This document shows, in pieces, positions 1 to 64,000 of a stretch of DNA of 64,000 nt (within the stretch, counting starts at the first letter, position 1; every line of letters starts with the position of its first letter). The stretch spans positions 205,192 to 269,191 of the forward strand of contig JAQBRF010000004.1 in the NCBI GenBank assembly GCA_028286645.1, in the 5' to 3' direction. The notes under the pieces were generated by a model. That model saw only the letters and a list, made by a program, of their open reading frames with translations, made no database searches and was not told where the DNA came from. A program made the translations under genes and the position numbers. This DNA is from Candidatus Nomurabacteria bacterium. GTDB taxonomy: Bacteria > Patescibacteriota > Minisyncoccia > Phycocordibacterales > UBA5272.

Positions 1-52
1 TCTCTACATATCTCCGACTTGAAAGATGTCTCGCGAAATTTGGAGTGTCTAT

Positions 53-82
53 GACCGGTTGCGAGACCGGTCTTTTTATTGC
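53..82 (+). terminator. intrinsic terminator-like hairpin
   Basis: GACCGGT-tgcga-gACCGGTC stem followed by TTTTTATT. Confidence 0.4.
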
Positions 83-180
83 ATAACCTAATCGTCTGAA
101 TTTGTAAAATATGGTAGTATTATGCTACAAAGTTTCAGGTTTCCAGTTTAAGTTTCAAGAATTTTTCTCTGCGCCCCTTC

Positions 181-210
181 TAGAAACTAATAACTAGAAA
201 CTAACAACTA
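181..210 (+). repeat. tandem direct repeat upstream of tRNA-Gln
   Basis: ctagaaactaataa / ctagaaactaacaa, two adjacent copies. Confidence 0.4.
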
Positions 211-216
211 GTGTAT

Positions 217-287
217 TGGGGTGTCGTCTAATGGTAGGACATCAGGTTTTGGTCCTGAGTATCGAGGTTCGAGTCCTTGCACCCCAG
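217..287 (+). tRNA. tRNA-Gln (anticodon TTG)
   Basis: Cloverleaf by hand. Acceptor tggggtg/cacccca has the U1:A72 pair typical of bacterial tRNA-Gln, and the discriminator is G. Anticodon stem tcagg/cctga with loop ttTTGgt. T-loop is ttcgagt. CCA is not encoded. Confidence 0.85.
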
Positions 288-374
288 CAAGTTTTCTAAA
301 TCAGCTTTTTTACTTGTTTTAGCAATCAAAGAATACATATTCCCCCACATGCGGGGAAAGGTTGCTTAAATACG

Positions 375-1322
375 TTAATTTTCATATAGCTGTGTGTCTA
401 AACCTCTCTTTCTTATTTCATCTATGAATAAATTGCTGTTTATGACCTTAAAAGCCACTCCAGGACGTACAAAGGTATTCTTATGGGGTTTCTTGCCTGT
501 GACTTTTCTTCTCTTACTCCACGACCTTTTTTGAGCTTCAAACCATCTTTTTAATGGCCTCATTTGTTTTTTAAGTTGCCTGATATCTTCCATGTTTCCA
601 TAGAACTTCTTAATGGTGCAATTTAGTAAATTGCGAGAAGACCCCCAGAATCTACCAACATTTTGATATTCAAGAGGAACAAGTTTTTGATCTTGTTTGC
701 TAAGATAATTTGCAAAGTATTTTGCCATCCTATCTTTACTTCTTATTTTCTCTACATGTACACCTCTTTTAAGATGTTTTATATCTCCAGATGCAACAAT
801 CTTAAACCACATTTTAGATAGTTCTTCTATTTTAATTTCCTTGTTAATAAGCATATGAAAATGCGGAGCTCCTCTTCCTTGAAACTCTAAAACCCAAATG
901 AATTTATATCCATAATAATTTAACCTCATTCTAAGTTTATGAAAGTGCTTTTTTACAATAAGACCATCATTGGGGAACTCTTTAGGATATGTAAGGCCTA
1001 CTTCATAAGCCATTACATCTCCTGCATTTCTTAGTAAGAATCTTAAGCGCTTAATTGAACCAAAGGAAAACTTTCTTATATTACCTCTAGCCTTTCTTTT
1101 AAAATTTCTAGGCATGAAATTATTACTTGAAACATGAAAATCTTTAGGAAAGACTTTTACTGTTAATACATTTTCATCATCTCTATTTTTTGGTATCCAT
1201 TTTTGGATAATCTGATCTTTTTCATCAACTTCATACACCCTCCCTAAGCGAGTTAGGTAGCTCTTCTTTTTTATTATCATCAGTTTGTAGAAACTCAATG
1301 AAAGAACCATGAAGATCAGCAA
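375..1322 (-). CDS. rolling-circle replication initiator / HUH endonuclease (superfamily I Rep, Rep_trans/phage-Rep-like)
   Basis: 315-aa ORF with an HUH motif (GAPHFHMLIN) and a downstream two-tyrosine motif AKYFANYLSK (Y-x3-Y-x3-K), as in phiX/microvirus-type and pT181-type Reps and ICE NicK relaxases. Start is uncertain; an alternative Met lies 14 codons in. Confidence 0.6.
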   Translation of the reverse strand: MLIFMVLSLSFYKLMIIKKKSYLTRLGRVYEVDEKDQIIQKWIPKNRDDENVLTVKVFPKDFHVSSNNFMPRNFKRKARGNIRKFSFGSIKRLRFLLRNAGDVMAYEVGLTYPKEFPNDGLIVKKHFHKLRMRLNYYGYKFIWVLEFQGRGAPHFHMLINKEIKIEELSKMWFKIVASGDIKHLKRGVHVEKIRSKDRMAKYFANYLSKQDQKLVPLEYQNVGRFWGSSRNLLNCTIKKFYGNMEDIRQLKKQMRPLKRWFEAQKRSWSKRRKVTGKKPHKNTFVRPGVAFKVINSNLFIDEIRKRGLDTQLYEN

Positions 1323-1431
1323 GAGAGTCTAAATACTCTATTGCTGTGTCATGGGAAATATCTTGTTGATACTTTTCTTTGAAGTATCTAACAATCCTTT
1401 CAATTAAGGTTGTGGGGTATTGAAATTCCAC
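1231..1431 (-). CDS. small hypothetical protein upstream of rep, overlapping it
   Basis: 66-aa ORF on the same strand, overlapping the Rep ORF 5' end by about 90 nt. Could be a separate small gene or a result of Rep start mis-assignment. Confidence 0.25.
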   Translation of the reverse strand: MEFQYPTTLIERIVRYFKEKYQQDISHDTAIEYLDSLADLHGSFIEFLQTDDNKKEELPNSLREGV

Positions 1432-1561
1432 CTAATTAGTAATTAGGTACAGAAAGATTTGTTATGCAAAAGAAATAACCACTTTAATGGTTATTTCTTT
1501 ATTTTGGACACATTTATTTGAGTATGTATTAGTAATCCCTGCTCATTAGGGATTTATTATT

Positions 1562-1765
1562 ATGGTTACCAGAGCCTTTGATGTATTTTTTTATATATTG
1601 TTGCGGAGTGTTATGTATTTCGGCTTTCCGCTTTTTACTGGATTTATATTATTTAGAGCTTATTCGTGTCTCTACATCAAAGGGCTTTTTGTACTATCTC
1701 TAGTAGTACACTCATTTTTCCATGGTGTCAATTACCAAAAAACGATGGTAGAGCTCTCTAAATAA
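1562..1765 (+). CDS. small hydrophobic hypothetical protein
   Basis: 67-aa ORF, mostly hydrophobic. Confidence 0.2.
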   Translation: MVTRAFDVFFYILLRSVMYFGFPLFTGFILFRAYSCLYIKGLFVLSLVVHSFFHGVNYQKTMVELSK

Positions 1766-1783
1766 GAGTAAAATTATAACAAT

Positions 1784-2353
1784 ATGTCAAAAATACCACC
1801 AGAAAAGCTAGCTAATTTTAAGATATACAGAGATCATATAAATAAAATTGGTAACTCAATGCCGATGATTTTTCAAACTCTAGGGAAAAATATTCATAGT
1901 ACACAGAAATATAGATTTATACTTACCATAATTATGGGTACTGAGGTTATTAAAATTAAATTGAGAGGTCTAATTATATTAGATGATTATATTAATGAAC
2001 TGAGATGGTACTTAGAAAAGTTTGGGAACTATGAAATTAAAAAAATGAATGAGTACGCTTTAAAAAGTTATGGTCAAACTTTAAATGAGTTTAATGAAAG
2101 GTATAATCTAGAGAAAAATGATAATAATCTATATAAAAAGTTGTACAATCTTAATAAAAGACGCAACGATACAGTACATAATGCTGTAATAAAATATGAA
2201 GGTGATATACAAAAGGCTGATGAAGAGATAAGACCTTATATATTAACTCAGGCATTAGATGATATTCAAAAAACATTAACTAACATGATTAATTTAAGGG
2301 CTGCAACTCTAGGCGAAGTAGAAAAAGAATTAAGAGAAAAAGGGCTATTTTAA
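1784..2353 (+). CDS. hypothetical protein with HEPN-like Rx5H motif
   Basis: 189 aa, predicted all-alpha. Contains NKRRNDTVHN (R-x5-H) in the C-terminal half, as in HEPN/Abi proteins. Motif-level only. Confidence 0.35.
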   Translation: MSKIPPEKLANFKIYRDHINKIGNSMPMIFQTLGKNIHSTQKYRFILTIIMGTEVIKIKLRGLIILDDYINELRWYLEKFGNYEIKKMNEYALKSYGQTLNEFNERYNLEKNDNNLYKKLYNLNKRRNDTVHNAVIKYEGDIQKADEEIRPYILTQALDDIQKTLTNMINLRAATLGEVEKELREKGLF

Positions 2354-2404
2354 TTATAAAAAAATGAGTCTGCTAAGCCAATTTCTAAAACTTAAAGAGT
2401 ATTA

Positions 2405-2440
2405 ATTGACTGTTTAATTAATCAAGCATAGAATCCACAG
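2405..2440 (+). promoter_or_regulatory. sigma70-like promoter for the 2442 gene
   Basis: TTGACT-N17-TAGAAT immediately upstream of the ATG at 2442. Confidence 0.4.
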
Positions 2441-2441
2441 A

Positions 2442-3062
2442 ATGACAGCTGAAGCAATAATTGTTCAACAAATAGTTGACATAAACAACTTTCTAAAGTT
2501 ACTTGTTTCAGAGTCTTATCAAAGTTGGTGGATAAATCACGGACTAGAATTTTTTGGAATACTAGTTACAGTATTTATAAGCATAAGATTACATTTTATG
2601 TCAAAAAGGCTTTCAGCTAAAGATAAGTTCGAACATGAAAAAGAAATAATGAAAGAAATTTCTAAAATACCTCTCTATCAAAGCATTGTTTTATCAGATG
2701 TAAAAAAATATACACCATTTCGTACTGACTATTCCAATCAGACTTATTATAAACAAGGTGCGGAATTATATACATGTATCCCAGAATTTGGTGTTCAGGT
2801 TATATTAATGCCCAGAAATAATGATGAAATCCCTGTAGGCTTAATACCTTTTGATTGGATAGAGATAATTCGTGAACATGATAGTGAAGATAATAAACCA
2901 ATAATTGTTTGTAAATTTAAAGGGGTTAGATGGCATAAAAATTTTAAATCACCTTTTAAAGAAATAAATTATCTCTTTAAGAACAATGATTACCAAGAAG
3001 GCCATGACCCGAAGTTTTTAATGTACACGACGGTTCGAAACTCTACGGGGACTAATAATTGA
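2442..3062 (+). CDS. hypothetical membrane-anchored protein
   Basis: 206-aa ORF with one predicted TM helix (FFGILVTVFISIRLHF). Confidence 0.4.
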   Translation: MTAEAIIVQQIVDINNFLKLLVSESYQSWWINHGLEFFGILVTVFISIRLHFMSKRLSAKDKFEHEKEIMKEISKIPLYQSIVLSDVKKYTPFRTDYSNQTYYKQGAELYTCIPEFGVQVILMPRNNDEIPVGLIPFDWIEIIREHDSEDNKPIIVCKFKGVRWHKNFKSPFKEINYLFKNNDYQEGHDPKFLMYTTVRNSTGTNN

Positions 3063-3158
3063 AATTGACAAAAATAGTGCCTTACCCTCATTAGGTTAAT
3101 CTAGAGATTATTAACTATTTCTAGTCAGATATCATTCTATAATGCTAGGCGGAATAGC

Positions 3159-3186
3159 TTGACATATTGCTAAAGTGTGCTATACT
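3159..3186 (+). promoter_or_regulatory. consensus sigma70 promoter with extended -10
   Basis: TTGACA(3159-3164)-N16-tgcTATACT(3181-3186). Confidence 0.55.
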
Positions 3187-3237
3187 CAGGTCAGTAACTG
3201 AATTGGCACATTGTTGTATTCCACCAGGAGAGTTGAA

Positions 3238-3543
3238 ATGAAAATCAAAGACAAGATGGCGAAAGCACTCTTCGATCGCGGTCTTTTCGAAGAACAAGCT
3301 GAAGCAGTGCTGAAGCAGTACGTCGAAAGCGATCTCGGCAAAGAGATGGCAAACCGCATGGAGGACGACGAGTCGGACTACCCTCCAACCATGATGACGA
3401 TCGTGGGGATGGGCGTGAAGCAGACGGCACTCGAGTGGATCGATGCGAACTGTCCGAAACACTGGGCACGTCCGCTATTCATGGACGCACCTGCGGACTT
3501 CCAGCAAGCCTTGAAGGGAGCCGAAACTCCATCCAACAAGTAA
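3238..3543 (+). CDS. hypothetical small protein in a GC-rich insert
   Basis: RBS aggagag then ATG at 3238 (MKIKDKMAKALF...). GC-rich codons. Own promoter and terminator. The ORF track starts at an upstream TTG at 3211. Confidence 0.55.
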   Translation: MKIKDKMAKALFDRGLFEEQAEAVLKQYVESDLGKEMANRMEDDESDYPPTMMTIVGMGVKQTALEWIDANCPKHWARPLFMDAPADFQQALKGAETPSNK

Positions 3544-3548
3544 TCAAC

Positions 3549-3592
3549 CCCGCTCGACAGACACCGCGTCTGCTCGAGCGGTTTCTTTTTAT
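3549..3592 (+). terminator. intrinsic terminator
   Basis: cgctcgacagac...gtctgctcgagcg hairpin followed by tttcttttt. Confidence 0.6.
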
Positions 3593-3661
3593 ATAAAAGT
3601 ATGAATATTTATTCTGTGACGTAATAATTCCGTTCGGATATCGTCCCACAATGCCAGCTAG

Positions 3662-3690
3662 TTGACAGCTATACAGTTATATGTTATAAC
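3662..3690 (+). promoter_or_regulatory. consensus sigma70 promoter
   Basis: TTGACA(3662-3667)-N17-TATAAC(3685-3690), then RBS gggaggtg. Confidence 0.55.
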
Positions 3691-3739
3691 GCCACTTAAG
3701 ATGGCATTTTCGCCATATTAACCTGATGGGAGGTGTAGC

Positions 3740-4159
3740 ATGCACCGTTTACTGATTGTTGTGATTATGGGTGCTCTTATGGGTTGCGGCGACAAGCTGA
3801 CACCCACCGAAGAGCAGGTGAAGAAAGTGGAGATCTGGGAAAAGGAACTAAGGCAAGCCCCAGCCTACTCCCTGATCGAATTCACCGTCGATGTACCCAT
3901 TCCCGCGCACGGAGGTACCACACGCTTCGCGCTCCTCTGCACGCAGATCCGTGGCGACAAAGAGCTCGTGTACGCGCTCGTAAGTCATCACACTTACTGC
4001 GGAAACGCATCCCGCGTGAGTATCAGGGAAACGGCGGAGAAGATGAAGGAACTCACTCTTCCCCAGGAGCCAAACTACAATATAAGGCTTCCGATGGTGA
4101 TCAAAGACGCAATCGGACTGGAGGCGTGGCTGAAAGGTCATTCCGAAGCCTACAAGTAG
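3740..4159 (+). CDS. putative lipoprotein
   Basis: Signal peptide with lipobox (LMGC). GC-rich. Terminator follows. Confidence 0.55.
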   Translation: MHRLLIVVIMGALMGCGDKLTPTEEQVKKVEIWEKELRQAPAYSLIEFTVDVPIPAHGGTTRFALLCTQIRGDKELVYALVSHHTYCGNASRVSIRETAEKMKELTLPQEPNYNIRLPMVIKDAIGLEAWLKGHSEAYK

Positions 4160-4169
4160 AACAACAAGC

Positions 4170-4206
4170 GACCTCAACCAATAGAAGTTGAGGCGTTTTC
4201 TTTTAT
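4170..4206 (+). terminator. intrinsic terminator
   Basis: cctcaac-caatagaa-gttgagg stem followed by cgttttctttt. Confidence 0.6.
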
Positions 4207-4211
4207 CAAAA

Positions 4212-4245
4212 AGGTTCCAATAGCGTCACCTAAAGGTACTGCTAA
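4212..4245 (+). repeat. 34-bp direct repeat, copy 1
   Basis: aggttccaatagcgtcacctaaaggtactgctaa, identical to the copy at 4842-4875; lies 20 nt upstream of the ATG at 4265. Confidence 0.8.
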
Positions 4246-4264
4246 AGTTTGATACAATTAAATA

Positions 4265-4843
4265 ATGTCAGATAAATGGAAAGAATATTTTGAGAAAACC
4301 AAAGATGCAAAGCCTAGATCTTTGCTTGTAAAGGCACAGGAGCTGGTTAAACAAAAAAATAACGCTCTTGATCTTGGTTCTGGAGCACTTAATGATGTAA
4401 GATATCTTTTATCTTTAGATTTTAAACATATAGTTGCTGTAGATAAAACCTCTATTGAAAAAGATATTCTAGAACACTTTCTGTCTCCTAGACTATCGTA
4501 TGTAATTTCTAGATTTGAAGATTTCACTTTTGTAGAAAATAACTTTGACCTTATAAATGCTCAGTACTCTTTACCTTTTATACAGAAGAAAGATTTTGAT
4601 AAAGTTTTTAAGGAAATTGTAAATTCATTAAAAATTGGGGGTATTTTCACTGGTCAGTTATTTGGAACAAAAGATGGATGGAATACAGATAGATTAGATA
4701 TGACTTTTCATACCGCAGATGAAGCCAAAAAGTTATTCTCAGGAATAAAGCTTATTGAATTCAGAGAAGAGGAAAATGACAAGCCTACAGCTTTGGGAGA
4801 ACCTAAACATTGGCATGTATTTCACTTTATTGCTGAAAAATAG
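4265..4843 (+). CDS. class I SAM-dependent methyltransferase (TehB-like small MTase)
   Basis: Motif I LDLGSGALND, post-I acidic residue, FDLINAQYSLPF. Confidence 0.6.
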   Translation: MSDKWKEYFEKTKDAKPRSLLVKAQELVKQKNNALDLGSGALNDVRYLLSLDFKHIVAVDKTSIEKDILEHFLSPRLSYVISRFEDFTFVENNFDLINAQYSLPFIQKKDFDKVFKEIVNSLKIGGIFTGQLFGTKDGWNTDRLDMTFHTADEAKKLFSGIKLIEFREEENDKPTALGEPKHWHVFHFIAEK

Positions 4844-4875
4844 GTTCCAATAGCGTCACCTAAAGGTACTGCTAA
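4842..4875 (+). repeat. 34-bp direct repeat, copy 2
   Basis: Identical 34-mer to copy 1. Downstream gattacaattt..ATG resembles the gatacaatt..ATG after copy 1. Confidence 0.8.
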
Positions 4876-4906
4876 TTTTAACAAATTGATTACAATTTAA
4901 AAAATT

Positions 4907-5337
4907 ATGGAGCCCACAGCCCCAGTCGCCTATATTTTTAAAGAGCACGCAGGTGCAACTATAGAAAATAAAGCGTCCTGTAACACAGTAGTGCGGTAGG
5001 ATAGGTTGTTCACCCACGATAGTTATGTTGGTATACTAAAAACATATGGAACAAAGTCCGATAAGTAATCAAGAACTAAACAGAGCCCCAAAACATTCTC
5101 AAATGGTGATAATGCAAAATCTTTTATACTAGCTTTTTGGAAAGCTGTAGCTCCAGATATTGAAAAAAGGTTAGAAAAAAACCGCTAGAGAATTATATGG
5201 GTGAACGTACTTGGGGTAAGGATCGCGTTATCTTGAATGAAGAAGATGGGGTATATACCCTCACTATTTATTCAAATAGCAATGATAATACTTTATCTCA
5301 AAAAGCTGTTGAGTTTTTAAAAACTAGAGTTTAGGTA
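4907..5337 (+). pseudogene. decayed gene fragments between cassette repeats
   Basis: Only short broken ORFs here: about 30, 28 and 45 aa (MGERTWGKDRVILNEEDGVYTLTIYSNSNDN...). No intact gene in 560 bp of an otherwise tightly packed region. Confidence 0.3.
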
Positions 5338-5350
5338 TTTATGTAAATTT

Positions 5351-5378
5351 GTTCCAACAGCGTCATTTAAGGGACTCC
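5351..5378 (+). repeat. degenerate third copy of the 34-bp repeat
   Basis: gttccaaCagcgtcaTttaaGGgactcc versus gttccaatagcgtcacctaaaggtactgc; lies upstream of the gene at 5462. Confidence 0.45.
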
Positions 5379-5461
5379 AATTTCTTATAGAATAAAATAT
5401 TTTTAAAATATTAAAAATTAGAAAGCTAGAATGTATGCATTAAAAATGGTACTGTGAATGT

Positions 5462-6031
5462 ATGAGAAAACTCGTATTGTTCTTACATCAATCACTCGAT
5501 GGATATTGCGCCACTAAGGACGGCGGATTGGACTGGATTCCATATAACGAAGCATTTGAAAAATATGCAGAAAAGATGGTGCAAACTGTAGGCTTGCCTT
5601 TGTATGGACGAGTGACGTATGAAATGATGAAAAGTTATTGGCCAACAGCACTCAACAATCCATCAGCATCAAAACATGATCAAGAACATGCCGCATGGAT
5701 TGAAAATGTCGAGAAAATTGTATTCTCCACTACCCTCATAAAAGAAGATTGGCATAACACACGAGTGATAAGTAGCAACGTAGAAGAAGAAGTAAAAAAG
5801 CTTAAAGAAGGAGAAGGAAAAGATTTAGTAATTTTTGGCAGCCCAACTCTTGCTCGTTCACTTATGAAAATGAATCTTATTGACGAATTTAATTTTACCG
5901 TAAGCCCTGTCATATTAGGAGACGGCCTAACTTTTATTAGAGGTATTGAGGAGAGAGTCAATCTTGAGCTCATCAGTTCTGAACAAATTGAAGGTGGAAT
6001 AGTTGCGCTTCACTATAAAGTTGTAAGGTAG
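5462..6031 (+). CDS. dihydrofolate reductase family protein (RibD C-terminal domain type)
   Basis: MRKLVLFLHQSLDGYCATKDGGLDWI... is typical of YwjB/RibD_C DHFR-like proteins. Confidence 0.6.
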   Translation: MRKLVLFLHQSLDGYCATKDGGLDWIPYNEAFEKYAEKMVQTVGLPLYGRVTYEMMKSYWPTALNNPSASKHDQEHAAWIENVEKIVFSTTLIKEDWHNTRVISSNVEEEVKKLKEGEGKDLVIFGSPTLARSLMKMNLIDEFNFTVSPVILGDGLTFIRGIEERVNLELISSEQIEGGIVALHYKVVR

Positions 6032-6065
6032 ATAGTTAAAAAGTTTATATAATACAATTATATTT

Positions 6066-6494
6066 ATGACAACAATAAACCCTTGGATTAATTTTAATGG
6101 CAACGCAGAAGATGCGTTTAACTTTTATAAATCTGTTTTTGGTGGAGAGTTTGGAAATGTGATTCGCTTCAAAGATCTTGCGGGTCCCAACTTCCCCGTT
6201 TCTGAAAAAGACGAGAACAAAATTATGCAGATTACTTTGCGTCTTGATAATGGAAATATGTTAATAGGAAATGATGTACCGGAATTTATGGGAAAAGTAA
6301 ATGAGCAGGAAAATAGAAGCAAAATTCACATAGGCGTAGATAGCAAAGAAAAAGCTGAAAAAATATTTAACGAACTTTCTCTCGGAGGGCAAGTAGCTGG
6401 ACCAATTGGTGATAGTCCCTGGGGAACATACGGTGGAATGTTTCGAGACAAATACGGCATCGAATGGATTGTGGAATTTAATGCGAATAAATAA
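6066..6494 (+). CDS. VOC/PhnB-like protein (3-demethylubiquinone-9 3-methyltransferase-like fold)
   Basis: N-terminus INPWINFNGNAEDAFNFYKSVFGG and ~140 aa length. Confidence 0.55.
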   Translation: MTTINPWINFNGNAEDAFNFYKSVFGGEFGNVIRFKDLAGPNFPVSEKDENKIMQITLRLDNGNMLIGNDVPEFMGKVNEQENRSKIHIGVDSKEKAEKIFNELSLGGQVAGPIGDSPWGTYGGMFRDKYGIEWIVEFNANK

Positions 6495-6536
6495 AGTAAA
6501 TAGACTTTATCGTTTTCCTGCAACTTCAATAAAACA

Positions 6537-6884
6537 ATGAAAAAAGAAAATCTGTACGCCACAAGCTTCTCTAAGGTTTATCCATATTATATTGCGAAAG
6601 CGGAGAGGAAAGGGCGTACGAAGGCTGAAGTAGACGAAATCATACGCTGGCTTACTGGGTACACTCACAAGCAATTTGAAAAGCATTTATCGATGGGAAC
6701 TAATTTTGAGAATTTTTATATGAAAGCCAAGAAACTTAATCCCAAAAGGAAATTGATTAAAGGAATGGTTTGCGGTATTCGAGTGGAAGAAATCAAAGAT
6801 CCGATTATGCGTGAAATCCGTCATTTAGATAAATTAATTGATGAATTGGCGAAAGGAAAGACAATGGATAATATTTTGCCCTAA
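6537..6884 (+). CDS. DUF2200-family protein
   Basis: 115 aa with ...[31 protein letters not shown]... pattern of DUF2200. Confidence 0.45.
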
Positions 6885-6903
6885 GATACAAACCTGAATC
6901 CGC

Positions 6904-7380
6904 CTATCCCCTTCTTGCTGCTTCAATAGCAGCTACATCTATTTTCTTCATTTTCATCATTGCTTCAAAAGCACGCTTTGCTTCATCTCCACCAGAAGCC
7001 ATGGCTTCCGTTAGCGTACGCGGAGTGATCTGCCATGAAATCCCCCATTTATCTTGACACCAACCGCACTGGCTCTCCTTTCCGCCATTTCCAACTATCG
7101 CATTCCAGTAACGATCTGTTTCTTCCTGGTCCTCAGTTGCAATCTGAAAGGAAAATGCTTGAGTCCGCTCAAAGTGAGGCCCTCCATTAACACCAACACA
7201 CGGAATTCCGCAAACATTAAATTCTACAGTAAGAACATTACCCTCTTTTCCATCTGGATAATCACTGGGCGCATTATGAATAGCGGTTACAGAGCTTTCA
7301 GGAAAAGTAGCTGCGTAAAAGCTAGCCGCACCTTCGGCATCTTTATCGAACATAAGACAAACTGTATTTTTTGGTATCAT
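6904..7380 (-). CDS. VOC/PhnB-like protein, second copy, higher GC
   Basis: SFYAATFPESSV...VEFNVCGIPCVGVNGGPHF...QCGWCQDKWGISWQI, PhnB/YjdN-like. Confidence 0.55.
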   Translation of the reverse strand: MIPKNTVCLMFDKDAEGAASFYAATFPESSVTAIHNAPSDYPDGKEGNVLTVEFNVCGIPCVGVNGGPHFERTQAFSFQIATEDQEETDRYWNAIVGNGGKESQCGWCQDKWGISWQITPRTLTEAMASGGDEAKRAFEAMMKMKKIDVAAIEAARRG

Positions 7381-7593
7381 ATTTTTGTGTAGTTTATTTT
7401 ACCAAATCTTTCCATATAGTAGAAATAGTACTATTTAAATAAACTCTTACTAACTCCGCTCGTATTTTTTAGTATAATTGATTTTATATTAAGGTTAATT
7501 TCCAATCCTGTTCTTGAGATGAAATGAGTCGAATAGATCCACTCAATCTAGGAAATTAGCAGCCAATATCCCCTATTGTGTTAAAATTAGACC

Positions 7594-7893
7594 ATGAATA
7601 AAACATTTACTGTCATATTAAATTTTTCTGATCATCTTATCGGAATTGAGCAGTATGAAAAAGGATCGCCTATAGAGGCATTAAAGGAATTCATAACCTC
7701 AGCAGAGGCTCTTAATGGATATGATCGTGAGCTTTTAACTGAATCTATAATGCCGCTTCTGCAAGGTGCAAAATATAAAGGGGTGTGGATGTTTCATTTT
7801 AAGCCTGAGTTAGATCTTTCGGGCGAAGATGATAATCAAGTTCTGGGTGGTACGATAGTCCAGACTGATCCAGAGGCCTTAACTAGAACTTAA
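7594..7893 (+). CDS. hypothetical protein
   Basis: 99-aa ORF, no recognisable motif. Confidence 0.35.
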   Translation: MNKTFTVILNFSDHLIGIEQYEKGSPIEALKEFITSAEALNGYDRELLTESIMPLLQGAKYKGVWMFHFKPELDLSGEDDNQVLGGTIVQTDPEALTRT

Positions 7894-7987
7894 ATTTAAA
7901 AATTTTAACTTATATGACTTTTAATTTATCTTTCTTTATGTTCCAAAATATCCCCCGGCTGGCAATCAAGAACCCTACAATATTTAT

Positions 7988-8257
7988 ATGAAAAACAACA
8001 TTTTTATTCGTCCTGTTATTGTAACTGCCATTATTTTGGTTATACCCTTATTAGCAAGATTTCCTTGGACATTGAGTGACTTTATAATTATGGGTGCTCT
8101 CATTTTGGTGGTGGGTCTTATATGGGAGACAATTTTAAGGAAAGTAAAAGATAGTATGAAACGCATTTATTTCATCGCATTGCTTGTGGTTGTATTTATT
8201 CTTGTTTGGGCAGAACTTGCAGTAGGAATATTCGGATCCCCTTTTGCTGGAAGCTAA
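7988..8257 (+). CDS. small membrane protein
   Basis: 89 aa with three hydrophobic helices. Confidence 0.4.
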   Translation: MKNNIFIRPVIVTAIILVIPLLARFPWTLSDFIIMGALILVVGLIWETILRKVKDSMKRIYFIALLVVVFILVWAELAVGIFGSPFAGS

Positions 8258-8393
8258 GATAAAAGGATAGTCCATGAGTCTTAATATAGTTTAATCTTCC
8301 TCGTCAGATTTACCAGATGCTTTAAATATAGCATTACCTAATTTCTTAATTTATACACTAAATAGACGATGATCTGTATGCTATAGTTCCTCT

Positions 8394-9164
8394 ATGAATG
8401 AAATATTTAGCTTCATCTCTCACTATATTTATGTTTATATCTGGGTTATATTTACGACCTTTATAAATATAATTGCTCCGGTGTCGGGGTCCGCTGTTGT
8501 AACTCCGGTCATTGCTTATGCTACTTCTCCGCAAAGAGCCGTTGGAATAGCTGCCTTCTTGTTTTTTCTTTCGGCAATCCACCGTATACATATGTTTAGA
8601 AAAAATATTCTTTCAGAAAAGAAAAATATTGACATAATTAAACATCTTCTGCCCTTTTCTATTGTCGGAGCAGTGGCGGGGGGATTCTTTGTGGCTTATG
8701 TAAATACGAAAGTTTTAGCAATCATAATCGTAGTCGTATCTTTATACTACATATTTAGAACACTTGTTGTTTTATACAAAAAGAACAATGAACAGAAAAA
8801 AACAAATAAATACGGAGGAATATTTATAGGTATTCTATCTGGATTCATGCAGGGCTCTGGTATGTCTGGAGGTGATATACGAGCAAATTATTTAAGATCT
8901 ATTGTCTCAGAAGTGAATGTGCGGGCAGTTAGCAGCGTCGTGGGGCTGGTTAATTTCTTTATCGCAGGAAGTATTTTGTTTTTACACAATAAGCTTACGA
9001 GGTTTGATATAATCTTTGTTATAAGTATATTCCCTTTTATTATTCTTGCGCAACTTTATGGAAAAAAGTTCTTGGATAAAATGAAAGACAGAAATGCAAA
9101 GATTTTAGCTATATGCTTATCAATATTTGGAATCGTGCTTCTTACTTATAAATACTTATTATGA
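8394..9164 (+). CDS. TauE/SafE-like permease family membrane protein
   Basis: Polytopic membrane protein with two Gly-rich repeats (PVSGSAVVTP.., GILSGFMQGSGMSGG). Start uncertain. Confidence 0.45.
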   Translation: MNEIFSFISHYIYVYIWVIFTTFINIIAPVSGSAVVTPVIAYATSPQRAVGIAAFLFFLSAIHRIHMFRKNILSEKKNIDIIKHLLPFSIVGAVAGGFFVAYVNTKVLAIIIVVVSLYYIFRTLVVLYKKNNEQKKTNKYGGIFIGILSGFMQGSGMSGGDIRANYLRSIVSEVNVRAVSSVVGLVNFFIAGSILFLHNKLTRFDIIFVISIFPFIILAQLYGKKFLDKMKDRNAKILAICLSIFGIVLLTYKYLL

Positions 9165-9688
9165 TTACTATAATCTTTGAGGCTCATGGAACAACTTACG
9201 ATAACGAGCAGCATTTATCTTCTGGGTGGAATGATGTTGAGCTTTCAGAACGAGGAATAGAACAATCAAAAGAACTGGGCGAGCGTTATAAAGATGATCA
9301 ATTTGATGCTATTTTTACATCAGATTTAAAACGCGCATACGATACTGCAGAAATAGCTTTTGAAGACAGGTTCAAAATAATTACAGATGAAAGACTTAGA
9401 GAATGTAATTATGGAGACTTTACCCAACAGCCTAGTGAGATTGTGGATGTGGAAAAACCAAGAAGGATTTATGACAGATTTCCAAATGGGGAAAGCTATG
9501 AAGAAACAACTATTCGCATGAAAGAATTTTTAGAAGAGCTTCGTGAAAATTATAGTGGAAAGAAAATAATGATAATTGGCCATAGAGCTACCCAATATGG
9601 ATTAGATTATTTGATAAAAGGAATCTCGCTGGAAGAGCTTGCTTCCACTCCATTTAAATGGCAGCCGGGGTGGGAATATAATTTTTAA
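9161..9688 (+). CDS. histidine phosphatase (phosphoglycerate mutase) family protein
   Basis: IFEAHGTTYDNEQHLSSGWND.LSERG....ELGERY; 4-nt overlap with the upstream gene. Confidence 0.55.
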   Translation: MITIIFEAHGTTYDNEQHLSSGWNDVELSERGIEQSKELGERYKDDQFDAIFTSDLKRAYDTAEIAFEDRFKIITDERLRECNYGDFTQQPSEIVDVEKPRRIYDRFPNGESYEETTIRMKEFLEELRENYSGKKIMIIGHRATQYGLDYLIKGISLEELASTPFKWQPGWEYNF

Positions 9689-9718
9689 TCTTTAAAAGAT
9701 TGATTCACTTTTTAATAT

Positions 9719-10120
9719 ATGAAAATCATTCATAAAATCGCAGCTGTTGTTATACAAGATAATAAGTTTCTTATGGTTAGAAAGAAAGGTAAGGACATAT
9801 GGACGAGTCTAGGCGGTCATCCTGAGGAAGGAGAAACAGAAGAACAAGCTCTTATCCGAGAAACAAATGAAGAGATGGGATGTTCGGCTAAAGTGATTAA
9901 AAAAATAGGAGACTTTGAAGCTCCCGCAGTTTTTGATGATGCGATGGTGAGGCTATCTACTTACCTAGTAGAGTTAGAGGGAGATATAATTTTTGAAGAT
10001 CCAGAATTAGAAGAATATAAGTTTTTAAGCAAAGAAGAAGTAAATAATGTGAAGTTGCCAGATTCAATAACCAAGCAAATTATTCCCTACTGCATAAAAA
10101 ATGGTTTGCTAATGTGGTAA
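9719..10120 (+). CDS. NUDIX hydrolase
   Basis: Nudix box GGHPEEGETEEQALIRETNEEMG. Confidence 0.75.
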   Translation: MKIIHKIAAVVIQDNKFLMVRKKGKDIWTSLGGHPEEGETEEQALIRETNEEMGCSAKVIKKIGDFEAPAVFDDAMVRLSTYLVELEGDIIFEDPELEEYKFLSKEEVNNVKLPDSITKQIIPYCIKNGLLMW

Positions 10121-10185
10121 TGTTATTCCTTAAATTGAGATATTTAGATAAAAAATGCGACGCTTTCGCGCCGCAACTCCATCAT

Positions 10186-11022
10186 TTACTTTCTTGCAGT
10201 GAGATATCCGAGCTCTGGATTATTTATGTAATCTTTCCAGAATTCTTCTCCGAAAAGGCTTAGGCCCTCTTCGGAAACGATTGGCCGGTGCCATTGTACC
10301 TCCGGGAACCCTACCTCCCTCAGCTGTTTTTCGATTGTGTCTGCTGTATAGTAAACAGCAGACAATGTGCAGATTTCCTCCTCTTCGTTGTACAGAGTAA
10401 TGCGTAAAACACCCTCATCCACCGACCCGCCCGGCACATACTTCATTGCCCCGAACCTTTTGAGATTCGTGTCGTTAGGAAGGTCGACAAGCAGTATAAC
10501 TTTTCCACCCTCCGACAAGCTGGTATATAGTTGGCGGAAAAGCTGGCGAAGTATGGGAGTGGTACGCGCGTAATTTGTCACAAACGGAATGACGATGACA
10601 TCTGCCGACGGAAGATTGTCGACAAAGACATCCTTCAATATGTACTCAATCCGTGGGTGGCGTGAGACTTTGGCAGCAAGCGCAAGCTGAGCTTGTGAGT
10701 TGTCGATTCCGTACACACGTCTTGCATTAAGTCCGGCAAGTGGAACCGTAAAGAACCCATCCCCACACCCGACATCAAGGACAACTCGATCTTCGCAATC
10801 GCCGACTAGCTTGAGCACGGTCGGCAACATAGAGTATTGCTTGTCAGGTTTGATATTTGACTTCTTGTAGGTCACTGCTAGCAAGTCGTAGTTGTTCAAT
10901 CCACGACTTGCACCGAAGAAGAAGCCATCAAGCCATGCTACGAATCCACCATTTTTCGCAAGCGCCCACCTCCAGAACAGATAGGCGATGGCATTCCGAC
11001 GTCCTGGGATACAAATAATCAC
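10186..11022 (-). CDS. class I SAM-dependent methyltransferase (GC-rich insert)
   Basis: Motif I VLDVGCGDGFFTVPLA, then DNS.., Rossmann-fold MTase. Locally about 50% GC. Confidence 0.6.
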   Translation of the reverse strand: MIICIPGRRNAIAYLFWRWALAKNGGFVAWLDGFFFGASRGLNNYDLLAVTYKKSNIKPDKQYSMLPTVLKLVGDCEDRVVLDVGCGDGFFTVPLAGLNARRVYGIDNSQAQLALAAKVSRHPRIEYILKDVFVDNLPSADVIVIPFVTNYARTTPILRQLFRQLYTSLSEGGKVILLVDLPNDTNLKRFGAMKYVPGGSVDEGVLRITLYNEEEEICTLSAVYYTADTIEKQLREVGFPEVQWHRPIVSEEGLSLFGEEFWKDYINNPELGYLTARK

Positions 11023-11116
11023 GGGAGCCCCCTGTCGTTATGTTGTGGTCTAATCCTAAACTACCATAGAATTTATTATCGTCCAGGATAACCAATAAAC
11101 TTGATATACTTAGTGC

Positions 11117-11656
11117 ATGAAAAATGCAATCATCTTACATGGAACCGGTACCCTCAATTCTGATTTTTGGTTTCCGTATATAAAGGAAAACTTGAAAGTA
11201 AAAGGATACGAAGTGTGGCTCCCTCAACTTCCAAATGCAGATGTGCCTAACTTAGAAGAGTGGCTGCCGTTTGTATTAAGACAAGGAAAGTTTTTAGAGG
11301 AAACAGTTATAATTGGGCATTCTGCGGGATCGCAATTAATTTTAAATATTTTAGAAAAAATTGACGTAAAGATTAAGAAAGCAATTTTGGTTTCGGGGTA
11401 TGCAGAATCATTGCGTGAAAGTGAGATATCAGAAAATAAGCCTGAACTTGATTGGGAGGGAATAAAAGAACACGCAGAAGAGTTCATATTTATAAATTCA
11501 GACAATGATCCTTGGGGCTGTAATGACAAGCAAGGGAAGATTATGCAAGATAAGTTAGGTGGAAAATTAATAATTCTTAAAGGTGAGGGCCACATGGGAT
11601 CCGCAACTTATAATCAGCCGTATAAAGAATTTCCTTTGATTGCAGAATTAATATAA
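11117..11656 (+). CDS. alpha/beta hydrolase, YdeN/RBBP9-like serine hydrolase
   Basis: ILHGTG.....WF...L...G, nucleophile elbow GHSAG, ~180 aa. Confidence 0.55.
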   Translation: MKNAIILHGTGTLNSDFWFPYIKENLKVKGYEVWLPQLPNADVPNLEEWLPFVLRQGKFLEETVIIGHSAGSQLILNILEKIDVKIKKAILVSGYAESLRESEISENKPELDWEGIKEHAEEFIFINSDNDPWGCNDKQGKIMQDKLGGKLIILKGEGHMGSATYNQPYKEFPLIAELI

Positions 11657-11688
11657 AAAACGCGCCCCATATTTTGGGCGCTTAAAAT
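11655..11688. terminator. bidirectional intrinsic terminator
   Basis: aaaaaa-cgcgcccc-atatttt-gggcgc-ttaaaat between convergent genes. Confidence 0.55.
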
Positions 11689-12035
11689 GGAACATCGATG
11701 TCTTCGTAGTCGTTAAGGTCTCCTGAATCGTCCTCTACCACAGTCTTGAGCTCTGTTCGGGGTTCAATACCAACCGACCCATCCAAGTATCGGACAAGTA
11801 CTTGGGTGGTGACGAGCTTGTAGCTTGTCGCAAGAAAGCTTTCTTCTTCCTGGACGTCTGCCATCTCTTCGTAAGGACAAACAGGTTGCGCGTGCCTGCG
11901 AAGGACATCTAGCTTTCCCGTGTTAAACCTGTTTACCTGTCGTGCGTAAACTGTTCCTTGCATAATCTGTGTTCCACACAGGTCGCAGTAATACGGCTTT
12001 CTTGCCTTTTTTATATATCCCCAAACAAAATCCAT
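11682..12035 (-). CDS. hypothetical Cys-containing protein (GC-rich insert)
   Basis: 117 aa, YYCDLCGT...C..C suggests a zinc-ribbon-like N-terminus and an acidic C-terminus. Confidence 0.4.
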   Translation of the reverse strand: MDFVWGYIKKARKPYYCDLCGTQIMQGTVYARQVNRFNTGKLDVLRRHAQPVCPYEEMADVQEEESFLATSYKLVTTQVLVRYLDGSVGIEPRTELKTVVEDDSGDLNDYEDIDVPF

Positions 12036-12151
12036 GGGCCATCTCCAAGAACTTAATCATTTAATCTTAGCTTATTAAACAAATAAATAAAAGATGGACT
12101 GCTCATGTATAGGCTAATATTTCATACAATTACTCTGTTATACTCAGCTTA

Positions 12152-12877
12152 ATGAAAACACCTGAATTTGGTCAACAAACACAAATTGAGACACCTGTTG
12201 TACCTGAATTAAGTCATTTAAAGAATCCCGCAGATGCCATTATGCTTTGTATAGATTCACCGGATGATATTACCGAAGAGACTATTAATAAGGTGAAAAT
12301 GATAACTAGGAATGGGGAAAATATTGATTTCTTTAAAAAGACAGCTGCCATCGTTTCCGAAGTGAACGATCAGGATAAATATTCACGAGAATATAGAAAT
12401 TGTACTGGGACTATTGTTGTGGGAAGATCAAGCGCTGATCCCACAAAAAACATTTCTCTCCTTTCACATCAAATGCCTTATGAGCTTTATGTAAGAGATA
12501 GTTTTATTGCAGAACTTAAGAAAAAAATAGAAAAGCTTAAAATGGATTCTACTCTCGGGACTATTGATGCCATAATAATCGGAGGGAATGAACTTAATGA
12601 TGAATTTAGGGAGTATACAGATTCGATTATAGACTTAAATAAAATTATTAAAGATTCTTTGGGATTTGATGCTATCGTGGCCATAGGGCCGAATATCTCA
12701 CCACGTGGTGATAGGACAGGAGTAAATACAAATATATATTTTGATAATTCTAATCGTAGGCTTTATGTTATTAGAGCGGAACAGCCAGAAAATATCACCA
12801 ATAAAAGCTTTGCACCAGAGGATATAGAAAAAGAAAAAGAGGAGTGGACAAAAAGCCTAGAAAAGTCTAAAAAATAA
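12152..12877 (+). CDS. hypothetical protein
   Basis: 241 aa, Rossmann-like alternation (GTIVVGRSSADP...IDAIIIGGNE); no confident family. Confidence 0.35.
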   Translation: MKTPEFGQQTQIETPVVPELSHLKNPADAIMLCIDSPDDITEETINKVKMITRNGENIDFFKKTAAIVSEVNDQDKYSREYRNCTGTIVVGRSSADPTKNISLLSHQMPYELYVRDSFIAELKKKIEKLKMDSTLGTIDAIIIGGNELNDEFREYTDSIIDLNKIIKDSLGFDAIVAIGPNISPRGDRTGVNTNIYFDNSNRRLYVIRAEQPENITNKSFAPEDIEKEKEEWTKSLEKSKK

Positions 12878-12900
12878 TAAAATAAATTTTCTTATTAAGA

Positions 12901-13362
12901 TTATAAAATCTTCTCTAAACTAATATCAATTTCATTAAATCCATTTTTCTTATAAAACTTTAAAGCTTTTTCATTTGCAATATACGTATTAACAAATACT
13001 TTTTGATATCCATTTTGCTTTCCCCATATAAAACATTCTTCCATGAGTTGTTTACCTATTCCTTTGGATCTATATTCTGGGATAACTCCCATATTTTCTA
13101 TTTCTAAATACTTACTCTTTCTATAATCTATAAGCTTTTCTATAGCAGTCAGGTAGCCAATTGCCTTACCACCATCTTCAGCTATAACCTTAAAAACATC
13201 TTGGTTAACTAATATATCGGAAAAATACTTCCGTCCCTTTTCTCCTTTTGACCAATTCAAATTTAAATCTGAATCATATTTTGCATTGTCTACAAAGACT
13301 TCATCATTTAATGTCTGCAAAATAGATAGATCCTCGAGTGTAGCTAGTCGTATATTTATCAT
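12901..13362 (-). CDS. GNAT family N-acetyltransferase
   Basis: ...GYLTAIE....ENMGVIPEYRSKGIGKQLM (acetyl-CoA binding motif A). Confidence 0.65.
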   Translation of the reverse strand: MINIRLATLEDLSILQTLNDEVFVDNAKYDSDLNLNWSKGEKGRKYFSDILVNQDVFKVIAEDGGKAIGYLTAIEKLIDYRKSKYLEIENMGVIPEYRSKGIGKQLMEECFIWGKQNGYQKVFVNTYIANEKALKFYKKNGFNEIDISLEKIL

Positions 13363-13383
13363 AATGAAAGTATAGCAATTTAA

Positions 13384-14127
13384 TTGGTATACTTCCTTTA
13401 TATGGACAAACAGGAGTTACTAAGTAGAATAGTTAAACTAAAGCAATTTTTCGATGAGGGTAAAATCCCTACTATATCTAATCATGAAATACATCCAAAT
13501 TATCCAAAAGAGAGTCGAGAAAGATATTTATACTTCACCCTTCCGCCATGTTTAAACTTTCAGAGAAGCTCCCCTGCTATGTGGCAAGCCGCATATTCTA
13601 CATGGAATGACCCAGAAACTAATTATTTATTTTATCCAGAAAAAGTTGTAATAACTCCTTACGAAAAAATTCAGAAAGATTTAGTGAAACACAAACTTTC
13701 TTTACAAAGAAATAAACACACTCAAATATGGATATCAATATGCAAGTCATTACATGAACGGTTTGATAGCGATCCTAGAAAGTTAATTGCCCTTCATAAT
13801 TCATCAGTACTAAAGGTGATTGAATATCTTAGGGAGAATAAATCAAGTTTTCCTTATTTAAATGGCCCTAAGATGTCTAATTACTGGCTTTATATTTTAG
13901 ACCATTATACTGACATTAAAATAAAAGATAAGCATCTGCTCTCCATTATTCCAGACACTCATGTAGCGCAATGCTCTATACATTTAAAATTAACCCAACT
14001 GAATGCAACTCCAGAAGTGATAGCGAAGGCGTGGTTTGATTTATTAGAGGGACATGTGATTACTCCAGTAGAAATGCATCCAGTGCTTTGGAATTGGAGT
14101 AGAAACAACTTTTTACCGGAGGTTTAA
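13384..14127 (+). CDS. hypothetical protein
   Basis: 247-aa ORF, no confident motif. Confidence 0.35.
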   Translation: MVYFLYMDKQELLSRIVKLKQFFDEGKIPTISNHEIHPNYPKESRERYLYFTLPPCLNFQRSSPAMWQAAYSTWNDPETNYLFYPEKVVITPYEKIQKDLVKHKLSLQRNKHTQIWISICKSLHERFDSDPRKLIALHNSSVLKVIEYLRENKSSFPYLNGPKMSNYWLYILDHYTDIKIKDKHLLSIIPDTHVAQCSIHLKLTQLNATPEVIAKAWFDLLEGHVITPVEMHPVLWNWSRNNFLPEV

Positions 14128-14172
14128 TTCTTTAATAATAAAAAGACTGCATCACCTCGGGAGATGATGCAG

Positions 14173-14544
14173 CTATCGTGCGATTGCTACAGGACTACTC
14201 TCTGCAGTATTTCTCGATTCCGAGAATCCTTTTTTCCTCTGCAGTGAGCAGGAGTGGGGTAGTGAAGTCCAGTTCTCGCTCGAGGTAGACGCCGAAGATA
14301 GGAGGACCGCCTCTCCGTTAAAAAGTACGGTAAAGAGAAGTTTTTTGGAGTATTTTCCCGGTTCGATGTTAAGCACCGTTCCTACTTCTCCCGAGTGTCC
14401 ATCCCAGAGCTTGTAGAACCTCTTAGGCAGCCATCGAGGAACCCGCACTTTCGCTTCTTTTAGATATTGCGGGTGCTCCCGAGATGCCTTTAATTCTTTC
14501 AAGGCTTCCCTTACCTGCGTAGAGGTAATTTCTGTTTTAGTCAT
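14173..14544 (-). CDS. hypothetical protein (GC-rich insert)
   Basis: 123-aa ORF, higher GC than flanks. Confidence 0.3.
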   Translation of the reverse strand: MTKTEITSTQVREALKELKASREHPQYLKEAKVRVPRWLPKRFYKLWDGHSGEVGTVLNIEPGKYSKKLLFTVLFNGEAVLLSSASTSSENWTSLPHSCSLQRKKGFSESRNTAESSPVAIAR

Positions 14545-14627
14545 AAGAACCTTCCAGCTGTTATGGTATGTAGAAATACTATTATATTTATTAAGATTTG
14601 TCGATATAAAAAACCGCTGGGCGAACC

Positions 14628-15338
14628 ATGCGGCGTAGTGTTGCTCGCGATTACTCTTTCCTTTATATCACTTGCTATACTTCCCTTATGCAAGTCACTT
14701 CCCTTCATAAACATTATGATCTTCTTCAAAGTATCCATGGCGATAAAAATCTAGTATCTGTATATGGGGCAGGTAAAATCAATAAACCAAAAGTCTGTTT
14801 TATTTTTATGAATCCGACTTCGAGAAATATATCTACTTCGCCAGATTGGAAAGGTTTAAGAGCTCCATGGCTTGGTACTAAAAGTACATGGAAACTCTTT
14901 GCTCAAATCGGCATATTAAGCGAGAAGTTGAATATAGAAATACAAAATAAGAAGCCCGGTGACTGGGATGAAGAATTTTGCCAAAAAGTATACAAGGAAG
15001 TCAAAAAAAATAATTACTTTATTTCCAACTTGGCTAAATGCACTTTTCATGATTCAACGAATCCTTCAAATAAAGTTTTTAAAGAATATAGAGAGCTAAT
15101 GCTTCAAGAAATAGAGATACTTAAACCAAAGATAATCATTTCATTTGGTAATCAGGTAAGTTCTATTTTACTAGAGAAGGCCATAAACATTGGCGAAACT
15201 CGTAAAAAATCACTTGATTTAATAGTAAACAAAAAGACTTATAAAGTCTTCCCGGTGTTTTATCCAGTAGGGCAAGGAATGAGAAATATTGGTAAATCTA
15301 TTGAAGATATTAAATTTATAATAAAACTGATAGAATAA
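14628..15338 (+). CDS. uracil-DNA glycosylase superfamily protein (MUG/TDG-like motif)
   Basis: KVCFIFMNPTSRN resembles the GINPG motif region of UDG family 2. UDG-sized. True start probably at an internal Met. Confidence 0.4.
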   Translation: MRRSVARDYSFLYITCYTSLMQVTSLHKHYDLLQSIHGDKNLVSVYGAGKINKPKVCFIFMNPTSRNISTSPDWKGLRAPWLGTKSTWKLFAQIGILSEKLNIEIQNKKPGDWDEEFCQKVYKEVKKNNYFISNLAKCTFHDSTNPSNKVFKEYRELMLQEIEILKPKIIISFGNQVSSILLEKAINIGETRKKSLDLIVNKKTYKVFPVFYPVGQGMRNIGKSIEDIKFIIKLIE

Positions 15339-15347
15339 CTAAATTAT

Positions 15348-15881
15348 ATGAGAACACATCGCCCCTATGAAATACGCGAGTATGATCCTAAGTGGAAGGA
15401 CTTATTTTTTGAATATGCTGAAGCGATAAGACCAATATTCGGTAATAACCTTATAGCAATAGAGCACATGGGGAGTACCTCAATAGAGGGAATGGTCGGA
15501 AAACCACAAATAGATATTTTAGTTATTGTTAAAGATTTATCAAAAGTAAAAGAGCAATACGAAGAGTTTAGGTTAGCGGGCTTTACTCCACAAGGAACTG
15601 AATATGTAGGAATTGGAGACGAATATTTTACAAAGGATGATTTAAATGGCATGCGTCTTGCCGGTGTGCATACATTTCAAGAAGGTCATCCAGAAATAGC
15701 CGAGACTCTTTTATTTAGAGATTATTTAAGATCTAATAAAGAAGATAGAGATTTATATATTGATACAAAGAGAAATCTATATGCAGAACATAAAGATAAT
15801 TACAACGGTTACGATAGCGGCAAAAAGAATATTATTAATGAAATAAAATTTCGGGCAAAAGAATGGTTAAAGAATATATAG
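15348..15881 (+). CDS. GrpB family protein (UPF0157 nucleotidyltransferase-like)
   Basis: ...AIEHMGSTSIEGMVGKPQIDILVIV... is the GrpB signature. Confidence 0.6.
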   Translation: MRTHRPYEIREYDPKWKDLFFEYAEAIRPIFGNNLIAIEHMGSTSIEGMVGKPQIDILVIVKDLSKVKEQYEEFRLAGFTPQGTEYVGIGDEYFTKDDLNGMRLAGVHTFQEGHPEIAETLLFRDYLRSNKEDRDLYIDTKRNLYAEHKDNYNGYDSGKKNIINEIKFRAKEWLKNI

Positions 15882-15892
15882 AGTAAGGGTTA

Positions 15893-16267
15893 TTAAAATG
15901 CCCCTAATTCATTCTTTGAATTGGTAGGTATTTGCTGGCCAACATCCCACATTTCTGTAATCTTACCATCTTCAAACTTCATTATATGCACTACAATCAG
16001 TCCCTCTTCCTCTTTATTGAATCTTAAATGAGAATGTGCTATCACTATGTCTCTTTCTTCTATCAAATGCTTTATTTCAAAAAGTTTATCAGGGTGTAGG
16101 CTCTGATTTTCCAGCATCCCCTTTTTTAAAGAGTCAGGATCACTTGAGAAATACATGTTGTGATGTTTAAAATTATCACTTATATATTTAGCAAACGCCT
16201 CTTCTATGTTCCCCTTTGTAACGAGTTTTAAAAATGACGACGCCAGATCTTTATTTGACTTATTCAT
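15893..16267 (-). CDS. SnoaL-like / NTF2-family protein (ester cyclase-like)
   Basis: 124 aa, FLKLVTKGNIEEAFAKYISDNFKHH and C-terminal ITEMWDV pattern. Confidence 0.45.
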   Translation of the reverse strand: MNKSNKDLASSFLKLVTKGNIEEAFAKYISDNFKHHNMYFSSDPDSLKKGMLENQSLHPDKLFEIKHLIEERDIVIAHSHLRFNKEEEGLIVVHIMKFEDGKITEMWDVGQQIPTNSKNELGAF

Positions 16268-16325
16268 ATTATGATTATAACAAAAGACTTACTCTGCCGC
16301 ACTTTGTTAAGTTATACTAAAACCA

Positions 16326-17009
16326 ATGAAAAGATATTTAGAAATACTTGTTGCTCCTCTATGTGTCTTGCTTCTTTTTATTATCGTTGGACTTATTTGG
16401 AATGGTTTAAATCTTCCCCCTCAACAAGAGCTAATGATAACTATAAAAGATTATTTCAATTCATATGGTATTTGGCTGGTATTCCTCGCATCAATCTTAG
16501 AAGCGGCATTTGTCGTGGGGGCATATATGCCCGGCAGCTTAGTTATATTCTTAGGAGTCATATTATCTATAGGAAATCCCATAAAAGCTATTTTGGTTGT
16601 ACTGAGTGTAATCGTTGGATTCTTAATAGGATTTTCAATTGATTTTATATTGGGGCGATATGGTTGGTATAAATTACTTGCTCACTTTGGATTTAAAAAA
16701 GCCATTGAAAGCACTAAAATAAGAATTCAAAAATATGGATATAGCATTCCTTGGATTGGATATCATAATCCAGATTTAGGATCATTAGTTGCAACCTCAT
16801 ATGGAATACTAAATTATAATTATAAAAAATTTTTATTAATTACTGTGCCTCCTGTAATGGCCTGGTGTGCATTTTGGGGATTTATAACATATATCTTTGG
16901 AAATAGCATATTTAATATTCTAGGATATAAAACATTGATTATAGTGCTTGTAGTTTGGGTGGCTGTTAGAATTGTGGAAGTGAGATTTGTAAATAAGGGT
17001 AATTTTTAA
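16326..17009 (+). CDS. DedA/VTT-domain membrane protein
   Basis: YGIWLVFLASILEAAFVVGAYMPGSLVIFLGV matches the DedA core. Confidence 0.55.
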   Translation: MKRYLEILVAPLCVLLLFIIVGLIWNGLNLPPQQELMITIKDYFNSYGIWLVFLASILEAAFVVGAYMPGSLVIFLGVILSIGNPIKAILVVLSVIVGFLIGFSIDFILGRYGWYKLLAHFGFKKAIESTKIRIQKYGYSIPWIGYHNPDLGSLVATSYGILNYNYKKFLLITVPPVMAWCAFWGFITYIFGNSIFNILGYKTLIIVLVVWVAVRIVEVRFVNKGNF

Positions 17010-17023
17010 TATATACTTATATT

Positions 17024-17446
17024 ATGACATTTAAGGAATTTCTTGAAGATATTTATATAGATGTGCTCGTGTCTATTTTATTTATTGTTTATGTATTAAT
17101 GAATCCAATAAATACCGGGCAATATAGATTTGGAGTTTACTTAGCACTTGTGTCCTTCGTTCTGTGGCTTATATCAAGATTTCAATTGGGAAAATCATTT
17201 ACGATGAAAGCTGAGGCTAGAGAATTGATCACGCATGGAATTTACTCTAAAGTAAGGCATCCAATGTATTTATTTTCATCACTTATGATATTAGGGATAC
17301 TGCTCTGCTTAAATTACATCATAGGATATGTATTATTTATAATTCTCATCTATGTGCAAATAAGCAGAATGAAGAAAGAAGAAAAAACATTAGAAAGAAA
17401 GTTCGGCAACAAATATATTGAATATAAAAGCAAAAGCTGGTTTTAG
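17024..17446 (+). CDS. isoprenylcysteine carboxyl methyltransferase (ICMT/PEMT) family protein
   Basis: HGIYSKVRHPMYLFSSLMILG plus C-terminal EE..L...FG..Y.EY. Confidence 0.6.
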   Translation: MTFKEFLEDIYIDVLVSILFIVYVLMNPINTGQYRFGVYLALVSFVLWLISRFQLGKSFTMKAEARELITHGIYSKVRHPMYLFSSLMILGILLCLNYIIGYVLFIILIYVQISRMKKEEKTLERKFGNKYIEYKSKSWF

Positions 17447-17505
17447 TAGTTTAAAAATAGAAATTTTGGTAGTGTTAATATAAACCAATAAAGTGGAATC
17501 TGAAC

Positions 17506-17634
17506 ATGAGCAAAAAAAGCATAGTAAGCGTTTGTGATGACGTGATGTACGACGAACTTGAAGGAGCGTGTGCGTTATACGATCCGAGAAAATCAGGGCT
17601 AGTGATCCAAGACGGAGAACTCCTTGTAGCTTAA
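17506..17634 (+). CDS. very small GC-rich ORF (42 aa, Cys-containing)
   Basis: MSKKSIVSVCDDVMYDELEGACALYDP...; followed by a hairpin terminator near 17737-17770. Confidence 0.2.
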   Translation: MSKKSIVSVCDDVMYDELEGACALYDPRKSGLVIQDGELLVA

Positions 17635-17788
17635 CCTATTCGGTTGTAATCAAAGATACAGCGGATATTCAGTGGGGGGTCACCGCGCTAAACGCCTTGG
17701 ACGAACTCATCCTTTTCTCATATGGAAATTTACACTGACAATACCCTACCACCGAGGTTAGGGTATTTTTATTTGATATACTAATGAA

Positions 17789-18253
17789 ATGTTTAATTTA
17801 TTTAGAGAAATCCGTGAGTTAAGAGATGAGGGAAAATTGCATACTAAATTGATAAGCAGAACCAGGATGCTTTTTATAATTTCAGCAATATTATTATTTG
17901 TTGTCTTATTTAATATTTTCTTTAGAGATATTACCTTTCCTATTCTTTTATTGATTATGGGCCTCGCTATCATAGGCTTTTTCTTGGGATTATATGTATT
18001 TAGCCAAATGAATGTAGTTAATTGGAATGAAGAGGAGGAAATTTTAAAGTCTGGGAAAATGGATAAAGCGGGATGGTTTGCACTTGCGCTATACATAGTA
18101 TTCGAAATAAGTCTAAGAACTTTTTTAAATGCAAATTTCCCTACTTTTGTCATTCCACTGCTTTTATCAGGTATTTTCGGTACCATTTTAGGGCGAGCAA
18201 TTGGAACACTTGTAGAAATTCACAGAGTGTATGAATTTAATTATACAAAGTAA
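17789..18253 (+). CDS. membrane protein
   Basis: 154 aa, four hydrophobic helices. Confidence 0.4.
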   Translation: MFNLFREIRELRDEGKLHTKLISRTRMLFIISAILLFVVLFNIFFRDITFPILLLIMGLAIIGFFLGLYVFSQMNVVNWNEEEEILKSGKMDKAGWFALALYIVFEISLRTFLNANFPTFVIPLLLSGIFGTILGRAIGTLVEIHRVYEFNYTK

Positions 18254-18375
18254 GTATTATTACAGTCATTTCTTTATAATGTAGTTTGATATTTGAACAG
18301 TCGTCTGTTTCGATATCGCATTTGATATCGTGCAGATTTTCTACAATGAGTTTTAGAAAAGAAGAGGCAAACTTT

Positions 18376-18909
18376 ATGAATGTAGTTACAAACAGGCCGA
18401 AATTCCTTACGAAAGCGATAGCTCGCGAAGCCGTCGTGCGCGTTCTCGGTAGCTTGACAGCATTCCCTGAGATCGACCCCATGAGACTTCATGTCGTCAT
18501 TATGGTGCCGCAGATGCTCGTACCAAGCGGAGTCCGCTGGCGTGGTGATCAGCCCGCTCCGTACAGCATTCATCCGTACGTGCTCTACGAACACTCCGAA
18601 GGCAAAGGAGGGTGGGATGTGCATCTCGATGAAATTGCCAAAGAAAAGGCCCTGGCCCTCTGGATCGGCTTCGCTGACGGAAGCCTCTCTCCCGTCCCAC
18701 ACCTCCTCATGGAGGGAGCCACCAAGTGGGTCGGCGGAGTGAAGCGGGATTGGCTTGTTGTTGCCTGCTCGGGATCCAAGTCGCATGCGGACCGCCTGAT
18801 TTCTGAAACAATCGCTTCGGTCCTCATATTCCTCACGCAGCATGACTGGGAAGAAAGCGAAGAGAAGAAAAACCGGGAGATCGACTTCATCGGCGAAAAA
18901 CTGTCGTAA
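18376..18909 (+). CDS. hypothetical protein (GC-rich insert)
   Basis: RBS gaagagg 8 nt before the ATG at 18376 (MNVVTNRPKF...). Terminator directly after the stop on the + strand. The antisense ORF is a shadow ORF. Confidence 0.5.
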   Translation: MNVVTNRPKFLTKAIAREAVVRVLGSLTAFPEIDPMRLHVVIMVPQMLVPSGVRWRGDQPAPYSIHPYVLYEHSEGKGGWDVHLDEIAKEKALALWIGFADGSLSPVPHLLMEGATKWVGGVKRDWLVVACSGSKSHADRLISETIASVLIFLTQHDWEESEEKKNREIDFIGEKLS

Positions 18910-18924
18910 TAAGCCCATCAACAA

Positions 18925-18955
18925 CCCCGCCAAAGAAGCGGGGAGTTTTTATTTC
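18925..18955 (+). terminator. intrinsic terminator
   Basis: ccccgc-caaagaa-gcgggg followed by agtttttattt. Confidence 0.6.
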
Positions 18956-18960
18956 AAAAA

Positions 18961-19440
18961 TTATATTTTACTGAGTTCATCTAATATTGCTTTATTATCT
19001 GCTTTTAGCCGGCGCACTCCAGGAGATTGAGTATTCTCTGCCATATTTATGGCGTCATGATAGGCGTCCGTGGCTTGCTCTAGAAAATTAGCAGCAAACA
19101 AAATCTTGGCTTGCTCTACAAGGAAAACGAAAGTGCTCGTTTCAATGGCTTCCGTAGTGTTTTCCACTTGCATGTGCTCTTCTTCTCTTAAAATGATGTA
19201 ATCAACATAAGGTTGTACGTCTTCTTTATGGGTAAGCAATTTAAGTACCACTTCCTGTTGTCTTCTGGTTAAAAGCCCTTCAATAGTTTCTATAGCTTTG
19301 TGGCCAATGGGAGTGGTGGGAAGGATGGGAGAAATAGCCATTGCTCCTAAAGTTCCTAAAAAATTTCTTCTTCCCTGATTTACTTTCTCAACAGGTGGAA
19401 CTTCTGGGCCATTTTGTTTCTCAGGGTTTCTTTGTTCCAT
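18961..19440 (-). CDS. hypothetical protein with twin-arginine signal
   Basis: N-terminal RRNFLGTLGAMAISPIL is a Tat-type signal. Confidence 0.45.
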   Translation of the reverse strand: MEQRNPEKQNGPEVPPVEKVNQGRRNFLGTLGAMAISPILPTTPIGHKAIETIEGLLTRRQQEVVLKLLTHKEDVQPYVDYIILREEEHMQVENTTEAIETSTFVFLVEQAKILFAANFLEQATDAYHDAINMAENTQSPGVRRLKADNKAILDELSKI

Positions 19441-19533
19441 TTGTTTATTATACAGATTTTATAAATAAAATGCCGGCTCTTGTTTTACAGATAGGCCGAC
19501 TATGTATTTTTCATATTATTGATCTCCAGTGAA

Positions 19534-19734
19534 TTATTTAAAAAGAAATTCATCTTTTTCTACTTTAACTTTTAACTTTCTTCTATCAGCTTCTTGTCTC
19601 ATAATTTTCCACACAGGAAGAGTTCTTGGCTTGCCATCGGGCTGGACTAGGTAAGCTTCGATTTCTTCGTCTTCCCATTCGTCGACATTTACTGTTCCGT
19701 CAGATTTGATCAAACGTTCCCAATTTATCGCCAT
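19534..19734 (-). CDS. small acidic hypothetical protein
   Basis: RBS aaagggggc before Met (MAINWERL...); 66 aa. Confidence 0.35.
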   Translation of the reverse strand: MAINWERLIKSDGTVNVDEWEDEEIEAYLVQPDGKPRTLPVWKIMRQEADRRKLKVKVEKDEFLFK

Positions 19735-19880
19735 GATAAGCCCCCTTTCTTTAGGCAATAGTTCCAAGTTAGTGTAACTGACAATTAGAATAATGCCTGT
19801 TGACAACTTCGTAAATAATAGAGATCATATATATTGAGGTACCCAATTTGGGTGCCATAGCCAAGAGAAAGGAAAAGAGG

Positions 19881-20186
19881 ATGTCCAAAAGAGTTCCTAT
19901 CCATGAAGGGGTGGAAATCCCAGTTCCACTCCCTCTCGTTGAAAGAATGGCCGAGTATCTGGAAAAATACCCCGCGCGGCAAAATATTGTGCGGAGAATC
20001 CATGACACTCTTCGAAGGGAAGGTAAGCGATACTTCGCAATTGTGTTGAAGACCGATCTGGAAACCATCCGTGCCCTAAAAGGGAACGGCGGGTGGCAGG
20101 GATTGATGCGTGAACTTGTGGGCATCAAAAAGTGGCTGGTGCCCAAAAAGAAAAGAAAAGCCCGGAGAAAAGCAAAAAAGAAGTAG
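19881..20186 (+). CDS. small basic hypothetical protein, possibly RHH-like
   Basis: RBS aaaggaaaagagg before MSKRVPIH; lysine/arginine-rich C-terminal tail; GC-rich. Confidence 0.4.
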   Translation: MSKRVPIHEGVEIPVPLPLVERMAEYLEKYPARQNIVRRIHDTLRREGKRYFAIVLKTDLETIRALKGNGGWQGLMRELVGIKKWLVPKKKRKARRKAKKK

Positions 20187-20202
20187 ATTAAGATGAGAAG
20201 CT

Positions 20203-20282
20203 GGCCGCGCCAACCGCGGTCAGCTATTTTATTTAAATATTAGACAAATTTAAACCGCGAGTTGCCCCGCGGCTTTCCTGTG
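20203..20282. terminator. pair of GC-rich hairpins (bidirectional terminators)
   Basis: ccgcg-ccaa-ccgcgg followed by agctattttattt; second hairpin ccgcgagttgccccgcgg serves the minus-strand gene. Confidence 0.5.
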
Positions 20283-20291
20283 TGAGTTTCG

Positions 20292-20885
20292 TCAGAAGAA
20301 TGACCTGAAGTACGGCGCCCACCCTCCGCTTGCGAGCATGGCCTTCCATACGATATCTATTCCTTTAAAGGCCGGTACGGCCATAAGGAGCGTAAGCCAC
20401 GTCGCCGGAACTGACCATGCCACCACGCTGAAAGGAAGTCCGATGATACGGAAGCAGCTAACCAGCATGACTCGATTCTGCGGAAGAAGCCAATTTTCTC
20501 CAATGGTGGGGGCTACTGCAGTGCTGGGCGGCGAGAAGAAACCACCGAGCATGATCATTCCCATGCCTTTCTCCCCACTGAGCACTTGCAGGACAAACGC
20601 GCTATGATACTTTGCGAGCATCATCCCCATCGCCATGACGGGAATAACGACCACCAGTGTCAGGAATATCCCCGCACTTGTTTGGATGCTCATCGGCATG
20701 ATCTTCTTCAGAGCCGGCATACCACCCGCGTGATACAAGGCGCCGAGTAGTATTGCCCCAACGAGAAGAATGGGAGCCGCTTGTACTCCCGGGACCAGAA
20801 GAAACTTTTTCCACGTCATCGGCACTTCCGTGTAGATTCCGTAGAAGGTGAGCGCGAGCCCAATAGCAATGAATGTTTTACCCAT
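20292..20885 (-). CDS. polytopic membrane protein (GC-rich insert)
   Basis: RBS aaaggggggaaga before MGKTFIAIGL; 5-6 TM helices. Confidence 0.45.
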   Translation of the reverse strand: MGKTFIAIGLALTFYGIYTEVPMTWKKFLLVPGVQAAPILLVGAILLGALYHAGGMPALKKIMPMSIQTSAGIFLTLVVVIPVMAMGMMLAKYHSAFVLQVLSGEKGMGMIMLGGFFSPPSTAVAPTIGENWLLPQNRVMLVSCFRIIGLPFSVVAWSVPATWLTLLMAVPAFKGIDIVWKAMLASGGWAPYFRSFF

Positions 20886-21082
20886 GTCTTCCCCCCTTTT
20901 CGAAGAGCAACAGTCCAATATTGGATAATCTTATTATACCTTAAATATAACTATCTGTCAATTAGATATTAATGTTTTTCCATTGCCAAATATGAAGAAA
21001 TAGTGTATTTTTTGTCTTAAGGATCAAATTGCTCATTTCATTTACCCAATACGCAGTAATTAAGTGCGCGAGGAATAAGCCG

Positions 21083-22027
21083 ATGGATAATTTCGAGGTA
21101 AAGCCAAAAGTCATCTTTATCGATGATCGACCTGATGTTGTCGCAGGGCGAGCCAAGATCTTGGAAGGAATGGGTTATCTGGTACAGATCTACTCAACCT
21201 CCGGGCAAGCTCTGGAAGCTGTCCATGACCTAAATGATCCCACCATCGTCTTTGTTGACATGGATATGGGGCCGGGAGAGGCAACAGGAGTTCAGATCGT
21301 AGCTTACTGGGATGAGAATCATCGCGCGCCTCTAACGATTTGGGCATATACCGCTGATTCCACTTCTAAGACCGAAACCCGCTTCCGAAGAGCGGGGGCC
21401 GACGGGGTTGTAAGTAAGACGTGCGATTTCGATACCTTCATGGGAGTAATGTATTCCGCAATACGATTTCTTCGAAAGGAGCAGCGTGCGACCAGAGACA
21501 AACTAACTCAAATCCCAAACCGGGATGAGGGTTTTATCCGAGGAGAGAAGCTGTTAGACGTGGCTCAGCGGGAGGAAAAGCCCCTGATCGGTATCATGTT
21601 CGACCTCGATGACTTCAAAAGCTATAACACCAAGTACACTCACCCAAGAGCGGATCGCATCCTCGTCCATGTTGTTCGGATGGCAAAAGCTCATCTTCGT
21701 AAAGCAGACGAGTTCTTCCGTTACGGAGGTGAAGAGTTTGTGGTCCTGTGCCACGATGCGCCGGATATCGACTTTGCTCTGAACCTTGAAGAGGCCTTAA
21801 ACACTGCATTACTCACAACCCTCACAGATTTGGGAGGGGGAGACCACGATACGTGTTGTGTGACCTTCGGCATTTGTCTCATATCAAAAGATGTGGAAGG
21901 CAGTGAGTACACAATGTCATATCTAGTGGACCAAACCGCCGTTAGCCTTCGGGAGCGTAAGAAGACCAAGTACGACAGGAAGGACGCATTACTCAAAAAA
22001 ATTAAAGAAGCGGCGAGGGAATTATGA
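21083..22027 (+). CDS. response regulator receiver + GGDEF diguanylate cyclase
   Basis: N-terminal REC (VIFIDDRPDV....VFVDMDMGPGEATG) and a GGDEF domain with intact GGEEF plus RxxD-like region; RBS aggaataag. Confidence 0.7.
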   Translation: MDNFEVKPKVIFIDDRPDVVAGRAKILEGMGYLVQIYSTSGQALEAVHDLNDPTIVFVDMDMGPGEATGVQIVAYWDENHRAPLTIWAYTADSTSKTETRFRRAGADGVVSKTCDFDTFMGVMYSAIRFLRKEQRATRDKLTQIPNRDEGFIRGEKLLDVAQREEKPLIGIMFDLDDFKSYNTKYTHPRADRILVHVVRMAKAHLRKADEFFRYGGEEFVVLCHDAPDIDFALNLEEALNTALLTTLTDLGGGDHDTCCVTFGICLISKDVEGSEYTMSYLVDQTAVSLRERKKTKYDRKDALLKKIKEAAREL

Positions 22028-22106
22028 GAACAAACAGCCCAAAGGAATCAGGTGACGCGGCCCAAGAGTTGCGACACCTGTTTTATTTTGTAAAGACAAA
22101 TTCAGA

Positions 22107-23966
22107 TTAAATCAATTCCTTAGATTTTTCCAGACAAGTAATCGCTTTCTTTAAATCAACTTTATCTTTTAATATACCTTCCCACACGTCTCCATATTTA
22201 TGTATTCGTTTGAAAATTGTTTTAATAGTAAACTTTTTCGGATTTAACCCTTTTTTAACTTCAGCCCATTTAAGAGGGGTAGAGACTGTGGCGTCTTCTG
22301 TGGGACGAAGAGAGTATGGCGCGGCGATAGTTTGACCGATGTTATTTTGGAGGTAATCTAAATATATTTTCTTTTTTCTTTTTGCCGGTGATCTTTCCAA
22401 ACTTGTAATTTCCGGAAGCTTTTTGTTTACAATCTTTACTAAAAGTTCTGAGAAGTTTTTAACTTGTTCGAATGGATATTTGGCTCCAAGCGGCACGAAA
22501 ATGTGAATGCCCGTTTTCCCCGAAGTTTTTACGTAACTTTTTTCACACGACATATCTAAAACTTTTTTTACTTCTTGCGCTACTTTAATGAGTTCGTCTA
22601 ATGTGTTTTCTCCCGGATCTAAATCAATCACCATCCAATCTGGATAGTCTGGTTTAGCAATGCGCGAGTTCCATGGATTTATCTCGATGCATCCTAAGTT
22701 TGCCATATAAAGAAGTGTTTCTTTATTTTGGCATACTATATAATTCACATCTTCTTTCGTTGAATCTGCAGTTCTTTTGTATGTACTTACAAAGGGAGGT
22801 AATTCCCCTGTTACGTTCTTTTGGAAAAAGTTAGGCTTTCCTACCCCATTTGGATGGCGATTAAGAGATTCCGGTCGATCTTTTAAATATTTTAAAATTA
22901 TGGGCGAGATTTTTTCGTAGTAATTAATCACATCGCCTTTGGTTACATTTCCTTTCGGAAAGTAGACTTTATCTAAGTGAGTTAATTCTGCCTTTTGTTT
23001 TATATTATTTGACTTTATAGTTTTTGTTTTCATGATTTTTACTTTTTCTTTTTTAACTTCTCTAATTTTTTTATCTTCTCGGAGGCCCAGGTAAACCGGC
23101 TGCCGCATGATACCGCCCCCTGTCCATTCAGCGAACTTTATTTGAGCAATAAGCGATGGCTTAATCCAAGTAATAGGAGAATTAAGCGGGACTTTCGATT
23201 TAAAGGGAGAATTTGAGACTTTAAGAGTCTTCATCTGTGAATAAAGATCTTTAAGAATTGTTTGATTAAATCCGGTTCCGGTATGTCCGACGAAAGTAAA
23301 CTCACCATTATCTTTATATTGTCCTAAAACCAATGACCCGAAATAACTTCTAGATCCTTTAGGCTCCGTAAATCCGGCTATTATCGCTTCATCGCCTTGA
23401 TGATGTTTTATTTTCAGCCAAGACTCGCTTCTTTTGTTTGGCGTATATTTGCTATTTATTTCTTTGGCCATTATTCCTTCCAGATTTTTACTGACTGCCT
23501 GTTTAAATAATTCCTTTCCTTTCCCTTTTACATGGCTAGAATAAGTTAGCTTCGGGTATTTCTTTAGTATATTTTCCAAAATATCTTTTCGTTCTAAAAG
23601 TGGCTTATACATAATATTTTTCCCTTCAAAATAAAGCAGATCGAAAATAACATACTCTATCTTAATATCCTTATTGCTTTCCATATTTTGCAAACTTTGA
23701 AATGAAGCATTTCCACTTTTGTCATATGCAACTATTTCCCCGTCAAATAAAACATTTTCTTTAACTTTCTTTAGTAAATTTACAATATCAGGATACTTTT
23801 CTGTAAAGCTCTTTAAGTTTCTAGAATACAAATCCACCTTTCTCTCGTTAACCTCCGCAAGGGCTCGGTATCCGTCTAATTTTATTTCATATATATAATC
23901 TTCGCTATCAAATGGAGCATTTGCTAAGGTCGCAAGCATTGGCTTAATTTTAGTAATTTTATTCAT
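22107..23966 (-). CDS. ligD: ATP-dependent DNA ligase LigD (ligase + polymerase/primase domains)
   Basis: KxDG motif EIKLDGYR in the N-terminal ligase domain; C-terminal LigD Pol domain (...KTSGKTGIHIFVPL...). Confidence 0.75.
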   Translation of the reverse strand: MNKITKIKPMLATLANAPFDSEDYIYEIKLDGYRALAEVNERKVDLYSRNLKSFTEKYPDIVNLLKKVKENVLFDGEIVAYDKSGNASFQSLQNMESNKDIKIEYVIFDLLYFEGKNIMYKPLLERKDILENILKKYPKLTYSSHVKGKGKELFKQAVSKNLEGIMAKEINSKYTPNKRSESWLKIKHHQGDEAIIAGFTEPKGSRSYFGSLVLGQYKDNGEFTFVGHTGTGFNQTILKDLYSQMKTLKVSNSPFKSKVPLNSPITWIKPSLIAQIKFAEWTGGGIMRQPVYLGLREDKKIREVKKEKVKIMKTKTIKSNNIKQKAELTHLDKVYFPKGNVTKGDVINYYEKISPIILKYLKDRPESLNRHPNGVGKPNFFQKNVTGELPPFVSTYKRTADSTKEDVNYIVCQNKETLLYMANLGCIEINPWNSRIAKPDYPDWMVIDLDPGENTLDELIKVAQEVKKVLDMSCEKSYVKTSGKTGIHIFVPLGAKYPFEQVKNFSELLVKIVNKKLPEITSLERSPAKRKKKIYLDYLQNNIGQTIAAPYSLRPTEDATVSTPLKWAEVKKGLNPKKFTIKTIFKRIHKYGDVWEGILKDKVDLKKAITCLEKSKELI

Positions 23967-23976
23967 ATCTGTCTTT

Positions 23977-24585
23977 TTATTTTTTAAGTTTGCTTATTTT
24001 TTCTTTATATTTTGTCGTATCTTCCTTTCTGCCAATAAGCATTCTTCCAGAAAGAACAGAACGAGGATCAGCTGTTACATCGTCGCTTGTAGCGTAATTA
24101 TCTTTTCCTTTTACAAGCATCCAGCCTTTTTGATCTCCTAATCTAAAAAGAGAAAATAATCCCTTTAGCTTTTCGCCTTCTATTATGAATTTAAACTTAC
24201 CGCTCTTTAATCCTCTAAGAAATTCCTTCTCGCTTTCATCTCTTTCATCTGTATTTTCACTATGATATATTCCTTTATCCCAAACTATAACGTCTCCTGC
24301 GCCATAATTTCCTTCCGGAATGCTTCCCTCAAATGTATTGTAGGAAATGGGATGATCTTCTGTCGGCATGGCGAGGCGCTTAATAGACGGATCCATGGAA
24401 GGGCCTTTAGGAACTGCCCAGCTTTTCATCACTCCTTCCATTTCTAATCGAAAGTCATAATGAAGGTGGGATGCGTCATGCTTTTGAACTACAAATCTTA
24501 AGCCACTTGACTTCTTTTGCTTTGTCCCTTTTGGCTCCGGTGTTTGCTCAAACTTTCTTTTTTTATTATATAAAGTAAGTGACAT
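23977..24585 (-). CDS. LigD 3'-phosphoesterase (PE) domain protein, stand-alone
   Basis: RFVVQKHDASHLHYDFRLE is the hallmark of the LigD PE domain. Confidence 0.7.
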   Translation of the reverse strand: MSLTLYNKKRKFEQTPEPKGTKQKKSSGLRFVVQKHDASHLHYDFRLEMEGVMKSWAVPKGPSMDPSIKRLAMPTEDHPISYNTFEGSIPEGNYGAGDVIVWDKGIYHSENTDERDESEKEFLRGLKSGKFKFIIEGEKLKGLFSLFRLGDQKGWMLVKGKDNYATSDDVTADPRSVLSGRMLIGRKEDTTKYKEKISKLKK

Positions 24586-24596
24586 GGTTAATATGT

Positions 24597-25379
24597 TTAA
24601 CCCCGTACAGTTTCTTTCTCCAGGCTTTTCTTTAAAAGCTTCATCAAGTCTTTCATCTGGGTATCGGTTCTTTCTTTTTGGTGGGCTGGTGCTTTTACTT
24701 TTTTACCCTTTGCTTTCGCTTCGATCACTTCCTTAAGTTCATCGACATAAGTATCTTTAAATTTCTTTGGATCAAATTTGCTGGTGAGCTGTTTTATAAG
24801 CGTGGTGGCGACACTAAACTCACCATCCGAATAATTCGCGGACTTTGGAATCGCGAGGTCTTTTGTATCTTTTATCTCATCTCTGAAACGAAGCTGGTTT
24901 AAAACAAGAACGTCTCCATCTGGCTTAATCGCTGCAATGTGCTCTTTATCTCTCATGACGAACCTCGCTATTGCGACCTTTTTAGACTTTTCTAAAGCAT
25001 CGCGCAAAAGAAGATATGCTTTTCCCGCCTTTTTATCGGGCTCTATATAATATGGCTTTTCATAATACTTGCTTTCAATATCCTCTTCATCAGAAAATTG
25101 AACGATATCAATTAGATCGGTTTTCTTCGGGGCGGCTTTTTTGAAATCTGATTCATCTAAAATAATATAATCTCCTTTTTGATATTCATATCCTTTAACA
25201 ATGTCTTCTTGGGGTATTTCTTTATGGTTATCACGGCAAACTTTTATATATGAAACAGGGCAATTCCCATGCTTATCAAATAACTTAAAACTAAGCGCCC
25301 GCTCCTCAGACGCGCTATAGAGCTTAACCGGAATGTTAATTAATCCAAACGAGAGAGAACCAGTCCATAATGATCTCAT
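24597..25379 (-). CDS. ku: Ku DNA end-binding protein
   Basis: MRSLWTGSLSFGLINIPVKLYSA is the typical bacterial Ku N-terminus; operon with the LigD genes. Confidence 0.75.
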   Translation of the reverse strand: MRSLWTGSLSFGLINIPVKLYSASEERALSFKLFDKHGNCPVSYIKVCRDNHKEIPQEDIVKGYEYQKGDYIILDESDFKKAAPKKTDLIDIVQFSDEEDIESKYYEKPYYIEPDKKAGKAYLLLRDALEKSKKVAIARFVMRDKEHIAAIKPDGDVLVLNQLRFRDEIKDTKDLAIPKSANYSDGEFSVATTLIKQLTSKFDPKKFKDTYVDELKEVIEAKAKGKKVKAPAHQKERTDTQMKDLMKLLKKSLEKETVRG

Positions 25380-25446
25380 AATATTATAAATTAAGGCTTA
25401 TAATCCCTAATTACCATGACGTCTTAAGCTCATTTAACCTTACGAG

Positions 25447-25893
25447 TTAGTCTAATGAGTATGGAAGCCTCTTAGCGGGAGACATGGTAGTTTTAGGATC
25501 TTCTATCCAATCGTTATTCACATCTACGTATAATTCAAGTTCGTTGTTATCTGGATCTAACATATAAAGACTATGCGTAACATGGTGATCTGTAGCTCCG
25601 ACTACCGTAACTCCTTTTTCTAGCAATTCTTTATAGGCAGACTTCAGTTCGTCTGGGGTATTCCCTATTTTAAATCCGATATGATATAGACCTGGGGTTG
25701 GACGCGATTCTTCTTTAGGATTTCCACCCACTTCAATTAAAAGCAACTCGTGATGAGTTCTTCCGGAAGAAAATAAAGCAGTGTGTAGATCTCTATGGAT
25801 TTCTTTAAACCCTAAAATATCTTTATAAAAATCCGCAGATTTCTTCAAATTAGAAACATAAAGCACCACGTGGCCAAGTTCATGAATTTTCAT
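25447..25893 (-). CDS. VOC family protein (glyoxalase/bleomycin-resistance/dioxygenase fold)
   Basis: HVVLYVSNLKKSADFYKDILGF. Confidence 0.55.
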   Translation of the reverse strand: MKIHELGHVVLYVSNLKKSADFYKDILGFKEIHRDLHTALFSSGRTHHELLLIEVGGNPKEESRPTPGLYHIGFKIGNTPDELKSAYKELLEKGVTVVGATDHHVTHSLYMLDPDNNELELYVDVNNDWIEDPKTTMSPAKRLPYSLD

Positions 25894-25902
25894 ACTGTAA
25901 AG

Positions 25903-25945
25903 TATACCCCCACACTAATTTAAAAGAAATTAGTGTGGGGGTATA
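25903..25945. promoter_or_regulatory. 43-bp near-perfect palindrome in a divergent intergenic region
   Basis: tatacccccacactaatt-taaaagaa-attagtgtgggggtata gives an 18-bp stem. On the minus-strand mRNA it would pair the gggggt SD-like run 10 nt before the VOC ATG. Confidence 0.5.
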
Positions 25946-26056
25946 GGAAAGCCAATCCCCATATTTAAGTCATAATTTAACAATATCTTGCTATACTTTA
26001 TGTATTCAGGAGTGTCTTTCTCGTGGGAGAAATAGGATATTTCCTTATATTATTTT

Positions 26057-27496
26057 ATGAAATCCTTTCCAGAGGTGTTTTGCATAGTCGATACTGAAAC
26101 CACAGGCATGCGGGCAGAATTTTCGCGTGTAATAGATATCGGTATTATAAGAGTGGAAAAAGGAAAAGTGGTAAAAAGATACGAGACACTTATAAACCCA
26201 GGATTTACACTTCCTGGAAATATTATTTCCATCACTGGAATTAATGACAAGGATTTAATAGAGGCGCCGACTTTTGATGAAGTGGCTCTTGAAATTGAAA
26301 GCATGCTGAAGGACGCTGTGTTTGTCGCCCATAATGCAGCATTTGATTATTCATTTATACAAAATGAGTTTAAGAGAATTGGTATAGACTTCAAGGCTCC
26401 GACACTTTGCAGTGTAAAATTATCCCGCGCTCTTTATACAAAAGAAAAACGCCACAATCTAGACGCTTTAATTGAAAGACATAATATTCCTTGCTCAGAA
26501 AGACATAGAGCCATGCCGGACGCGGAAGCGGTGCTCACATTCTTCGAAACCATTACTAAAGAATTTAAAAGTATAGCGATCAAGGAAGCGGTAGATAAAA
26601 TTATTGGCGGTACTTCTACAAGGAATAATTTAACAAATTTGCCCGATGGCGCAGGAGTTTACTTCTTTTATGGAGATGATCAAGAACTTCTTTATATAGG
26701 AAAAAGCAAACATATACGCACCAGAGTTCGTTCTCACTTTCATAAAAGTCCTGAGGGGAAACAAAAAAGAATTCAAGGAGAAACATCCCGCATTGAGACA
26801 ATTCAAACTTCGGGAGAACTTTCTGCTCTTATCTTGGAAGCAAACTTAATCAAAGCGAAATCCCCTATCTATAACAGAGCGCTAAGAAATAGAAGAAAAC
26901 TTGTTTTAGCCAAAGTCTCGCCGAGCGTGAACGGATATAACAAAGTAAATCTAGAATGGACAACTGATTTAGCGCCGGATAGTACGATAGTTTCAGTTTT
27001 TAGAAGCATGGCTCAGGCAAAGGCAAAGCTTCAGGAAATTGCAAAAGAAAATAAGTTATGCGAAAAGCTTTTAAATATAGATAAAAATAACGGAGCCTGT
27101 TTTAGTCATCAAATAAGAATCTGTGATGGTGCATGCTTAGGTAAAATTACCGCAGAAGCTCATAACAAAAGAATAAATGATGTGTTTGCATCCAGAAGAA
27201 TAAAGACCTGGCCCTATAATGGTACAGTTCTTATAACTGAACAGGATAACCAAGAGAGAGGAACGTTATTCTTTATTGATAACTGGGTGCTAAGAGGTGC
27301 ATTTAAATTCGATGGGGAAAGTTATGAACAATTAATGGAACATAACAGCTCTTTTGATTACGATACTTACAAAATCCTTACCAGATACATGCTTAATAAG
27401 ACTAACAAAAGAAATATTAAGGTTTTATCTCCAAAAGAATATAAAATCCACCACGAAAAATGCACTGGAAGCTATGAAAATACGGTTTATATTTAA
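26057..27496 (+). CDS. DnaQ-like 3'-5' exonuclease fused to GIY-YIG (UvrC/Cho-like) nuclease domain
   Basis: Exo motifs IVDTETTG, FVAHNAAFD, H....D; C-terminal GVYFFYGDDQELLYIGKSKHIRTRVRSH (GIY-YIG). Confidence 0.7.
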   Translation: MKSFPEVFCIVDTETTGMRAEFSRVIDIGIIRVEKGKVVKRYETLINPGFTLPGNIISITGINDKDLIEAPTFDEVALEIESMLKDAVFVAHNAAFDYSFIQNEFKRIGIDFKAPTLCSVKLSRALYTKEKRHNLDALIERHNIPCSERHRAMPDAEAVLTFFETITKEFKSIAIKEAVDKIIGGTSTRNNLTNLPDGAGVYFFYGDDQELLYIGKSKHIRTRVRSHFHKSPEGKQKRIQGETSRIETIQTSGELSALILEANLIKAKSPIYNRALRNRRKLVLAKVSPSVNGYNKVNLEWTTDLAPDSTIVSVFRSMAQAKAKLQEIAKENKLCEKLLNIDKNNGACFSHQIRICDGACLGKITAEAHNKRINDVFASRRIKTWPYNGTVLITEQDNQERGTLFFIDNWVLRGAFKFDGESYEQLMEHNSSFDYDTYKILTRYMLNKTNKRNIKVLSPKEYKIHHEKCTGSYENTVYI

Positions 27497-27632
27497 AAAC
27501 TAGACATGAGTTAAAATTTTTGGGATAGTATTTATAGGATGTGCAAGCATCCTTCCTGAGACGAAGTTATTCAGAATGACAAACTAACGCTAAATTAAAC
27601 AAGGAAAAATTTACCAGTTAATTAAATTAAAT

Positions 27633-28250
27633 ATGGACTATAATAAATTGGCAACAAAAGAGACACTAGACAAAACAGTTTCCGCATTAAAAGAAAGAAA
27701 TATAGACGCAATTGTATGCGCAAATAAAGACGAAGCTCTTTCAAAGATTAAGGAAATGATTCCGGATGGAGCTTCGGTAAATAATGGAAGTTCTACCACA
27801 CTTCAACAATTAGGTTTTGTTGATTTACTTAAGTCCGGGAATCATAAATGGATTAATTTAAAGGAAGAAGTGGTAAAGGAAACTGATCCTGCCAAGCAAG
27901 CCGAGGCCAGAAATAAAGCATTGTTTTCTCAATACTATTTAGGATCAGTTCATGCAGTTTCTGAAGGTGGTGAAGTTATAATTGCTTCCGCATCTGGAAG
28001 CCAATTGCCGCACCTTGTATTTACTTCGCCAAATATTATTTTCGTCGTAAGTACAAAAAAGATCTGCCCAGATCTTAATAGCGGACTAGAGAGGATAAGA
28101 ACTCATGTAGTCCCTCTTGAAGATGAAAGGATGAAATCAGTAGGAATGGGAGGAACAGTGCTTTCTAAGATACTTATTCTAGAAAAGGAGCCGGCCTTCA
28201 TGAATAGAAAAGTCACAATGATCTTCGTAGAAGAGAACTTAGGGTTCTAA
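27633..28250 (+). CDS. LUD (lactate utilisation C-like, DUF162) domain protein
   Basis: 205 aa, YYLGSVHAVSEGGEVIIASASGS pattern. Confidence 0.45.
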   Translation: MDYNKLATKETLDKTVSALKERNIDAIVCANKDEALSKIKEMIPDGASVNNGSSTTLQQLGFVDLLKSGNHKWINLKEEVVKETDPAKQAEARNKALFSQYYLGSVHAVSEGGEVIIASASGSQLPHLVFTSPNIIFVVSTKKICPDLNSGLERIRTHVVPLEDERMKSVGMGGTVLSKILILEKEPAFMNRKVTMIFVEENLGF

Positions 28251-28302
28251 GACTGGAATTCATAATTAGTTATTGTTAAATACAATTAAATAAACTACTT
28301 CC

Positions 28303-29013
28303 ATGAAAATTAATCATATTCCTGGCGAAAGCCGAGGAAAAGGAGACCATGAATGGCTTAAAAGCCGTTTCTCATTTTCCTTTGCAGATTATTATGACCC
28401 TTCTAGAATGGGGTTTGGTCCACTTCGAGTGATCAATGATGACTGGATAGCACCTGGATCTGGATTTCCTCCTCATTCTCACCGTGATATGGAAATCTTT
28501 ACCATTCCCTTATCTGGGAAGCTTCATCATAAAGATAATACAGGCAAAGAATCAGTAATAGGACCTGGAGAAATTCAAATAATGTCTGCAGGAACGGGGG
28601 TGACTCATTCTGAGTTCAACGATTCTGAAACCGAACCTCTTAACTTGCTTCAGATCTGGATCGAACCAAGTATCCGAGGCATATCCCCCCGCCATGAGGA
28701 AAAAAGTTTCCCCTTCTTAAATGAGAAGAATAAATTGCATGAAATAATTAACCCCACAGGAGAAAGTAATGCCCTTAAAATCCAACAAGGTGCATATATA
28801 TATCTAGGAACATGGAACAAAAAAGAAGAAATTAAATTTCATATGCATGGCGCAAATAATGGACTGTACATATTTGTAATTGAAGGTATGATATCGGTGG
28901 GAGAAGTTGCGGCAAATAAGAAAGACGCTTTAGAAGTTACTCAAGCAGAAAATATTAGCATTAGGGTTTCAGAAAATACTTTCCTCCTTATTATAGAAGT
29001 ACCAAACGTATAA
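28303..29013 (+). CDS. pirin family protein
   Basis: HPHRDMEIFT.PL.G....D, cupin metal site, ~236 aa. Confidence 0.65.
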   Translation: MKINHIPGESRGKGDHEWLKSRFSFSFADYYDPSRMGFGPLRVINDDWIAPGSGFPPHSHRDMEIFTIPLSGKLHHKDNTGKESVIGPGEIQIMSAGTGVTHSEFNDSETEPLNLLQIWIEPSIRGISPRHEEKSFPFLNEKNKLHEIINPTGESNALKIQQGAYIYLGTWNKKEEIKFHMHGANNGLYIFVIEGMISVGEVAANKKDALEVTQAENISIRVSENTFLLIIEVPNV

Positions 29014-29760
29014 TTAGTACCCTAGATCCTTTAGGTGTTTTCTGATGGCGGCCTCATTTGTATATAGCGCTGTTTCATGTTGTCCGTTTGAATTGCATTC
29101 ACATTCAGACATAAAGTCGTTATTTACATCAGACATGTGCTTTGGGTCGTCATAAATATCAACACCATATAAAATTCCTTGTATATCAGCATGATCTTGC
29201 GGCCAAGCTGTCAAAACAATTATTTCGTCCTCTGGATCCTTATCGGCATTTGCGAAAAAGGCCGCTTTAATTTCTGGGCTTCCTCCATTGGGCGAGATAG
29301 TTGTAATAAACTTCGTTAGATAACCTCCATTTGTAGGTGTAAATAAATACATATTATAATAATTATCTGTAGTGTGATCTATATAATTGTCATGTTGTCT
29401 TGATTTTGTTATTTCAAATGGATAAAAAACAATAATGTAATTGACGCCGCCACTCTCACTTTTAAAATAAACAGGAGACAGGTCTGATTTTTTAAAAGAT
29501 ATTTTTACTCCTGGCTGATCAAAATAAGAGCTTCCAAAACCTTCTTTACTTATTGACGCTGGTTCATATTTTGCGATAATATCAGAAACTTTTAAATTAT
29601 TTTCCATCGATGGCGTAGTCGTTGCAGAAGATTTTAAAGGCACATTTTCAATTGGTTTATTTTGAAAACGAATAATGTTTACTATTAAGGCAATTAGAAT
29701 AATTAATACAATACCTGCTCCGGAAATAAGTACTATTAAGGAGTGCTTATGAAAGGTCAT
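29014..29760 (-). CDS. hypothetical membrane-anchored extracytoplasmic protein
   Basis: N-terminal TM anchor, then a Ser/Thr-rich linker and a globular domain. Confidence 0.4.
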   Translation of the reverse strand: MTFHKHSLIVLISGAGIVLIILIALIVNIIRFQNKPIENVPLKSSATTTPSMENNLKVSDIIAKYEPASISKEGFGSSYFDQPGVKISFKKSDLSPVYFKSESGGVNYIIVFYPFEITKSRQHDNYIDHTTDNYYNMYLFTPTNGGYLTKFITTISPNGGSPEIKAAFFANADKDPEDEIIVLTAWPQDHADIQGILYGVDIYDDPKHMSDVNNDFMSECECNSNGQHETALYTNEAAIRKHLKDLGY

Positions 29761-29866
29761 GATATGAGTATATATCCCAATTGTGTATATCTATGTGTTT
29801 ACATTGTTGCCAAACAAAACAGACAGTTCTATAATTAAATAGTTACCAGTTAATAAGGAAAAAAAT

Positions 29867-30019
29867 ATGCTTACAACAATTGCAGTAATACTACTCATAC
29901 TATGGCTACTAGGATTCATTGGGTTCCATGTATTAGGCGGTTTTATTCACATTCTTCTGGTAGTTGCTATCATATTATTCTTAATAAGAATAATTAGAGG
30001 AGAAAATCCTGTTAGATAA
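29867..30019 (+). CDS. lmo0937-family small membrane protein
   Basis: MLTTIAVILLILWLLGFIGFHVLGGFIHILLVVAIILFLIRIIRG, 50 aa; below the ORF-track size cut-off. Confidence 0.55.
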   Translation: MLTTIAVILLILWLLGFIGFHVLGGFIHILLVVAIILFLIRIIRGENPVR

Positions 30020-30133
30020 TAATAGAACTTGAAACTGAATTAATTGAATAAAAGTAAAAAGCTGCATTTATGCAGCTTTTTACTTGCCTGTACAAATCTA
30101 AGTTTTATGGTAGTATAATACTTATATAATATT

Positions 30134-31246
30134 ATGAACTTAAAAGAAGAAGCTCAAAAGATTCTAAATTTAGCAGACATTAAAATAGGAGGAGATAGAC
30201 CATGGGATATGATCATACACGATGAGCGTGTATATGCCGATGTCTTAAGCAAGGGATCTGTTGCTCTTGGAGAAACTTATATGAACTCATGGTGGGATTC
30301 CCCTGCGCTCGACCAATTCTTTGATAAATTAATTTCAGCTAATTTGAAAGAGAAAGTTAGGCCGACTTTCAGCCATTTGATGCTTTATTTATCTGCTAAA
30401 TTTTTTAATAAGCAATCAAAGAAAAGAGCTTTCATCGTTGGAGAAAAGCATTATGATGCGGGAAATGATTTATATACTCGCATGCTTGATAAAAGACTTA
30501 CATATACTTGCGGATATTGGAAAGAAGCAAAGACTTTAGACGAAGCACAAGAAGCTAAACTTGATCTGATCTGTAAAAAAATAGGGCTAAAGTCAGGTGA
30601 TAAAGTTTTAGACATAGGCTGTGGCTGGGGAAGCTTCGCTAAGTTTGCTGCAGAAAAGTATGGCGCTCACGTCGTCGGCATTACTATTTCCAATGAACAA
30701 GCCAAGCTTGCTCGAGAGCTCGTTGTAGGACTTCCCGTAGAAATAAGAGTATGCGACTACAGAGAGATGAATGAGAAGTTCGACCATATTATCTCTATTG
30801 GAATGTTTGAGCATGTCGGATATAAAAACTTCAGGACTTATATGGAAGTGGCAAATCGCTGCTTAAAAGATGATGGGCTATTTCTGCTTCATACAATTGG
30901 AAACAACTATTCTGATCTTCATACAGATCCATGGATAGAGAAGTATATATTCCCAAATGGGCTACTCCCCTCTATTGCTCAAATAGGCAAATCAATAGAA
31001 AGATTATTTATAATGGAAGACTGGCATAATTTCGGAACTGATTATGATAAGACCCTCATGGTATGGAACGAAAACTTTGAAAAATCCTGGGATGAGATAA
31101 AGGATAAATACGATGAAAGGTTTAAAAGAATGTGGAATTATTATCTGCTAATGTGCGCAGGTTCATTCCGAGCTCGCGATATTAATCTATGGCAAATTGT
31201 ATTATCTAAAAAAGGAGTTAAGGGAGGATACAAGTCAATAAGATAG
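30134..31246 (+). CDS. cfa: cyclopropane-fatty-acyl-phospholipid synthase family methyltransferase
   Basis: VLDIGCGWGSFAKFAAEKYG, ..ISIGMFEHVG..N, CFA-synthase length and C-terminal region. Confidence 0.7.
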   Translation: MNLKEEAQKILNLADIKIGGDRPWDMIIHDERVYADVLSKGSVALGETYMNSWWDSPALDQFFDKLISANLKEKVRPTFSHLMLYLSAKFFNKQSKKRAFIVGEKHYDAGNDLYTRMLDKRLTYTCGYWKEAKTLDEAQEAKLDLICKKIGLKSGDKVLDIGCGWGSFAKFAAEKYGAHVVGITISNEQAKLARELVVGLPVEIRVCDYREMNEKFDHIISIGMFEHVGYKNFRTYMEVANRCLKDDGLFLLHTIGNNYSDLHTDPWIEKYIFPNGLLPSIAQIGKSIERLFIMEDWHNFGTDYDKTLMVWNENFEKSWDEIKDKYDERFKRMWNYYLLMCAGSFRARDINLWQIVLSKKGVKGGYKSIR

Positions 31247-31279
31247 ATTCATATTTGTATACTTCAGAAAATGATCGTA

Positions 31280-31316
31280 GAAAATAAAAAGTGAGGAACC
31301 CGGAGGTCCCTCACCA
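31280..31316 (-). terminator. intrinsic terminator of the minus-strand gene
   Basis: gtgagg-aacccggaggtc-cctcac followed on the minus strand by a T-run. Confidence 0.5.
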
Positions 31317-31336
31317 GTGCACTAGATCCGCCCTTT

Positions 31337-32071
31337 TCAGTACGCGAAGCGTAATCCGACCACTTCGATTATGCGTGTCACACGACTTATGCCGCCGTCC
31401 TTGATTTCAGACGGATCGATATATCGCACCGAAGCGACCACCGACCAATTACGGTTAACGGAGTAACCGCCAATCGCTTCTGCATTCCAGACGTTGCCAG
31501 ATGTGGAACCTAACATCGTCTGATAGTGCCCCCGGTCAAGAATCCCCGTCCATGACCAGGGTCCAGCCTTGCCGATCAACTTGATGCCGACGCGGTTCAC
31601 GGTCGCACCGTCGATCTGCCCACCCATCATGTATACGAGTTCACCCTTATAGAACGGGCAAATCTCGCCGACGGCGAACTTGGGACATTTGTCCGGGCTC
31701 AGGATGAGCACCGGATTTATGATGTCGTTCGACCCCGCCGTGCCGGTGGGAAAGCGGTCGATGAAGGTGACAGATACATCGCAGCGAACCCCGTAGAAAA
31801 CACAGAGCCATCCCACCTTCCCGTCGGTTTCGTTGCCGAAGTGCGCCGTCTCTCCGCCCACAAGCCGTTTGGAGGCCCACAGTTCTCCATAAACGCCGTT
31901 CTTTGCGAAGACGTCGACGAATCCCTGGACGACTGGCTTATTGCTTGCCATGAAGCCGTTAGGGAGCTGATAGCTCGACAGAATACTGAGGCCTCCGGTT
32001 ACGCTAGGCGATTCCGCTACCGCAAGGGTGGCGCTAAAGATCATCAGAATTGCGGCGATAAGCTTCTTCAT
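31337..32071 (-). CDS. secreted beta-rich protein, possibly outer-membrane beta-barrel-like (GC-rich insert)
   Basis: Signal peptide MKKLIAAILMIFSATLAVA; alternating-residue strands; C-terminus ...VGLRFAY. Confidence 0.4.
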   Translation of the reverse strand: MKKLIAAILMIFSATLAVAESPSVTGGLSILSSYQLPNGFMASNKPVVQGFVDVFAKNGVYGELWASKRLVGGETAHFGNETDGKVGWLCVFYGVRCDVSVTFIDRFPTGTAGSNDIINPVLILSPDKCPKFAVGEICPFYKGELVYMMGGQIDGATVNRVGIKLIGKAGPWSWTGILDRGHYQTMLGSTSGNVWNAEAIGGYSVNRNWSVVASVRYIDPSEIKDGGISRVTRIIEVVGLRFAY

Positions 32072-32283
32072 GTTTCCTCCTCGAAATTAAACAGATCAGA
32101 ATTTAGAAAGGTCTGTCTTGCTGGAATTAATTTCAGACCAAGTATGAGATCACACTATATAAACTAATTGAGGCTGTCAAGAATGAGGAAAACTATATAA
32201 GTACTAGAATTGAATATTAACTTACATTTATTTTGTCCTAATACATATCATAATTTGTAAGGTATAATGACTACTCAACGTCT

Positions 32284-32793
32284 ATGAATATAGAAGATCG
32301 TCGAAAAGACTTTAAACAACGATTAACTGTCGCATATACAAATCATAGCGATTCACTTTTTAGACTTTGTCTTTACAAAACAAGCTCAAATGAAACCGCG
32401 AAAGATATACTCCAAGAAACCTATTTAAGATATTGGGATTATTTATCTCAGGGGAAAATTGTCGATAGTGAGAAGGCTTTCCTCTTTCAAATAGCCAGAA
32501 ATTTAATCATTGATTATTACAGGAAGAAAAAGTCTGTTTCATTAGACTCTCTTAAGGAAGAAGGCTTTGATCCAGGAGATGCGAGCCATAATAAAATAGT
32601 AAACGAAGCAGAAGTAAACATTGCTATCGAAACTATAAATAATTTAGATGAAAAATATAAGGATGTTGTGTATATGAGATTAATAGAAGATATGCCAATG
32701 GAAGAAATAGGCCGATCTCTCGGGATAAGCGCAAATACTGCCACAGTTAGATTCCACAGAGGCATGAAACAGCTTGAAAAGGAATTCAAATAA
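32284..32793 (+). CDS. ECF-type RNA polymerase sigma factor (sigma-70 regions 2 and 4)
   Basis: LQETYLRYWDY....FLFQIARNLIIDYYRKK (region 2) and EEIGRSLGISANTATVRFHRG (region 4 HTH). Confidence 0.7.
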   Translation: MNIEDRRKDFKQRLTVAYTNHSDSLFRLCLYKTSSNETAKDILQETYLRYWDYLSQGKIVDSEKAFLFQIARNLIIDYYRKKKSVSLDSLKEEGFDPGDASHNKIVNEAEVNIAIETINNLDEKYKDVVYMRLIEDMPMEEIGRSLGISANTATVRFHRGMKQLEKEFK

Positions 32794-32794
32794 A

Positions 32795-33586
32795 ATGAAA
32801 AAGACAGACAAAACACAATTCAATAGCTCCGTAGAATCTTTAAAGAAAACAAAGATGCTTGAAAACGACAGAAATGACATGGAGTCATCTATTTTCTCGG
32901 CCCTTGACACGAGAATTCCTGTTATTCCTGGATTTATTCCTAGTCCTTACCAACATTCTGTCTTCGAAAGAACAAAAAAACCATTAATCTTAGGATTGAG
33001 CGGTATTGTTATATTTTCAGGCAGTTTAGCTTTTGCCGCTAATGGAGCTCTTCCAGGAGATACCTTATATAAAATAAAAACAAAAGTTACCGAACCTTTA
33101 GTTTTGCTATTTAAACATGACCCAACAGAAAGGGCGGAGTACCAACTAGGCTTAGCAAATAAAAGAGCTGCTGAGATAAAGATATTAAAAGATCGGAACA
33201 CTCTTACGGTAGAGCAAAGCAAAGAAGCTAATGAAATTATGATGAATAATATTAATGCAGCGTGGGATGATTCAGAAAATATTACAACAGGAGCCAAAGG
33301 AAGCATACAAATAGATATCCAAAGAGTGAAAAGCGACCTTATAAATTCAACCAACAACGGCATTGATAGCTCTTCATCCTTAAAGGCTACATCTACTATT
33401 TCTTCCTCAAATATGAATAATGGCAGCAGCTCAATAGATTTAAAACAAGACTTAAAAGTTAATTCGTCCGGGAATCGGCTCATTGATGCAAATGGAACTA
33501 CACCTCATAATTCTTCTGCCTCTTCCTCCCCTATTTCTAAGCCTGATCTCTCATTCCCTTCTAAAAATACCCCTGATTTAAACTAG
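32795..33586 (+). CDS. putative anti-sigma / DUF5667-like membrane protein
   Basis: Immediately after the sigma gene; single TM; LPGDTLYKIKTKVTEP matches the DUF5667 pattern seen next to sigma factors; Ser-rich tail. Confidence 0.45.
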   Translation: MKKTDKTQFNSSVESLKKTKMLENDRNDMESSIFSALDTRIPVIPGFIPSPYQHSVFERTKKPLILGLSGIVIFSGSLAFAANGALPGDTLYKIKTKVTEPLVLLFKHDPTERAEYQLGLANKRAAEIKILKDRNTLTVEQSKEANEIMMNNINAAWDDSENITTGAKGSIQIDIQRVKSDLINSTNNGIDSSSSLKATSTISSSNMNNGSSSIDLKQDLKVNSSGNRLIDANGTTPHNSSASSSPISKPDLSFPSKNTPDLN

Positions 33587-33665
33587 GGGTAGAAATTGTA
33601 AGATTTCAAGAACTTATACGTCTACTACTATGAACAAGAAAACTAATTATAAAGAAACTAAAACT

Positions 33666-34418
33666 ATGAAAAAAATAAATATTAAAAATGGTGTTGTGGC
33701 TCTAGGGATCGCAGCGCTTACTATTAGCGGAGCTTCAGCTCTAACCATAAATACGGTTACATCTGGAAGTTCAACAACTTCCTCATCAGGCGGAACTGGC
33801 CAAGTAAATGGAACCAATACAAATTCTGGAGCAAACTCAAATTCTTCTATAAATGCTAATGCAAATATTAACGCGACTGTAGGACATACAAGCTCTTCAA
33901 GCGATGCCACAAGCTCAGGAAGTTCGACTTCTGGCGGAAGCGTTATGACTACAGGAAGTAACAGCATTATGATTTCTGCTCCGCTTAATATTTCAAGCGA
34001 TGCGGATTTTCAAACATACAGCAATAGCATAATGACAAATGATTCAAATGTATCAAGCATTACAGCCTCAGGTGATAATGGCATTGTTGTAGAGTATAAG
34101 CATCCGGGAAAGTTTCTAGGATTTATTCCAGTAACTGTTACTGCAACAACAGAAGTTACGTCAAACTCAGATAATACAGTAAATGTTAAAACAAAGTTGC
34201 CATGGTGGGCTATGTTTGTAAGCGGCGTACAATCTTTTAAATCAAATATTGAAACACGATTACAAAACTCAAGCGACTTACAAGCAAGCATGAACGCGCG
34301 AGCATCTGCCGCAGGTAAAGCTCGAGCCGTATACCAAATTGTTTCTGGCTTAAACGCCGAAGCAAATGCAAATTCAACAACAAACACTTCTGTAAATGGA
34401 AGCACCAATAATCAGTAG
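33666..34418 (+). CDS. secreted Ser/Thr/Asn-rich low-complexity protein
   Basis: Signal peptide MKKINIKNGVVALGIAALTISGASA, then S/T/N-rich repeats. Confidence 0.45.
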   Translation: MKKINIKNGVVALGIAALTISGASALTINTVTSGSSTTSSSGGTGQVNGTNTNSGANSNSSINANANINATVGHTSSSSDATSSGSSTSGGSVMTTGSNSIMISAPLNISSDADFQTYSNSIMTNDSNVSSITASGDNGIVVEYKHPGKFLGFIPVTVTATTEVTSNSDNTVNVKTKLPWWAMFVSGVQSFKSNIETRLQNSSDLQASMNARASAAGKARAVYQIVSGLNAEANANSTTNTSVNGSTNNQ

Positions 34419-34498
34419 AAATAGTTAAACTTAACAAAAGAGAGTCCGGCTAGGCTCTCTTTTGTTTTGATTTTAAAATAATTTGGTAGAATGGATAA

Positions 34499-35140
34499 AT
34501 GTACGGATTAACAGATAAGGAGATATCTATATTGAAGAAGTTAGACATCCCTCAGAAAATTCAAGATTTCTTGGACAGGATTCCATATAATCACGAATTA
34601 AAAGGAGAAACATGCATGTCCCCTAAAAGAGTTTTGGAAGAAAGGAGAGCTCACTGCATAGAGGCAGCAATGTTTGCCTCTATTGCTTTAATGCTTCAAG
34701 GGAGACCTCCGCTGGTACTTAGTCTTAAAGTAACAAGTGCGGACGACGACTATCATGCTGTCGCATTATTTAAAGAAAATGGATACTGGGGAGCCATAAG
34801 CAAGACTAATCATGCTGTACTAAGATATCGTGACCCAATATATAAAACTATACGGGAACTTGCATTATCATATTTCCATGAATATTATTTAGGGAGCAGT
34901 GGCCAGAAAACCCTGCGAGGCTATACTAGACCCATAAATTTAAAAAAATTTGGAACTAAATGGGTATCTGAAGAAATGGACTTATGGAAAATAGCGGAAT
35001 CTATTTATGTAACAAAACATATAGACATTATTCCTAAAGGTAATGAAAAGTTAATTAGAAATGCTACGCCTTTTGAAAGAAAAGTGACAAATGTAGAGGA
35101 ATGGCTAAGGAATGAAAATATTAATCAAATGATAAAGTAA
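34499..35140 (+). CDS. hypothetical protein, possible transglutaminase/papain-like Cys-His-Asp fold
   Basis: RRAHCIEAAMFASIALMLQG, then DDDYHAVALF with a downstream D. Speculative. Confidence 0.3.
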   Translation: MYGLTDKEISILKKLDIPQKIQDFLDRIPYNHELKGETCMSPKRVLEERRAHCIEAAMFASIALMLQGRPPLVLSLKVTSADDDYHAVALFKENGYWGAISKTNHAVLRYRDPIYKTIRELALSYFHEYYLGSSGQKTLRGYTRPINLKKFGTKWVSEEMDLWKIAESIYVTKHIDIIPKGNEKLIRNATPFERKVTNVEEWLRNENINQMIK

Positions 35141-35142
35141 AA

Positions 35143-36033
35143 ATGAAAGTCCTTATAAAGATAATTCTCATACTGGCCATTGCTCTATGCGGTGCATATT
35201 ATTATAGAAATGTTGTGCTTGTTCCATGTGACAAGCCTATTACTTATAAAATAGGAACTATTGATGCAGGCTTTGGAATAACAAAGGAAGAATTTAAAAC
35301 TGTGATAGAAACGGCATCTGAAGCATGGGAAAAGCCAATCGGTAAAAACTTATTCCAATATGATGACGCAGGAAAGCTGACAATAAACCTTATATATGAT
35401 CATAGGCAGATGATTACCGATACAAATCAAGAATTGAAAGCGGATGTAGATAAAATAAGCGGGGCGGCTCAGTCTGTTAGAGAACAATACACTTCTTTAA
35501 AGAGCCAGCTAGCAAATCTTCAAAATCTATATAACTCTAGTGTTTCGGATTTTGAAGCAAGACAAAGCAAATATAATGACGACGTTAATTATTGGAACGA
35601 TCATGGAGGAGCGCCGCGGGATGAATATAATGCATTAAATGCTGAAAGAAATAGCCTCGAGACTGAGCGTGCTTCTTTAGAAGCGAAGCGCCAGCAAATA
35701 AATAGTTTAGTTGATGAAATCAATGCGTTTATTAAAAAATATAATCTCTTAGTAAATCAAGCAAATACTAATATCAGCAAAATAAATCAAAATGCAGGCG
35801 TAGAGTTTGAAGAAGGATTGTATACCCCTTCTACAAACACTATTGATATATATGAATATAGTAATAAAAACAAATTTATAAGAGTAACCGCCCATGAATT
35901 GGGACATGCCCTAGGAATTGATCACAACGATAACATAGGATCAATTATGTATAAATCAAACATTGGGAGTAACTTATCATTATCAAAAGAAGATCTATCT
36001 AGCTTAAAGAGCGTTTGTAATTTAAATAATTAG
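35143..36033 (+). CDS. membrane-anchored zinc metalloprotease (matrixin/M10-like HExxHxxGxxH) with coiled-coil insert
   Basis: TAHELGHALGIDHNDNIGSIMY (Met-turn) at the C-terminus; N-terminal TM helix; central heptad-rich region. Confidence 0.6.
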   Translation: MKVLIKIILILAIALCGAYYYRNVVLVPCDKPITYKIGTIDAGFGITKEEFKTVIETASEAWEKPIGKNLFQYDDAGKLTINLIYDHRQMITDTNQELKADVDKISGAAQSVREQYTSLKSQLANLQNLYNSSVSDFEARQSKYNDDVNYWNDHGGAPRDEYNALNAERNSLETERASLEAKRQQINSLVDEINAFIKKYNLLVNQANTNISKINQNAGVEFEEGLYTPSTNTIDIYEYSNKNKFIRVTAHELGHALGIDHNDNIGSIMYKSNIGSNLSLSKEDLSSLKSVCNLNN

Positions 36034-37118
36034 AGATTTACCTCAGTTAAAGGAACTGCCGCGCTTTTTTCCACTTTAAAGGTTTCTCGCCCTACAACGC
36101 GTTTACCCCCTACTTTTACGGTCACTCTCCAGAGGCCTGGAGTCACATTATTCTTAAACGAATATGTTCTATACCCTTCAGTCCTCCCTCCTACTATCCC
36201 AAAGGATACGATATTGGATTGTTTCCATTTTCCTTCTTTCTCATCATAATATTCCCATACGTGAGAGATTGGGGCAGTTAGCTCTGCCGGAGCATTTATA
36301 GAGCTAAAGAAATAAATTTGGGATTCACTGTTTGAAAGATGAAATACTGGGGTATGAAACTTAGCAAATATTCCTTTATATGTATCTCTTTCTTCAAGCG
36401 CGGGGAATTCACTGCCCTCATGCCTGATTGAGTGATATATTCCGCTTTTATTTAATGATAACGGAACCGCTGGTAAAACATTTAAAAAATAAAGCATTCC
36501 TACAAACATGGGAATTCCCACCGCAAGAGCATAACCTCTCGGTGCTTCATTTTGCGCAGCCTCTGATGTAAATTTAAGAATAAATATATAAGCCATGCAT
36601 ATGGCAATTGCAATCGCAATACTTATGCTGAAAGTGACATCATTTTGGGACTTCAGAATTACAGGCATATGAAATACCGTGTAAAAAAGAGTGGCCAAGA
36701 AAAGAATCCCGACATCTAATGTAAATCTAAAGCTGTGCGATGATACTAATTCATTAGATAAGATACAAAGCAAAAGAATTACAAGAAGCGGCCAGCTTAC
36801 AAAAATATCCGCGCCGCGCATGGAATAAATAAATACAAATGATAGAGCGGAACCAAGTAAACATACAATTCCAAAGGTTGAAAAAGAATACAGTTTTTGC
36901 TCAGTTTTACTTGCGGTATTTCTCGATACGAGCCATTCTCTAAACATAATAAGCAATGCCGTCGAAACTAAGTAAGCAAGTCCAAAGTATAATGCGCGGG
37001 GTTTATCTATATCGGGCAGAATCGCCATATCAACAAAAAATCCGACAATGAATAATATTGTCGTCGAATGATGTTTATATGTGTCCAGTGACTTAAGTGA
37101 GAGCAGGACTTTCGACAT
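36030..37118 (-). CDS. polytopic membrane protein with C-terminal beta-rich extracytoplasmic domain (DUF2914-like)
   Basis: Six TM helices, then about 110 aa of soluble domain (..WRVTVKVGGKRVVGRETFKV). Confidence 0.4.
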   Translation of the reverse strand: MSKVLLSLKSLDTYKHHSTTILFIVGFFVDMAILPDIDKPRALYFGLAYLVSTALLIMFREWLVSRNTASKTEQKLYSFSTFGIVCLLGSALSFVFIYSMRGADIFVSWPLLVILLLCILSNELVSSHSFRFTLDVGILFLATLFYTVFHMPVILKSQNDVTFSISIAIAIAICMAYIFILKFTSEAAQNEAPRGYALAVGIPMFVGMLYFLNVLPAVPLSLNKSGIYHSIRHEGSEFPALEERDTYKGIFAKFHTPVFHLSNSESQIYFFSSINAPAELTAPISHVWEYYDEKEGKWKQSNIVSFGIVGGRTEGYRTYSFKNNVTPGLWRVTVKVGGKRVVGRETFKVEKSAAVPLTEVNL

Positions 37119-37218
37119 ATATAGATTAGTTTACCTGTAAAGACGCCAAATCTGAAATTATTTAGAATGAGGGAAAGTGGTATAATGAAATGTATTATAA
37201 TAAGAAAGTTCAGAAACT

Positions 37219-37638
37219 ATGAATTTATATTTACATTTTTTAGCTATAGCGTATGCAGCATATAATGTCTTTCGCGCGGACCATATGGGTTTCAATTGGA
37301 TAAGAGGGAAATACCAGACATTAGACGAAAAGAAAGTTAGGTTTTACCATATAAGCACATATGTAGCACTCTTCTTAGTCATCGCTACGGGTATAAATTT
37401 ATTTTGGCCTATTCATGAATATCTCCTAACTAGACCGCAATTTTACACTAAGATGGCGTTTGTTTTACTGCTTTTGATTAACAGTGTTGCAATAGGCAAG
37501 TTTTCAAAAGTAGCAACGATAAAACCTTGGTCATCTTTAACTAATAAAGAAAAGCTTCCTCTCATCATCACGGGAGGCCTTTCCACTATCGGATGGTTAG
37601 GAGCATTTGCCGGAGGATTCTTTCTTATTCCAAACTAG
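37219..37638 (+). CDS. membrane protein
   Basis: 139 aa, four TM helices. Confidence 0.4.
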   Translation: MNLYLHFLAIAYAAYNVFRADHMGFNWIRGKYQTLDEKKVRFYHISTYVALFLVIATGINLFWPIHEYLLTRPQFYTKMAFVLLLLINSVAIGKFSKVATIKPWSSLTNKEKLPLIITGGLSTIGWLGAFAGGFFLIPN

Positions 37639-37639
37639 T

Positions 37640-37981
37640 ATGATTGATCTCGCCCCTGAAATATTTAGACAAAGGCTTGTTATAGAAGGAATTCCTCATG
37701 ATACAATCAGCGCCTTATTGATTTCGAACTATTTAAAAGACTTGTCCGTTCAAATTGATATGGTTACTTTAATAGAACCCATAACTCATAGAAGTGAAAA
37801 ATTTGGATGGTTGGGATGGATACACTGGGAAACCTCCGGGGCGCATTTTTATGCCTGGGAAACACCTATATTATTTTTTTCGGTAGATATTTACACATGT
37901 AAAAGATTTGATGCCCAAATCGCTGTAAATTTTACTAAAGAATTTTTTAACTGTAATTCTATTGAATACAAAGAATTTTAG
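37640..37981 (+). CDS. S-adenosylmethionine decarboxylase proenzyme-like small protein (SpeD/SpeH class)
   Basis: About 113 aa; ...WETSGAHFYAWETP...FFSVDIYTCK resembles ESH.S.HTWPE...DIFTCG of pyruvoyl AdoMetDC. Confidence 0.4.
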   Translation: MIDLAPEIFRQRLVIEGIPHDTISALLISNYLKDLSVQIDMVTLIEPITHRSEKFGWLGWIHWETSGAHFYAWETPILFFSVDIYTCKRFDAQIAVNFTKEFFNCNSIEYKEF

Positions 37982-39003
37982 TATTCACCAAAAGAAAGCA
38001 AAATTGCAGTAAACGCTACCCAAGAGTGAGCCTGAGACACTTCTAAAAGATTTCTTTTTTCAAGTAATTCTAATATTAATCTTGAGCTTATTATTTGTGG
38101 ATATGATTTTGCGATTTCTGATAAGTCAGCTACTCTGCTTTTATCATCCTCATTATTATTCGCTTGATTTACCCTCAAGATAAGTGCTTCTCTTACTAAT
38201 TCTAAGAAAACATCATACGCCTTTATAGCATCAATGTTTCTTTTCTTTAAATCATCTGTTATCTTTAAGATCCCCTTTGCATTCTTTTCACAAACAGCTC
38301 TCAATAGTTCTATAAAGCTTTCTTCCTCCGGGGTTCCCAGCTTTTCCATTACGCTTTCATGATTTATCTTTTTATCTCCGGTTGTTAGAACTTGCTCAAG
38401 AATCCCCAATGCATCTCTATATGAGCCCTTACCTTCTTTTGCGATAAGCTCTCCAGTTTCTTTCGGCAATAAATATCCTTCTTTCTCTGCAATTTTAATT
38501 AATGTTTCAGTAAGCACATTTATTTCAGGCTGCTTAAAAACTATTTTTTGGCATCGGGATGTAATCGTCTGCGGAAGCTTCTCTGGATCAGTGGTGGCTA
38601 AGATAAATACCACATGGCTTGGCGGTTCTTCAAGGGTCTTTAAAAGAGCATTAGCAGCCTCTTTAGTAAGCATGTGCGCTTCATCGACAATGTACACCTT
38701 ATAAGGAGAAACAAATGGCGCCGTTCTTACTGCTTCACGGAGTTCTCGGATTTCATCAATCCCTCTGTTAGACGCAGCGTCTATTTCTATTATATCCATC
38801 GGATCGCAGCCTATTTCTCTCGCTACAATTCTCGCTACTGTAGTTTTACCAGTTCCGCGGCCCCCGCTAAATAAATATGCATGAGAAATTTTCTTTTGCT
38901 TTATAGCGCTAGTTAAAAGTTCAATGGCATTAACTTGTCCCACTACATCATCAAATTTCTGCGGACGGTATTTTCTATATAAAGCTAAATGAGGGTCTGA
39001 CAT
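37978..39003 (-). CDS. dnaX: DNA polymerase III subunit gamma/tau, short form
   Basis: Walker A GGRGTGKTT, DEAH-like IVDEAHML, sensor TRCQ; only 341 aa. Confidence 0.8.
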   Translation of the reverse strand: MSDPHLALYRKYRPQKFDDVVGQVNAIELLTSAIKQKKISHAYLFSGGRGTGKTTVARIVAREIGCDPMDIIEIDAASNRGIDEIRELREAVRTAPFVSPYKVYIVDEAHMLTKEAANALLKTLEEPPSHVVFILATTDPEKLPQTITSRCQKIVFKQPEINVLTETLIKIAEKEGYLLPKETGELIAKEGKGSYRDALGILEQVLTTGDKKINHESVMEKLGTPEEESFIELLRAVCEKNAKGILKITDDLKKRNIDAIKAYDVFLELVREALILRVNQANNNEDDKSRVADLSEIAKSYPQIISSRLILELLEKRNLLEVSQAHSWVAFTAILLSFGEY

Positions 39004-39044
39004 GATAAAAGTAAGTATACATTTTAGACACTTTAGATGCCACC

Positions 39045-39090
39045 TAACTAAAAAGCCCTCTATGGCGTTACTTAACGCCGTAGAGGGCTG
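39045..39090 (-). terminator. intrinsic terminator
   Basis: Perfect stem gccctctacggcgtt-aag-taacgccatagagggc, then a T-run on the minus strand. Confidence 0.6.
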
Positions 39091-39092
39091 TC

Positions 39093-39671
39093 TTACTCTT
39101 GTTTCGGAATGGTGTAGATCTGACCAAGCATGATGACCTGGTCAGTGCTATCCGTATCTATCGTTTCGACTTTCTTCCAGTCTGGACAGTTTAGCTGAGC
39201 TCCCCCGTGCAAGTTTTTCAATGCTCGAACATTCTCTCGCTCGTTTGACGGGAAAACGTATCCCTGAGGACTGAGCAGAAAAAGTGCAGCAAACTGCTCG
39301 TAAGATGAACGCATCTTAGCCCAAATAGGACGATATTCGTTTGCGGCCTGGTCTCTCTCACTTCGCGCTTGCTCGAGTGCGGATTGGAGATCCTTTATAT
39401 CTTTTTTGTATGTCTCCATGTGCTTCTTATATTCTTCCATGACGGATTGTGCACCCCAGAGAATGAAGCATGATACGAGCGTAGGAAGAAAAAGAATCAC
39501 CCCGGCAATAATTGCTACGATCGTGCTTTCCGCCCATCGCCCAGCTATATATACCCCCGCGGGCACAGTCAGCAGAGCGAACAGAATTGAGATGACATAC
39601 GGAAAGAGGTTATAACCCTTGAATCTAATTTCTAAATGTTTCATTTCTATCTCCCGCTGCTCGATCAGCAT
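39093..39671 (-). CDS. hypothetical membrane protein (GC-rich insert)
   Basis: Two TM helices, then a coiled-coil-like segment. Confidence 0.4.
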   Translation of the reverse strand: MLIEQREIEMKHLEIRFKGYNLFPYVISILFALLTVPAGVYIAGRWAESTIVAIIAGVILFLPTLVSCFILWGAQSVMEEYKKHMETYKKDIKDLQSALEQARSERDQAANEYRPIWAKMRSSYEQFAALFLLSPQGYVFPSNERENVRALKNLHGGAQLNCPDWKKVETIDTDSTDQVIMLGQIYTIPKQE

Positions 39672-39765
39672 TTAAAAGTACATTTAATTTCCTCCCAATG
39701 AGGAAACATAGGCATACCGAGATGCCGAAATAACTATACTGTAGAGTAGCTATTTGTCAAGCCTT

Positions 39766-40884
39766 TTATTTTATTAAAGTGAGGAATCTGTTTAAACTCT
39801 CCTCTACCTCCTTCGCATTTTTTGTCTCCATTAATTCCATTCTTAACTCCTTTGCGCCATCAAATCCATTAACATAGGCTTTATAATGCTTCTTCATAAT
39901 CGCAAAGTTTTTTATATCTCCAAGCTTTTCTTCAAATAACTTTGTGTGCTCCACCATAATTCTTAACTTTTCTTCAATGCTCTTTCCTTCCTTCCATTCT
40001 TTTTCATTAAATAACCATGGGGTACCGAACACTCCTTTCCCTATCATTATTCCGTCCGCATCCGTTGCAAGAGCTTTTTCTTTGGCATCAGTTACGTTCA
40101 TCACATCTCCATTTCCCATGATTATAGTACCTCCATTTTTTACTTCGCCTGTTATTTCTCTGACAAGCGCGACAACTTCTTTCATTAACTCCCAGTGTGC
40201 CGGAACTTTTGACATTTCTTTTCTGGTGCGGAGATGAACTGTAAGCACGGGAATATTACATTCCAAAATCTTCGGCAGCCATTCCATATATTCCATCTTA
40301 TTAAATCCTAATCTAGTTTTTACTGACACAGGAAGCCCGCCAGCCCCTTCTTGAGCAGCTCGTATAACTTTCTGCGCAAGCCTCCAGTCTTTAATCATGG
40401 CGGCTCCTGCTCCTTGCTTTTCTATTCCTTTATCAGGGCATCCCATATTAATATCAATTCCATCAAATCCTAATTCTTTACATAGTGCGGCAGCCTTTCT
40501 CATGTTATCAGGGTCTGACGTAAAGAGCTGTGCCACTATTGGTCTTTCTATTTCACTGAATTCTAAATCTCTTTTTAAAACTTCTCTTCCTCCGCTACAC
40601 AATCCGTTCGCTGATACGAATTCTGTCCACATAACGTCCGGCCCTCCTCCAGGAGACCCCATTCCACTATATTTCGCTATTATGCGTCTAAAGGCCACAT
40701 CTGTTACGTCGGCCATTGGCGCAAGCACGATAATTGGTTCACCTTTTAAAATCTTATTATCAATTAATACTTGCCAAAACCCCCGGACTTTATTTCCGGT
40801 AATCTTTTTTGTCCTCCTACTGGACGATGGCTGGAGTAGTCGAAGAAGTTGTCGTAGCATTTGTATCTGTACTTGGCAGACCAT
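39766..40884 (-). CDS. tRNA-dihydrouridine synthase (Dus family)
   Basis: IIVLAPMADVTDVAFRRI..., TIM-barrel FMN motifs, catalytic Cys region. Start uncertain; the ORF-track start overlaps the upstream gene. Confidence 0.75.
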   Translation of the reverse strand: MVCQVQIQMLRQLLRLLQPSSSRRTKKITGNKVRGFWQVLIDNKILKGEPIIVLAPMADVTDVAFRRIIAKYSGMGSPGGGPDVMWTEFVSANGLCSGGREVLKRDLEFSEIERPIVAQLFTSDPDNMRKAAALCKELGFDGIDINMGCPDKGIEKQGAGAAMIKDWRLAQKVIRAAQEGAGGLPVSVKTRLGFNKMEYMEWLPKILECNIPVLTVHLRTRKEMSKVPAHWELMKEVVALVREITGEVKNGGTIIMGNGDVMNVTDAKEKALATDADGIMIGKGVFGTPWLFNEKEWKEGKSIEEKLRIMVEHTKLFEEKLGDIKNFAIMKKHYKAYVNGFDGAKELRMELMETKNAKEVEESLNRFLTLIK

Positions 40885-41650
40885 AGATTATATCCGTAGA
40901 GCCATGTTTTGTAAACTTATAAAAAACCTTATTCCCAAATCGCGTATCCAAATATTCAAGGTCATTTTTATTGTTTTCCAATTTAGATTTCAGTGGTTCT
41001 GTGTCTATTGCGCTAATTATATTTGACCAGGTCTTTTTCATGTCAGCGGATACTGAAAGAATTATAGCGTGTCGCATGCTTTCATCATAAAGCCGGATAT
41101 CTCCATACTCGTCTATTGTAATTTTGCTTACTGGATAAAGCACTGAATTTACTTTGGGAACGAGATCGGCCAAGGATGTAAGAAGCTTTTCATTTACATT
41201 TGTGCTTGTTGCCATTTGGACTATTGGCAAATCACTTCTAAGAGTCATCTCTTCATACATTATTCCATTCTTTGTAATTGCGTGTGTAGTATCAGTTCTA
41301 AATATCGGAACATAAGGAGAGACGCTAATTTTTAGACTATGAAGTCCTCCTAATGAAAATGAAATCTTATCAGTGTTTGGAAGGATATTTTTAATTATGT
41401 TTTTTATGTCTTTCCTGTGGAAGCTAATTATTCTATCTCCAGGAAGGATATAAAACAAATTCTTACTATTGGCTTCCTTTATTTGGCTAACAATTTCTTG
41501 ATTATAGTTATCAGGAACGCCAGATAATTGATACTCGTAGATAGAAAAGGCGCTAGAACCAAAATATATATATAGCAATCCGCAAATAGCTAACAGAATC
41601 GACCCTCGAAAAAGAATACGCTTAGCAATAATACGTGTTCTCTTCTTCAT
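40817..41650 (-). CDS. FtsQ/DivIB-like cell division protein (POTRA-containing)
   Basis: N-terminal TM anchor, then about 240 aa of extracytoplasmic domain; gene neighbourhood. Confidence 0.4.
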   Translation of the reverse strand: MKKRTRIIAKRILFRGSILLAICGLLYIYFGSSAFSIYEYQLSGVPDNYNQEIVSQIKEANSKNLFYILPGDRIISFHRKDIKNIIKNILPNTDKISFSLGGLHSLKISVSPYVPIFRTDTTHAITKNGIMYEEMTLRSDLPIVQMATSTNVNEKLLTSLADLVPKVNSVLYPVSKITIDEYGDIRLYDESMRHAIILSVSADMKKTWSNIISAIDTEPLKSKLENNKNDLEYLDTRFGNKVFYKFTKHGSTDIIYGLPSTDTNATTTSSTTPAIVQ

Positions 41651-41652
41651 AA

Positions 41653-42966
41653 TTAAATGTTCGACACTCCCGCATCATTAACTGCGGTGCTAGAGTTGCT
41701 GAGATTTCGGAATGGCTTTCCTAAAATAGTCTTTCCGTTCATAAATGGCACTAAGATTTCTGGCACTTTTATGGTGCCATCTTTTTGCTGATAATTTTCT
41801 ACTATAGCAGTAACCAATCTAGGAGTAGCGGCGGCTGTATTATTAAGTGAATGAGCATATTGCATTTTTCCATCTTTATCCTTATATCTGATATTTAATC
41901 GCCGTGTTTGGAAATCGTGAAAATAGCTGGCGGAATGTGTTTCTCTGTATTTTTCTTGTGAAGGCATCCAGGCTTCGATGTCATACTTCTTTACTTGCCC
42001 TAAGCCTAAATCTCCACCGCAATTAGCTACTGTATGATATGGGAGCCCTAATTCTTCCATCATCTCTTCAGCATTTCTGGCTATTTCTTCGTGATACTTG
42101 ACCGATATTTCGTGGCTGGCAATGCATAAAACAATTTGTTCACATTTATAAAATTCATGCACACGTATAAGACCCTTAACATCTTTCCCATGGCTTCCTG
42201 CTTCTTTTCTAAAACAAGGACTCCATACAATCATTTTCTTTGGAAGCTCTGCTTCATTTAAAACTTCATCGCTGTAATAATACATTCCCGCCACTTCTCC
42301 TGTTCCCGCTAAATAATCATTTCCATCTTTATATAAGTCATCTTCTCCTTGCGGAAGATATCCAGTTCCTAAAAGCGCTTCTCGGCGCACAAGTGACGGC
42401 ACAAGCATAGGAGTGAATCCTTTATTCTGCCAGCGACTCATGGCATATTGCCATATCGCTATCTCAAGCATCGCTGCATCATTTTTTAAGAAATATCCGC
42501 GGAATCCAGCTGTCTTTGTTCCTCTTTCAAAGTCCACCATATCCTGCCCTTCCATTAAAGCTATATGATCAAGCGGCGTAAAATCAAATTGAGGAATATC
42601 TCCCCACTTTCTTACTTCCACATTTCCCGTATCATCAGATCCTTCTGGAACAGATATGTCAGGGACGTTAGGAACTTGTAGCATAAGCGTCCTCCAGACT
42701 TTCATAATTTCTTCTAGTTCATCTTCTTTCGCCTTTGAATCAGATTTTATTTTCTGGCGTTCAGACAAGATTTGTTCTTTTTCTTCCGGAGAGTTAAATA
42801 CTAGAGGCTTATTTAACTCGGCTCTTGCTTCTTCAACTTCTTTTAAAATCGCAAGTCTTTTTGTATCTATAACTACCAGGTCATCTACATTAAATGAAAG
42901 ATGTTTTTTTACCGCCGCAGCCTTAATGAGATCCGCATTTTCTCTAATGAATTTTATATCTAACAT
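41653..42966 (-). CDS. serS: seryl-tRNA synthetase
   Basis: N-terminal coiled coil; class II motifs (..FRKEAGSHGKDVKGLIRVHEF.K.E, ..GGDLG...). Confidence 0.85.
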   Translation of the reverse strand: MLDIKFIRENADLIKAAAVKKHLSFNVDDLVVIDTKRLAILKEVEEARAELNKPLVFNSPEEKEQILSERQKIKSDSKAKEDELEEIMKVWRTLMLQVPNVPDISVPEGSDDTGNVEVRKWGDIPQFDFTPLDHIALMEGQDMVDFERGTKTAGFRGYFLKNDAAMLEIAIWQYAMSRWQNKGFTPMLVPSLVRREALLGTGYLPQGEDDLYKDGNDYLAGTGEVAGMYYYSDEVLNEAELPKKMIVWSPCFRKEAGSHGKDVKGLIRVHEFYKCEQIVLCIASHEISVKYHEEIARNAEEMMEELGLPYHTVANCGGDLGLGQVKKYDIEAWMPSQEKYRETHSASYFHDFQTRRLNIRYKDKDGKMQYAHSLNNTAAATPRLVTAIVENYQQKDGTIKVPEILVPFMNGKTILGKPFRNLSNSSTAVNDAGVSNI

Positions 42967-43058
42967 AGTCTTATAATTCTAGCATGCATGCTTTATAAAA
43001 GAAAAAGAACCTATGCAGCGGACTACATAGGTTCTACTCAATGCCGACGACGCCTATC

Positions 43059-43412
43059 TTAGGCTATCGCATCGAGACAGAAATCCCCGATGCTCACAGG
43101 TTCCGTCAACGCCACCACTTCCCTGTCCGACGAAAGTGACACGCCGGTTGAAACATTGGCTGACGCTGTCGGCTTTGAAGGTTTACACACGAACAGGAGG
43201 AATGGAAGGTGATGGACCTTCGAAATTCCTTGTCCTCCCACCCCGATGAGTGCCGTGTAAATACCAGCTTTTTTGATTACCGCCTCGGCCTTATCGCGCT
43301 CAGCCTCCGTTTTGTAATAAGCGATCAACAGTCGGTCGACGCCTTCCGGGAATAACGATTCCGAATCAGAATGATTGCTAGTCAATTGAAGCTCCTTGAT
43401 TAAAAAGATCAA
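43059..43412 (-). CDS. hypothetical protein (GC-rich insert)
   Basis: 117-aa ORF; hairpin plus T-run downstream at 42975-43040. Confidence 0.3.
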   Translation of the reverse strand: MIFLIKELQLTSNHSDSESLFPEGVDRLLIAYYKTEAERDKAEAVIKKAGIYTALIGVGGQGISKVHHLPFLLFVCKPSKPTASANVSTGVSLSSDREVVALTEPVSIGDFCLDAIA

Positions 43413-43738
43413 GGCTCAGATAATCATCCGAGCCGCCGCAAGTAAGCCCTCCGGCCGCTCACACCAGCCCTAGCTACGACTAGTTGGTGATGTATGCTTC
43501 GTACATGCCGTACGCCGCCTCATTAGAATGACAGATACTTATGTCATTCAGTATGCGTAGAATCTTTTTTAGGATACCATCTAATATATGATTCGTCAAT
43601 TATGAGCTAACGACTTATTGTAAAATTAAATGAAAATGGTATAATTCTTCTTATCGTAAAAGTGCAACTCTTTAATAGGATTCCTGTACTCTTACTGATA
43701 CCAAAAATCCTGGCATAAAGCCTTAATAATGGATGCAT

Positions 43739-43814
43739 GGGCCCTTAGCTCAATTGGTAGAGCGCCTGTTTTGCACTCAGGAGGCAAGCGGTTCGAATCC
43801 GCTAGGGTCCACCA
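43739..43814 (+). tRNA. tRNA-Ala (anticodon TGC)
   Basis: Acceptor gggccct/agggtcc with G3:U70; D-stem gctc/gagc; anticodon loop ttTGCac; T-loop ttcgaat; CCA encoded. Confidence 0.9.
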
Positions 43815-45285
43815 CAGAAGATGAAAGAGGCTGAAAGGCCTCTTTTGTCTTGAAAATAGAGGCTACTTCTGCGGTTTCATAATTTCCTTCGTTATACACC
43901 ACGCCCTGAGGAAAATGAAACCATTGTAGCTTAAGTTTCTTATCGAGATCTGCCTCTTTCCATATTGAGCTTGGAGATTTGAAGTATTCGCTGGCGACAT
44001 CAAACGCTTCTTCAACATTAATATGTGGTCCTTCATAAGAGATAAGTTTCGTCTGAGCCTGTGTAATATCATTTCCTACTAGTTCGAGCTGCTCTTTTAA
44101 AAGATGATCTGGTATCGTTCCTTCAATGTTCTTCGTTATAAGTATGGTTTGTCTCTCCTTAAGTAATGCGATATGTGATTCTAAACGCCTCTGCTCTTCG
44201 CTTCCCTTGTATATAGCCTTATCGAGTTTCTCTTTTACTTTTATCTTTAGCTTTTCCAGTTGCTCTGAGGAGAGCGTGAACTGGTCCATATACTTCATAA
44301 AACTTTCTTCAAATTTTTGCTTTGGGAAATTGGAATCCTTAGCATGAAAGCGATAATAAGGATATTTTGCCGATCTACCACTGCACCAACTTCCAGTGAG
44401 TTTCCTACCATCTTTGTTCGTAACAAATCTCCTTAGAGGAAAATCCTCGCTATCTAATTTGTAATGTGACATCTTCTTCCCACGATTCTTTAGTACCAGT
44501 TGCACTTGATTAAAAAGACTCTCATCAATTACTGACTCGAAAGCTCCCATGTGGGATTCTCCGAATTTTTCTATGCAACCATAATACAATTTGCTACGTA
44601 TGAGTTTATAGAAATATTGCTTGCTAAGTGGATTTCCATTCTTAAGACGCAGACCTTTTTCTGTCATAATCTTTCTTACTTCTTCCAATGAATGTGTATT
44701 TTTTGCAATAAGTATGAAAGTCTCTTTTACAAATGGTGCCATATGGCTTTTAGCAATAGTTGCCATTCCGGCCGTACGCACGTTCTCATAACCTATTGGT
44801 GCCATCCAAACATATCTCCCATCTCGCACCGCATCTCTCATTCCATTCGTACATCGTTCTGCTCTTACTTCGTTGTCGAATTGTGCAACATTAGCTAGCA
44901 TGTTTTCCATAAATCTTCCTGAAGGATTATTTTCAAAAGCTTCGCTTACAGATCTAATTTCTACGCCATATCTTTTAAGAAGAATACGTAATTGACTATA
45001 ATCATCCGTGTTCCTAGACAGACGATCTATTTTGTAAGAAATTACTGCACTAATGCGATTTTTTTTATCTGAACAGAAAAAAAGCATTTTTTGAAGTTCG
45101 GTTCTCATTGTCGTTTTCGCACTTTCGCCTTGTTCTACGAATACTTGTGCTACTTCATATCCATGCTTCAATGCATATTCTTTGCAAAGTTTTTCTTGAG
45201 TATTAAGACTATTCCCTTCATCAACTTGTTCTTTAGTCGATACTCTACAATAGAGCACTGCTCTTTTTTGATTTTGTTCTTGCAT
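43777..45285 (-). CDS. large serine recombinase (resolvase/invertase-type catalytic domain + recombinase domain + zinc ribbon/coiled coil)
   Basis: N-terminus AVLYCRVSTKEQ (catalytic Ser), ...YKIDRLSRN..., R/E-rich recombinase domain; 502 aa. Last ~13 codons are the reverse complement of the tRNA-Ala 3' half. Confidence 0.8.
   Translation of the reverse strand: MQEQNQKRAVLYCRVSTKEQVDEGNSLNTQEKLCKEYALKHGYEVAQVFVEQGESAKTTMRTELQKMLFFCSDKKNRISAVISYKIDRLSRNTDDYSQLRILLKRYGVEIRSVSEAFENNPSGRFMENMLANVAQFDNEVRAERCTNGMRDAVRDGRYVWMAPIGYENVRTAGMATIAKSHMAPFVKETFILIAKNTHSLEEVRKIMTEKGLRLKNGNPLSKQYFYKLIRSKLYYGCIEKFGESHMGAFESVIDESLFNQVQLVLKNRGKKMSHYKLDSEDFPLRRFVTNKDGRKLTGSWCSGRSAKYPYYRFHAKDSNFPKQKFEESFMKYMDQFTLSSEQLEKLKIKVKEKLDKAIYKGSEEQRRLESHIALLKERQTILITKNIEGTIPDHLLKEQLELVGNDITQAQTKLISYEGPHINVEEAFDVASEYFKSPSSIWKEADLDKKLKLQWFHFPQGVVYNEGNYETAEVASIFKTKEAFQPLSSSVVDPSGFEPLAS
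43824..43850. terminator. hairpin terminator after tRNA-Ala
   Basis: aagaggc-tgaaa-ggcctct followed by tttgtc. Confidence 0.45.
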
Positions 45286-45710
45286 GTTTTCTTTTGCGGT
45301 CTAGATAGATGTCCACTAACACTTCAGCGAGGTAATCTATGGAATCATCTTCAGATACGTGACTACTAATAAAACCCGGAGGGGAACTACGATACGGTGC
45401 GTTGTCGCTACACAAAGACGCTCGTAGGACCCCTTCGGGCTTCGTTTTGTCACCATATGCGTCTTTAGTGCGTAGCTTTTTCATTTTATCTCTCAATGTG
45501 AGTGAATATCTATCCAAATCGGTGGATAGTGTTTCGCTGGCGAAATGTCGGAAAACTGTCTACAGATTTCAAGCGAGTTCTCTGAAATCCCTTCGATATA
45601 AATACTTTTTCTGCAATGACACTCTTTTAATTTTCCGAGTACAGGAGCTTAAGAAAAGACTCTTGCGGGGTTATATCGTTCTACACATTACGAGAGTGTC
45701 CTGGAGTAAA

Positions 45711-45947
45711 TTAAGCCCTTAATTGGTCGTCCTCAGAGCTTTTCCTAGAAGCTTTAGTAAGTACATTTATAAGCTCCCTCCGGTCCTTTGCATCATAATC
45801 ATTTTTATCCACTACCTTTGAGAACCATCGCGATATTGTGCTTCTTGAGAATCCTTGTTTCTTTACAGCAAGATAAAGAGTGGGGAAGTCACCCAAGTTT
45901 ACGTGCTTCCTTCGTACACTATGAAATCTTTTTTGTATTGTTTTCAT
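45711..45947 (-). CDS. small HTH DNA-binding protein (excisionase/AlpA-like, possible RDF or regulator)
   Basis: LYLAVKKQGFSRSTISRWF is a helix-turn-helix; 78 aa; upstream of the recombinase. Confidence 0.4.
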   Translation of the reverse strand: MKTIQKRFHSVRRKHVNLGDFPTLYLAVKKQGFSRSTISRWFSKVVDKNDYDAKDRRELINVLTKASRKSSEDDQLRA

Positions 45948-46031
45948 ATTTGTGTGTTGGTTTGTTATAAATAAAAAAGATACGCCTTAAGCGTACATGT
46001 TAACTAAGTGACTCTCCGACGACTCACCAGA

Positions 46032-46700
46032 TTAGTAATTTCTTTTGACGGTTTTTTCACTCCATTTGAGCAGTCTGTCCTGGGTAGCGCAAGCGGCAGC
46101 AACTCTTTCATTCGTTCGCCCTATGGCGTCTCTTATACTTCTCTGTTCACTTTCTATTTTTTCCTTATCTATTGATTCAGAAGACGTTCCTGTAATTGCT
46201 TCATGTAGAATTTCCCAGTCGACAACTTGACCTTTTTTACAATGAAGAAAAAGATGCTCCAAAATAGAGTATTCTTTTTTATATTCAGGAATATCGATGA
46301 CGACATCCCCAATAATGAGCTTCGATGTCTCGGGCTCAAAGACAATTTTATGTTCAGCCAAGTTTAGTTTCTTTGCAGGTGATTTATTGGAATCATTAAC
46401 AAGCTTATCTTCATCTATCTTGCATACAGCATATAACCAGTCCCCGTTTTCACGTGAATAAACTCTTTCTTCAAAACTCATTACAAGACCATCTCTCTGC
46501 AATTTTCGGAGGGCCCTGATTTTTTCTTCATATTCATCTTCTAAAGAAGTCTCCATAAAACTTGAAGAAACTTCCGATAAAAAATACTCATACTGGGGAG
46601 AAGCTTTAACACTTCCTCTTTTTAAAAATTCACTCTTAAAAGAAGCAATAATGTCGGTCATATAGCTAGTTTCCGTCCCAACAATTTTTTTTATGTCCAT
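46032..46700 (-). CDS. hypothetical protein (island cargo)
   Basis: 222-aa ORF, no confident motif. Confidence 0.35.
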   Translation of the reverse strand: MDIKKIVGTETSYMTDIIASFKSEFLKRGSVKASPQYEYFLSEVSSSFMETSLEDEYEEKIRALRKLQRDGLVMSFEERVYSRENGDWLYAVCKIDEDKLVNDSNKSPAKKLNLAEHKIVFEPETSKLIIGDVVIDIPEYKKEYSILEHLFLHCKKGQVVDWEILHEAITGTSSESIDKEKIESEQRSIRDAIGRTNERVAAACATQDRLLKWSEKTVKRNY

Positions 46701-46785
46701 TGTTTTGGCAAGAAATTATTATTCCAAATGATCGTTTAATTATACCATTTAACCATTTATTAATTGGAAATTACATGATAAAATA

Positions 46786-46935
46786 GGCCTGCAGACAAGT
46801 GGATATTAATAAGGCGTATAAACGGATTTTGGGCGTTGCTCGTAGCCAGCATTGGCATCCTAAGTAGGAAACATATGAGCAACGGCAACGCTGTTCACTT
46901 GTCTGCACCTCTTGGGGTGCCTATTTTGTTTTTGT
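46786..46935 (+). promoter_or_regulatory. structured leader with antiterminator/terminator alternative upstream of small membrane protein gene
   Basis: Long stem ggcctgcagacaagtg...cacttgtctgcac enclosing nested hairpins. Its 3' arm overlaps the 5' arm of the terminator gcacc-tcttgg-ggtgc followed by ctattttgtttttg, 36 nt before the ATG at 46971. Confidence 0.4.
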
Positions 46936-46970
46936 GGCCTCAAGCTTAGTCAACAATCTTATAACACAAC

Positions 46971-47234
46971 ATGCTTCGTAAAATCATAGGAATCCTCATT
47001 TTTATACTTGTCATATACGGCACGTTCTTAATTCATCCACTGCTTGGGAGTATTGTCGTTCTGACAATCCTTCTTCTTATCCTATCGTTTGGGCACATTA
47101 AAAAATATGTGAAGGAAAGTAATATGACAGAAGATGAAAAAATCAAAAGAAAAATATTTGATGAAGTTTTGGACAAAAGAAGCAGGAGAATGGCTGAGGA
47201 AAGAGAGGAGAAAGCCGTTAGTAACCTACAGTAA
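46971..47234 (+). CDS. small membrane protein with charged C-terminal tail
   Basis: Two TM helices, then KR/E-rich tail. Confidence 0.4.
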   Translation: MLRKIIGILIFILVIYGTFLIHPLLGSIVVLTILLLILSFGHIKKYVKESNMTEDEKIKRKIFDEVLDKRSRRMAEEREEKAVSNLQ

Positions 47235-47633
47235 TCTTTGTATTCTTTGCAACACCTTATTAGGATCTTTTTTGATCTGATGTTCCCAGATGCGGACGTG
47301 TTTCCATCCAGATAGTTCCAAGAGGACTTTGTTTCTCCTGTCTCGCTTTATGTTTGCTTCTACTTTCTTCTCCCAAAATTCAACATTCGTTTTCGGGGGT
47401 GTGTAACATTTTTTGCCACCATGCCAAAAACATCCGTCAACGAATATCGCCAGCTTTTGTTTTGAAAAACTAAAGTCTGGAGTTCCATGAATCCTTTTGT
47501 TGTGTCTTCTCCATCCTGTTATTTTGTTCTCTCTGAAAAGCTCAACCATTCTGCCTTCAGTAGTCTTGTTTCCACGACTTTTGACAGAGGCCATTAATGC
47601 TGACCGCTTTTCCTTTGTTATGCGGTCCGCCAT
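47226..47633 (-). CDS. vsr: very-short-patch repair endonuclease (Vsr)
   Basis: ...PDFSFSKQKLAIFVDGCFWHG.. is the Vsr core; 135 aa; adjacent to a C5-MTase. Confidence 0.75.
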   Translation of the reverse strand: MADRITKEKRSALMASVKSRGNKTTEGRMVELFRENKITGWRRHNKRIHGTPDFSFSKQKLAIFVDGCFWHGGKKCYTPPKTNVEFWEKKVEANIKRDRRNKVLLELSGWKHVRIWEHQIKKDPNKVLQRIQRLL

Positions 47634-47635
47634 AG

Positions 47636-48715
47636 TTATCTGGTAAATCTTATTTGCAAATTAAGCTTCAATAACGTATCTCCTCCTTCCTTATAGATAT
47701 TGCCGAAAATGTGACGAGAAGTGCTTGGAGTGTCAAATTTTGTATTCCTGAAAAGATAGTCCCTAAAATCGTCGGCGTTGTAAACGTGGTAACAAACTAT
47801 TTCCCCGTCTTCCCTAACGACTATATAGCCTCCATGTGCCTTCAGAAGGCCGTCCCATGCTGTGTTCGGGACCATACCGAGAGCAATATTGTGAAGGAAG
47901 CTTTTTGTTTTGAATTCATAGTCCGAGGCATCAAGGTTGAAATGAAGAATCTTGATTTCTCCTTCGCCCAATTTCGTCACAAGATCTGGCAATAGCTTTC
48001 CCTTATCAGAATAGTAAGCCAATAACAGTTCTGCCACTATCTCAGGCAATACAGTGTCCACTTTTCTTAAGTTTCTAGTAAACGTATCTGAGCTCGCTCC
48101 TTTGAAGGTGAATGTGCCTCCAGCCTTAATAATTGCAGTGAGACGATCTCTCAATTTGGACCTACCCTGCAATGTATTTATCGTAGAAATTTGTTCCTCA
48201 TTCAATCCTTCAATTTTGTATATGAAGTTTGTAGCCGATGAAGCATTGAGCAAAGTTGCGGTGGAACCTAACATGGATTTTATACTGAATCCAACTTCTG
48301 GGACCGTACCCGTATGCATATCGTGAATCTTTAGTGTTATATCTTCCTTTCTTGAGTTGCCTGCGTTCAGTCTCTTGGCTTTAAAACGGTCCATGAGTTC
48401 TTCAGCAACAGGAACACCAAATGTCGTTTCCGAGCTTTCCTTTATTGCACCAAACACTTCTGTTATCTTTGATTTAAGATCAGATGCATCAACTAGGGCA
48501 ATTTCCACTCCTGCATCAAGTATTCTTATTTGACTGCCTTCAGAAAACTCATAATCCATTCTTCCCGTTGCTTCCTGTCTCACTATCTTAAGGACGGGGT
48601 AAAAAATATCTTCAATCTTTTGAAGGTTCGCATCAGCACCATTAAGCCTTCTTTCGGAAAGCAACTTAAGAAACGTATAGAATTCACTCCATTCCCCCTT
48701 ATTTCCTTTTATCAT
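47636..48715 (-). CDS. type II restriction endonuclease (HpaII-like gene order)
   Basis: 359-aa gene between the C5-MTase (17-nt overlap) and vsr (2-nt gap). The MTase-REase-Vsr order and lengths match HpaII-type CCGG systems. The REase itself was not checked against any reference; nuclease assignment is by context. Confidence 0.5.
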   Translation of the reverse strand: MIKGNKGEWSEFYTFLKLLSERRLNGADANLQKIEDIFYPVLKIVRQEATGRMDYEFSEGSQIRILDAGVEIALVDASDLKSKITEVFGAIKESSETTFGVPVAEELMDRFKAKRLNAGNSRKEDITLKIHDMHTGTVPEVGFSIKSMLGSTATLLNASSATNFIYKIEGLNEEQISTINTLQGRSKLRDRLTAIIKAGGTFTFKGASSDTFTRNLRKVDTVLPEIVAELLLAYYSDKGKLLPDLVTKLGEGEIKILHFNLDASDYEFKTKSFLHNIALGMVPNTAWDGLLKAHGGYIVVREDGEIVCYHVYNADDFRDYLFRNTKFDTPSTSRHIFGNIYKEGGDTLLKLNLQIRFTR

Positions 48716-49664
48716 ATTTTTTTAAGGTCTTTATCACTTCCTCTCCAACGGCTTGGATTGCGTTTATGGCCACGCTGTTCCCTAATTGCCTCATGGCTTG
48801 TACTTCAGACACTGGGAATTCAAACTCTTCAGGAAAACCCATCATTTTTTTTCCTTCCTTAGGGGTGAGTTTTCTGGTCTTGCCACTCACCAAATAAGTA
48901 TCCCAGTTTCTTCTGTCATTCAACCCAGAACCTCTCCCTCCCAAACGAAGTGTATACCCAATTTCCTTTGAACAGTTACCTCCAAAAATTTCCGACATGT
49001 TGGTTTTTAGTTCAATAGGGTCTGGAAATTTGAAAGGGATATTTTTATCGCGGAAACCCACCATATACAAACGCGGTCTGTGTTGTGGAAGGCCGAAATC
49101 GGAAGCCTTCACTATCTTCCAATAGAAAGAGTACCCGAGATCCTTTTCAATTGTTTCCTTGATTCTCGCAAAGGTTTTGCCATCATCATGCTTAAGGAGA
49201 TGTCTCACGTTTTCAATGAAAAAGGCGGCAGGTTTTTTTTCCTTAATGATTCTTGCTATGTCAAAGAAGAGAGTGCCTCGGGTATCATCAAATCCTTTCT
49301 TGTGGCCCGCTTGGCTAAACGCTTGGCAAGGAAAACCTCCCGTCAGAATATCAAAGTCTGGGATTTCTTTCTCATTTACCTTGGTTATATCGCCAGCGAA
49401 CAAATCGCTCTTGAACAACTGGGGTTCCATCTTTGAAAAGTTGTGGATGTATGTCGTTCTCGCATGCTTATCCCATTCGCTGGCAAAAACACACTTCGCT
49501 CCAAGATGGTGGAAAGCGATATGGAATCCTCCGATTCCAGCAAATAGGTCTATGAATGTATATTTCTTCCTGCTGGACTTCGACTTCATGTATTCTTTTA
49601 ATTCTACCATAGAACTACGGCATAGTTTCACTAAAAAATCATGTTTCCCTCTTGTGTTTTTCAA
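48699..49664 (-). CDS. DNA (cytosine-5)-methyltransferase
   Basis: Motif I FIDLFAGIGGF, motif IV GFPCQAFS, ENV motif (FIENVRHL), C-terminal QLGNSV. Confidence 0.85.
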   Translation of the reverse strand: MKNTRGKHDFLVKLCRSSMVELKEYMKSKSSRKKYTFIDLFAGIGGFHIAFHHLGAKCVFASEWDKHARTTYIHNFSKMEPQLFKSDLFAGDITKVNEKEIPDFDILTGGFPCQAFSQAGHKKGFDDTRGTLFFDIARIIKEKKPAAFFIENVRHLLKHDDGKTFARIKETIEKDLGYSFYWKIVKASDFGLPQHRPRLYMVGFRDKNIPFKFPDPIELKTNMSEIFGGNCSKEIGYTLRLGGRGSGLNDRRNWDTYLVSGKTRKLTPKEGKKMMGFPEEFEFPVSEVQAMRQLGNSVAINAIQAVGEEVIKTLKKYDKRK

Positions 49665-49967
49665 GAGTGTGCTTTATACTTCATAGGTAGATTGAAAACG
49701 CAATACAGAAGCTCGCTTGGTAGGGATACCAAGCATCGCCGAGCGACCGACACCACGAAGTAGCACCGAAATCCTTTAGACGGGCATTCTAGCGGGAACA
49801 ATCAAATGTTCCATGCTGGCAATCCACTAGTTATGGGAACACAGTAGCAATACTGCCGTTCCCGTGAGAGTGTCGGTCTAAGGGATTTTTCTTTTGTCAT
49901 CTAATCTTCAACCATAATTACGAGAAGCTTTCAGATTAGATTTGTGCAGCTAACACCGAATAATAAT

Positions 49968-50006
49968 TGGGTGGTAACTGGACGAATCTAGCAACAGGTT
50001 CGTCCA
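49968..50006 (+). terminator. intrinsic terminator
   Basis: ctggacgaa-tctagcaacagg-ttcgtccag followed by tttttgttt. Confidence 0.55.
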
Positions 50007-50116
50007 GTTTTTGTTTAACCGCCGTTTTCCTACATAAAAGGTGAGCGGTTCAGGGTGCAGAAGTCCTTATGCTGCTGCTGGCAGGACAACCCTCGGGGAA
50101 GATTTGAAACGACATC

Positions 50117-50317
50117 ATGTCTACTCAAAATCCCGTCTGTACATGTGCAGACATCTGCGTAGCTTACGTAACCCGAAATGGTAAACGGCGCTATGCTTCA
50201 ACATATGGTCATAAGTGCTGGCCTATTAAAGATAACCGTTCTTGCGCACTTCATAGCAAGAAAGCAAAAACCCCATCACAAGTTGTGACAGGATCTATGC
50301 TTAATCTAATCGCTTAA
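50117..50317 (+). CDS. small Cys-rich hypothetical protein (GC-rich)
   Basis: 66 aa, C-x-C-x3-C ... C ... C spacing suggests a zinc ribbon. Confidence 0.3.
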   Translation: MSTQNPVCTCADICVAYVTRNGKRRYASTYGHKCWPIKDNRSCALHSKKAKTPSQVVTGSMLNLIA

Positions 50318-50535
50318 GGAGTTTATACCTCCTGTGGCCCTAACATCCCGTAAGGGGTGTTTTGTATTCTAAGTATATCCAGTAGCAAGTCCATCGCAAA
50401 AGGATAACTACGGACCATTACTCTACACTTCTCAAGACGAAAAAGCAACTCTGGTTATGCCAGTTCTGTTTTCCTTGAAAATCCAAGAAAGATACTCCAA
50501 TTCTTTAAGCATTCGGTTTATATTTAAATTACCAG

Positions 50536-50592
50536 GGTCCACTAACAAAAACGAACTCAGGCCATAGGCCTGTTTTTGTTAGTGGACCCGTA
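50536..50592. repeat. long perfect hairpin
   Basis: gggtccactaacaaaaac-gaactc(aggcc ata ggcct)g-tttttgttagtggaccc is an 18-bp stem with a nested mini-hairpin. Confidence 0.6.
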
Positions 50593-50733
50593 AAGCACAA
50601 GAACTGCTTCTTGTGCGGATTCGAAAGCGGCAGGCATATTTCACTAGTAAGTGAAATGACGAGGAGGGGCCGGCGAGTCCGACGAACGGCGGTGAGAAGG
50701 AACTTGTCGGAGAAATTCCGCAGGGATCTACAG

Positions 50734-50761
50734 TTGACAAAATCTTTATTTATGCTAAGAT
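50734..50761 (+). promoter_or_regulatory. sigma70 promoter
   Basis: TTGACA-N16-TAAGAT upstream of the ATG at 50791. Confidence 0.5.
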
Positions 50762-50790
50762 GGGTTTGTCTTATTATTGGAGATCGGACA

Positions 50791-50958
50791 ATGATCAAAA
50801 CCATTTTCACGTTCGCCGTTGCAAACGCCCTCGGCCTGGCAATGATGATCTATTTTGACAAAAAGAAAAAGCGTCCGATGAGAAATCCAGCAATGTACAC
50901 AGTGGTGTATCTCATTGCTACCGCATTGGATGTGTCGATTGTTCACTTCGTTCTTTAA
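50791..50958 (+). CDS. small membrane protein (55 aa)
   Basis: RBS ggag 9 nt upstream; MIKTIFTFAVANALGLAMMIYF...; terminator follows. Confidence 0.4.
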   Translation: MIKTIFTFAVANALGLAMMIYFDKKKKRPMRNPAMYTVVYLIATALDVSIVHFVL

Positions 50959-50963
50959 TGCAT

Positions 50964-51008
50964 CCCGCCGCAAGCAATAGACACGCTTCGGCGGGTTTAT
51001 TGTTTTAG
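50964..51008 (+). terminator. intrinsic terminator
   Basis: cccgccg...cggcggg followed by tttattgtttt. Confidence 0.6.
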
Positions 51009-51083
51009 ATTATTAATTATGATGCCAAATCCATTAATATGAAGATCGCAATCAACACCAAGCAACCTAATCATATTTATCCC

Positions 51084-51392
51084 CTAATTAATCACTCCCG
51101 CTGAAATTTGTTTCACTTTTTTTATTAATCCATTAACATGAGCTAATTCTTCTTCCGCATTCGTCGCACCTTCCAGATCTTCTTTCATACGCCCAAGCTT
51201 TTCTAAAAATAAACCAGTTATCAGCATTTTATGCTGATATGGGGAATTTTTATCCTTCATATCTAACTCAAATCCAACTAACTTACTCTCTAATTCACTA
51301 AGATGTTGCTCATATCTATTTATAAGATCGGGCGGACCTTCATGCTCATTTCTGGCTATAAAGGGATTACCTGAATGATCTTCTAATTTCAT
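51084..51392 (-). CDS. hypothetical protein
   Basis: 102 aa, predicted helical. Confidence 0.35.
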   Translation of the reverse strand: MKLEDHSGNPFIARNEHEGPPDLINRYEQHLSELESKLVGFELDMKDKNSPYQHKMLITGLFLEKLGRMKEDLEGATNAEEELAHVNGLIKKVKQISAGVIN

Positions 51393-51474
51393 AACTTAAG
51401 TATACTACTTTCTCTATAAATAAATTATATGACTTCTCTCAGAGTACTGTTATAATAAAATATCAGAGCATATT

Positions 51475-51861
51475 ATGAATTCATCTCACGCAGTAGCCAT
51501 ACTAATAACAACACCAGATGGCATTCCTTTAGTGCGAGATCCAAAAAAGCCCGAACCTCGTTATTGGAAACTTCCAGGAGGAAGGAGCGAGGGTGAAGAA
51601 ACACCTAGAGAATGTGCTGTACGAGAGATCTACGAAGAACTGGGGCTACAGCTTAATCCAACAGACCTAAAAGTCATCGAACGCCAGGATAAGAGCAATT
51701 ATACTTTAACTTTTTTTAAAATAGAATTACCTCAATTTATAGGTCTAAAAGAAATTGGTAATGAACAGGAAGAAATCAAAGTATTCCATTCTCTTAAAGA
51801 AATCAGTGAGCTGGAAGATTCTTTCCCAAATCACAAAAAAATTATCAACCAGATAGTTTAG
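51475..51861 (+). CDS. NUDIX hydrolase
   Basis: Nudix box LPGGRSEGEETPRECAVREIYEELG. Confidence 0.7.
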   Translation: MNSSHAVAILITTPDGIPLVRDPKKPEPRYWKLPGGRSEGEETPRECAVREIYEELGLQLNPTDLKVIERQDKSNYTLTFFKIELPQFIGLKEIGNEQEEIKVFHSLKEISELEDSFPNHKKIINQIV

Positions 51862-51893
51862 TTAAACAGTCATTGGATTGCAGGTCGGGAAAT

Positions 51894-51926
51894 CAAAAAA
51901 TCCTCCATTCGGAGGATTTTTTGATT
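51894..51926. terminator. bidirectional intrinsic terminator
   Basis: aaaaaatcctcc-attc-ggaggatttttt between convergent genes. Confidence 0.7.
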
Positions 51927-51938
51927 AATAGAGAATTA

Positions 51939-52298
51939 CTATCTATTATCTTTAACTACTGATGGAAGGGCTAGAAGTATTACTCCTAGAACCACGTGTA
52001 GCCAAACATCGGCCTTGTTAGCAAGAATACCAAAGATGTTTCCATCTGCTGAGATAAGACCTACTACCGCAAGTATTAGGTAAATCACACCAAATGTCCT
52101 TAGCCATGTTGCTAGTGAATTTGGAGACGAAGTAGCTGCGAATAAAATAACAATACCGATTATTAAGTGAACTGCATCGTGAATGTGGTCAGTTTGGAAG
52201 AACCCGCTGGCTCCTACAATCCCAAGGCCTCCCACAAAGCCGAGTAGTCCTACTAGGACAAAAACTACACCCAGAATGACTGAAAGAGTTTTTAACAT
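51939..52298 (-). CDS. membrane protein
   Basis: 119 aa, four TM helices. Confidence 0.4.
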   Translation of the reverse strand: MLKTLSVILGVVFVLVGLLGFVGGLGIVGASGFFQTDHIHDAVHLIIGIVILFAATSSPNSLATWLRTFGVIYLILAVVGLISADGNIFGILANKADVWLHVVLGVILLALPSVVKDNR

Positions 52299-52449
52299 AA
52301 TGTTTTATTATTTATTAATTTTTCCGCCTCCTATATAAGCCGATATTTTAATGCCTACATCAGGAAGGAATACCCCTATTATACTATAAAGCAATACAAT
52401 ACAAAGTTGACAAATGGGATAATAAATTACTGGTGTATAATTTAATGAT

Positions 52450-52959
52450 ATGAAAAAAGATGAATATTTGATCAATAAAGGTGTAAATAGATGGATGGTT
52501 TTCTTTACAATTGTGTTTATTATTATTACATCACTTTTTTATTACATCCTTTATACAGAAAACAAGCTCCCGACTAGCATTACAATATGGGACTTCGTGA
52601 TTCTCGCCCTAGCCACATTTCGTCTTGTGCGTTTATTCGTTTATGATGCTATTTTTAAGTTTATACAGGAAAATCTAATGGACGCTATAGAGATAATGGA
52701 TAATGGTGAGCTGTTAATGACTCATACGCTTGCACAATCCTCTCTTAAAAGAACACTTTATAAACTAGCAGTATGCCCATGGTGCATGGGAGTATGGATA
52801 GCGCTTTGCGGAGCGTTCGTCTACTATCTACTTCCTGGATCATACTTCTTATTCGTTGTTCTTGCGATTTCCTCATTTGCTTCTATGCTACAAGTATTTT
52901 CCAATTTAATAGGATGGAGTGCAGAATACAGAAAACTAAAGGCAGAAAAATTCGTGTAA
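52450..52959 (+). CDS. DUF1360-like membrane protein
   Basis: CPWCMGVW motif within a polytopic membrane protein. Confidence 0.45.
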   Translation: MKKDEYLINKGVNRWMVFFTIVFIIITSLFYYILYTENKLPTSITIWDFVILALATFRLVRLFVYDAIFKFIQENLMDAIEIMDNGELLMTHTLAQSSLKRTLYKLAVCPWCMGVWIALCGAFVYYLLPGSYFLFVVLAISSFASMLQVFSNLIGWSAEYRKLKAEKFV

Positions 52960-52965
52960 ATAGAT

Positions 52966-53487
52966 TTAAATATTTAGCCCTTCTTTTTTCTTGGTATGTC
53001 TTGCATGTATCTCGTTTTCAAGTACTTCAATCTCTCTCTTCATATCAGTAATAAGAGTTAGTGTCTTTTGAACGTCACCTTTTTCTAATTCTAGTTCATC
53101 CATGGTCTTATCAATCGTTTTCTTGTCCTTTCTAAGTCCTGACATGATAATTGAATCACCTATGAACATAGAAACAAATAACCCCGTAGCAAGCATTACG
53201 CATACGCCAAGGATAAGTGAGCCCATAGGAGAGAAAATTACCCCCAGCCATCCAACACCCGATTGCTCTAAGATATCTGCCGTGTGCCATATACCGCGCC
53301 AAAAAAGAACAATTCCGGTTCCGCCAATAAATGTATAAACAAAAGGATGAAGAGATAACCTTCCTCTAACGTAATCCTCTAACTTGTCAAAAATATGGTA
53401 CACGCCGCTAATGATTTTCATTTCTATAGTATATAGCAATCCCTCTTTATTTCTTATCCACAAATTTCCAAGCGATACTTTTATCAT
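52966..53487 (-). CDS. membrane protein with C-terminal coiled coil
   Basis: TM helices, then MDELELEKGDVQKTLTLITDMKREIEVLENEI. Confidence 0.35.
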   Translation of the reverse strand: MIKVSLGNLWIRNKEGLLYTIEMKIISGVYHIFDKLEDYVRGRLSLHPFVYTFIGGTGIVLFWRGIWHTADILEQSGVGWLGVIFSPMGSLILGVCVMLATGLFVSMFIGDSIIMSGLRKDKKTIDKTMDELELEKGDVQKTLTLITDMKREIEVLENEIHARHTKKKEGLNI

Positions 53488-55111
53488 ATCCCACTTTTTT
53501 CATCGGATTAAGAATTCCTTTTGGATCAAATATATTTTTCGTTTTTTCGAAGATTCTTATCATCTCAGGTGAGAACATCTTAGGAAGATATGCTGTTCTA
53601 AGCAACCCATCATTGTGCTCTGCCGACATCGAGCCTTTATATTCAAAGACGAGCCCGAATACTTCATCCATTAAATTATGAAGTACTTCAATTATTCCGT
53701 CCTTATGAATATCAATCAAAGGAATAATATGAAAATTCGCATCTCCCATATGGCCTGCTATCGTATAAACTAAATCTTTATCATACTTTGCGAAAATTTT
53801 ATCTAGTCTCGGAAGAAACTCGGGAAGATCTTTCGGGTGAACTATTATATCGTCAATTGTGGGAGCGGTTCTATACCCTTTTAATTTGCTTCTAAGTAAG
53901 TTAAAGCTTTCTCTTCTAAAAGTCCAATATTTCTGTGAATCTTTTTCAGAGTGCGCTCTTTTTAATGGATAATTAAAGGACTTCAGATCTTCATAGGCGT
54001 TTTTGATTTTTGTCTCTACTTCTTCTTCGCTGTCTCCGGTAAACTCTGCCATTAAAATAAGCTTAGGCACGCCGCCTGTTATAAGCATCCAAAATTCTGG
54101 AATAAATTGGAATGCTAAATTAAAGGCAGTTCCTCCCATCCTTTTGGCGATATCCTTAAAAAACTTAAGAGCTATTTTAAATGTATGATCATCATATGAT
54201 TCAAATGTTTCCGGGTTATGTAAAAGCATGCGAGGAATAATTTCTCCAAGCTTCTTCGTTGTGGGCAGAAACATTACAAGCATGCGAGAGTGGCTCTTTG
54301 GCTTAACTCCTGTAATTGTCGCCTCCGATACACACGCCAATGTTCCTTGGCTTCCTACAATGAGCTTTGTCATATCAAATTCTCTAGTTTCCTTATTTAA
54401 AACATTCCATAATAAATATCCAGAAGAATTTTTCGAAACGCTTGGCCGTGCTGTTTCTATCTCATCAATATTTTCTGTAATAAGATTATATACTTCTTTG
54501 TGAATGCGTCCACTTTCTGTTGCTTCTTTCATTTTTACTTGTAGTTCATAGATATTTAATGGACGAATCGTATCTTTTTCTCCATTAGCAAATATAATAT
54601 CCAATGACTTTACATACTTTTCGGTCTTTCCATATACAAGGGTTTTTTCTCCTCCCGAGTTATTAGAAACTATTCCGCCCATCGCAGAAAGCTCGCGCGA
54701 TGCGGGGTAACTAGGCATAATCCAACCCTTCTTTAAAGTTTCTTTTTCAAAATCTCTATAATAAACTCCGGGCTCAACTCTCGCGCTTATCTCATCTACT
54801 GACACAACTTTATTCATATAACGGGTAGCATCTACTACAATTGACTTACAAAGCGAACCTCCTGTCATGCATGTTCCTGCTGCGCGCATGGCAATAGACA
54901 AGTCTATTTTCTTATCCTTTTCTCCAGATACATATGCAAGCAACTTTGAAATATCATCTTTATGTTTAGGATAAACAACTATTTCGGGCTTTATATAAAA
55001 CAAACTTGCATCCCGGGAAACTTTTTCCCGATCTTCATCTAGAACTGATATATCTCCATCGATAAATTCGCTTATATCGTCTAATATCTTCGCGTAGTCA
55101 GCATTTCCCAT
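53447..55111 (-). CDS. FAD-linked oxidoreductase (PCMH-type FAD-binding, GlcD/D-lactate dehydrogenase-like)
   Basis: N-terminal FAD-binding region (...MRAAGTCMTGGS...) and C-terminal oxidase domain; 554 aa. Confidence 0.6.
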   Translation of the reverse strand: MGNADYAKILDDISEFIDGDISVLDEDREKVSRDASLFYIKPEIVVYPKHKDDISKLLAYVSGEKDKKIDLSIAMRAAGTCMTGGSLCKSIVVDATRYMNKVVSVDEISARVEPGVYYRDFEKETLKKGWIMPSYPASRELSAMGGIVSNNSGGEKTLVYGKTEKYVKSLDIIFANGEKDTIRPLNIYELQVKMKEATESGRIHKEVYNLITENIDEIETARPSVSKNSSGYLLWNVLNKETREFDMTKLIVGSQGTLACVSEATITGVKPKSHSRMLVMFLPTTKKLGEIIPRMLLHNPETFESYDDHTFKIALKFFKDIAKRMGGTAFNLAFQFIPEFWMLITGGVPKLILMAEFTGDSEEEVETKIKNAYEDLKSFNYPLKRAHSEKDSQKYWTFRRESFNLLRSKLKGYRTAPTIDDIIVHPKDLPEFLPRLDKIFAKYDKDLVYTIAGHMGDANFHIIPLIDIHKDGIIEVLHNLMDEVFGLVFEYKGSMSAEHNDGLLRTAYLPKMFSPEMIRIFEKTKNIFDPKGILNPMKKVGYDKSIAWKFVDKK

Positions 55112-55136
55112 GAAATAGATTAACTTTATAATCTTC

Positions 55137-55688
55137 TTATACTTTTACAATTTTCAATCCAATAGCGCTTATAACCACCATTGCAATCCATGCTGCGATT
55201 GCCAATTCTAATGCTTCTCTATTTCTTGCTTCTACTTCTCTCATAGATCGAGCCACGAGAACATAGCCGTTAGTATCACCATTTTGGTAACTTTTTATAA
55301 CAGCAGCGAATCTGTTAGTTTCGTTCGGCTGCCAGGTAAGCCTGTTTTCTCCGCTTGCTTTTGCTACATCAAATACTCCAGCCGGAGGAGTGGGAATTTG
55401 TCCTCCGATCTGCGCTGATGAAGCAACGGCTGTTCCGTTGGCGTCATAAATTATAACAAATGGTGCAAGAGTCTTCGAAACATCTACCTGAGTAGGTCCA
55501 GTGATTGCTTGAGGTGCGATATTTTGTCCGAGCGCGCTTACAATATCTTCGCTAATCTGAACTTGCGGATCATTAGCATTGGCTCTTGCCATATGCTGGA
55601 TTTCAGCGTATCCAAATAAAACTAATAACAGTGAAACAGCCGAAATTACTAATAAAGCTTTTTTATAATGTGTTAAATGTATTGCCAT
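55137..55688 (-). CDS. secreted/anchored hypothetical protein
   Basis: N-terminal signal anchor; C-terminal second hydrophobic helix. Confidence 0.35.
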   Translation of the reverse strand: MAIHLTHYKKALLVISAVSLLLVLFGYAEIQHMARANANDPQVQISEDIVSALGQNIAPQAITGPTQVDVSKTLAPFVIIYDANGTAVASSAQIGGQIPTPPAGVFDVAKASGENRLTWQPNETNRFAAVIKSYQNGDTNGYVLVARSMREVEARNREALELAIAAWIAMVVISAIGLKIVKV

Positions 55689-57166
55689 ATTGGTAGTATA
55701 GCAAATCCTTGTTTAAGTAAAGCGATTTTTCCTCGAGTAATGGCTCCTACGTAACCTGCTGCCGGATTTATATTATTAGCTTTTTGAAATTTTATAACAG
55801 CTTTTTGAGTAGCCGGACCGAAATATCGAGTTTCTTTTCCTAAAGAGCCCGGTCCGCTTATGGCAATAATATATCCATGATTATTTAAATACTTTTGTAA
55901 TTCCATCACCTCATCCGTACTTAATCCCAATGATAAATCTTTAGAAAGGCTGACACTTGAGGTGGAGGTGGCGGGGTTTGTTGTAGGAATATCCACCTTC
56001 ACCCGAGGAGTTGTAGAGCCGGCTTGAGTAACAAGACTTGTATTTGAAGTGGGGGAACTTTCTGATTCTAGGATTAAACGAGTTGCTTTTCCATAGTATC
56101 CATCCGCAGGATTTATCCCCATTAGGCTTTGATATTCTATCAATGCATTTTTAGTAATAATGCCAAAATATCCCGTTGTTCCCGCGGCTTCTAATTTATC
56201 CCGAGCCGCACCATGAGACTTAGAAATTAAACTAATCTGCATTTTTACTACAGCACTGCTTGTTTCTCCATACGCGAGATCTCCTGCAGACAAACTTGAT
56301 TGTATGGTCGGTGTTACTGTCATGGCAGAAACTGGCGTATTTCCTAGCGCAACGGAAATATTTGACGGAAGCAGAATATTTTGGGAAAGAGCACTTGTAA
56401 ATGTTGACCTAAAGTTTGTAACAAGAAATATGCTGAACGCATTAGTATCGCTTGCTACGGAGAGTATTCTATTTAAATAAGTAATCTTATCTGCCAAAGA
56501 AAATTCGCTTGTCAGTCGTGGGTATGGGTCTACTGCTGTGCCAGTAAAATCATGAACTTCAAAATGAAGATGTGATAATCCTCCTGAAGCATTTCCGGTA
56601 TTCCCTACATAACCAATCAAATCTCCTTTCTCTAGCGTCTTCCCTTCAGTGACCCCTTCACCGTATTTATCTAAATGCATATATACGAAAGTCTCGCCTC
56701 CTGGATTCGCAGTATAGATAGTTAGCCCTTCATTTGGACCGTTCGTGACTTTTAGCACAACAGCCTTAGTCGGACTGACTATCGGAGTTCCTTTAGTCGC
56801 CATAATATCTTCGCCCTGATGCTTCCTGGTTCCACCATCGCGGGGGTCTCCGAAATTTGGAGAAATATTTTTTACAGCAACCCCAAAGAGTACTGGTATT
56901 GGAAATATAGATTCAGCTGATTGAGGCAAAGATGATATAGCTTGATCAGTACTGCCGGACCTATCCCACCAATTTCGAGGATTCACTATCGGCGTGGTAG
57001 TGCTTGTACCATCGTCAGCTATTTGAGCAAGCGCCACAAAGGCACCTTGCCCTAAAAGAACGCTACTAAGTAAAAAAATAAAGGCTTTTTTATGAAAAGT
57101 CATAGATATCAGCACAATAAATACGCTTATATAGTATATAACAATTAATCTCTTATTTTGTGACAA
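55673..57166 (-). CDS. M23 family metallopeptidase with peptidoglycan-binding repeats
   Basis: HQGEDIMATKGTPI...GYVGNTGNASGGLSHLHFEVH is the LytM/M23 core; two PG_binding_1-like repeats (..YFG..T..A...FQ....). Confidence 0.75.
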   Translation of the reverse strand: MSQNKRLIVIYYISVFIVLISMTFHKKAFIFLLSSVLLGQGAFVALAQIADDGTSTTTPIVNPRNWWDRSGSTDQAISSLPQSAESIFPIPVLFGVAVKNISPNFGDPRDGGTRKHQGEDIMATKGTPIVSPTKAVVLKVTNGPNEGLTIYTANPGGETFVYMHLDKYGEGVTEGKTLEKGDLIGYVGNTGNASGGLSHLHFEVHDFTGTAVDPYPRLTSEFSLADKITYLNRILSVASDTNAFSIFLVTNFRSTFTSALSQNILLPSNISVALGNTPVSAMTVTPTIQSSLSAGDLAYGETSSAVVKMQISLISKSHGAARDKLEAAGTTGYFGIITKNALIEYQSLMGINPADGYYGKATRLILESESSPTSNTSLVTQAGSTTPRVKVDIPTTNPATSTSSVSLSKDLSLGLSTDEVMELQKYLNNHGYIIAISGPGSLGKETRYFGPATQKAVIKFQKANNINPAAGYVGAITRGKIALLKQGFAILPIWQYI

Positions 57167-57177
57167 GCTTTAGGTGC

Positions 57178-59916
57178 TTATCTAACCCCTTGAGGGGACT
57201 TCGCTGGGCCTCTTTTTAATGTAGATCTATGAAGTGGAGACTTTTCTTTCTCAAATACAATTGACTTGGATTTAATATCGAATCTCGCTTTAACTTTATC
57301 ACCTTCTTTTAAGTTTCCACGGAGCACATCACTTGCTAGAAGATTTTCTACTTCATTTTGTATCGTCCTATTGATCTCTCTTGCCCCGTATTCTTCCGAA
57401 TATCCTTTTCCAAGTAGATACCCTATCGCGGACTCATCAAAAGATATGGAAATGTTTTGAGCATGTGCCATTCTCTTGACTCTTTCCAGTTGGAGTAATA
57501 ATATTTGTCGTGTTTGCTCCATAGTTAGCGGGTGGAACACGACAATATCATCTAATCGATTCAAAAACTCTGGTCGGAATCGCATTTTCAGGCTTTGTAT
57601 AATCTTTTGCTTCACTTCGTCAAACTGCTTTTTACTTTTATCTTTGCCTTTTTGAAACTCCTCTAGCATTTCTGACCCCATGTTGCTTGTAGCAATAATA
57701 ATTGTATTGGTGAAATTTACCACTCTCCCTTTTCCGTCAGTAAGCCTTCCTTCATCGAATACCTGAAGCAAGATATTATATACATCTGGATGCGCCTTTT
57801 CTATCTCATCAAGAAGTATTACTGAGTATGGTCTTTTTCTAATCGGCTCGGTTAGCTGTCCTCCCTCTTCATATCCGACATATCCAGGAGGAGCTCCAAT
57901 TAATCTAGATACGGAAAATCTTTCCATATATTCTGACATATCTATGCGAACTATCGCATCCTCATCTCCAAATGTCGCCCATGCTATTGTTTTCGCAAGT
58001 TCAGTTTTCCCAACTCCTGTAGGACCGAGGAAAAGAAACGAGGCCACAGGCCTATTTGTGCGGCCGATTCCAGAACGTGACCTTCTCACAGAATTCGATA
58101 CAGCGACAATTGCTTCCTCTTGCCCGATGATTCTTTCATGAAGCTTCTGTTCTAGGTTAAGCAATTTATCTTTTTCTTCCTTACTGAGATCGGTGACTGG
58201 GATCCCTGTGAGCTTAGAGACAACTTCAGCAATTTCTTTTTTAGTAACAATTGATGATTGAGTTCCTTTCTTCTGCTTCCATTTGTTTTCTTCTTCTCCC
58301 CTCTCTTTTGTCAGCCCGCTTATTTCATTTTCTAATTTCTCAGATTCTTTGAAATCATTATGGGCTTTTGAAGACTCTCTTTCTCGGTGCAATTTTTTTA
58401 ACTTCGTATCTATATCTCGGAGCTCCTTGCTGTGGGATGAGGCAGCTATTCGCACGCGAGAAGCAGCCTGATCAATTAAGTCTATGGCTTTATCGGGTAG
58501 AAATCTATTGGTGATGTATCTATCTGAAAGCGCCGCTGCTGTTACGATCGCCTCGTCGCTTATTTTTACTTTATGATAGGCTTCGTATTTATCCCTAAGT
58601 CCTCGCAAAATCTGAACGGTCTGTTCCACTGTGGGTTCAGGTATAAGAATGGGCTGAAATCTTCTTTCTAGCGCCGCATCTTTTTCAATGTATTTTTGAT
58701 ATTCATTTAAAGTTGTAGCGCCTATCAGATGTAGAGTTCCACGGGCAAGTTCTGGTTTTAATACATTTGACATATCCATTCCGCCTTCTTGATTCCCCGC
58801 ACTTACCATAGTATGGAGTTCATCTACAAATATAATAAGCTCATCTTTGTTTTCTTTTATTTCATCTATAACTTGTTTTACTCTTTCTTCAAACTCTCCC
58901 CTATATTTTGATCCCGCCACAATAGCATTTAAATTTAGCTCAACAACTCTTTTATTTAAAAGAGTTTCTGGAATATCTTCGTTTACTATTCTTTGCGCCA
59001 ACCCTTCAACTATTGCAGTCTTTCCTACTCCCGGCCCTCCTATTAGAACGGGATTATTCTTTGTTCTTCGAGAAAGGATTTCTATAGTAGTTTCTATCTC
59101 GTCTGTACGTCCAATTACCGGATCTAATTTGCCTTCTCGAGCTAGCACGCTTAAATCTCTTGAATACTTATCAAGTGTGGGGGTTTTCGATTCTGTTTCA
59201 ATACGACCCTCTTCCGCTCCCTTTCCTACAACTTTTACAATCTTTTGCCTTAGCTTTTCTGGAGTAACTCCATATCTTCGAAGGAGATCTCCTCCTATTC
59301 CATCATCTTCTTCTAAGAGACCGATAAGTAAATGCTCAGGTCCAATATATCCATGTCCGAGTTCACGAGATGCTTGAAAGGCATTTTCTAATATTTTCTT
59401 GACTCGGGGAGATACTCCCATCTTGTCTGGAGAAACCGCTTCTCCTTTTGGACTAGAAGGAGAATTTTTATCTAAGTATTTTTTAATATCTCCAGTATCT
59501 AACTTTAACTGCTTAAATATTTCTTCAGTGGTTGGATTCTGTATTAGAGCATACAGAATATGTTCTGTGTCTATTTCTCTTGCATGCAAACTTAATGCTC
59601 TTTCGGCGGATGATTGTATAACTTCCTTTGTCTGGTTCGACAGATAATTTTCAATATTTATTGCTTCCTGATTTCTTCCGATTTTTCTATTTCTTTCTGG
59701 GATAGCTTCTTCAACGGATCCGAACATATCATCAAAATCTGCAAACGGGTTTTTTCCAAACAATGATTCGAAGGGGGAACGCGCACCCTGTTCCCTTCGT
59801 ATTCTTTCATAATCAATTTTGCACAGATCTAATGTTTGTTGCCTGCCATTTACAATTGCAGTCACTCTAACTTCGGCAGGCCTTATGTTACAAATATCAC
59901 AAAGCTTTTTTGCCAT
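57178..59916 (-). CDS. clpC: Clp/Hsp100 AAA+ chaperone, ClpC-type, with N-terminal Cys4 zinc-ribbon-like extension
   Basis: Two AAA+ modules (GPGVGKT.., GPTGVGKT..); Clp_N repeats; UVR-like middle domain; N-terminal CDIC..(x)..LCKIDY. Confidence 0.8.
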   Translation of the reverse strand: MAKKLCDICNIRPAEVRVTAIVNGRQQTLDLCKIDYERIRREQGARSPFESLFGKNPFADFDDMFGSVEEAIPERNRKIGRNQEAINIENYLSNQTKEVIQSSAERALSLHAREIDTEHILYALIQNPTTEEIFKQLKLDTGDIKKYLDKNSPSSPKGEAVSPDKMGVSPRVKKILENAFQASRELGHGYIGPEHLLIGLLEEDDGIGGDLLRRYGVTPEKLRQKIVKVVGKGAEEGRIETESKTPTLDKYSRDLSVLAREGKLDPVIGRTDEIETTIEILSRRTKNNPVLIGGPGVGKTAIVEGLAQRIVNEDIPETLLNKRVVELNLNAIVAGSKYRGEFEERVKQVIDEIKENKDELIIFVDELHTMVSAGNQEGGMDMSNVLKPELARGTLHLIGATTLNEYQKYIEKDAALERRFQPILIPEPTVEQTVQILRGLRDKYEAYHKVKISDEAIVTAAALSDRYITNRFLPDKAIDLIDQAASRVRIAASSHSKELRDIDTKLKKLHRERESSKAHNDFKESEKLENEISGLTKERGEEENKWKQKKGTQSSIVTKKEIAEVVSKLTGIPVTDLSKEEKDKLLNLEQKLHERIIGQEEAIVAVSNSVRRSRSGIGRTNRPVASFLFLGPTGVGKTELAKTIAWATFGDEDAIVRIDMSEYMERFSVSRLIGAPPGYVGYEEGGQLTEPIRKRPYSVILLDEIEKAHPDVYNILLQVFDEGRLTDGKGRVVNFTNTIIIATSNMGSEMLEEFQKGKDKSKKQFDEVKQKIIQSLKMRFRPEFLNRLDDIVVFHPLTMEQTRQILLLQLERVKRMAHAQNISISFDESAIGYLLGKGYSEEYGAREINRTIQNEVENLLASDVLRGNLKEGDKVKARFDIKSKSIVFEKEKSPLHRSTLKRGPAKSPQGVR

Positions 59917-60310
59917 ACATTATGAGGGGACAAATCCTCATTATTTTTAAGATGACAAACTACACTGGGGACTGCCCCCACTATATAGTTTACGCTTCTT
60001 TTAAATTATGCAAAGAGATCTAAAAAGGGTTGATTTATAAACATATTCCTTTTGATCATCTGGCCTATAACCATCCTGTAATCGGTTGAATATTCCCATT
60101 TTGTAATCTTCCATCCAAATACATCTACTATTAAACTTAACAATATTTAATACATATTTATGTATCCGACCCAAATGCCTATAAATCCGCCCGCCGCAGC
60201 CAGTACTACACCGGAAAGCGAAAATAGATTTGCTCCCCATAAGCTAGGAATGAATCCTCCAATAGTCGAACCTATAATCATTCCCCACCAGATTGCGCCT
60301 TTTTGCATGT

Positions 60311-60937
60311 TTAATTTATTAATTTCTCTAATTCTTCGACGGTATCAGCGATTCCTATTAAATTATCATGATCTTCGCATTCAAAAAAACTTCTATCATG
60401 TCCACCCCATGTAACTGCGATAGTCGGGATACCTGCTTTATCAGATTCCCGTAGGTCTCCCAACGTATCCGTGACGAAAATCATATCACTCCCTTTTACA
60501 TTATACCTTTTCTCCATAATCTTAAACTTTTCAAGTTTACTTTTTGAGATTTCTGCAGTACCAATATAATCAAAATAAGATATAATGTCTGAATTTTTTA
60601 ACAATGGAAGAGTATTTCTTTCATAGGCTGAAGTATTTATGACGATAGTCCATTCAGATGAGTGTAATCTTTTTAATAACTCCTTAATTCCTGGAAAAAG
60701 TACTGCTTCTGATTTCATTTTCGAAAAAGCCAGCCGATTGATTTGTATTTCTTCTTCAGTGTGCTTAAGCTGAGTAAAAGGAATCTTGAGTAATTCCTCG
60801 TGGAAATTTCCACTCATTAATTTCTTTGAGTATTCTTCTGTCATGTCAGGGTAAACTTTTTTGAAAGATTCATAGACGAGTTTTACTGTATCGAACAAGA
60901 CACCATCCATATCAAATATAACCACCTTTTTAGACAT
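60311..60937 (-). CDS. HAD-superfamily hydrolase
   Basis: VIFDMDGVLFDT (motif I) and ..TS.... (motif II) pattern. Confidence 0.65.
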   Translation of the reverse strand: MSKKVVIFDMDGVLFDTVKLVYESFKKVYPDMTEEYSKKLMSGNFHEELLKIPFTQLKHTEEEIQINRLAFSKMKSEAVLFPGIKELLKRLHSSEWTIVINTSAYERNTLPLLKNSDIISYFDYIGTAEISKSKLEKFKIMEKRYNVKGSDMIFVTDTLGDLRESDKAGIPTIAVTWGGHDRSFFECEDHDNLIGIADTVEELEKLIN

Positions 60938-61011
60938 GGAAAGATTATAGCATGCACATACTTATGCATTAATTATTCAAATTGTTTGTTTACACCTCTA
61001 ACTTAATTAAA

Positions 61012-61698
61012 TTATTTTAAGTTCTTCTTAAGAAATTCCAGAGTCTTATTCCATGCGTCTTCGGTTTCTTTCGGGGCAAATTGTGGATTTGATGGATTGG
61101 CAAATGCATGATCAACTCCAGGATAGATGGTTATATCATTTTCAATTCCTAATTCATCTAAGTTTTTCTTAAACTCCTCCACATGCTCTGGTGTGATATG
61201 GCCGTCGTTTCCTGCAAATATACCAAGTACCGGCCATTTTATTCTTGATAACTCTTCTTTATCCGCAACTAATCGACCATAATATATTACTGTTCCATTC
61301 ATCTGCTCCCCTGAAGTAGCAAGTTTTAGAGACTGCGCCCCTCCAAAACACCATCCAATAGAACCCACTTTATGAGCGCCTTTTTCTCGCAAATATGCAA
61401 CTGCGGCACGCATGTTCTCTATACCCTCTCCTTGGTCAAATTTAGCCATTAGAGCCATGCCTTCTGCTACTGTGGGTACTGTTTCTCCTTGGAATAAATC
61501 TATCGCTAGGACCAAATATCCCTCTTCGGCGAGTTTTTCCGCGTACTCCTTAATACCTTCATTTAACCCTCTATTTTCATGTATCATTACCACACCTCCA
61601 TATGAGCCTTCCTTGTTAGGGCTCGCTAAATACCCATTTATATTTTTAAAGTAATTAACCTCTTCTGTTTTTATTTCCATATTATTTATATTTATCAT
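61012..61698 (-). CDS. dienelactone hydrolase family protein
   Basis: GGVVMIHENRGLNEGIKEYAEKLAEEGYLVLAIDLF..; nucleophile GWCFGG; C-terminal H. Confidence 0.6.
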   Translation of the reverse strand: MININNMEIKTEEVNYFKNINGYLASPNKEGSYGGVVMIHENRGLNEGIKEYAEKLAEEGYLVLAIDLFQGETVPTVAEGMALMAKFDQGEGIENMRAAVAYLREKGAHKVGSIGWCFGGAQSLKLATSGEQMNGTVIYYGRLVADKEELSRIKWPVLGIFAGNDGHITPEHVEEFKKNLDELGIENDITIYPGVDHAFANPSNPQFAPKETEDAWNKTLEFLKKNLK

Positions 61699-61999
61699 TA
61701 ATGTAATCCAAGAAATCTTTTCCTCTCATCCCGATCAGCTCAGCCATTCTTAATGTATTTCCAAGAGATTTGTTTAAATCTGATTTTAAATTTTCTATTT
61801 TTAATGTTCCTCCGTGATTAACGTCTTCAATGATCGCCGCAATTTTACCTGCCGTTTTAGAGAAATGTAAGGAAAGATGATTTATGGCAAAAGCTTTTAT
61901 CTCTTCTTCAGACATGCTTTTTACGGGAGGATAGGAGGCTTCCTGAAATTTATATTTTTCAGATATTTTTTGTATAAGCTCATCTAAAGTTGCTTCCAT
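61682..61999 (-). CDS. hypothetical protein
   Basis: 105-aa ORF overlapping the downstream gene by 17 nt. Confidence 0.35.
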   Translation of the reverse strand: MEATLDELIQKISEKYKFQEASYPPVKSMSEEEIKAFAINHLSLHFSKTAGKIAAIIEDVNHGGTLKIENLKSDLNKSLGNTLRMAELIGMRGKDFLDYINDKYK

Positions 62000-62142
62000 A
62001 AATTTGTATTTATTAATTTGTTACTTTACCGTACTTATTAATAATATTGCATATAGTAAAACCTTGCAATATGATTTTACTAAATTGATTACTTATAGTA
62101 GTGTATTAGAAACCCTTAGGGAACAGATAAAAGGACCTCAAC

Positions 62143-62301
62143 ATGCAAGATGCACCTGACGAAAACCTGCCAGTGAAGAATCTGTGCAATTGTCCCAAAG
62201 GCGGAAAATGCAAGGAGCTCGAAAATTGCCGCATAGAGCATGAACTTCCGCCCTGGGAAAGAACCCGCCCCCACCCTACCCCCATCCACTGTGTGGCGTG
62301 A
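62143..62301 (+). CDS. small Cys-rich GC-rich ORF (52 aa)
   Basis: RBS aaaagga; MQDAPDENLPVKNLCNCPKGGKCKELENCRIEHELPPW...HC. An alternative antisense ORF at 62116..62319 exists; strand unresolved. Confidence 0.25.
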   Translation: MQDAPDENLPVKNLCNCPKGGKCKELENCRIEHELPPWERTRPHPTPIHCVA

Positions 62302-62341
62302 AGGGATGGTTCCCATCAATGTCTCCGAAAGGAGACATTTT

Positions 62342-62920
62342 CTATTTCATCCATTTGGATTTAATATATTTATTCGTAAACCAGTTTATTAAGATTATAA
62401 GCAAGATCACGACAAGAGCTATTATTTGAATTTTGACAGCCGTGCTTTTTATTGATGCCACTCCCAGATGCAGGCCTTTAAGTAGGAAATAAAATACCCA
62501 AAACCAAATAGCTGCACCTGCTAAAATCGCTCCTTGGAATTTCCAAAAGTTTAATTTATGAATTCCGGCTAACAGCTGACTGGCTATCCTTGTACCGTAC
62601 ACAAACTTGGCCAGAAAAACCATTTTAATTCCATGTTTCTCATAAAATTTAGAAAATCTCTCCGCCTCACTAACTCTGTTTTTTATAAAACTCCATTTAT
62701 ATAATTTATCTTTCCCATAATGTAACCGTATAAAATACCAGATGGCATCCGCAAGTATTGCAGAAATCAGCACGGCGATAAATAAGTAATAAATATTTAA
62801 TGAGCCCAGTATGCTTAGATACATCACAGGTAAAAGCACTGCGCCTCCCAGGAAAATCAAGAGTATGCAAAAAGCCGGGTAGAAATAGAACGGATTTAAT
62901 TGGGAAATTAAATCAAGCAT
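62342..62920 (-). CDS. DedA/VTT-like membrane protein
   Basis: Polytopic; ..FLAKFVYGTRIASQLLAGIHKLNFWKF.. resembles the DedA C-terminal region. Confidence 0.4.
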   Translation of the reverse strand: MLDLISQLNPFYFYPAFCILLIFLGGAVLLPVMYLSILGSLNIYYLFIAVLISAILADAIWYFIRLHYGKDKLYKWSFIKNRVSEAERFSKFYEKHGIKMVFLAKFVYGTRIASQLLAGIHKLNFWKFQGAILAGAAIWFWVFYFLLKGLHLGVASIKSTAVKIQIIALVVILLIILINWFTNKYIKSKWMK

Positions 62921-62964
62921 ATATTTATCCTATCATGGGTTTATATAAGTGATATAATTAAGTC

Positions 62965-63315
62965 ATGAACACATATAAAGGTGCCTGCCACTGCAAAGCG
63001 GTGACATATGAAGTGGATACAAATTTAGAAAAAGTAATTAGTTGTAACTGCTCTCATTGTTATATAAAAGGCCTTGTTCTTTCTTTTGTTTCTACTGACC
63101 AATTCAAGCTTTCGTCCAGCGAAGGAAATCTTACAGAATATTTATTTAATAAGAAAAAAATCCACCACCTTTTCTGTAATATTTGCGGAGTAGAATCTTT
63201 TGCCAGAGGTGTGGGTCCAAATGGTGAAGAAATGATAGCGATAAATGTGCGATGTCTTGATGGAGTCGATTTAGATCAGATTGAAATCACAAAAGTTGAT
63301 GGAAAGAAATACTAA
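62965..63315 (+). CDS. GFA (glutathione-dependent formaldehyde-activating / CENP-V-like) family protein
   Basis: GACHCKAV.Y ... CNCSHC ... CNICG Cys pattern of the GFA domain. Confidence 0.65.
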   Translation: MNTYKGACHCKAVTYEVDTNLEKVISCNCSHCYIKGLVLSFVSTDQFKLSSSEGNLTEYLFNKKKIHHLFCNICGVESFARGVGPNGEEMIAINVRCLDGVDLDQIEITKVDGKKY

Positions 63316-63335
63316 TTATAATATTCTTTAGATAA

Positions 63336-63977
63336 TTACTTAATTTGCATGGAAGGATTGTTTGGCGCCCTGTCATAGGATTTATTAAATAACATGTTCC
63401 TTTCTTGTTCGTTTATTTCTTTCACGATATCTGCCATTATCGTCTTTTCTTTGCGAACACCTTGTATAAATACCTTATCATTAACTGTTAGCCCGTCACT
63501 CGACATTATTTCCGTACTAGAGGAAACTATTACTTCGAATGATTCATTTCTAGGAGTAATTATAAATATATTTCGATCGTCGATACTTTGGATTTCACCA
63601 GCAATACCATTATGCATCTCTGGATCTGCAAACCCTTCGTAAAGAGATTTTATTGGCTTAAAGTTATGTCCTCTCTCATAAATCTTCTTGTGCAGATCGA
63701 AGCTCGATACTATAGCAGAAACTGCAATTACCAAAATAATAATTCCTAAGAAAACATAAAGTGTTGGGGTGCGATAAGTAAACGCTGCAGATCGGGAAAG
63801 TAAAAGTGTGGAAACTATGCCAATAATAACAAGCAACAAAAGTACCCATGGAAGGCTATTTAATATGGTCATAATACCGAAGAACTTTGATCCGCTTAAA
63901 AGCGTAAACCCGCTGGCTTGTAATGCAAATAGAATAAAACTGCTTAAATAAAGAATTGCTAAAAGCAAAACTAGCAC
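63336..63977 (-). CDS. membrane protein with C-terminal extracytoplasmic domain
   Basis: Three N-terminal TM helices, then about 110 aa soluble. Confidence 0.35.
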   Translation of the reverse strand: MLVLLLAILYLSSFILFALQASGFTLLSGSKFFGIMTILNSLPWVLLLLVIIGIVSTLLLSRSAAFTYRTPTLYVFLGIIILVIAVSAIVSSFDLHKKIYERGHNFKPIKSLYEGFADPEMHNGIAGEIQSIDDRNIFIITPRNESFEVIVSSSTEIMSSDGLTVNDKVFIQGVRKEKTIMADIVKEINEQERNMLFNKSYDRAPNNPSMQIK

Positions 63978-64000
63978 AAAAGCCGCATATATGATGTTTC

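Follow-up and report, generated by a model that had tools for sequence, protein, structure and literature searches.

Background

The pbuE/ydhL adenine riboswitch is a transcriptional ON switch in which the 3' strand of P1 is common to the terminator, and in phage lambda the short leader between PR' and tR' (the '6S' transcript) is subject to Q antitermination before the holin gene S. In systems of the RAT/LicT type the antiterminator helix overlaps the 5' arm of the terminator by a few bases. Phages P4 (CI RNA) and P1 (C4 RNA) use small RNAs as immunity factors, and strong folding of the 5' region is frequent among type I toxin mRNAs. The genomes of CPR/Patescibacteria are tiny and largely unannotated, and the regulation of their mobile elements is almost unknown. 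LOOT is a candidate small RNA from a comparative study whose main text does not discuss it (PMC5737381), and Rfam types it (RF03000) as 'Gene; sRNA'.

Here we describe an RNA from a stretch of 64,000 nt of Candidatus Nomurabacteria (CPR/Patescibacteria), called the window below (assembly GCA_028286645.1, contig JAQBRF010000004.1, positions 205,192-269,191, forward strand). The RNA is compact, supported by covariation and described in no database, and its cassette moves between distant CPR classes (Nomurabacteria and Gracilibacteria). It shares with riboswitches of the pbuE/ydhL type the order of a promoter, a junction fold closed by P1, a terminator that borrows from P1, and then a gene. However, riboswitches of that type have a short, marginal P1 and a terminator that invades most of the aptamer, whereas in the window RNA P1 has 12-15 bp, only 3-6 outer pairs compete, and neither a ligand nor a known class is evident. 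With the lambda '6S' leader the unit has in common a constitutive promoter, a short, terminated and structured leader, a small membrane protein and a place in a mobile element, and with the RAT/LicT type the few bases of overlap between a helix and the 5' arm of a terminator, but proteins like Q, N or LicT were not found among those of the island, and there is no sequence similarity. Like the CI RNA of P4 and the C4 RNA of P1 and P7, it would be a small stable RNA at the regulatory region of an integrative element, and sister elements of the island have a gene for an HTH-domain protein at the corresponding position. These immunity RNAs act through short complementary target sites, whereas none was found for the window RNA in its flanks. 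The 12-nt inverted repeats at both ends and the G directly after the 5' repeat are shared with retron msr-msd, but a retron was rejected because no reverse transcriptase gene lies beside any of the four copies known (Pfam assignments of the neighbours in the window, L109 and L176; ORF lists in L116).

Results and discussion

Layout of the island

The preliminary description of this sequence had placed the gene downstream of the RNA inside a mobile island. The island is one at a tRNA-Ala gene and carries a large serine integrase and an HpaII restriction-modification system. Its features around the RNA are as follows.

43739-43814, tRNA-Ala
43777-45285, minus strand, large serine recombinase gene, whose 3' end overlaps the tRNA gene in antisense
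between the recombinase gene and the RNA element, minus strand, small genes for 90, 78 and 222 aa
46032-46700, minus strand, the gene for 222 aa, divergent from the RNA
46739-46747, minus strand, putative extended -10 box of the 222-aa gene, TGGTATAAT, read from the sequence and back to back with the RNA promoter
46790-46934, plus strand, conserved RNA unit, which extends from the region where the transcript would start through the terminator and its U-run, delimited by homology and a covariance model
46971-47234, plus strand, ORF for 87 aa downstream of the RNA
beyond it, operon for Vsr, the HpaII endonuclease and a C5-methylase, convergent with the 87-aa ORF

Searches of the island proteins against PHROGs, PADLOC and Pfam gave no functional leads; the genes adjoining the RNA are without a family assignment, and no cognate RNA-binding protein was identified among the neighbouring genes. 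The neighbouring 87-aa and 222-aa proteins are orphans, found only in the source MAG in homologue searches, and the single relative of the 222-aa protein (L002) comes from a locus without such an RNA.

Fold of the RNA in the window

The RNA is described by the following elements, all of them on the plus strand.

46790-46804, 5' arm of P1, pairs with 46893-46907
46893-46907, 3' arm of P1, the last 3 nt of which (46905-46907, GCA) are the first 3 nt of the terminator stem
46813-46817, 5' arm of P2 (GGCGU), pairs with ACGCU at 46888-46892
46820-46829, P2a, weak and variable putative hairpin AAA-CGGA-UUU, recognized by comparison with the relatives
46834-46844 with 46874-46884, P3, 11 bp, CGUUGCUCGUA / UAUGAGCAACG, encloses the three-way junction
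46845-46856, P3a, hairpin GCCA-GCAU-UGGC inside P3
46858-46869, P3b, hairpin UCCU-AAGU-AGGA inside P3
46870-46873, AAAC of the three-way junction

P1 consists of 12 Watson-Crick pairs (46790-46801 with 46896-46907) and is extended to 15 pairs by G.U, A-U and U.G (46802-46804 with 46893-46895). P2a is absent from the window's own MFE fold and is weak in both the window and L176; hairpins at its place are in the own MFE folds of two relatives, L116 (AAAAA-GCGA-UUUUU) and L109 (ACCGA-UUUU-UCGGU). The long-range stem and the nested hairpins that had been reported earlier are all present in the sequence, and the exact unit, 46790-46921, folds at -51.2 kcal/mol compared to -34.9 +/- 3.8 kcal/mol for shuffled sequences (z -4.3), with none of 200 shuffles as good. 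The z-scores of L176 and L109 are -5.7 and -7.2, respectively. The ggcc at 46786-46789, which had been included in the long stem, is unpaired; it precedes the inferred start and is not part of the conserved unit. A looser stretch, 46780-46975, gave a z-score of -2.9, and the outer pairing AAAAUAGGC/GCCUAUUUU in its MFE fold was rejected because it includes the -10 box and is not kept in the relatives. A coding role for a 37-aa ORF at 46836-46949 was also rejected because 2-nt indels in L116 break the frame. By eye, the CUGAUGA box of a hammerhead-like core is absent.

Relatives of the RNA and their rarity

Rfam 15 has no family that matches the window, either at the gathering threshold or at E up to 10, and the same was found for L109; the RNA therefore fits no known riboswitch class by this check, as the preliminary description had said of it from inspection. 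Since the flanking proteins are orphans, relatives were sought at the DNA level. A pattern scan of a genome collection (185,579 species genomes) with both arms of P1 gave one true homologue, L116, which is in a Candidatus Gracilibacteria MAG and whose RNA is 85% identical to that of the window. The covariance model was built from these two sequences and found two more, L176 and L109. The model scores are 176 bits for the window, 177 for L116, 143 for L176 and 22 for L109. L176 is a sister island with an RNA that is 79% identical and an integrase that is 65% identical to that of the window. L109, also a sister island, gave a weak full-length match (22 bits, E about 0.006-0.013), and this score together with its position and architecture suggests that it is probably a distant copy with the same architecture and a different sequence. 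Only four copies are thus known, of which those of the window, L116 and L176 are closely related.

L116 and L176 are homologous to the window from exactly the first base of P1, 46790, to the U-run at about 46932, and the similarity of the flanks of the unit to those of L116 is no better than that of shuffled sequence. The L116 copy sits in another gene context than the window copy. The RNA is absent from the sister islands L110, L111, L112, L179, L180, L181 and L182, and a second copy was not found in the 64-kb window. BLASTN of plasmid and phage collections found nothing similar, and DNA-pattern scans of viral contigs gave nothing or chance seeds, as checked by BLASTN. An invariant 18-mer of the RNA had 49 matches among 241 million records of JGI metagenomes, all of them by chance, and integrase-based scans of viral contigs gave one distant relative without the RNA. 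The family is confined to mobile DNA and very rare; as far as the exact-word scans go, it is either rare or too divergent for them. No description of the RNA was found in Rfam 15 or in full-text literature searches, which covered structured RNAs of CPR, leaderless promoters of Patescibacteria, and RNAs or mobile elements with a link to serine recombinases. It belongs to a new RNA family, though one of a general kind that is well known, and the four known members are structured RNAs of about 135-145 nt in tRNA-integrating CPR elements that encode a large serine integrase.

Covariation and the transcribed strand

The three close copies (window, L116 and L176) were aligned with MAFFT from the sequence only, with no input of structure, and in this alignment all 120 of the 120 pair cells are standard pairs. 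P1 of L176 has four fully compensatory changes (A-U to U-A, G-C to C-G, A-U to G-C, and G-C to A-U), one change of U-A to U.G, and one-sided changes that keep the pairing. Variable columns make up 12 of the 80 paired columns, all of which keep pairing, compared to 24 of the 51 unpaired ones, and the core of P3 and the junction with the 3' strand is nearly invariant among these copies. In P2, a G.U pair of the window is A-U in L116 and L176. The stems are therefore supported by the covariation at homologous loci that had been proposed earlier as a check.

In L109 two compensatory pairs were found in P2 and three in P3, and when this copy is counted, 8 of 14 pairs of P1 change on both sides. The whole structure has 40 pairs, of which 14 change on both sides, and 96.9% of its cells pair, these pair counts being inflated since the alignment that contains L109 was fitted to the structure of the model. 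As controls for this alignment, the slid structure gave 34-41% pairing, and none of 500 shuffles reached the observed value. The MFE fold of L109 itself has the same order of helices: P1 (11 bp), P2, P2a, P3 (11 bp), the apical hairpins and the terminator.

Across the four copies, 155 of 160 cells pair on the RNA strand (16 of them as G.U) against 139 of 160 on the complement, and in all four the MFE of the RNA strand is better than that of the complement by 2.7-11.7 kcal/mol. The covariation, together with the G.U pairs and the stability, which favour one strand, confirms that this is a real structured RNA that is read from the plus strand of the window and not a DNA palindrome.

Promoter, terminator and the overlap with P1

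Two signals, both on the plus strand, delimit the unit.

46776-46784, putative extended -10 promoter TGATAAAAT, 5 nt upstream of the first base of P1, likewise picked out by reading the sequence
46905-46934, intrinsic terminator from a terminator scan, stem GCACCU/GGGUGC and loop CUUG, followed by CUAUUUUGUUUUUG

A TGnTAnnnT box lies exactly 5 nt upstream of P1 in all four copies, the sequence being TGCTATAAT in L116, TGGTATAAT in L176 and TGTTACAGT in L109. Boxes of this type are the usual form of promoter in this genome: many genes in the window have one 6-7 nt ahead of the ATG and are without a Shine-Dalgarno sequence, so the organism appears to use mostly leaderless mRNAs. From the type of box and its spacing, transcription probably starts at 46790-46791, in which case the 5' end of the transcript would be the 5' arm of P1.

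The canonical terminator that had been noted from the sequence was recovered by the terminator scan: the hairpin at 46905-46920 (GCACCU-CUUG-GGGUGC) is G+C-rich and followed by a U-run, as in an intrinsic terminator. It is identical in the window, L116 and L176, and a terminator is present in all copies, that of L109 having a longer stem, GGGUACACCC/GGGGGUGCCC, followed by U6. The claim that the 5' arm of the terminator shares bases with the 3' arm of the long stem was correct, but the shared bases are three (GCA, 46905-46907) and not four since C46908 has no partner in P1; the overlap in L109 is 6 nt. When the transcripts are ended at the terminator stem, the MFE fold in all four copies is full P1 with a truncated 4-bp hairpin, which no longer abuts the U-run. 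The conformer with the full terminator is less stable by 1.1-4.3 kcal/mol across the four copies, and in the window it is 0.7-1.7 kcal/mol above the MFE, depending on the transcript end used. If the start is set 2 nt further in, the fold with the full terminator becomes the MFE fold in three copies, and in all four the full terminator is 4.7-5.9 kcal/mol more stable than the terminator-less fold.

The RNA had been described as having a mutually exclusive antiterminator and terminator in the classic geometry of an attenuator controlled by a ligand or a protein. The shared bases are real and are kept in L109, and as the overlap is conserved across two lineages with divergent sequences, the geometry is supported. 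However, only 3 of the 15 P1 pairs of the window compete with the terminator, and they are the outermost of a helix of 12-15 bp. In the folds the overlap therefore amounts to a limited competition confined to the end of a long helix, where it frays, and not to all-or-none alternative folds. Control by a ligand is doubtful on the same grounds: because the competing pairs (3-6) are outermost and more than 9 bp away from the junction core, a metabolite that binds at the core could hardly control termination. A protein, the choice of start site or constitutive leakiness is more plausible than a metabolite as the means of control.

Open reading frames downstream of the RNA

Each of the four copies is followed by a co-oriented ORF, whose start is about 35-40 nt beyond the U-run and which in three of the four codes for a small membrane protein. 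The ORF in the window is as it was first described, with 87 aa, two hydrophobic segments and a charged tail, and starts with the ATG at 46971; it has no homologue in protein sets of 5.8 billion and 1.8 billion. In L176 the matching place is taken by an uncalled ORF for a hydrophobic peptide of 43 aa, which aligns with the N-terminal 30 aa of the 87-aa ORF (BLASTP E 3e-7), the two having the motif G-x-F-x-x-H-P-x-x-G-x-I-V in common. The L116 ORF codes for a membrane protein of 111 aa with three segments and no detectable similarity to the window ORF, and the L109 ORF is a fragment of a type III-like mod gene (restriction-modification), namely, its N-terminal part. The downstream genes are thus neither all homologous nor functionally coherent. 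By eye, no TAnnnT box is present in the spacer between the RNA and the ORF in three of the four copies, among them the window, where none was seen between the terminator and the ATG. Because these spacers have no such box, transcription of the downstream ORFs probably relies on polymerases that start at the RNA promoter and pass the terminator. The window ORF has a weak TATAAC box, 5 nt ahead of its ATG, which could be a promoter of its own.

The corresponding position in sister islands

In the window, L176 and L109 the integrase is encoded by the last gene of an operon, and the RNA is divergent from the first gene of this operon. In three sister islands without the RNA (L110, L112 and L180), an HTH_17 gene followed by a methyltransferase gene is at the corresponding position. 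In L178 this position has the Rfam LOOT RNA (RF03000) at 7090-7211, with 77.6 bits against a gathering threshold of 46.4 bits, and a co-oriented gene for a small membrane protein (DUF6804, 103 aa) follows it. L178 is the only sister island examined that has an Rfam match at that position. Loci with a homologous integrase number roughly 1,500. LOOT resembles the window RNA in having multiple hairpins in about 120 nt, in being divergent from a serine integrase operon and in having a small membrane protein downstream, but it has four consecutive hairpins and no closing P1. The LOOT model does not match the window even at E up to 10, and the covariance model of the window RNA gave only 11.7 bits on the LOOT locus (E about 0.9). 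The window RNA thus looks like a positional analogue of LOOT and not like a member of that family, the equivalence of position among the sister islands being an analogy by location only.

Possible roles of the RNA

We tentatively favour, while giving it somewhat less than an even chance, the explanation that the RNA is a terminated leader, close to its promoter, with which the cargo transcription unit of the island begins. RNA polymerase would start about 6-7 nt after the TGnTAnnnT box so that the 5' end of the transcript would be the 5' arm of P1, and the first 118 nt or so would fold into a rod of P1, an internal loop, P2, P2a, P3 and the three-way junction. The terminator would follow directly after the rod, and to extend down to the U-run its stem would need at its base the last 3 nt (6 in L109) of the 3' arm of P1. 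Since the terminator stem takes these 3' bases of P1, the 5' end of the transcript and the 3' arm of the terminator would compete for them, and at equilibrium full P1 with the truncated hairpin, set back from the U-run, would be slightly favoured. Most transcripts would then end as a stable small RNA of about 140 nt, and a tunable fraction would read through to the cargo, which is the small hydrophobic protein in the window and the mod gene of restriction-modification in L109. If the fraction is regulated, a metabolite is a less likely regulator than a protein or the state of the 5' end. Transcripts that read through in the window would continue, in antisense, into the convergent vsr / HpaII operon. 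Such a leader would offer a compact system in which to test how termination is controlled in organisms whose mRNAs are mostly leaderless.

It is possible, if not probable, that the RNA is instead a stand-alone small RNA that acts in trans, of the immunity type or otherwise regulatory, beside divergent promoters, the terminator being simply the end of its gene and the ORF an unrelated neighbour. Because conservation covers only the RNA and a promoter of its own, a small RNA of this kind is about as likely as a leader. The conserved cassette extends exactly from promoter to terminator with nothing conserved beyond, its gene context is different in L116, and the closed rod has a paired 5' end, as often in stable RNAs. 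That sister islands hold LOOT (L178) or an HTH_17 gene (L110, L112 and L180) at the corresponding position is also in keeping with a factor of this kind, for which the immunity RNAs of phages P4 and P1 are a precedent, but this equivalence is one of location only. On the other hand, no recurrent complementarity of at least 8 nt was found to the RNA's own divergent operon or to the downstream region (400-700 nt on either side were searched), and duplex energies showed no advantage for cognate pairs. Moreover, a stand-alone RNA leaves unexplained both the overlap of P1 with the terminator and the ORF that is always co-oriented. Three observations put the action in cis slightly ahead of that in trans: the overlap is conserved, the ORFs are co-oriented, and they appear to lack promoters of their own.

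A broader and more speculative proposal, to which we give a low probability, is that CPR elements may use interchangeable structured RNAs, such as this family and LOOT, where their sisters carry an HTH gene, the RNA being either a switch or immunity factor itself or a leader under factor-controlled antitermination for defence and membrane cargo. If the equivalence of position holds, it would bring two orphan RNAs under one role at the head of the cargo unit of tRNA-integrating elements, the cargo units concerned being those of restriction-modification genes and small membrane proteins. If the RNAs are indeed interchangeable, this would be the first functional context for the orphan LOOT motif.

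That the RNA is a small-molecule riboswitch of a new class is unlikely. It would be an ON switch in which a ligand at the junction stabilizes P1, blocks the terminator and turns on the membrane protein. The conservation of the core sequence while P1 covaries speaks for it, as do the sharing of the P1 3' bases by the terminator in two sequence-divergent lineages and the small membrane proteins downstream of three of the four copies. However, a P1 of 12-15 bp is stable without a ligand, and competition with the terminator involves only the 3-6 pairs at its outer end, which are over 9 bp away from the core. No known class matches, the family is very rare and confined to mobile DNA, and the downstream genes are functionally incoherent, one of them being the mod gene in L109.

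Slightly less probable still is a module resembling type I toxin-antitoxin systems, in which the hydrophobic peptide would be a membrane toxin and the RNA either its untranslatable 5' leader or an RNA antitoxin. The 43-aa peptide of L176 with its homology to the N-terminus of the 87-aa ORF, the presence of the module in mobile DNA and the strong fold of the RNA, such folds being frequent in the 5' regions of type I toxin mRNAs, are consistent with this. But there is no antisense overlap and no complementarity of at least 8 nt to the coding or start region of the peptide, no such peptide is in L109, the L116 protein has 111 aa and no detectable similarity, and PADLOC gave no match.

Finally, an element that acts as DNA, namely, a single-strand replication origin, a transfer origin, a recombination site or a small transposable palindrome, would account for an imperfect palindrome that folds on both strands and for its place in a mobile element, some of whose relatives have a Prim-Pol gene or look circular, but it is very improbable because the 64-kb window has no second copy, because the conserved block begins at a fixed distance from a -10 box and contains a unidirectional terminator together with the U-run, and because the 16 G.U pairs exist on one strand only and the complement loses pairing and 2.7-11.7 kcal/mol in each of the four copies. 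The small transposable palindrome in particular was rejected on account of the single copy in the window, and the Prevotella matches of the genome scan are unrelated tandem repeats.

The integrase end of the island

In the tRNA-Ala island the serine integrase ORF runs, at its 3' end, antisense to the 3' part of the tRNA gene (window 43777-43814), and the same antisense overlap is found in six sister loci, namely, L109, L110, L112, L176, L178, and L182. From this arrangement, the 3' half of the tRNA appears to be both the attachment site and the place where the integrase gene ends. The 64-kb window has no further copy of the tRNA-Ala 3' end from which the other edge of the island could be placed.

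Immediately upstream of the integrase start there is a long inverted repeat, AAACCCGGAGGGG ... CCCCTTCGGG, which lies within an overlapping ORF of 88-90 aa and is conserved in the window and in the related loci L179 and L182. This repeat could be the core of the attachment site or, alternatively, it could fold as RNA within the leader of the integrase transcript. Also just upstream of the integrase is a small ORF that carries the motif D-x-L/I-D-Y-L-A-E-x-x-V-x-I-Y. The positions of these features are as follows.

Window 45372-45442: inverted repeat
L179 9810-9928: inverted repeat
L182 870-974: inverted repeat
Window 45245-45517 (-): small ORF with the motif
L116 1031-1192 (+): ORF with the same motif

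The ORF in L116, a Candidatus Gracilibacteria locus that has a copy of the window RNA, was matched by tblastx (E 5e-4) and, unlike the ORF in the window, it has no adjoining integrase. The small ORF possibly codes for an excision or directionality factor or is a remnant of such a factor.

Related loci

The 10,408-bp contig L181 holds an operon whose genes run from 8292 to 10407 and then from 3 to 2066 with the integrase last. Since the gene order thus continues across the contig ends, we suggest that L181 is a circular form, excised or episomal, of a related element.

In the sister island L178 the position equivalent to that of the window RNA is occupied by the Rfam LOOT RNA (RF03000; 7090-7211 (-), 77.6 bits), and this is followed by a co-oriented gene for a 103-aa DUF6804 membrane protein. 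The orphan LOOT motif thereby gains a mobile-element context.

Downstream of the RNA in the sister island L109 is a mod gene (N6/N4 methyltransferase; 4204-4700 (-)) that is seemingly split into a 52-aa N-terminal reading frame, which the locus record gives as a gene of 60 aa, and, after it, a main ORF of 431 aa. Either a frameshift or phase variation could account for the split, as could an error in the assembly.

The genome scan also matched Prevotella MAGs (L113-L115, L117-L120, and L122). These matches are multi-copy palindromic arrays of GCAGACAAG / GACAAGC-type short repeats and were rejected as relatives of the CPR (Patescibacteria) RNA, being unrelated short-repeat arrays.

Other features of the window

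The island that carries the window RNA has a second region of strong structure, which is divergent from the 5' end of the methylase gene and overlaps a stretch that has few ORFs throughout and a somewhat higher G+C content.

49690-49900 (+): long G.U-rich hairpin with GGGAUUUUUCUUUUGU at its end
49700-51000: ORF-poor stretch
50535-50589: perfect 18-bp hairpin inside this stretch

The MFE of 49690-49900 is -81.7 kcal/mol (z -7.4) on the plus strand and -68.9 (z -3.4) on the minus strand. An Rfam search with this region gave no match and no relative of it was found among the CPR loci compared.

The genes of this Nomurabacteria genome are without Shine-Dalgarno sequences, and in many of them a TGnTATAAT-like box ends 6-7 nt before the ATG (in the window, for example, at 8394, 12152, 16326, 55688, and 60937). 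Taken together, these sequence features imply that the mRNAs in this genome would be mostly leaderless.

What the first reader, a model, noticed from the sequence alone, without database searches (positions are those of the whole stretch)
49705..49900. GC-rich multi-stem RNA-like element next to the R-M operon
The segment 49711-49900 shows a 5' hairpin (gctcg[cttggta-ggga-taccaag]catcgccgagc). A long-range closing stem gaccgacac (49745-49753) / gtgtcggtc (49870-49878) encloses a multi-branch region. Inside are a gcat...atgc stem around gggaaca-atcaaa-tgttcc, and a nested gggaac[cagta-GCAA-tactg]ccgttccc hairpin with a GNRA tetraloop. A U-rich tail (gggatttttcttttg) follows the closing stem. 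This is about 50% GC in an AT-rich context, has no ORF, and lies just upstream of the MTase gene start on the opposite strand. It could be a structured non-coding RNA or RNA-based regulatory element carried by the island. It does not resemble tmRNA, RNase P, SRP or the common riboswitches as far as I can judge by eye.
Basis: seen in the sequence. Interest (0 to 1): 0.55.

Follow-up and report, generated by a model that had tools for sequence, protein, structure and literature searches.

The report
Structured leader RNA before small gene
The flagged 200 bases are a real, strongly folded RNA element in a mobile island of a Candidatus Nomurabacteria genome; it goes with the small protein gene downstream, not with the neighbouring restriction-modification genes, and it matches no catalogued RNA family.

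Summary
Window 49705-49900 folds far better than shuffles on the + strand (-80.7 kcal/mol, z -7.7; - strand z -3.5) and ranks in the top four of 1277 sliding windows. It matches no Rfam 15 family.

It is not part of the HpaII-type R-M cassette: the closest cassettes elsewhere (80%, 75% and 71% identical R.HpaII) lack it. 84 loci of the same serine-recombinase island family also lack it.

The link is to the 66-aa ORF downstream (50117-50317). That ORF is a real gene: against its 72%-identical homologue, differences by codon position are 7/10/25. The homologue sits in an unrelated contig next to an IS1595 transposase. A promoter-like site precedes a similarly shaped RNA there. Shared features are a GNRA-capped 5' hairpin, a 23-pair long stem (5 pairs changed on both sides, 4 on one side, 1 broken), two side hairpins and a U tract.

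Best reading: a + strand leader or attenuator RNA, or possibly a separate small RNA, of a small-protein module at the attR end of a tRNA-Ala island. Only two RNA copies are known and there are no expression data.

The parts
49653..49681 (+). Promoter-like site TTGTGT-17 nt-TATACT just upstream of the RNA. It overlaps the divergent MTase upstream region.
   Evidence: Read from the sequence. It was not flagged by the consensus scan because the -35 matches only 3 of 6. The -10 block CTTTATA(C/A)TT aligns with L098, where a TTGACT promoter-like site precedes the homologous RNA.
49700..49897 (+). The structured RNA element ('RNA1'), about 200 nt. The 5' end is inferred from the promoter (about 49688). 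The 3' end is inferred from the U tract.
   Evidence: MFE -80.7 kcal/mol, z -7.7. Top 4 of 1277 windows. Homologue at L098 1387-1583, CM 19.3 bits, E about 1e-4 in that locus.
49716..49733 (+). P1: 5' hairpin CUUGGUA-GGGA-UACCAAG with a GNRA tetraloop.
   Evidence: Pair probability 0.93-0.97. L098 has a hairpin with a GAAA loop at the same place. RNAalifold keeps 4 pairs, 3 of them changed on both sides.
49744..49753 (+). Segment X (CGACCGACAC), a conserved single-stranded block. It is complementary to Z, the 3' strand of the long stem.
   Evidence: L098 has CGACCGGCAU here. X:Z has 9 of 9 pairs in both sequences, with one A-U to G-C double change and one C-G to U-G change.
49769..49790 (+). 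5' strand of the long stem (S1 49769-49781, S2 49783-49790); segment Y.
49790..49818 (+). Side arm P3: UAGC / GCUG (49790-49793 with 49815-49818) closing GGAAC / GUUCC (49795-49799 with 49808-49812).
Evidence: RNAalifold consensus of the two homologues. It has 3 pairs changed on both sides: 2 in the outer 4-bp stem and 1 in the inner helix.
49835..49863 (+). Side arm P4: GGGAAC / GUUCCC enclosing CAGUA-GCAA-UACUG (GNRA loop).
   Evidence: In L098 the arm is GGAAG-GUAA-CUUCC, so a GNRA-capped hairpin is kept.
49867..49888 (+). 3' strand of the long stem (S2 49867-49874, S1 49876-49888). It contains Z (GUGUCGGUC, 49870-49878), which can pair with either X or Y.
49885..49896 (+). U-rich tract (UUUUUCUUUUG) directly after the long stem. 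Together they look like an intrinsic terminator.
   Evidence: Sequence. L098 has UUUUUUAUUU after its stem.
49976..50009 (+). Second terminator-like hairpin (14 pairs plus UUUUUGUUU) between the RNA and the ORF.
50117..50317 (+). orf66: small basic protein gene with conserved cysteines (motif ICVxYVTRNG...YGxKCWPI). It is the conserved partner of the RNA.
   Evidence: 3 small homologues among 1.84 billion representatives, best E 1.2e-12. Codon differences by position are 7/10/25, with 19 synonymous and 12 non-synonymous changes. No Pfam, NCBIfam, PHROG or PADLOC family.
50342..50361 (+). Terminator-like hairpin after orf66 (GUAA loop).
50533..50541 (+). AGGGTCCAC, a copy of the 3' end of tRNA-Ala (43803-43811). 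Inferred attR, the right edge of the island, which places the RNA and orf66 inside the island.
   Evidence: The sequence to its right belongs to a motif found next to tRNA genes in other CPR genomes. The sequence to its left aligns weakly with the same position of the island in L024.

Best explanation
RNA1 is a structured RNA of about 200 nt, transcribed on the + strand from its own promoter. It forms the front part of a two-gene-sized module (RNA plus a roughly 60-aa protein with conserved cysteines, orf66). That module sits as cargo at the attR-proximal end of a 6.7-kb serine-recombinase island inserted in tRNA-Ala(UGC) of a Candidatus Nomurabacteria genome.

Anatomy:
- a GNRA-capped 5' hairpin (P1);
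- a conserved single-stranded block X;
- a long basal stem (strand Y pairing with strand Z) that carries a three-way junction with two side hairpins, one GNRA-capped;
- a U tract immediately after the stem.

Proposed mechanism (inferred, not shown): the long stem plus U tract is an intrinsic terminator that stops most transcripts before orf66. X is complementary to the same 3' strand (Z) as Y, so X:Z and Y:Z exclude each other. When X captures Z, alone or helped by a factor, the terminator cannot close and transcription reads on towards orf66. The RNA would then be a cis-acting attenuator that keeps the small protein off until a signal arrives.

Shown here: the fold, the strand, the absence from Rfam, independence from the R-M genes, co-occurrence with orf66 homologues in two unrelated contexts, and maintenance of both the Y:Z and X:Z helices.

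Inferred: transcription, termination, the switch, and what orf66 does. One guess is a regulator or directionality factor of the mobile element, because a third homologue sits after an ImmR/ImmA-like gene pair next to a tRNA-like remnant.
For: Fold and strand:
- + strand z -7.7 against - strand z -3.5.
- Top 4 of 1277 windows.
- G-U against A-C pairs in the long stem are 7:1 over the two homologues.

Not R-M-linked:
- The cassettes with 80%, 75% and 71% identical R.HpaII lack it.

Not part of the island backbone:
- CM R1 finds only itself in 84 recombinase-family loci and 8 R.HpaII-cassette loci, 92 sources and 1.56 Mb with the window.

Linked to orf66:
- orf66 is under purifying selection.
- Its best homologue P0241 (72% identity, E 1e-12) lies in L098, 97 nt downstream of a CM hit on the same strand (19.3 bits, E about 1e-4) that ends in a U tract and follows a promoter-like site.
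- L098 itself folds with z -4.5.

Helix conservation:
- Long stem of 23 pairs: 13 invariant, 4 changed on one side, 5 changed on both sides, 1 broken.
- Whole model 98.4% paired against 36-58% when partners are slid by 1-3 columns.
- X:Z has 9 of 9 pairs in both sequences, including an A-U to G-C change.
- RNAalifold independently returns P1, the long stem and both side arms, with 11 pairs changed on both sides.
- The most conserved sequence blocks are X, Y and Z, the three strands of the competing helices.

Island position:
- attR at 50533-50541.
Against: - Only two RNA copies are known. The alignment (A6) was made by hand and fitted to the structure, and the shuffle control is weak with two rows.
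- The L098 hit is modest (19.3 bits) and would have E of about 0.1 if judged against all 1.6 Mb searched.
- X:Z has essentially zero equilibrium probability against a 29-bp competitor. An antiterminator that pairs with the 3' strand of a terminator is kinetically unusual.
- In the window, 220 nt and a second strong terminator separate the RNA from orf66. A weak own promoter for orf66 cannot be excluded in either locus.
- Neither orf66 nor P0241 has a clear Shine-Dalgarno sequence.
- The second homologue with a retrievable context, P0243 in L099, has no such RNA in front of it.
- There are no transcript data.
Confidence: 0.45

Rival explanations
1. It is an independent, stable small RNA, terminated at its own U tract. 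It would act in trans or together with the orf66 protein. One possibility is an immunity-type RNA of a mobile element, in which repeated complementary blocks (X, Y, Z) let the processed RNA pair with nascent transcripts. Another is an RNA partner of the small basic protein.
For: - It has its own promoter-like site and a terminator-like end in both loci.
- In the window a second terminator and 220 nt lie before orf66.
- X is conserved and single-stranded in the MFE, like a seed.
- It has two GNRA loops and a three-way junction, as in folded stable RNAs.
Against: - No target was found. The only exact complement of X in the 64-kb window is Z itself, and near matches are at chance level. No complementarity of 11 nt or more to other island transcripts exists apart from low-complexity runs.
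- Same-strand adjacency to orf66 in two unrelated contexts fits a cis role at least as well.
Confidence: 0.3
2. It is a decayed or chance inverted repeat, such as a MITE-like remnant, a transposon end or a complex bidirectional terminator, with no specific RNA function. The similarity to L098 would then reflect shared descent of a mobile DNA piece.
For: - The core is a 31-nt imperfect inverted repeat.
- L098 carries an IS1595 transposase 120 nt upstream.
- There are only two copies.
- An A tract, stem and U tract make up the anatomy of a bidirectional terminator.
Against: - No other copy exists in the window or in 1.6 Mb of related loci.
- The mismatch bias of 7 G-U to 1 A-C points to selection on the + strand RNA.
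- Five double compensatory changes lie in the stem, and more lie in P1 and the side arms, which are outside the inverted repeat.
- X, also outside the repeat, is conserved and covaries with Z.
Confidence: 0.12
3. It is a regulatory RNA of the HpaII-type R-M system: an antisense or leader RNA controlling M.HpaII, transcribed divergently from, or overlapping, the M promoter.
For: It lies 40-95 nt from the M start. The predicted -10 elements of RNA1 and of M overlap back to back.
Against: - The closest M-R-Vsr cassettes (MTase 84.5% and about 64-67% identical by tblastn) have short, unrelated upstream regions and no CM hit.
- The homologue in L098 has no R-M genes nearby on its 1.9-kb contig.
Confidence: 0.04
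4. It is a DNA-level element, such as a recombination site, oriT or single-strand origin of the island, that folds as single-stranded DNA.
For: The + strand also folds well as DNA (z -4.8). It lies near the end of a mobile island.
Against: - The attR and the recombinase-side arm are 640 nt further right.
- No relaxase or Rep gene is present in the island.
- G-U pairs and a strand asymmetry favour RNA.
- It is absent from all other islands of the recombinase family.
Confidence: 0.04

Closest known systems
Terminator/antiterminator leader RNAs (transcription attenuators and riboswitch expression platforms)
   Same: A promoter is followed by a structured leader on the same strand as the downstream gene. 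A stem plus U tract forms the terminator. A conserved upstream block can pair with one terminator strand, giving two mutually exclusive helices, and both are kept in the homologue.
   Different: - The terminator is a 23-29-bp stem topped by a three-way junction rather than a short hairpin.
- The competing block pairs with the 3' strand, not the 5' strand.
- The junction nucleotides are poorly conserved between the two copies, so no ligand pocket is evident.
- No leader peptide, T-box or known protein-binding motif was found, and no Rfam family matches.
Immunity RNAs of phage P4 (CI RNA with seqA/seqB/seqC) and P1/P7 (c4 RNA), recalled from the literature and not tested here
   Same: It is a mobile-element leader region carrying repeated mutually complementary blocks. 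It is a small structured RNA that acts through premature termination or occlusion of downstream genes, and it lies upstream of a small gene.
   Different: There is no sequence or model similarity: Rfam C4 and related models give nothing. The host is a CPR bacterium, and the block order is X-Y-Z with one effector strand. The resemblance is conceptual only.
Antisense RNAs of type II R-M systems (for example in EcoRI), recalled from the literature
   Same: It is a small RNA gene adjacent to R-M genes on a mobile island.
   Different: It is not antisense to R or M, and it is not conserved with the cassette. Its only homologue is away from any R-M gene.
Orphan structured-RNA motifs of mobile elements found by comparative genomics (Rfam motifs linked to integrases, phage and transposon genes)
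   Same: It is a GC-rich, multi-stem intergenic element in an AT-rich genome. It has GNRA loops and is associated with a mobile element and with a hypothetical small gene.
   Different: It matches none of the 4227 Rfam 15 models.

Membership tests
Any Rfam 15 family | Covariance-model score at or near the family's gathering threshold | tested here: not met
   Window at gathering thresholds gives only two tRNAs. Regions 49500-50200 and 49550-51150 at E<=10 give only microRNA or rimP noise. L098 and L099 at E<=1 give nothing on the RNA.
Rho-independent transcription attenuator (leader) | Stable stem followed directly by a U tract, upstream of and co-oriented with the regulated gene | tested here: met
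   Long stem with pair probability 0.78-1.0 plus UUUUUCUUUUG. L098 has the same plus UUUUUUAUUU, 97 nt before the orf66 homologue.
Rho-independent transcription attenuator (leader) | A mutually exclusive alternative helix involving a terminator strand, conserved among homologues | tested here: inconclusive
   X:Z has 9 of 9 pairs in both sequences with one double change. But there are only two sequences, and the equilibrium probability is about 0.
Rho-independent transcription attenuator (leader) | Promoter upstream and regulated read-through into the gene | not testable with these tools
   Only promoter-like sequences are available. No transcript data.
Riboswitch | Highly conserved ligand-binding core in junctions and loops | tested here: inconclusive
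   Junction and linker nucleotides differ widely between the two copies, while the conserved blocks are helix strands X, Y and Z. Two sequences are too few to exclude a riboswitch.
Retron msr-msd RNA | Adjacent reverse-transcriptase gene | tested here: not met
   No RT is present. The six island ORFs tested hit only Resolvase/Recombinase, Vsr, RE_HpaII and DNA_methylase, or no Pfam family. L098 carries only an IS1595 transposase and the small ORF.
R-M-associated regulatory RNA | Co-occurrence with homologous R-M cassettes | tested here: not met
MITE or repeat element | Multiple dispersed copies with terminal inverted repeats | tested here: not met
   Single copy in 64 kb. None in 1.6 Mb of related loci. 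The whole genome was not available.
Backbone of the tRNA-Ala serine-recombinase island family | Presence in other islands of the family | tested here: not met
   84 recombinase loci carry no sequence or CM match.

The most novel reading that the evidence does not exclude
RNA1 and the orf66-type protein may form a previously undescribed two-part RNA-protein module of mobile elements in CPR bacteria and their neighbours. In that module a folded RNA with GNRA-mediated tertiary structure would be the working partner or sensor of a tiny nucleic-acid-binding protein with conserved cysteines. Possible roles are control of excision or transfer, or defence or anti-defence. It would then be more than an ordinary leader.
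Probability: 0.12. Interest if true: 0.7.

Novelty: new member of a known kind. Interest (0 to 1): 0.42.

Why it matters
Candidate Phyla Radiation bacteria have almost no experimentally or computationally described regulatory RNAs, and their mobile islands are barely charted. This element is an uncatalogued structured RNA with first comparative support. It is tied to an uncharacterised small-protein family that sits at the ends of integrated elements. If the terminator/anti-terminator reading is right, it gives a simple, testable example of how a CPR island gates one of its end-located genes. The case also shows that adjacency to an R-M operon can mislead. The practical value is modest until more members are found.

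Tried and rejected
- Rfam at gathering and permissive thresholds: nothing.
- blastn (distant mode) of the RNA or the gap against phage, plasmid and E. coli collections: nothing meaningful.
- Pattern scans. A stem-loop pattern gave nothing in viral contigs, and an 18-mer there gave 4 unrelated hits. Conserved-block patterns in viral contigs gave nothing.
- Recombinase route: 84 loci of the island family, no RNA1 by blastn, nhmmer or CM.
- R.HpaII route: 8 loci, no RNA1.
- Protein scans of viral contigs with orf66, the 222-aa protein and the orf66 alignment: nothing.
- A concatenated query of five small island or flank proteins in the word-indexed protein search returned nothing and wasted the last search.
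- Exact look-ups of orf66, the 102-aa protein and the NUDIX protein were not on record.
- A direct repeat of the tRNA longer than 9 nt at the island end: not found.
- Trans targets of X or of the whole RNA in the window: none.
- orf66 structure: AlphaFold pLDDT 59; Foldseek against PDB and a profile search of PDB sequences gave nothing significant.
- Retron, MITE, DNA-origin and rRNA-fragment ideas were rejected for the reasons given under the rival explanations and the membership test.

Full report
**1. The observation**

As + strand RNA, 49705-49900 has an MFE of -80.7 kcal/mol. Dinucleotide shuffles give -50.6 +/- 3.9, so z is -7.7. The reverse strand reaches only z -3.5, and + strand DNA parameters give z -4.8.

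I folded every 200-nt window of the 64-kb sequence on both strands and regressed MFE on GC. Window 49701-49900 (+) is among the four most over-folded of 1277. Two of the other three lie 600-900 nt downstream in the same gene-free gap.

It has three parts:
- AAAUCCUUUAGAC / GUCUAAGGGAUUU
- GGCAUUCU / AGAGUGUC
- GCGGGAAC / GUUCCCGU

Together these give 29 pairs, 4 of them G-U, with pair probabilities of 0.78-1.0. A U tract, UUUUUCUUUUG, follows directly.

**2. Context**

The window comes from a Candidatus Nomurabacteria (CPR/Patescibacteria) genome. The local gene order is:
- tRNA-Ala(UGC) at 43739-43814;
- a 502-aa large serine recombinase on the opposite strand, whose last 12 codons are the antisense of the tRNA;
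- two to three hypothetical genes;
- Vsr, R.HpaII and a C5 MTase;
- a 1.47-kb stretch (49610-51084) in which the public gene calls contain nothing.

Relatives of the recombinase number 1596 in the protein collection. In 15 of the 16 loci scanned for tRNA genes, 12 of them at tRNA-Ala(UGC), the gene end overlaps a tRNA in the same way. Their cargo is often other R-M or defence genes.

I place the right end of this island at 50533-50541, for three reasons:
- AGGGTCCAC there repeats the tRNA 3' end.
- The sequence to its right belongs to a motif that, in other CPR genomes, lies directly after intact tRNA genes.
- The roughly 70 nt to its left align weakly with the equivalent position of the island in L024.

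RNA1 is therefore island cargo, about 640 nt from attR.

**3. What it is not**

No Rfam 15 model matches at the gathering thresholds or at E<=10. There is no similarity to phage, plasmid or E. coli records, and no second copy in the window.

It is not part of the R-M cassette. The cassettes with the most similar R.HpaII (80%, 75% and 71% identity) and MTase (84.5% for the closest, about 64-67% for the others compared by tblastn) have short, unrelated upstream regions. They give no hit with a covariance model built from RNA1.

It is not part of the island backbone either. 84 recombinase loci are negative by blastn, nhmmer and covariance model.

**4. What it goes with**

Downstream on the same strand lies a 66-codon ORF (50117-50317) that no gene caller had reported. 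A full HMMER search of 1.84 billion representatives found three small homologues:
- P0241, 59 aa, 72% identity, E 1.2e-12;
- P0243, 55 aa;
- P0244, 55 aa.

They share the motif ICVxYVTRNG..Y..YGxKCWPI. Between orf66 and P0241, 43 aligned core codons show 19 synonymous and 12 non-synonymous differences. Changes by codon position are 7/10/25. This is a real gene under purifying selection. No Pfam, NCBIfam, PHROG or PADLOC family fits. The AlphaFold model is weak (pLDDT 59) and gives no fold match.

P0241 lies on a 1.9-kb contig (L098), after an IS1595-family transposase and a 417-nt gap. In that gap, on the same strand and ending 97 nt before the ORF, the RNA1 model scores 19.3 bits (E about 1e-4 for that locus). 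A promoter-like TTGACT site precedes it, a U tract follows it, and the region itself folds with z -4.5.

P0243 sits in a different setting (L099): behind an HTH_31 / Peptidase_M78 (ImmR/ImmA-like) pair, next to what looks like a tRNA-type T-arm and acceptor remnant (not confirmed: ARAGORN finds no tRNA there), and with no RNA1-like element. The P0244 contig could not be fetched.

**5. Comparative structure**

I aligned the two RNAs by hand, segment by segment (A6), and counted pairs.

| Helix | Pairs | Invariant | One side changed | Both sides changed | Broken |
|---|---|---|---|---|---|
| Long stem S1+S2 (Y:Z) | 23 | 13 | 4 | 5 | 1 |

With the two side hairpins, 98.4% of cells are paired, against 36-58% when partners are slid by 1-3 columns. 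Only 1 of 500 shuffles reaches the observed covariation.

RNAalifold on the same alignment independently returns P1, the long stem and both side arms, with 11 pairs changed on both sides. P1 has 3 of its 4 pairs changed on both sides. One side arm is closed by UAGC / GCUG in the window and GGGC / GCCU in L098. The other is a GNRA-capped arm.

Both topologies remain possible in both sequences, because the four strands are GGGAAC / GUUCC twice in the window and GGAAG / CUUCC twice in L098.

GNRA loops are kept: GGGA and GCAA in the window, GAAA and GUAA in L098. Within the long stem, G-U pairs outnumber A-C mismatches 7 to 1 over the two sequences, which points to selection on the + strand transcript.

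Its 5' strand X (CGACCGRCAY), the 5' strand of the long stem Y (UUWGACKGGYAYU) and their common partner Z (GAGUGYCGGUCWAAG) are the best-conserved sequence blocks of the element.

**6. Mechanism**

The most economical reading is a leader RNA. It has a promoter, a structured 5' region, and a long-stem intrinsic terminator whose 3' strand can be captured by an upstream block. The small protein gene follows. I therefore propose conditional termination that controls orf66.

Several points weaken this:
- There are only two copies, and the alignment was fitted to the model.
- X:Z is thermodynamically negligible, and pairing with the 3' strand of a terminator is an unusual design.
- The window has a second terminator and 220 nt before the ORF.
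- Neither ORF has a clear ribosome-binding site.
- One homologue of the protein lacks the RNA.

An independent small RNA, possibly working with the protein or acting like the immunity RNAs of P4 or P1, is the main rival. I found no trans target for it. A functionless inverted repeat, an R-M regulator and a DNA-level site are less likely, for the reasons listed under the rival explanations.

**7. Verdict**

The element is real and RNA-like, is on the + strand, is carried by the island and is absent from Rfam. It belongs to a small RNA-plus-small-protein module, not to the R-M system. I class it as a new member of a known kind (structured leader or small RNA of a mobile element). Interest is moderate, and its function is inferred only.

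Noticed in passing
window 50535-50700 (core 50612-50690); also L024 6090-6165 and 760-833, L021 14365-14442, L011 11573-11647 and 3513-3589, L027 11716-11784, L018 12780-12856 and 14113-14188, L015 12014-12087, L049 1906-1980, L023 2940-3023: A second structured motif, absent from Rfam. A terminator-like hairpin, often with a CUGC loop, is followed by a core GGAG..AUGUUUUGN-loop-NCAAAAC..CGAG.CGGGGUCG. In many CPR genomes it lies directly after, or once beside, tRNA genes. Over 12 copies, the 7-bp hairpin is 100% paired and all 7 pairs show changes on both sides. Function is unknown and downstream genes vary.
   Followed up: partly
window 43777-43814 and 50533-50541; loci L002-L028: The last 12 codons of the large serine recombinase (VVDPSGFEPLAS) are the antisense of the tRNA-Ala 3' half. 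Relatives share this C-terminus and overlap a tRNA in the same way, mostly tRNA-Ala(UGC). Only 9 nt of the tRNA end are repeated at the far end of the island. In the integrated state the gene end is therefore apparently supplied by the host tRNA gene.
   Followed up: partly
window 50535-50589: A perfect 18-bp inverted repeat, GGGTCCACTAACAAAAAC ... GTTTTTGTTAGTGGACCC. Its 5' arm begins with the tRNA 3' end copy and its centre is a small terminator hairpin. L018 shows the same design after an intact tRNA, with the downstream arm complementary to the acceptor 3' strand.
   Followed up: partly
window 50791-50958 (+): An uncalled 55-aa ORF with two hydrophobic segments. It has a good promoter-like site (TTGACA-16-TAAGAT, 50734-50761), a GGAG ribosome-binding site and a terminator-like hairpin after it. 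There is no family match.
   Followed up: partly
window 45711-45947 (-): The 78-aa hypothetical protein next to the recombinase has weak relatives at the equivalent position in at least 9 other islands of the family. It may be the recombination directionality factor.
   Followed up: no
window 3001-4000, 10001-11000, 18001-22000, 31001-32000: GC-rich patches (0.45-0.49) in a genome of roughly 0.35 GC. One encodes a SAM methyltransferase (10186-11022) and one a receiver-GGDEF protein (21029-22027). The others have ORFs with no Pfam match on both strands. They may be foreign DNA.
   Followed up: partly
window 1320-1620 and 25850-26050: Other strongly folding intergenic stretches. Region 1320-1620 resolves into a row of simple hairpins, probably terminators (z -3.7). 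Region 25850-26050 was not examined.
   Followed up: partly
L099 10170-10280: Just after the orf66 homologue P0243 there is a T-arm and acceptor-like remnant (GGGGTGCAATTCCCC..CGGTCCACC). This suggests that this gene also sits at the edge of an element integrated in a tRNA or tmRNA gene. ARAGORN finds no complete gene there.
   Followed up: no
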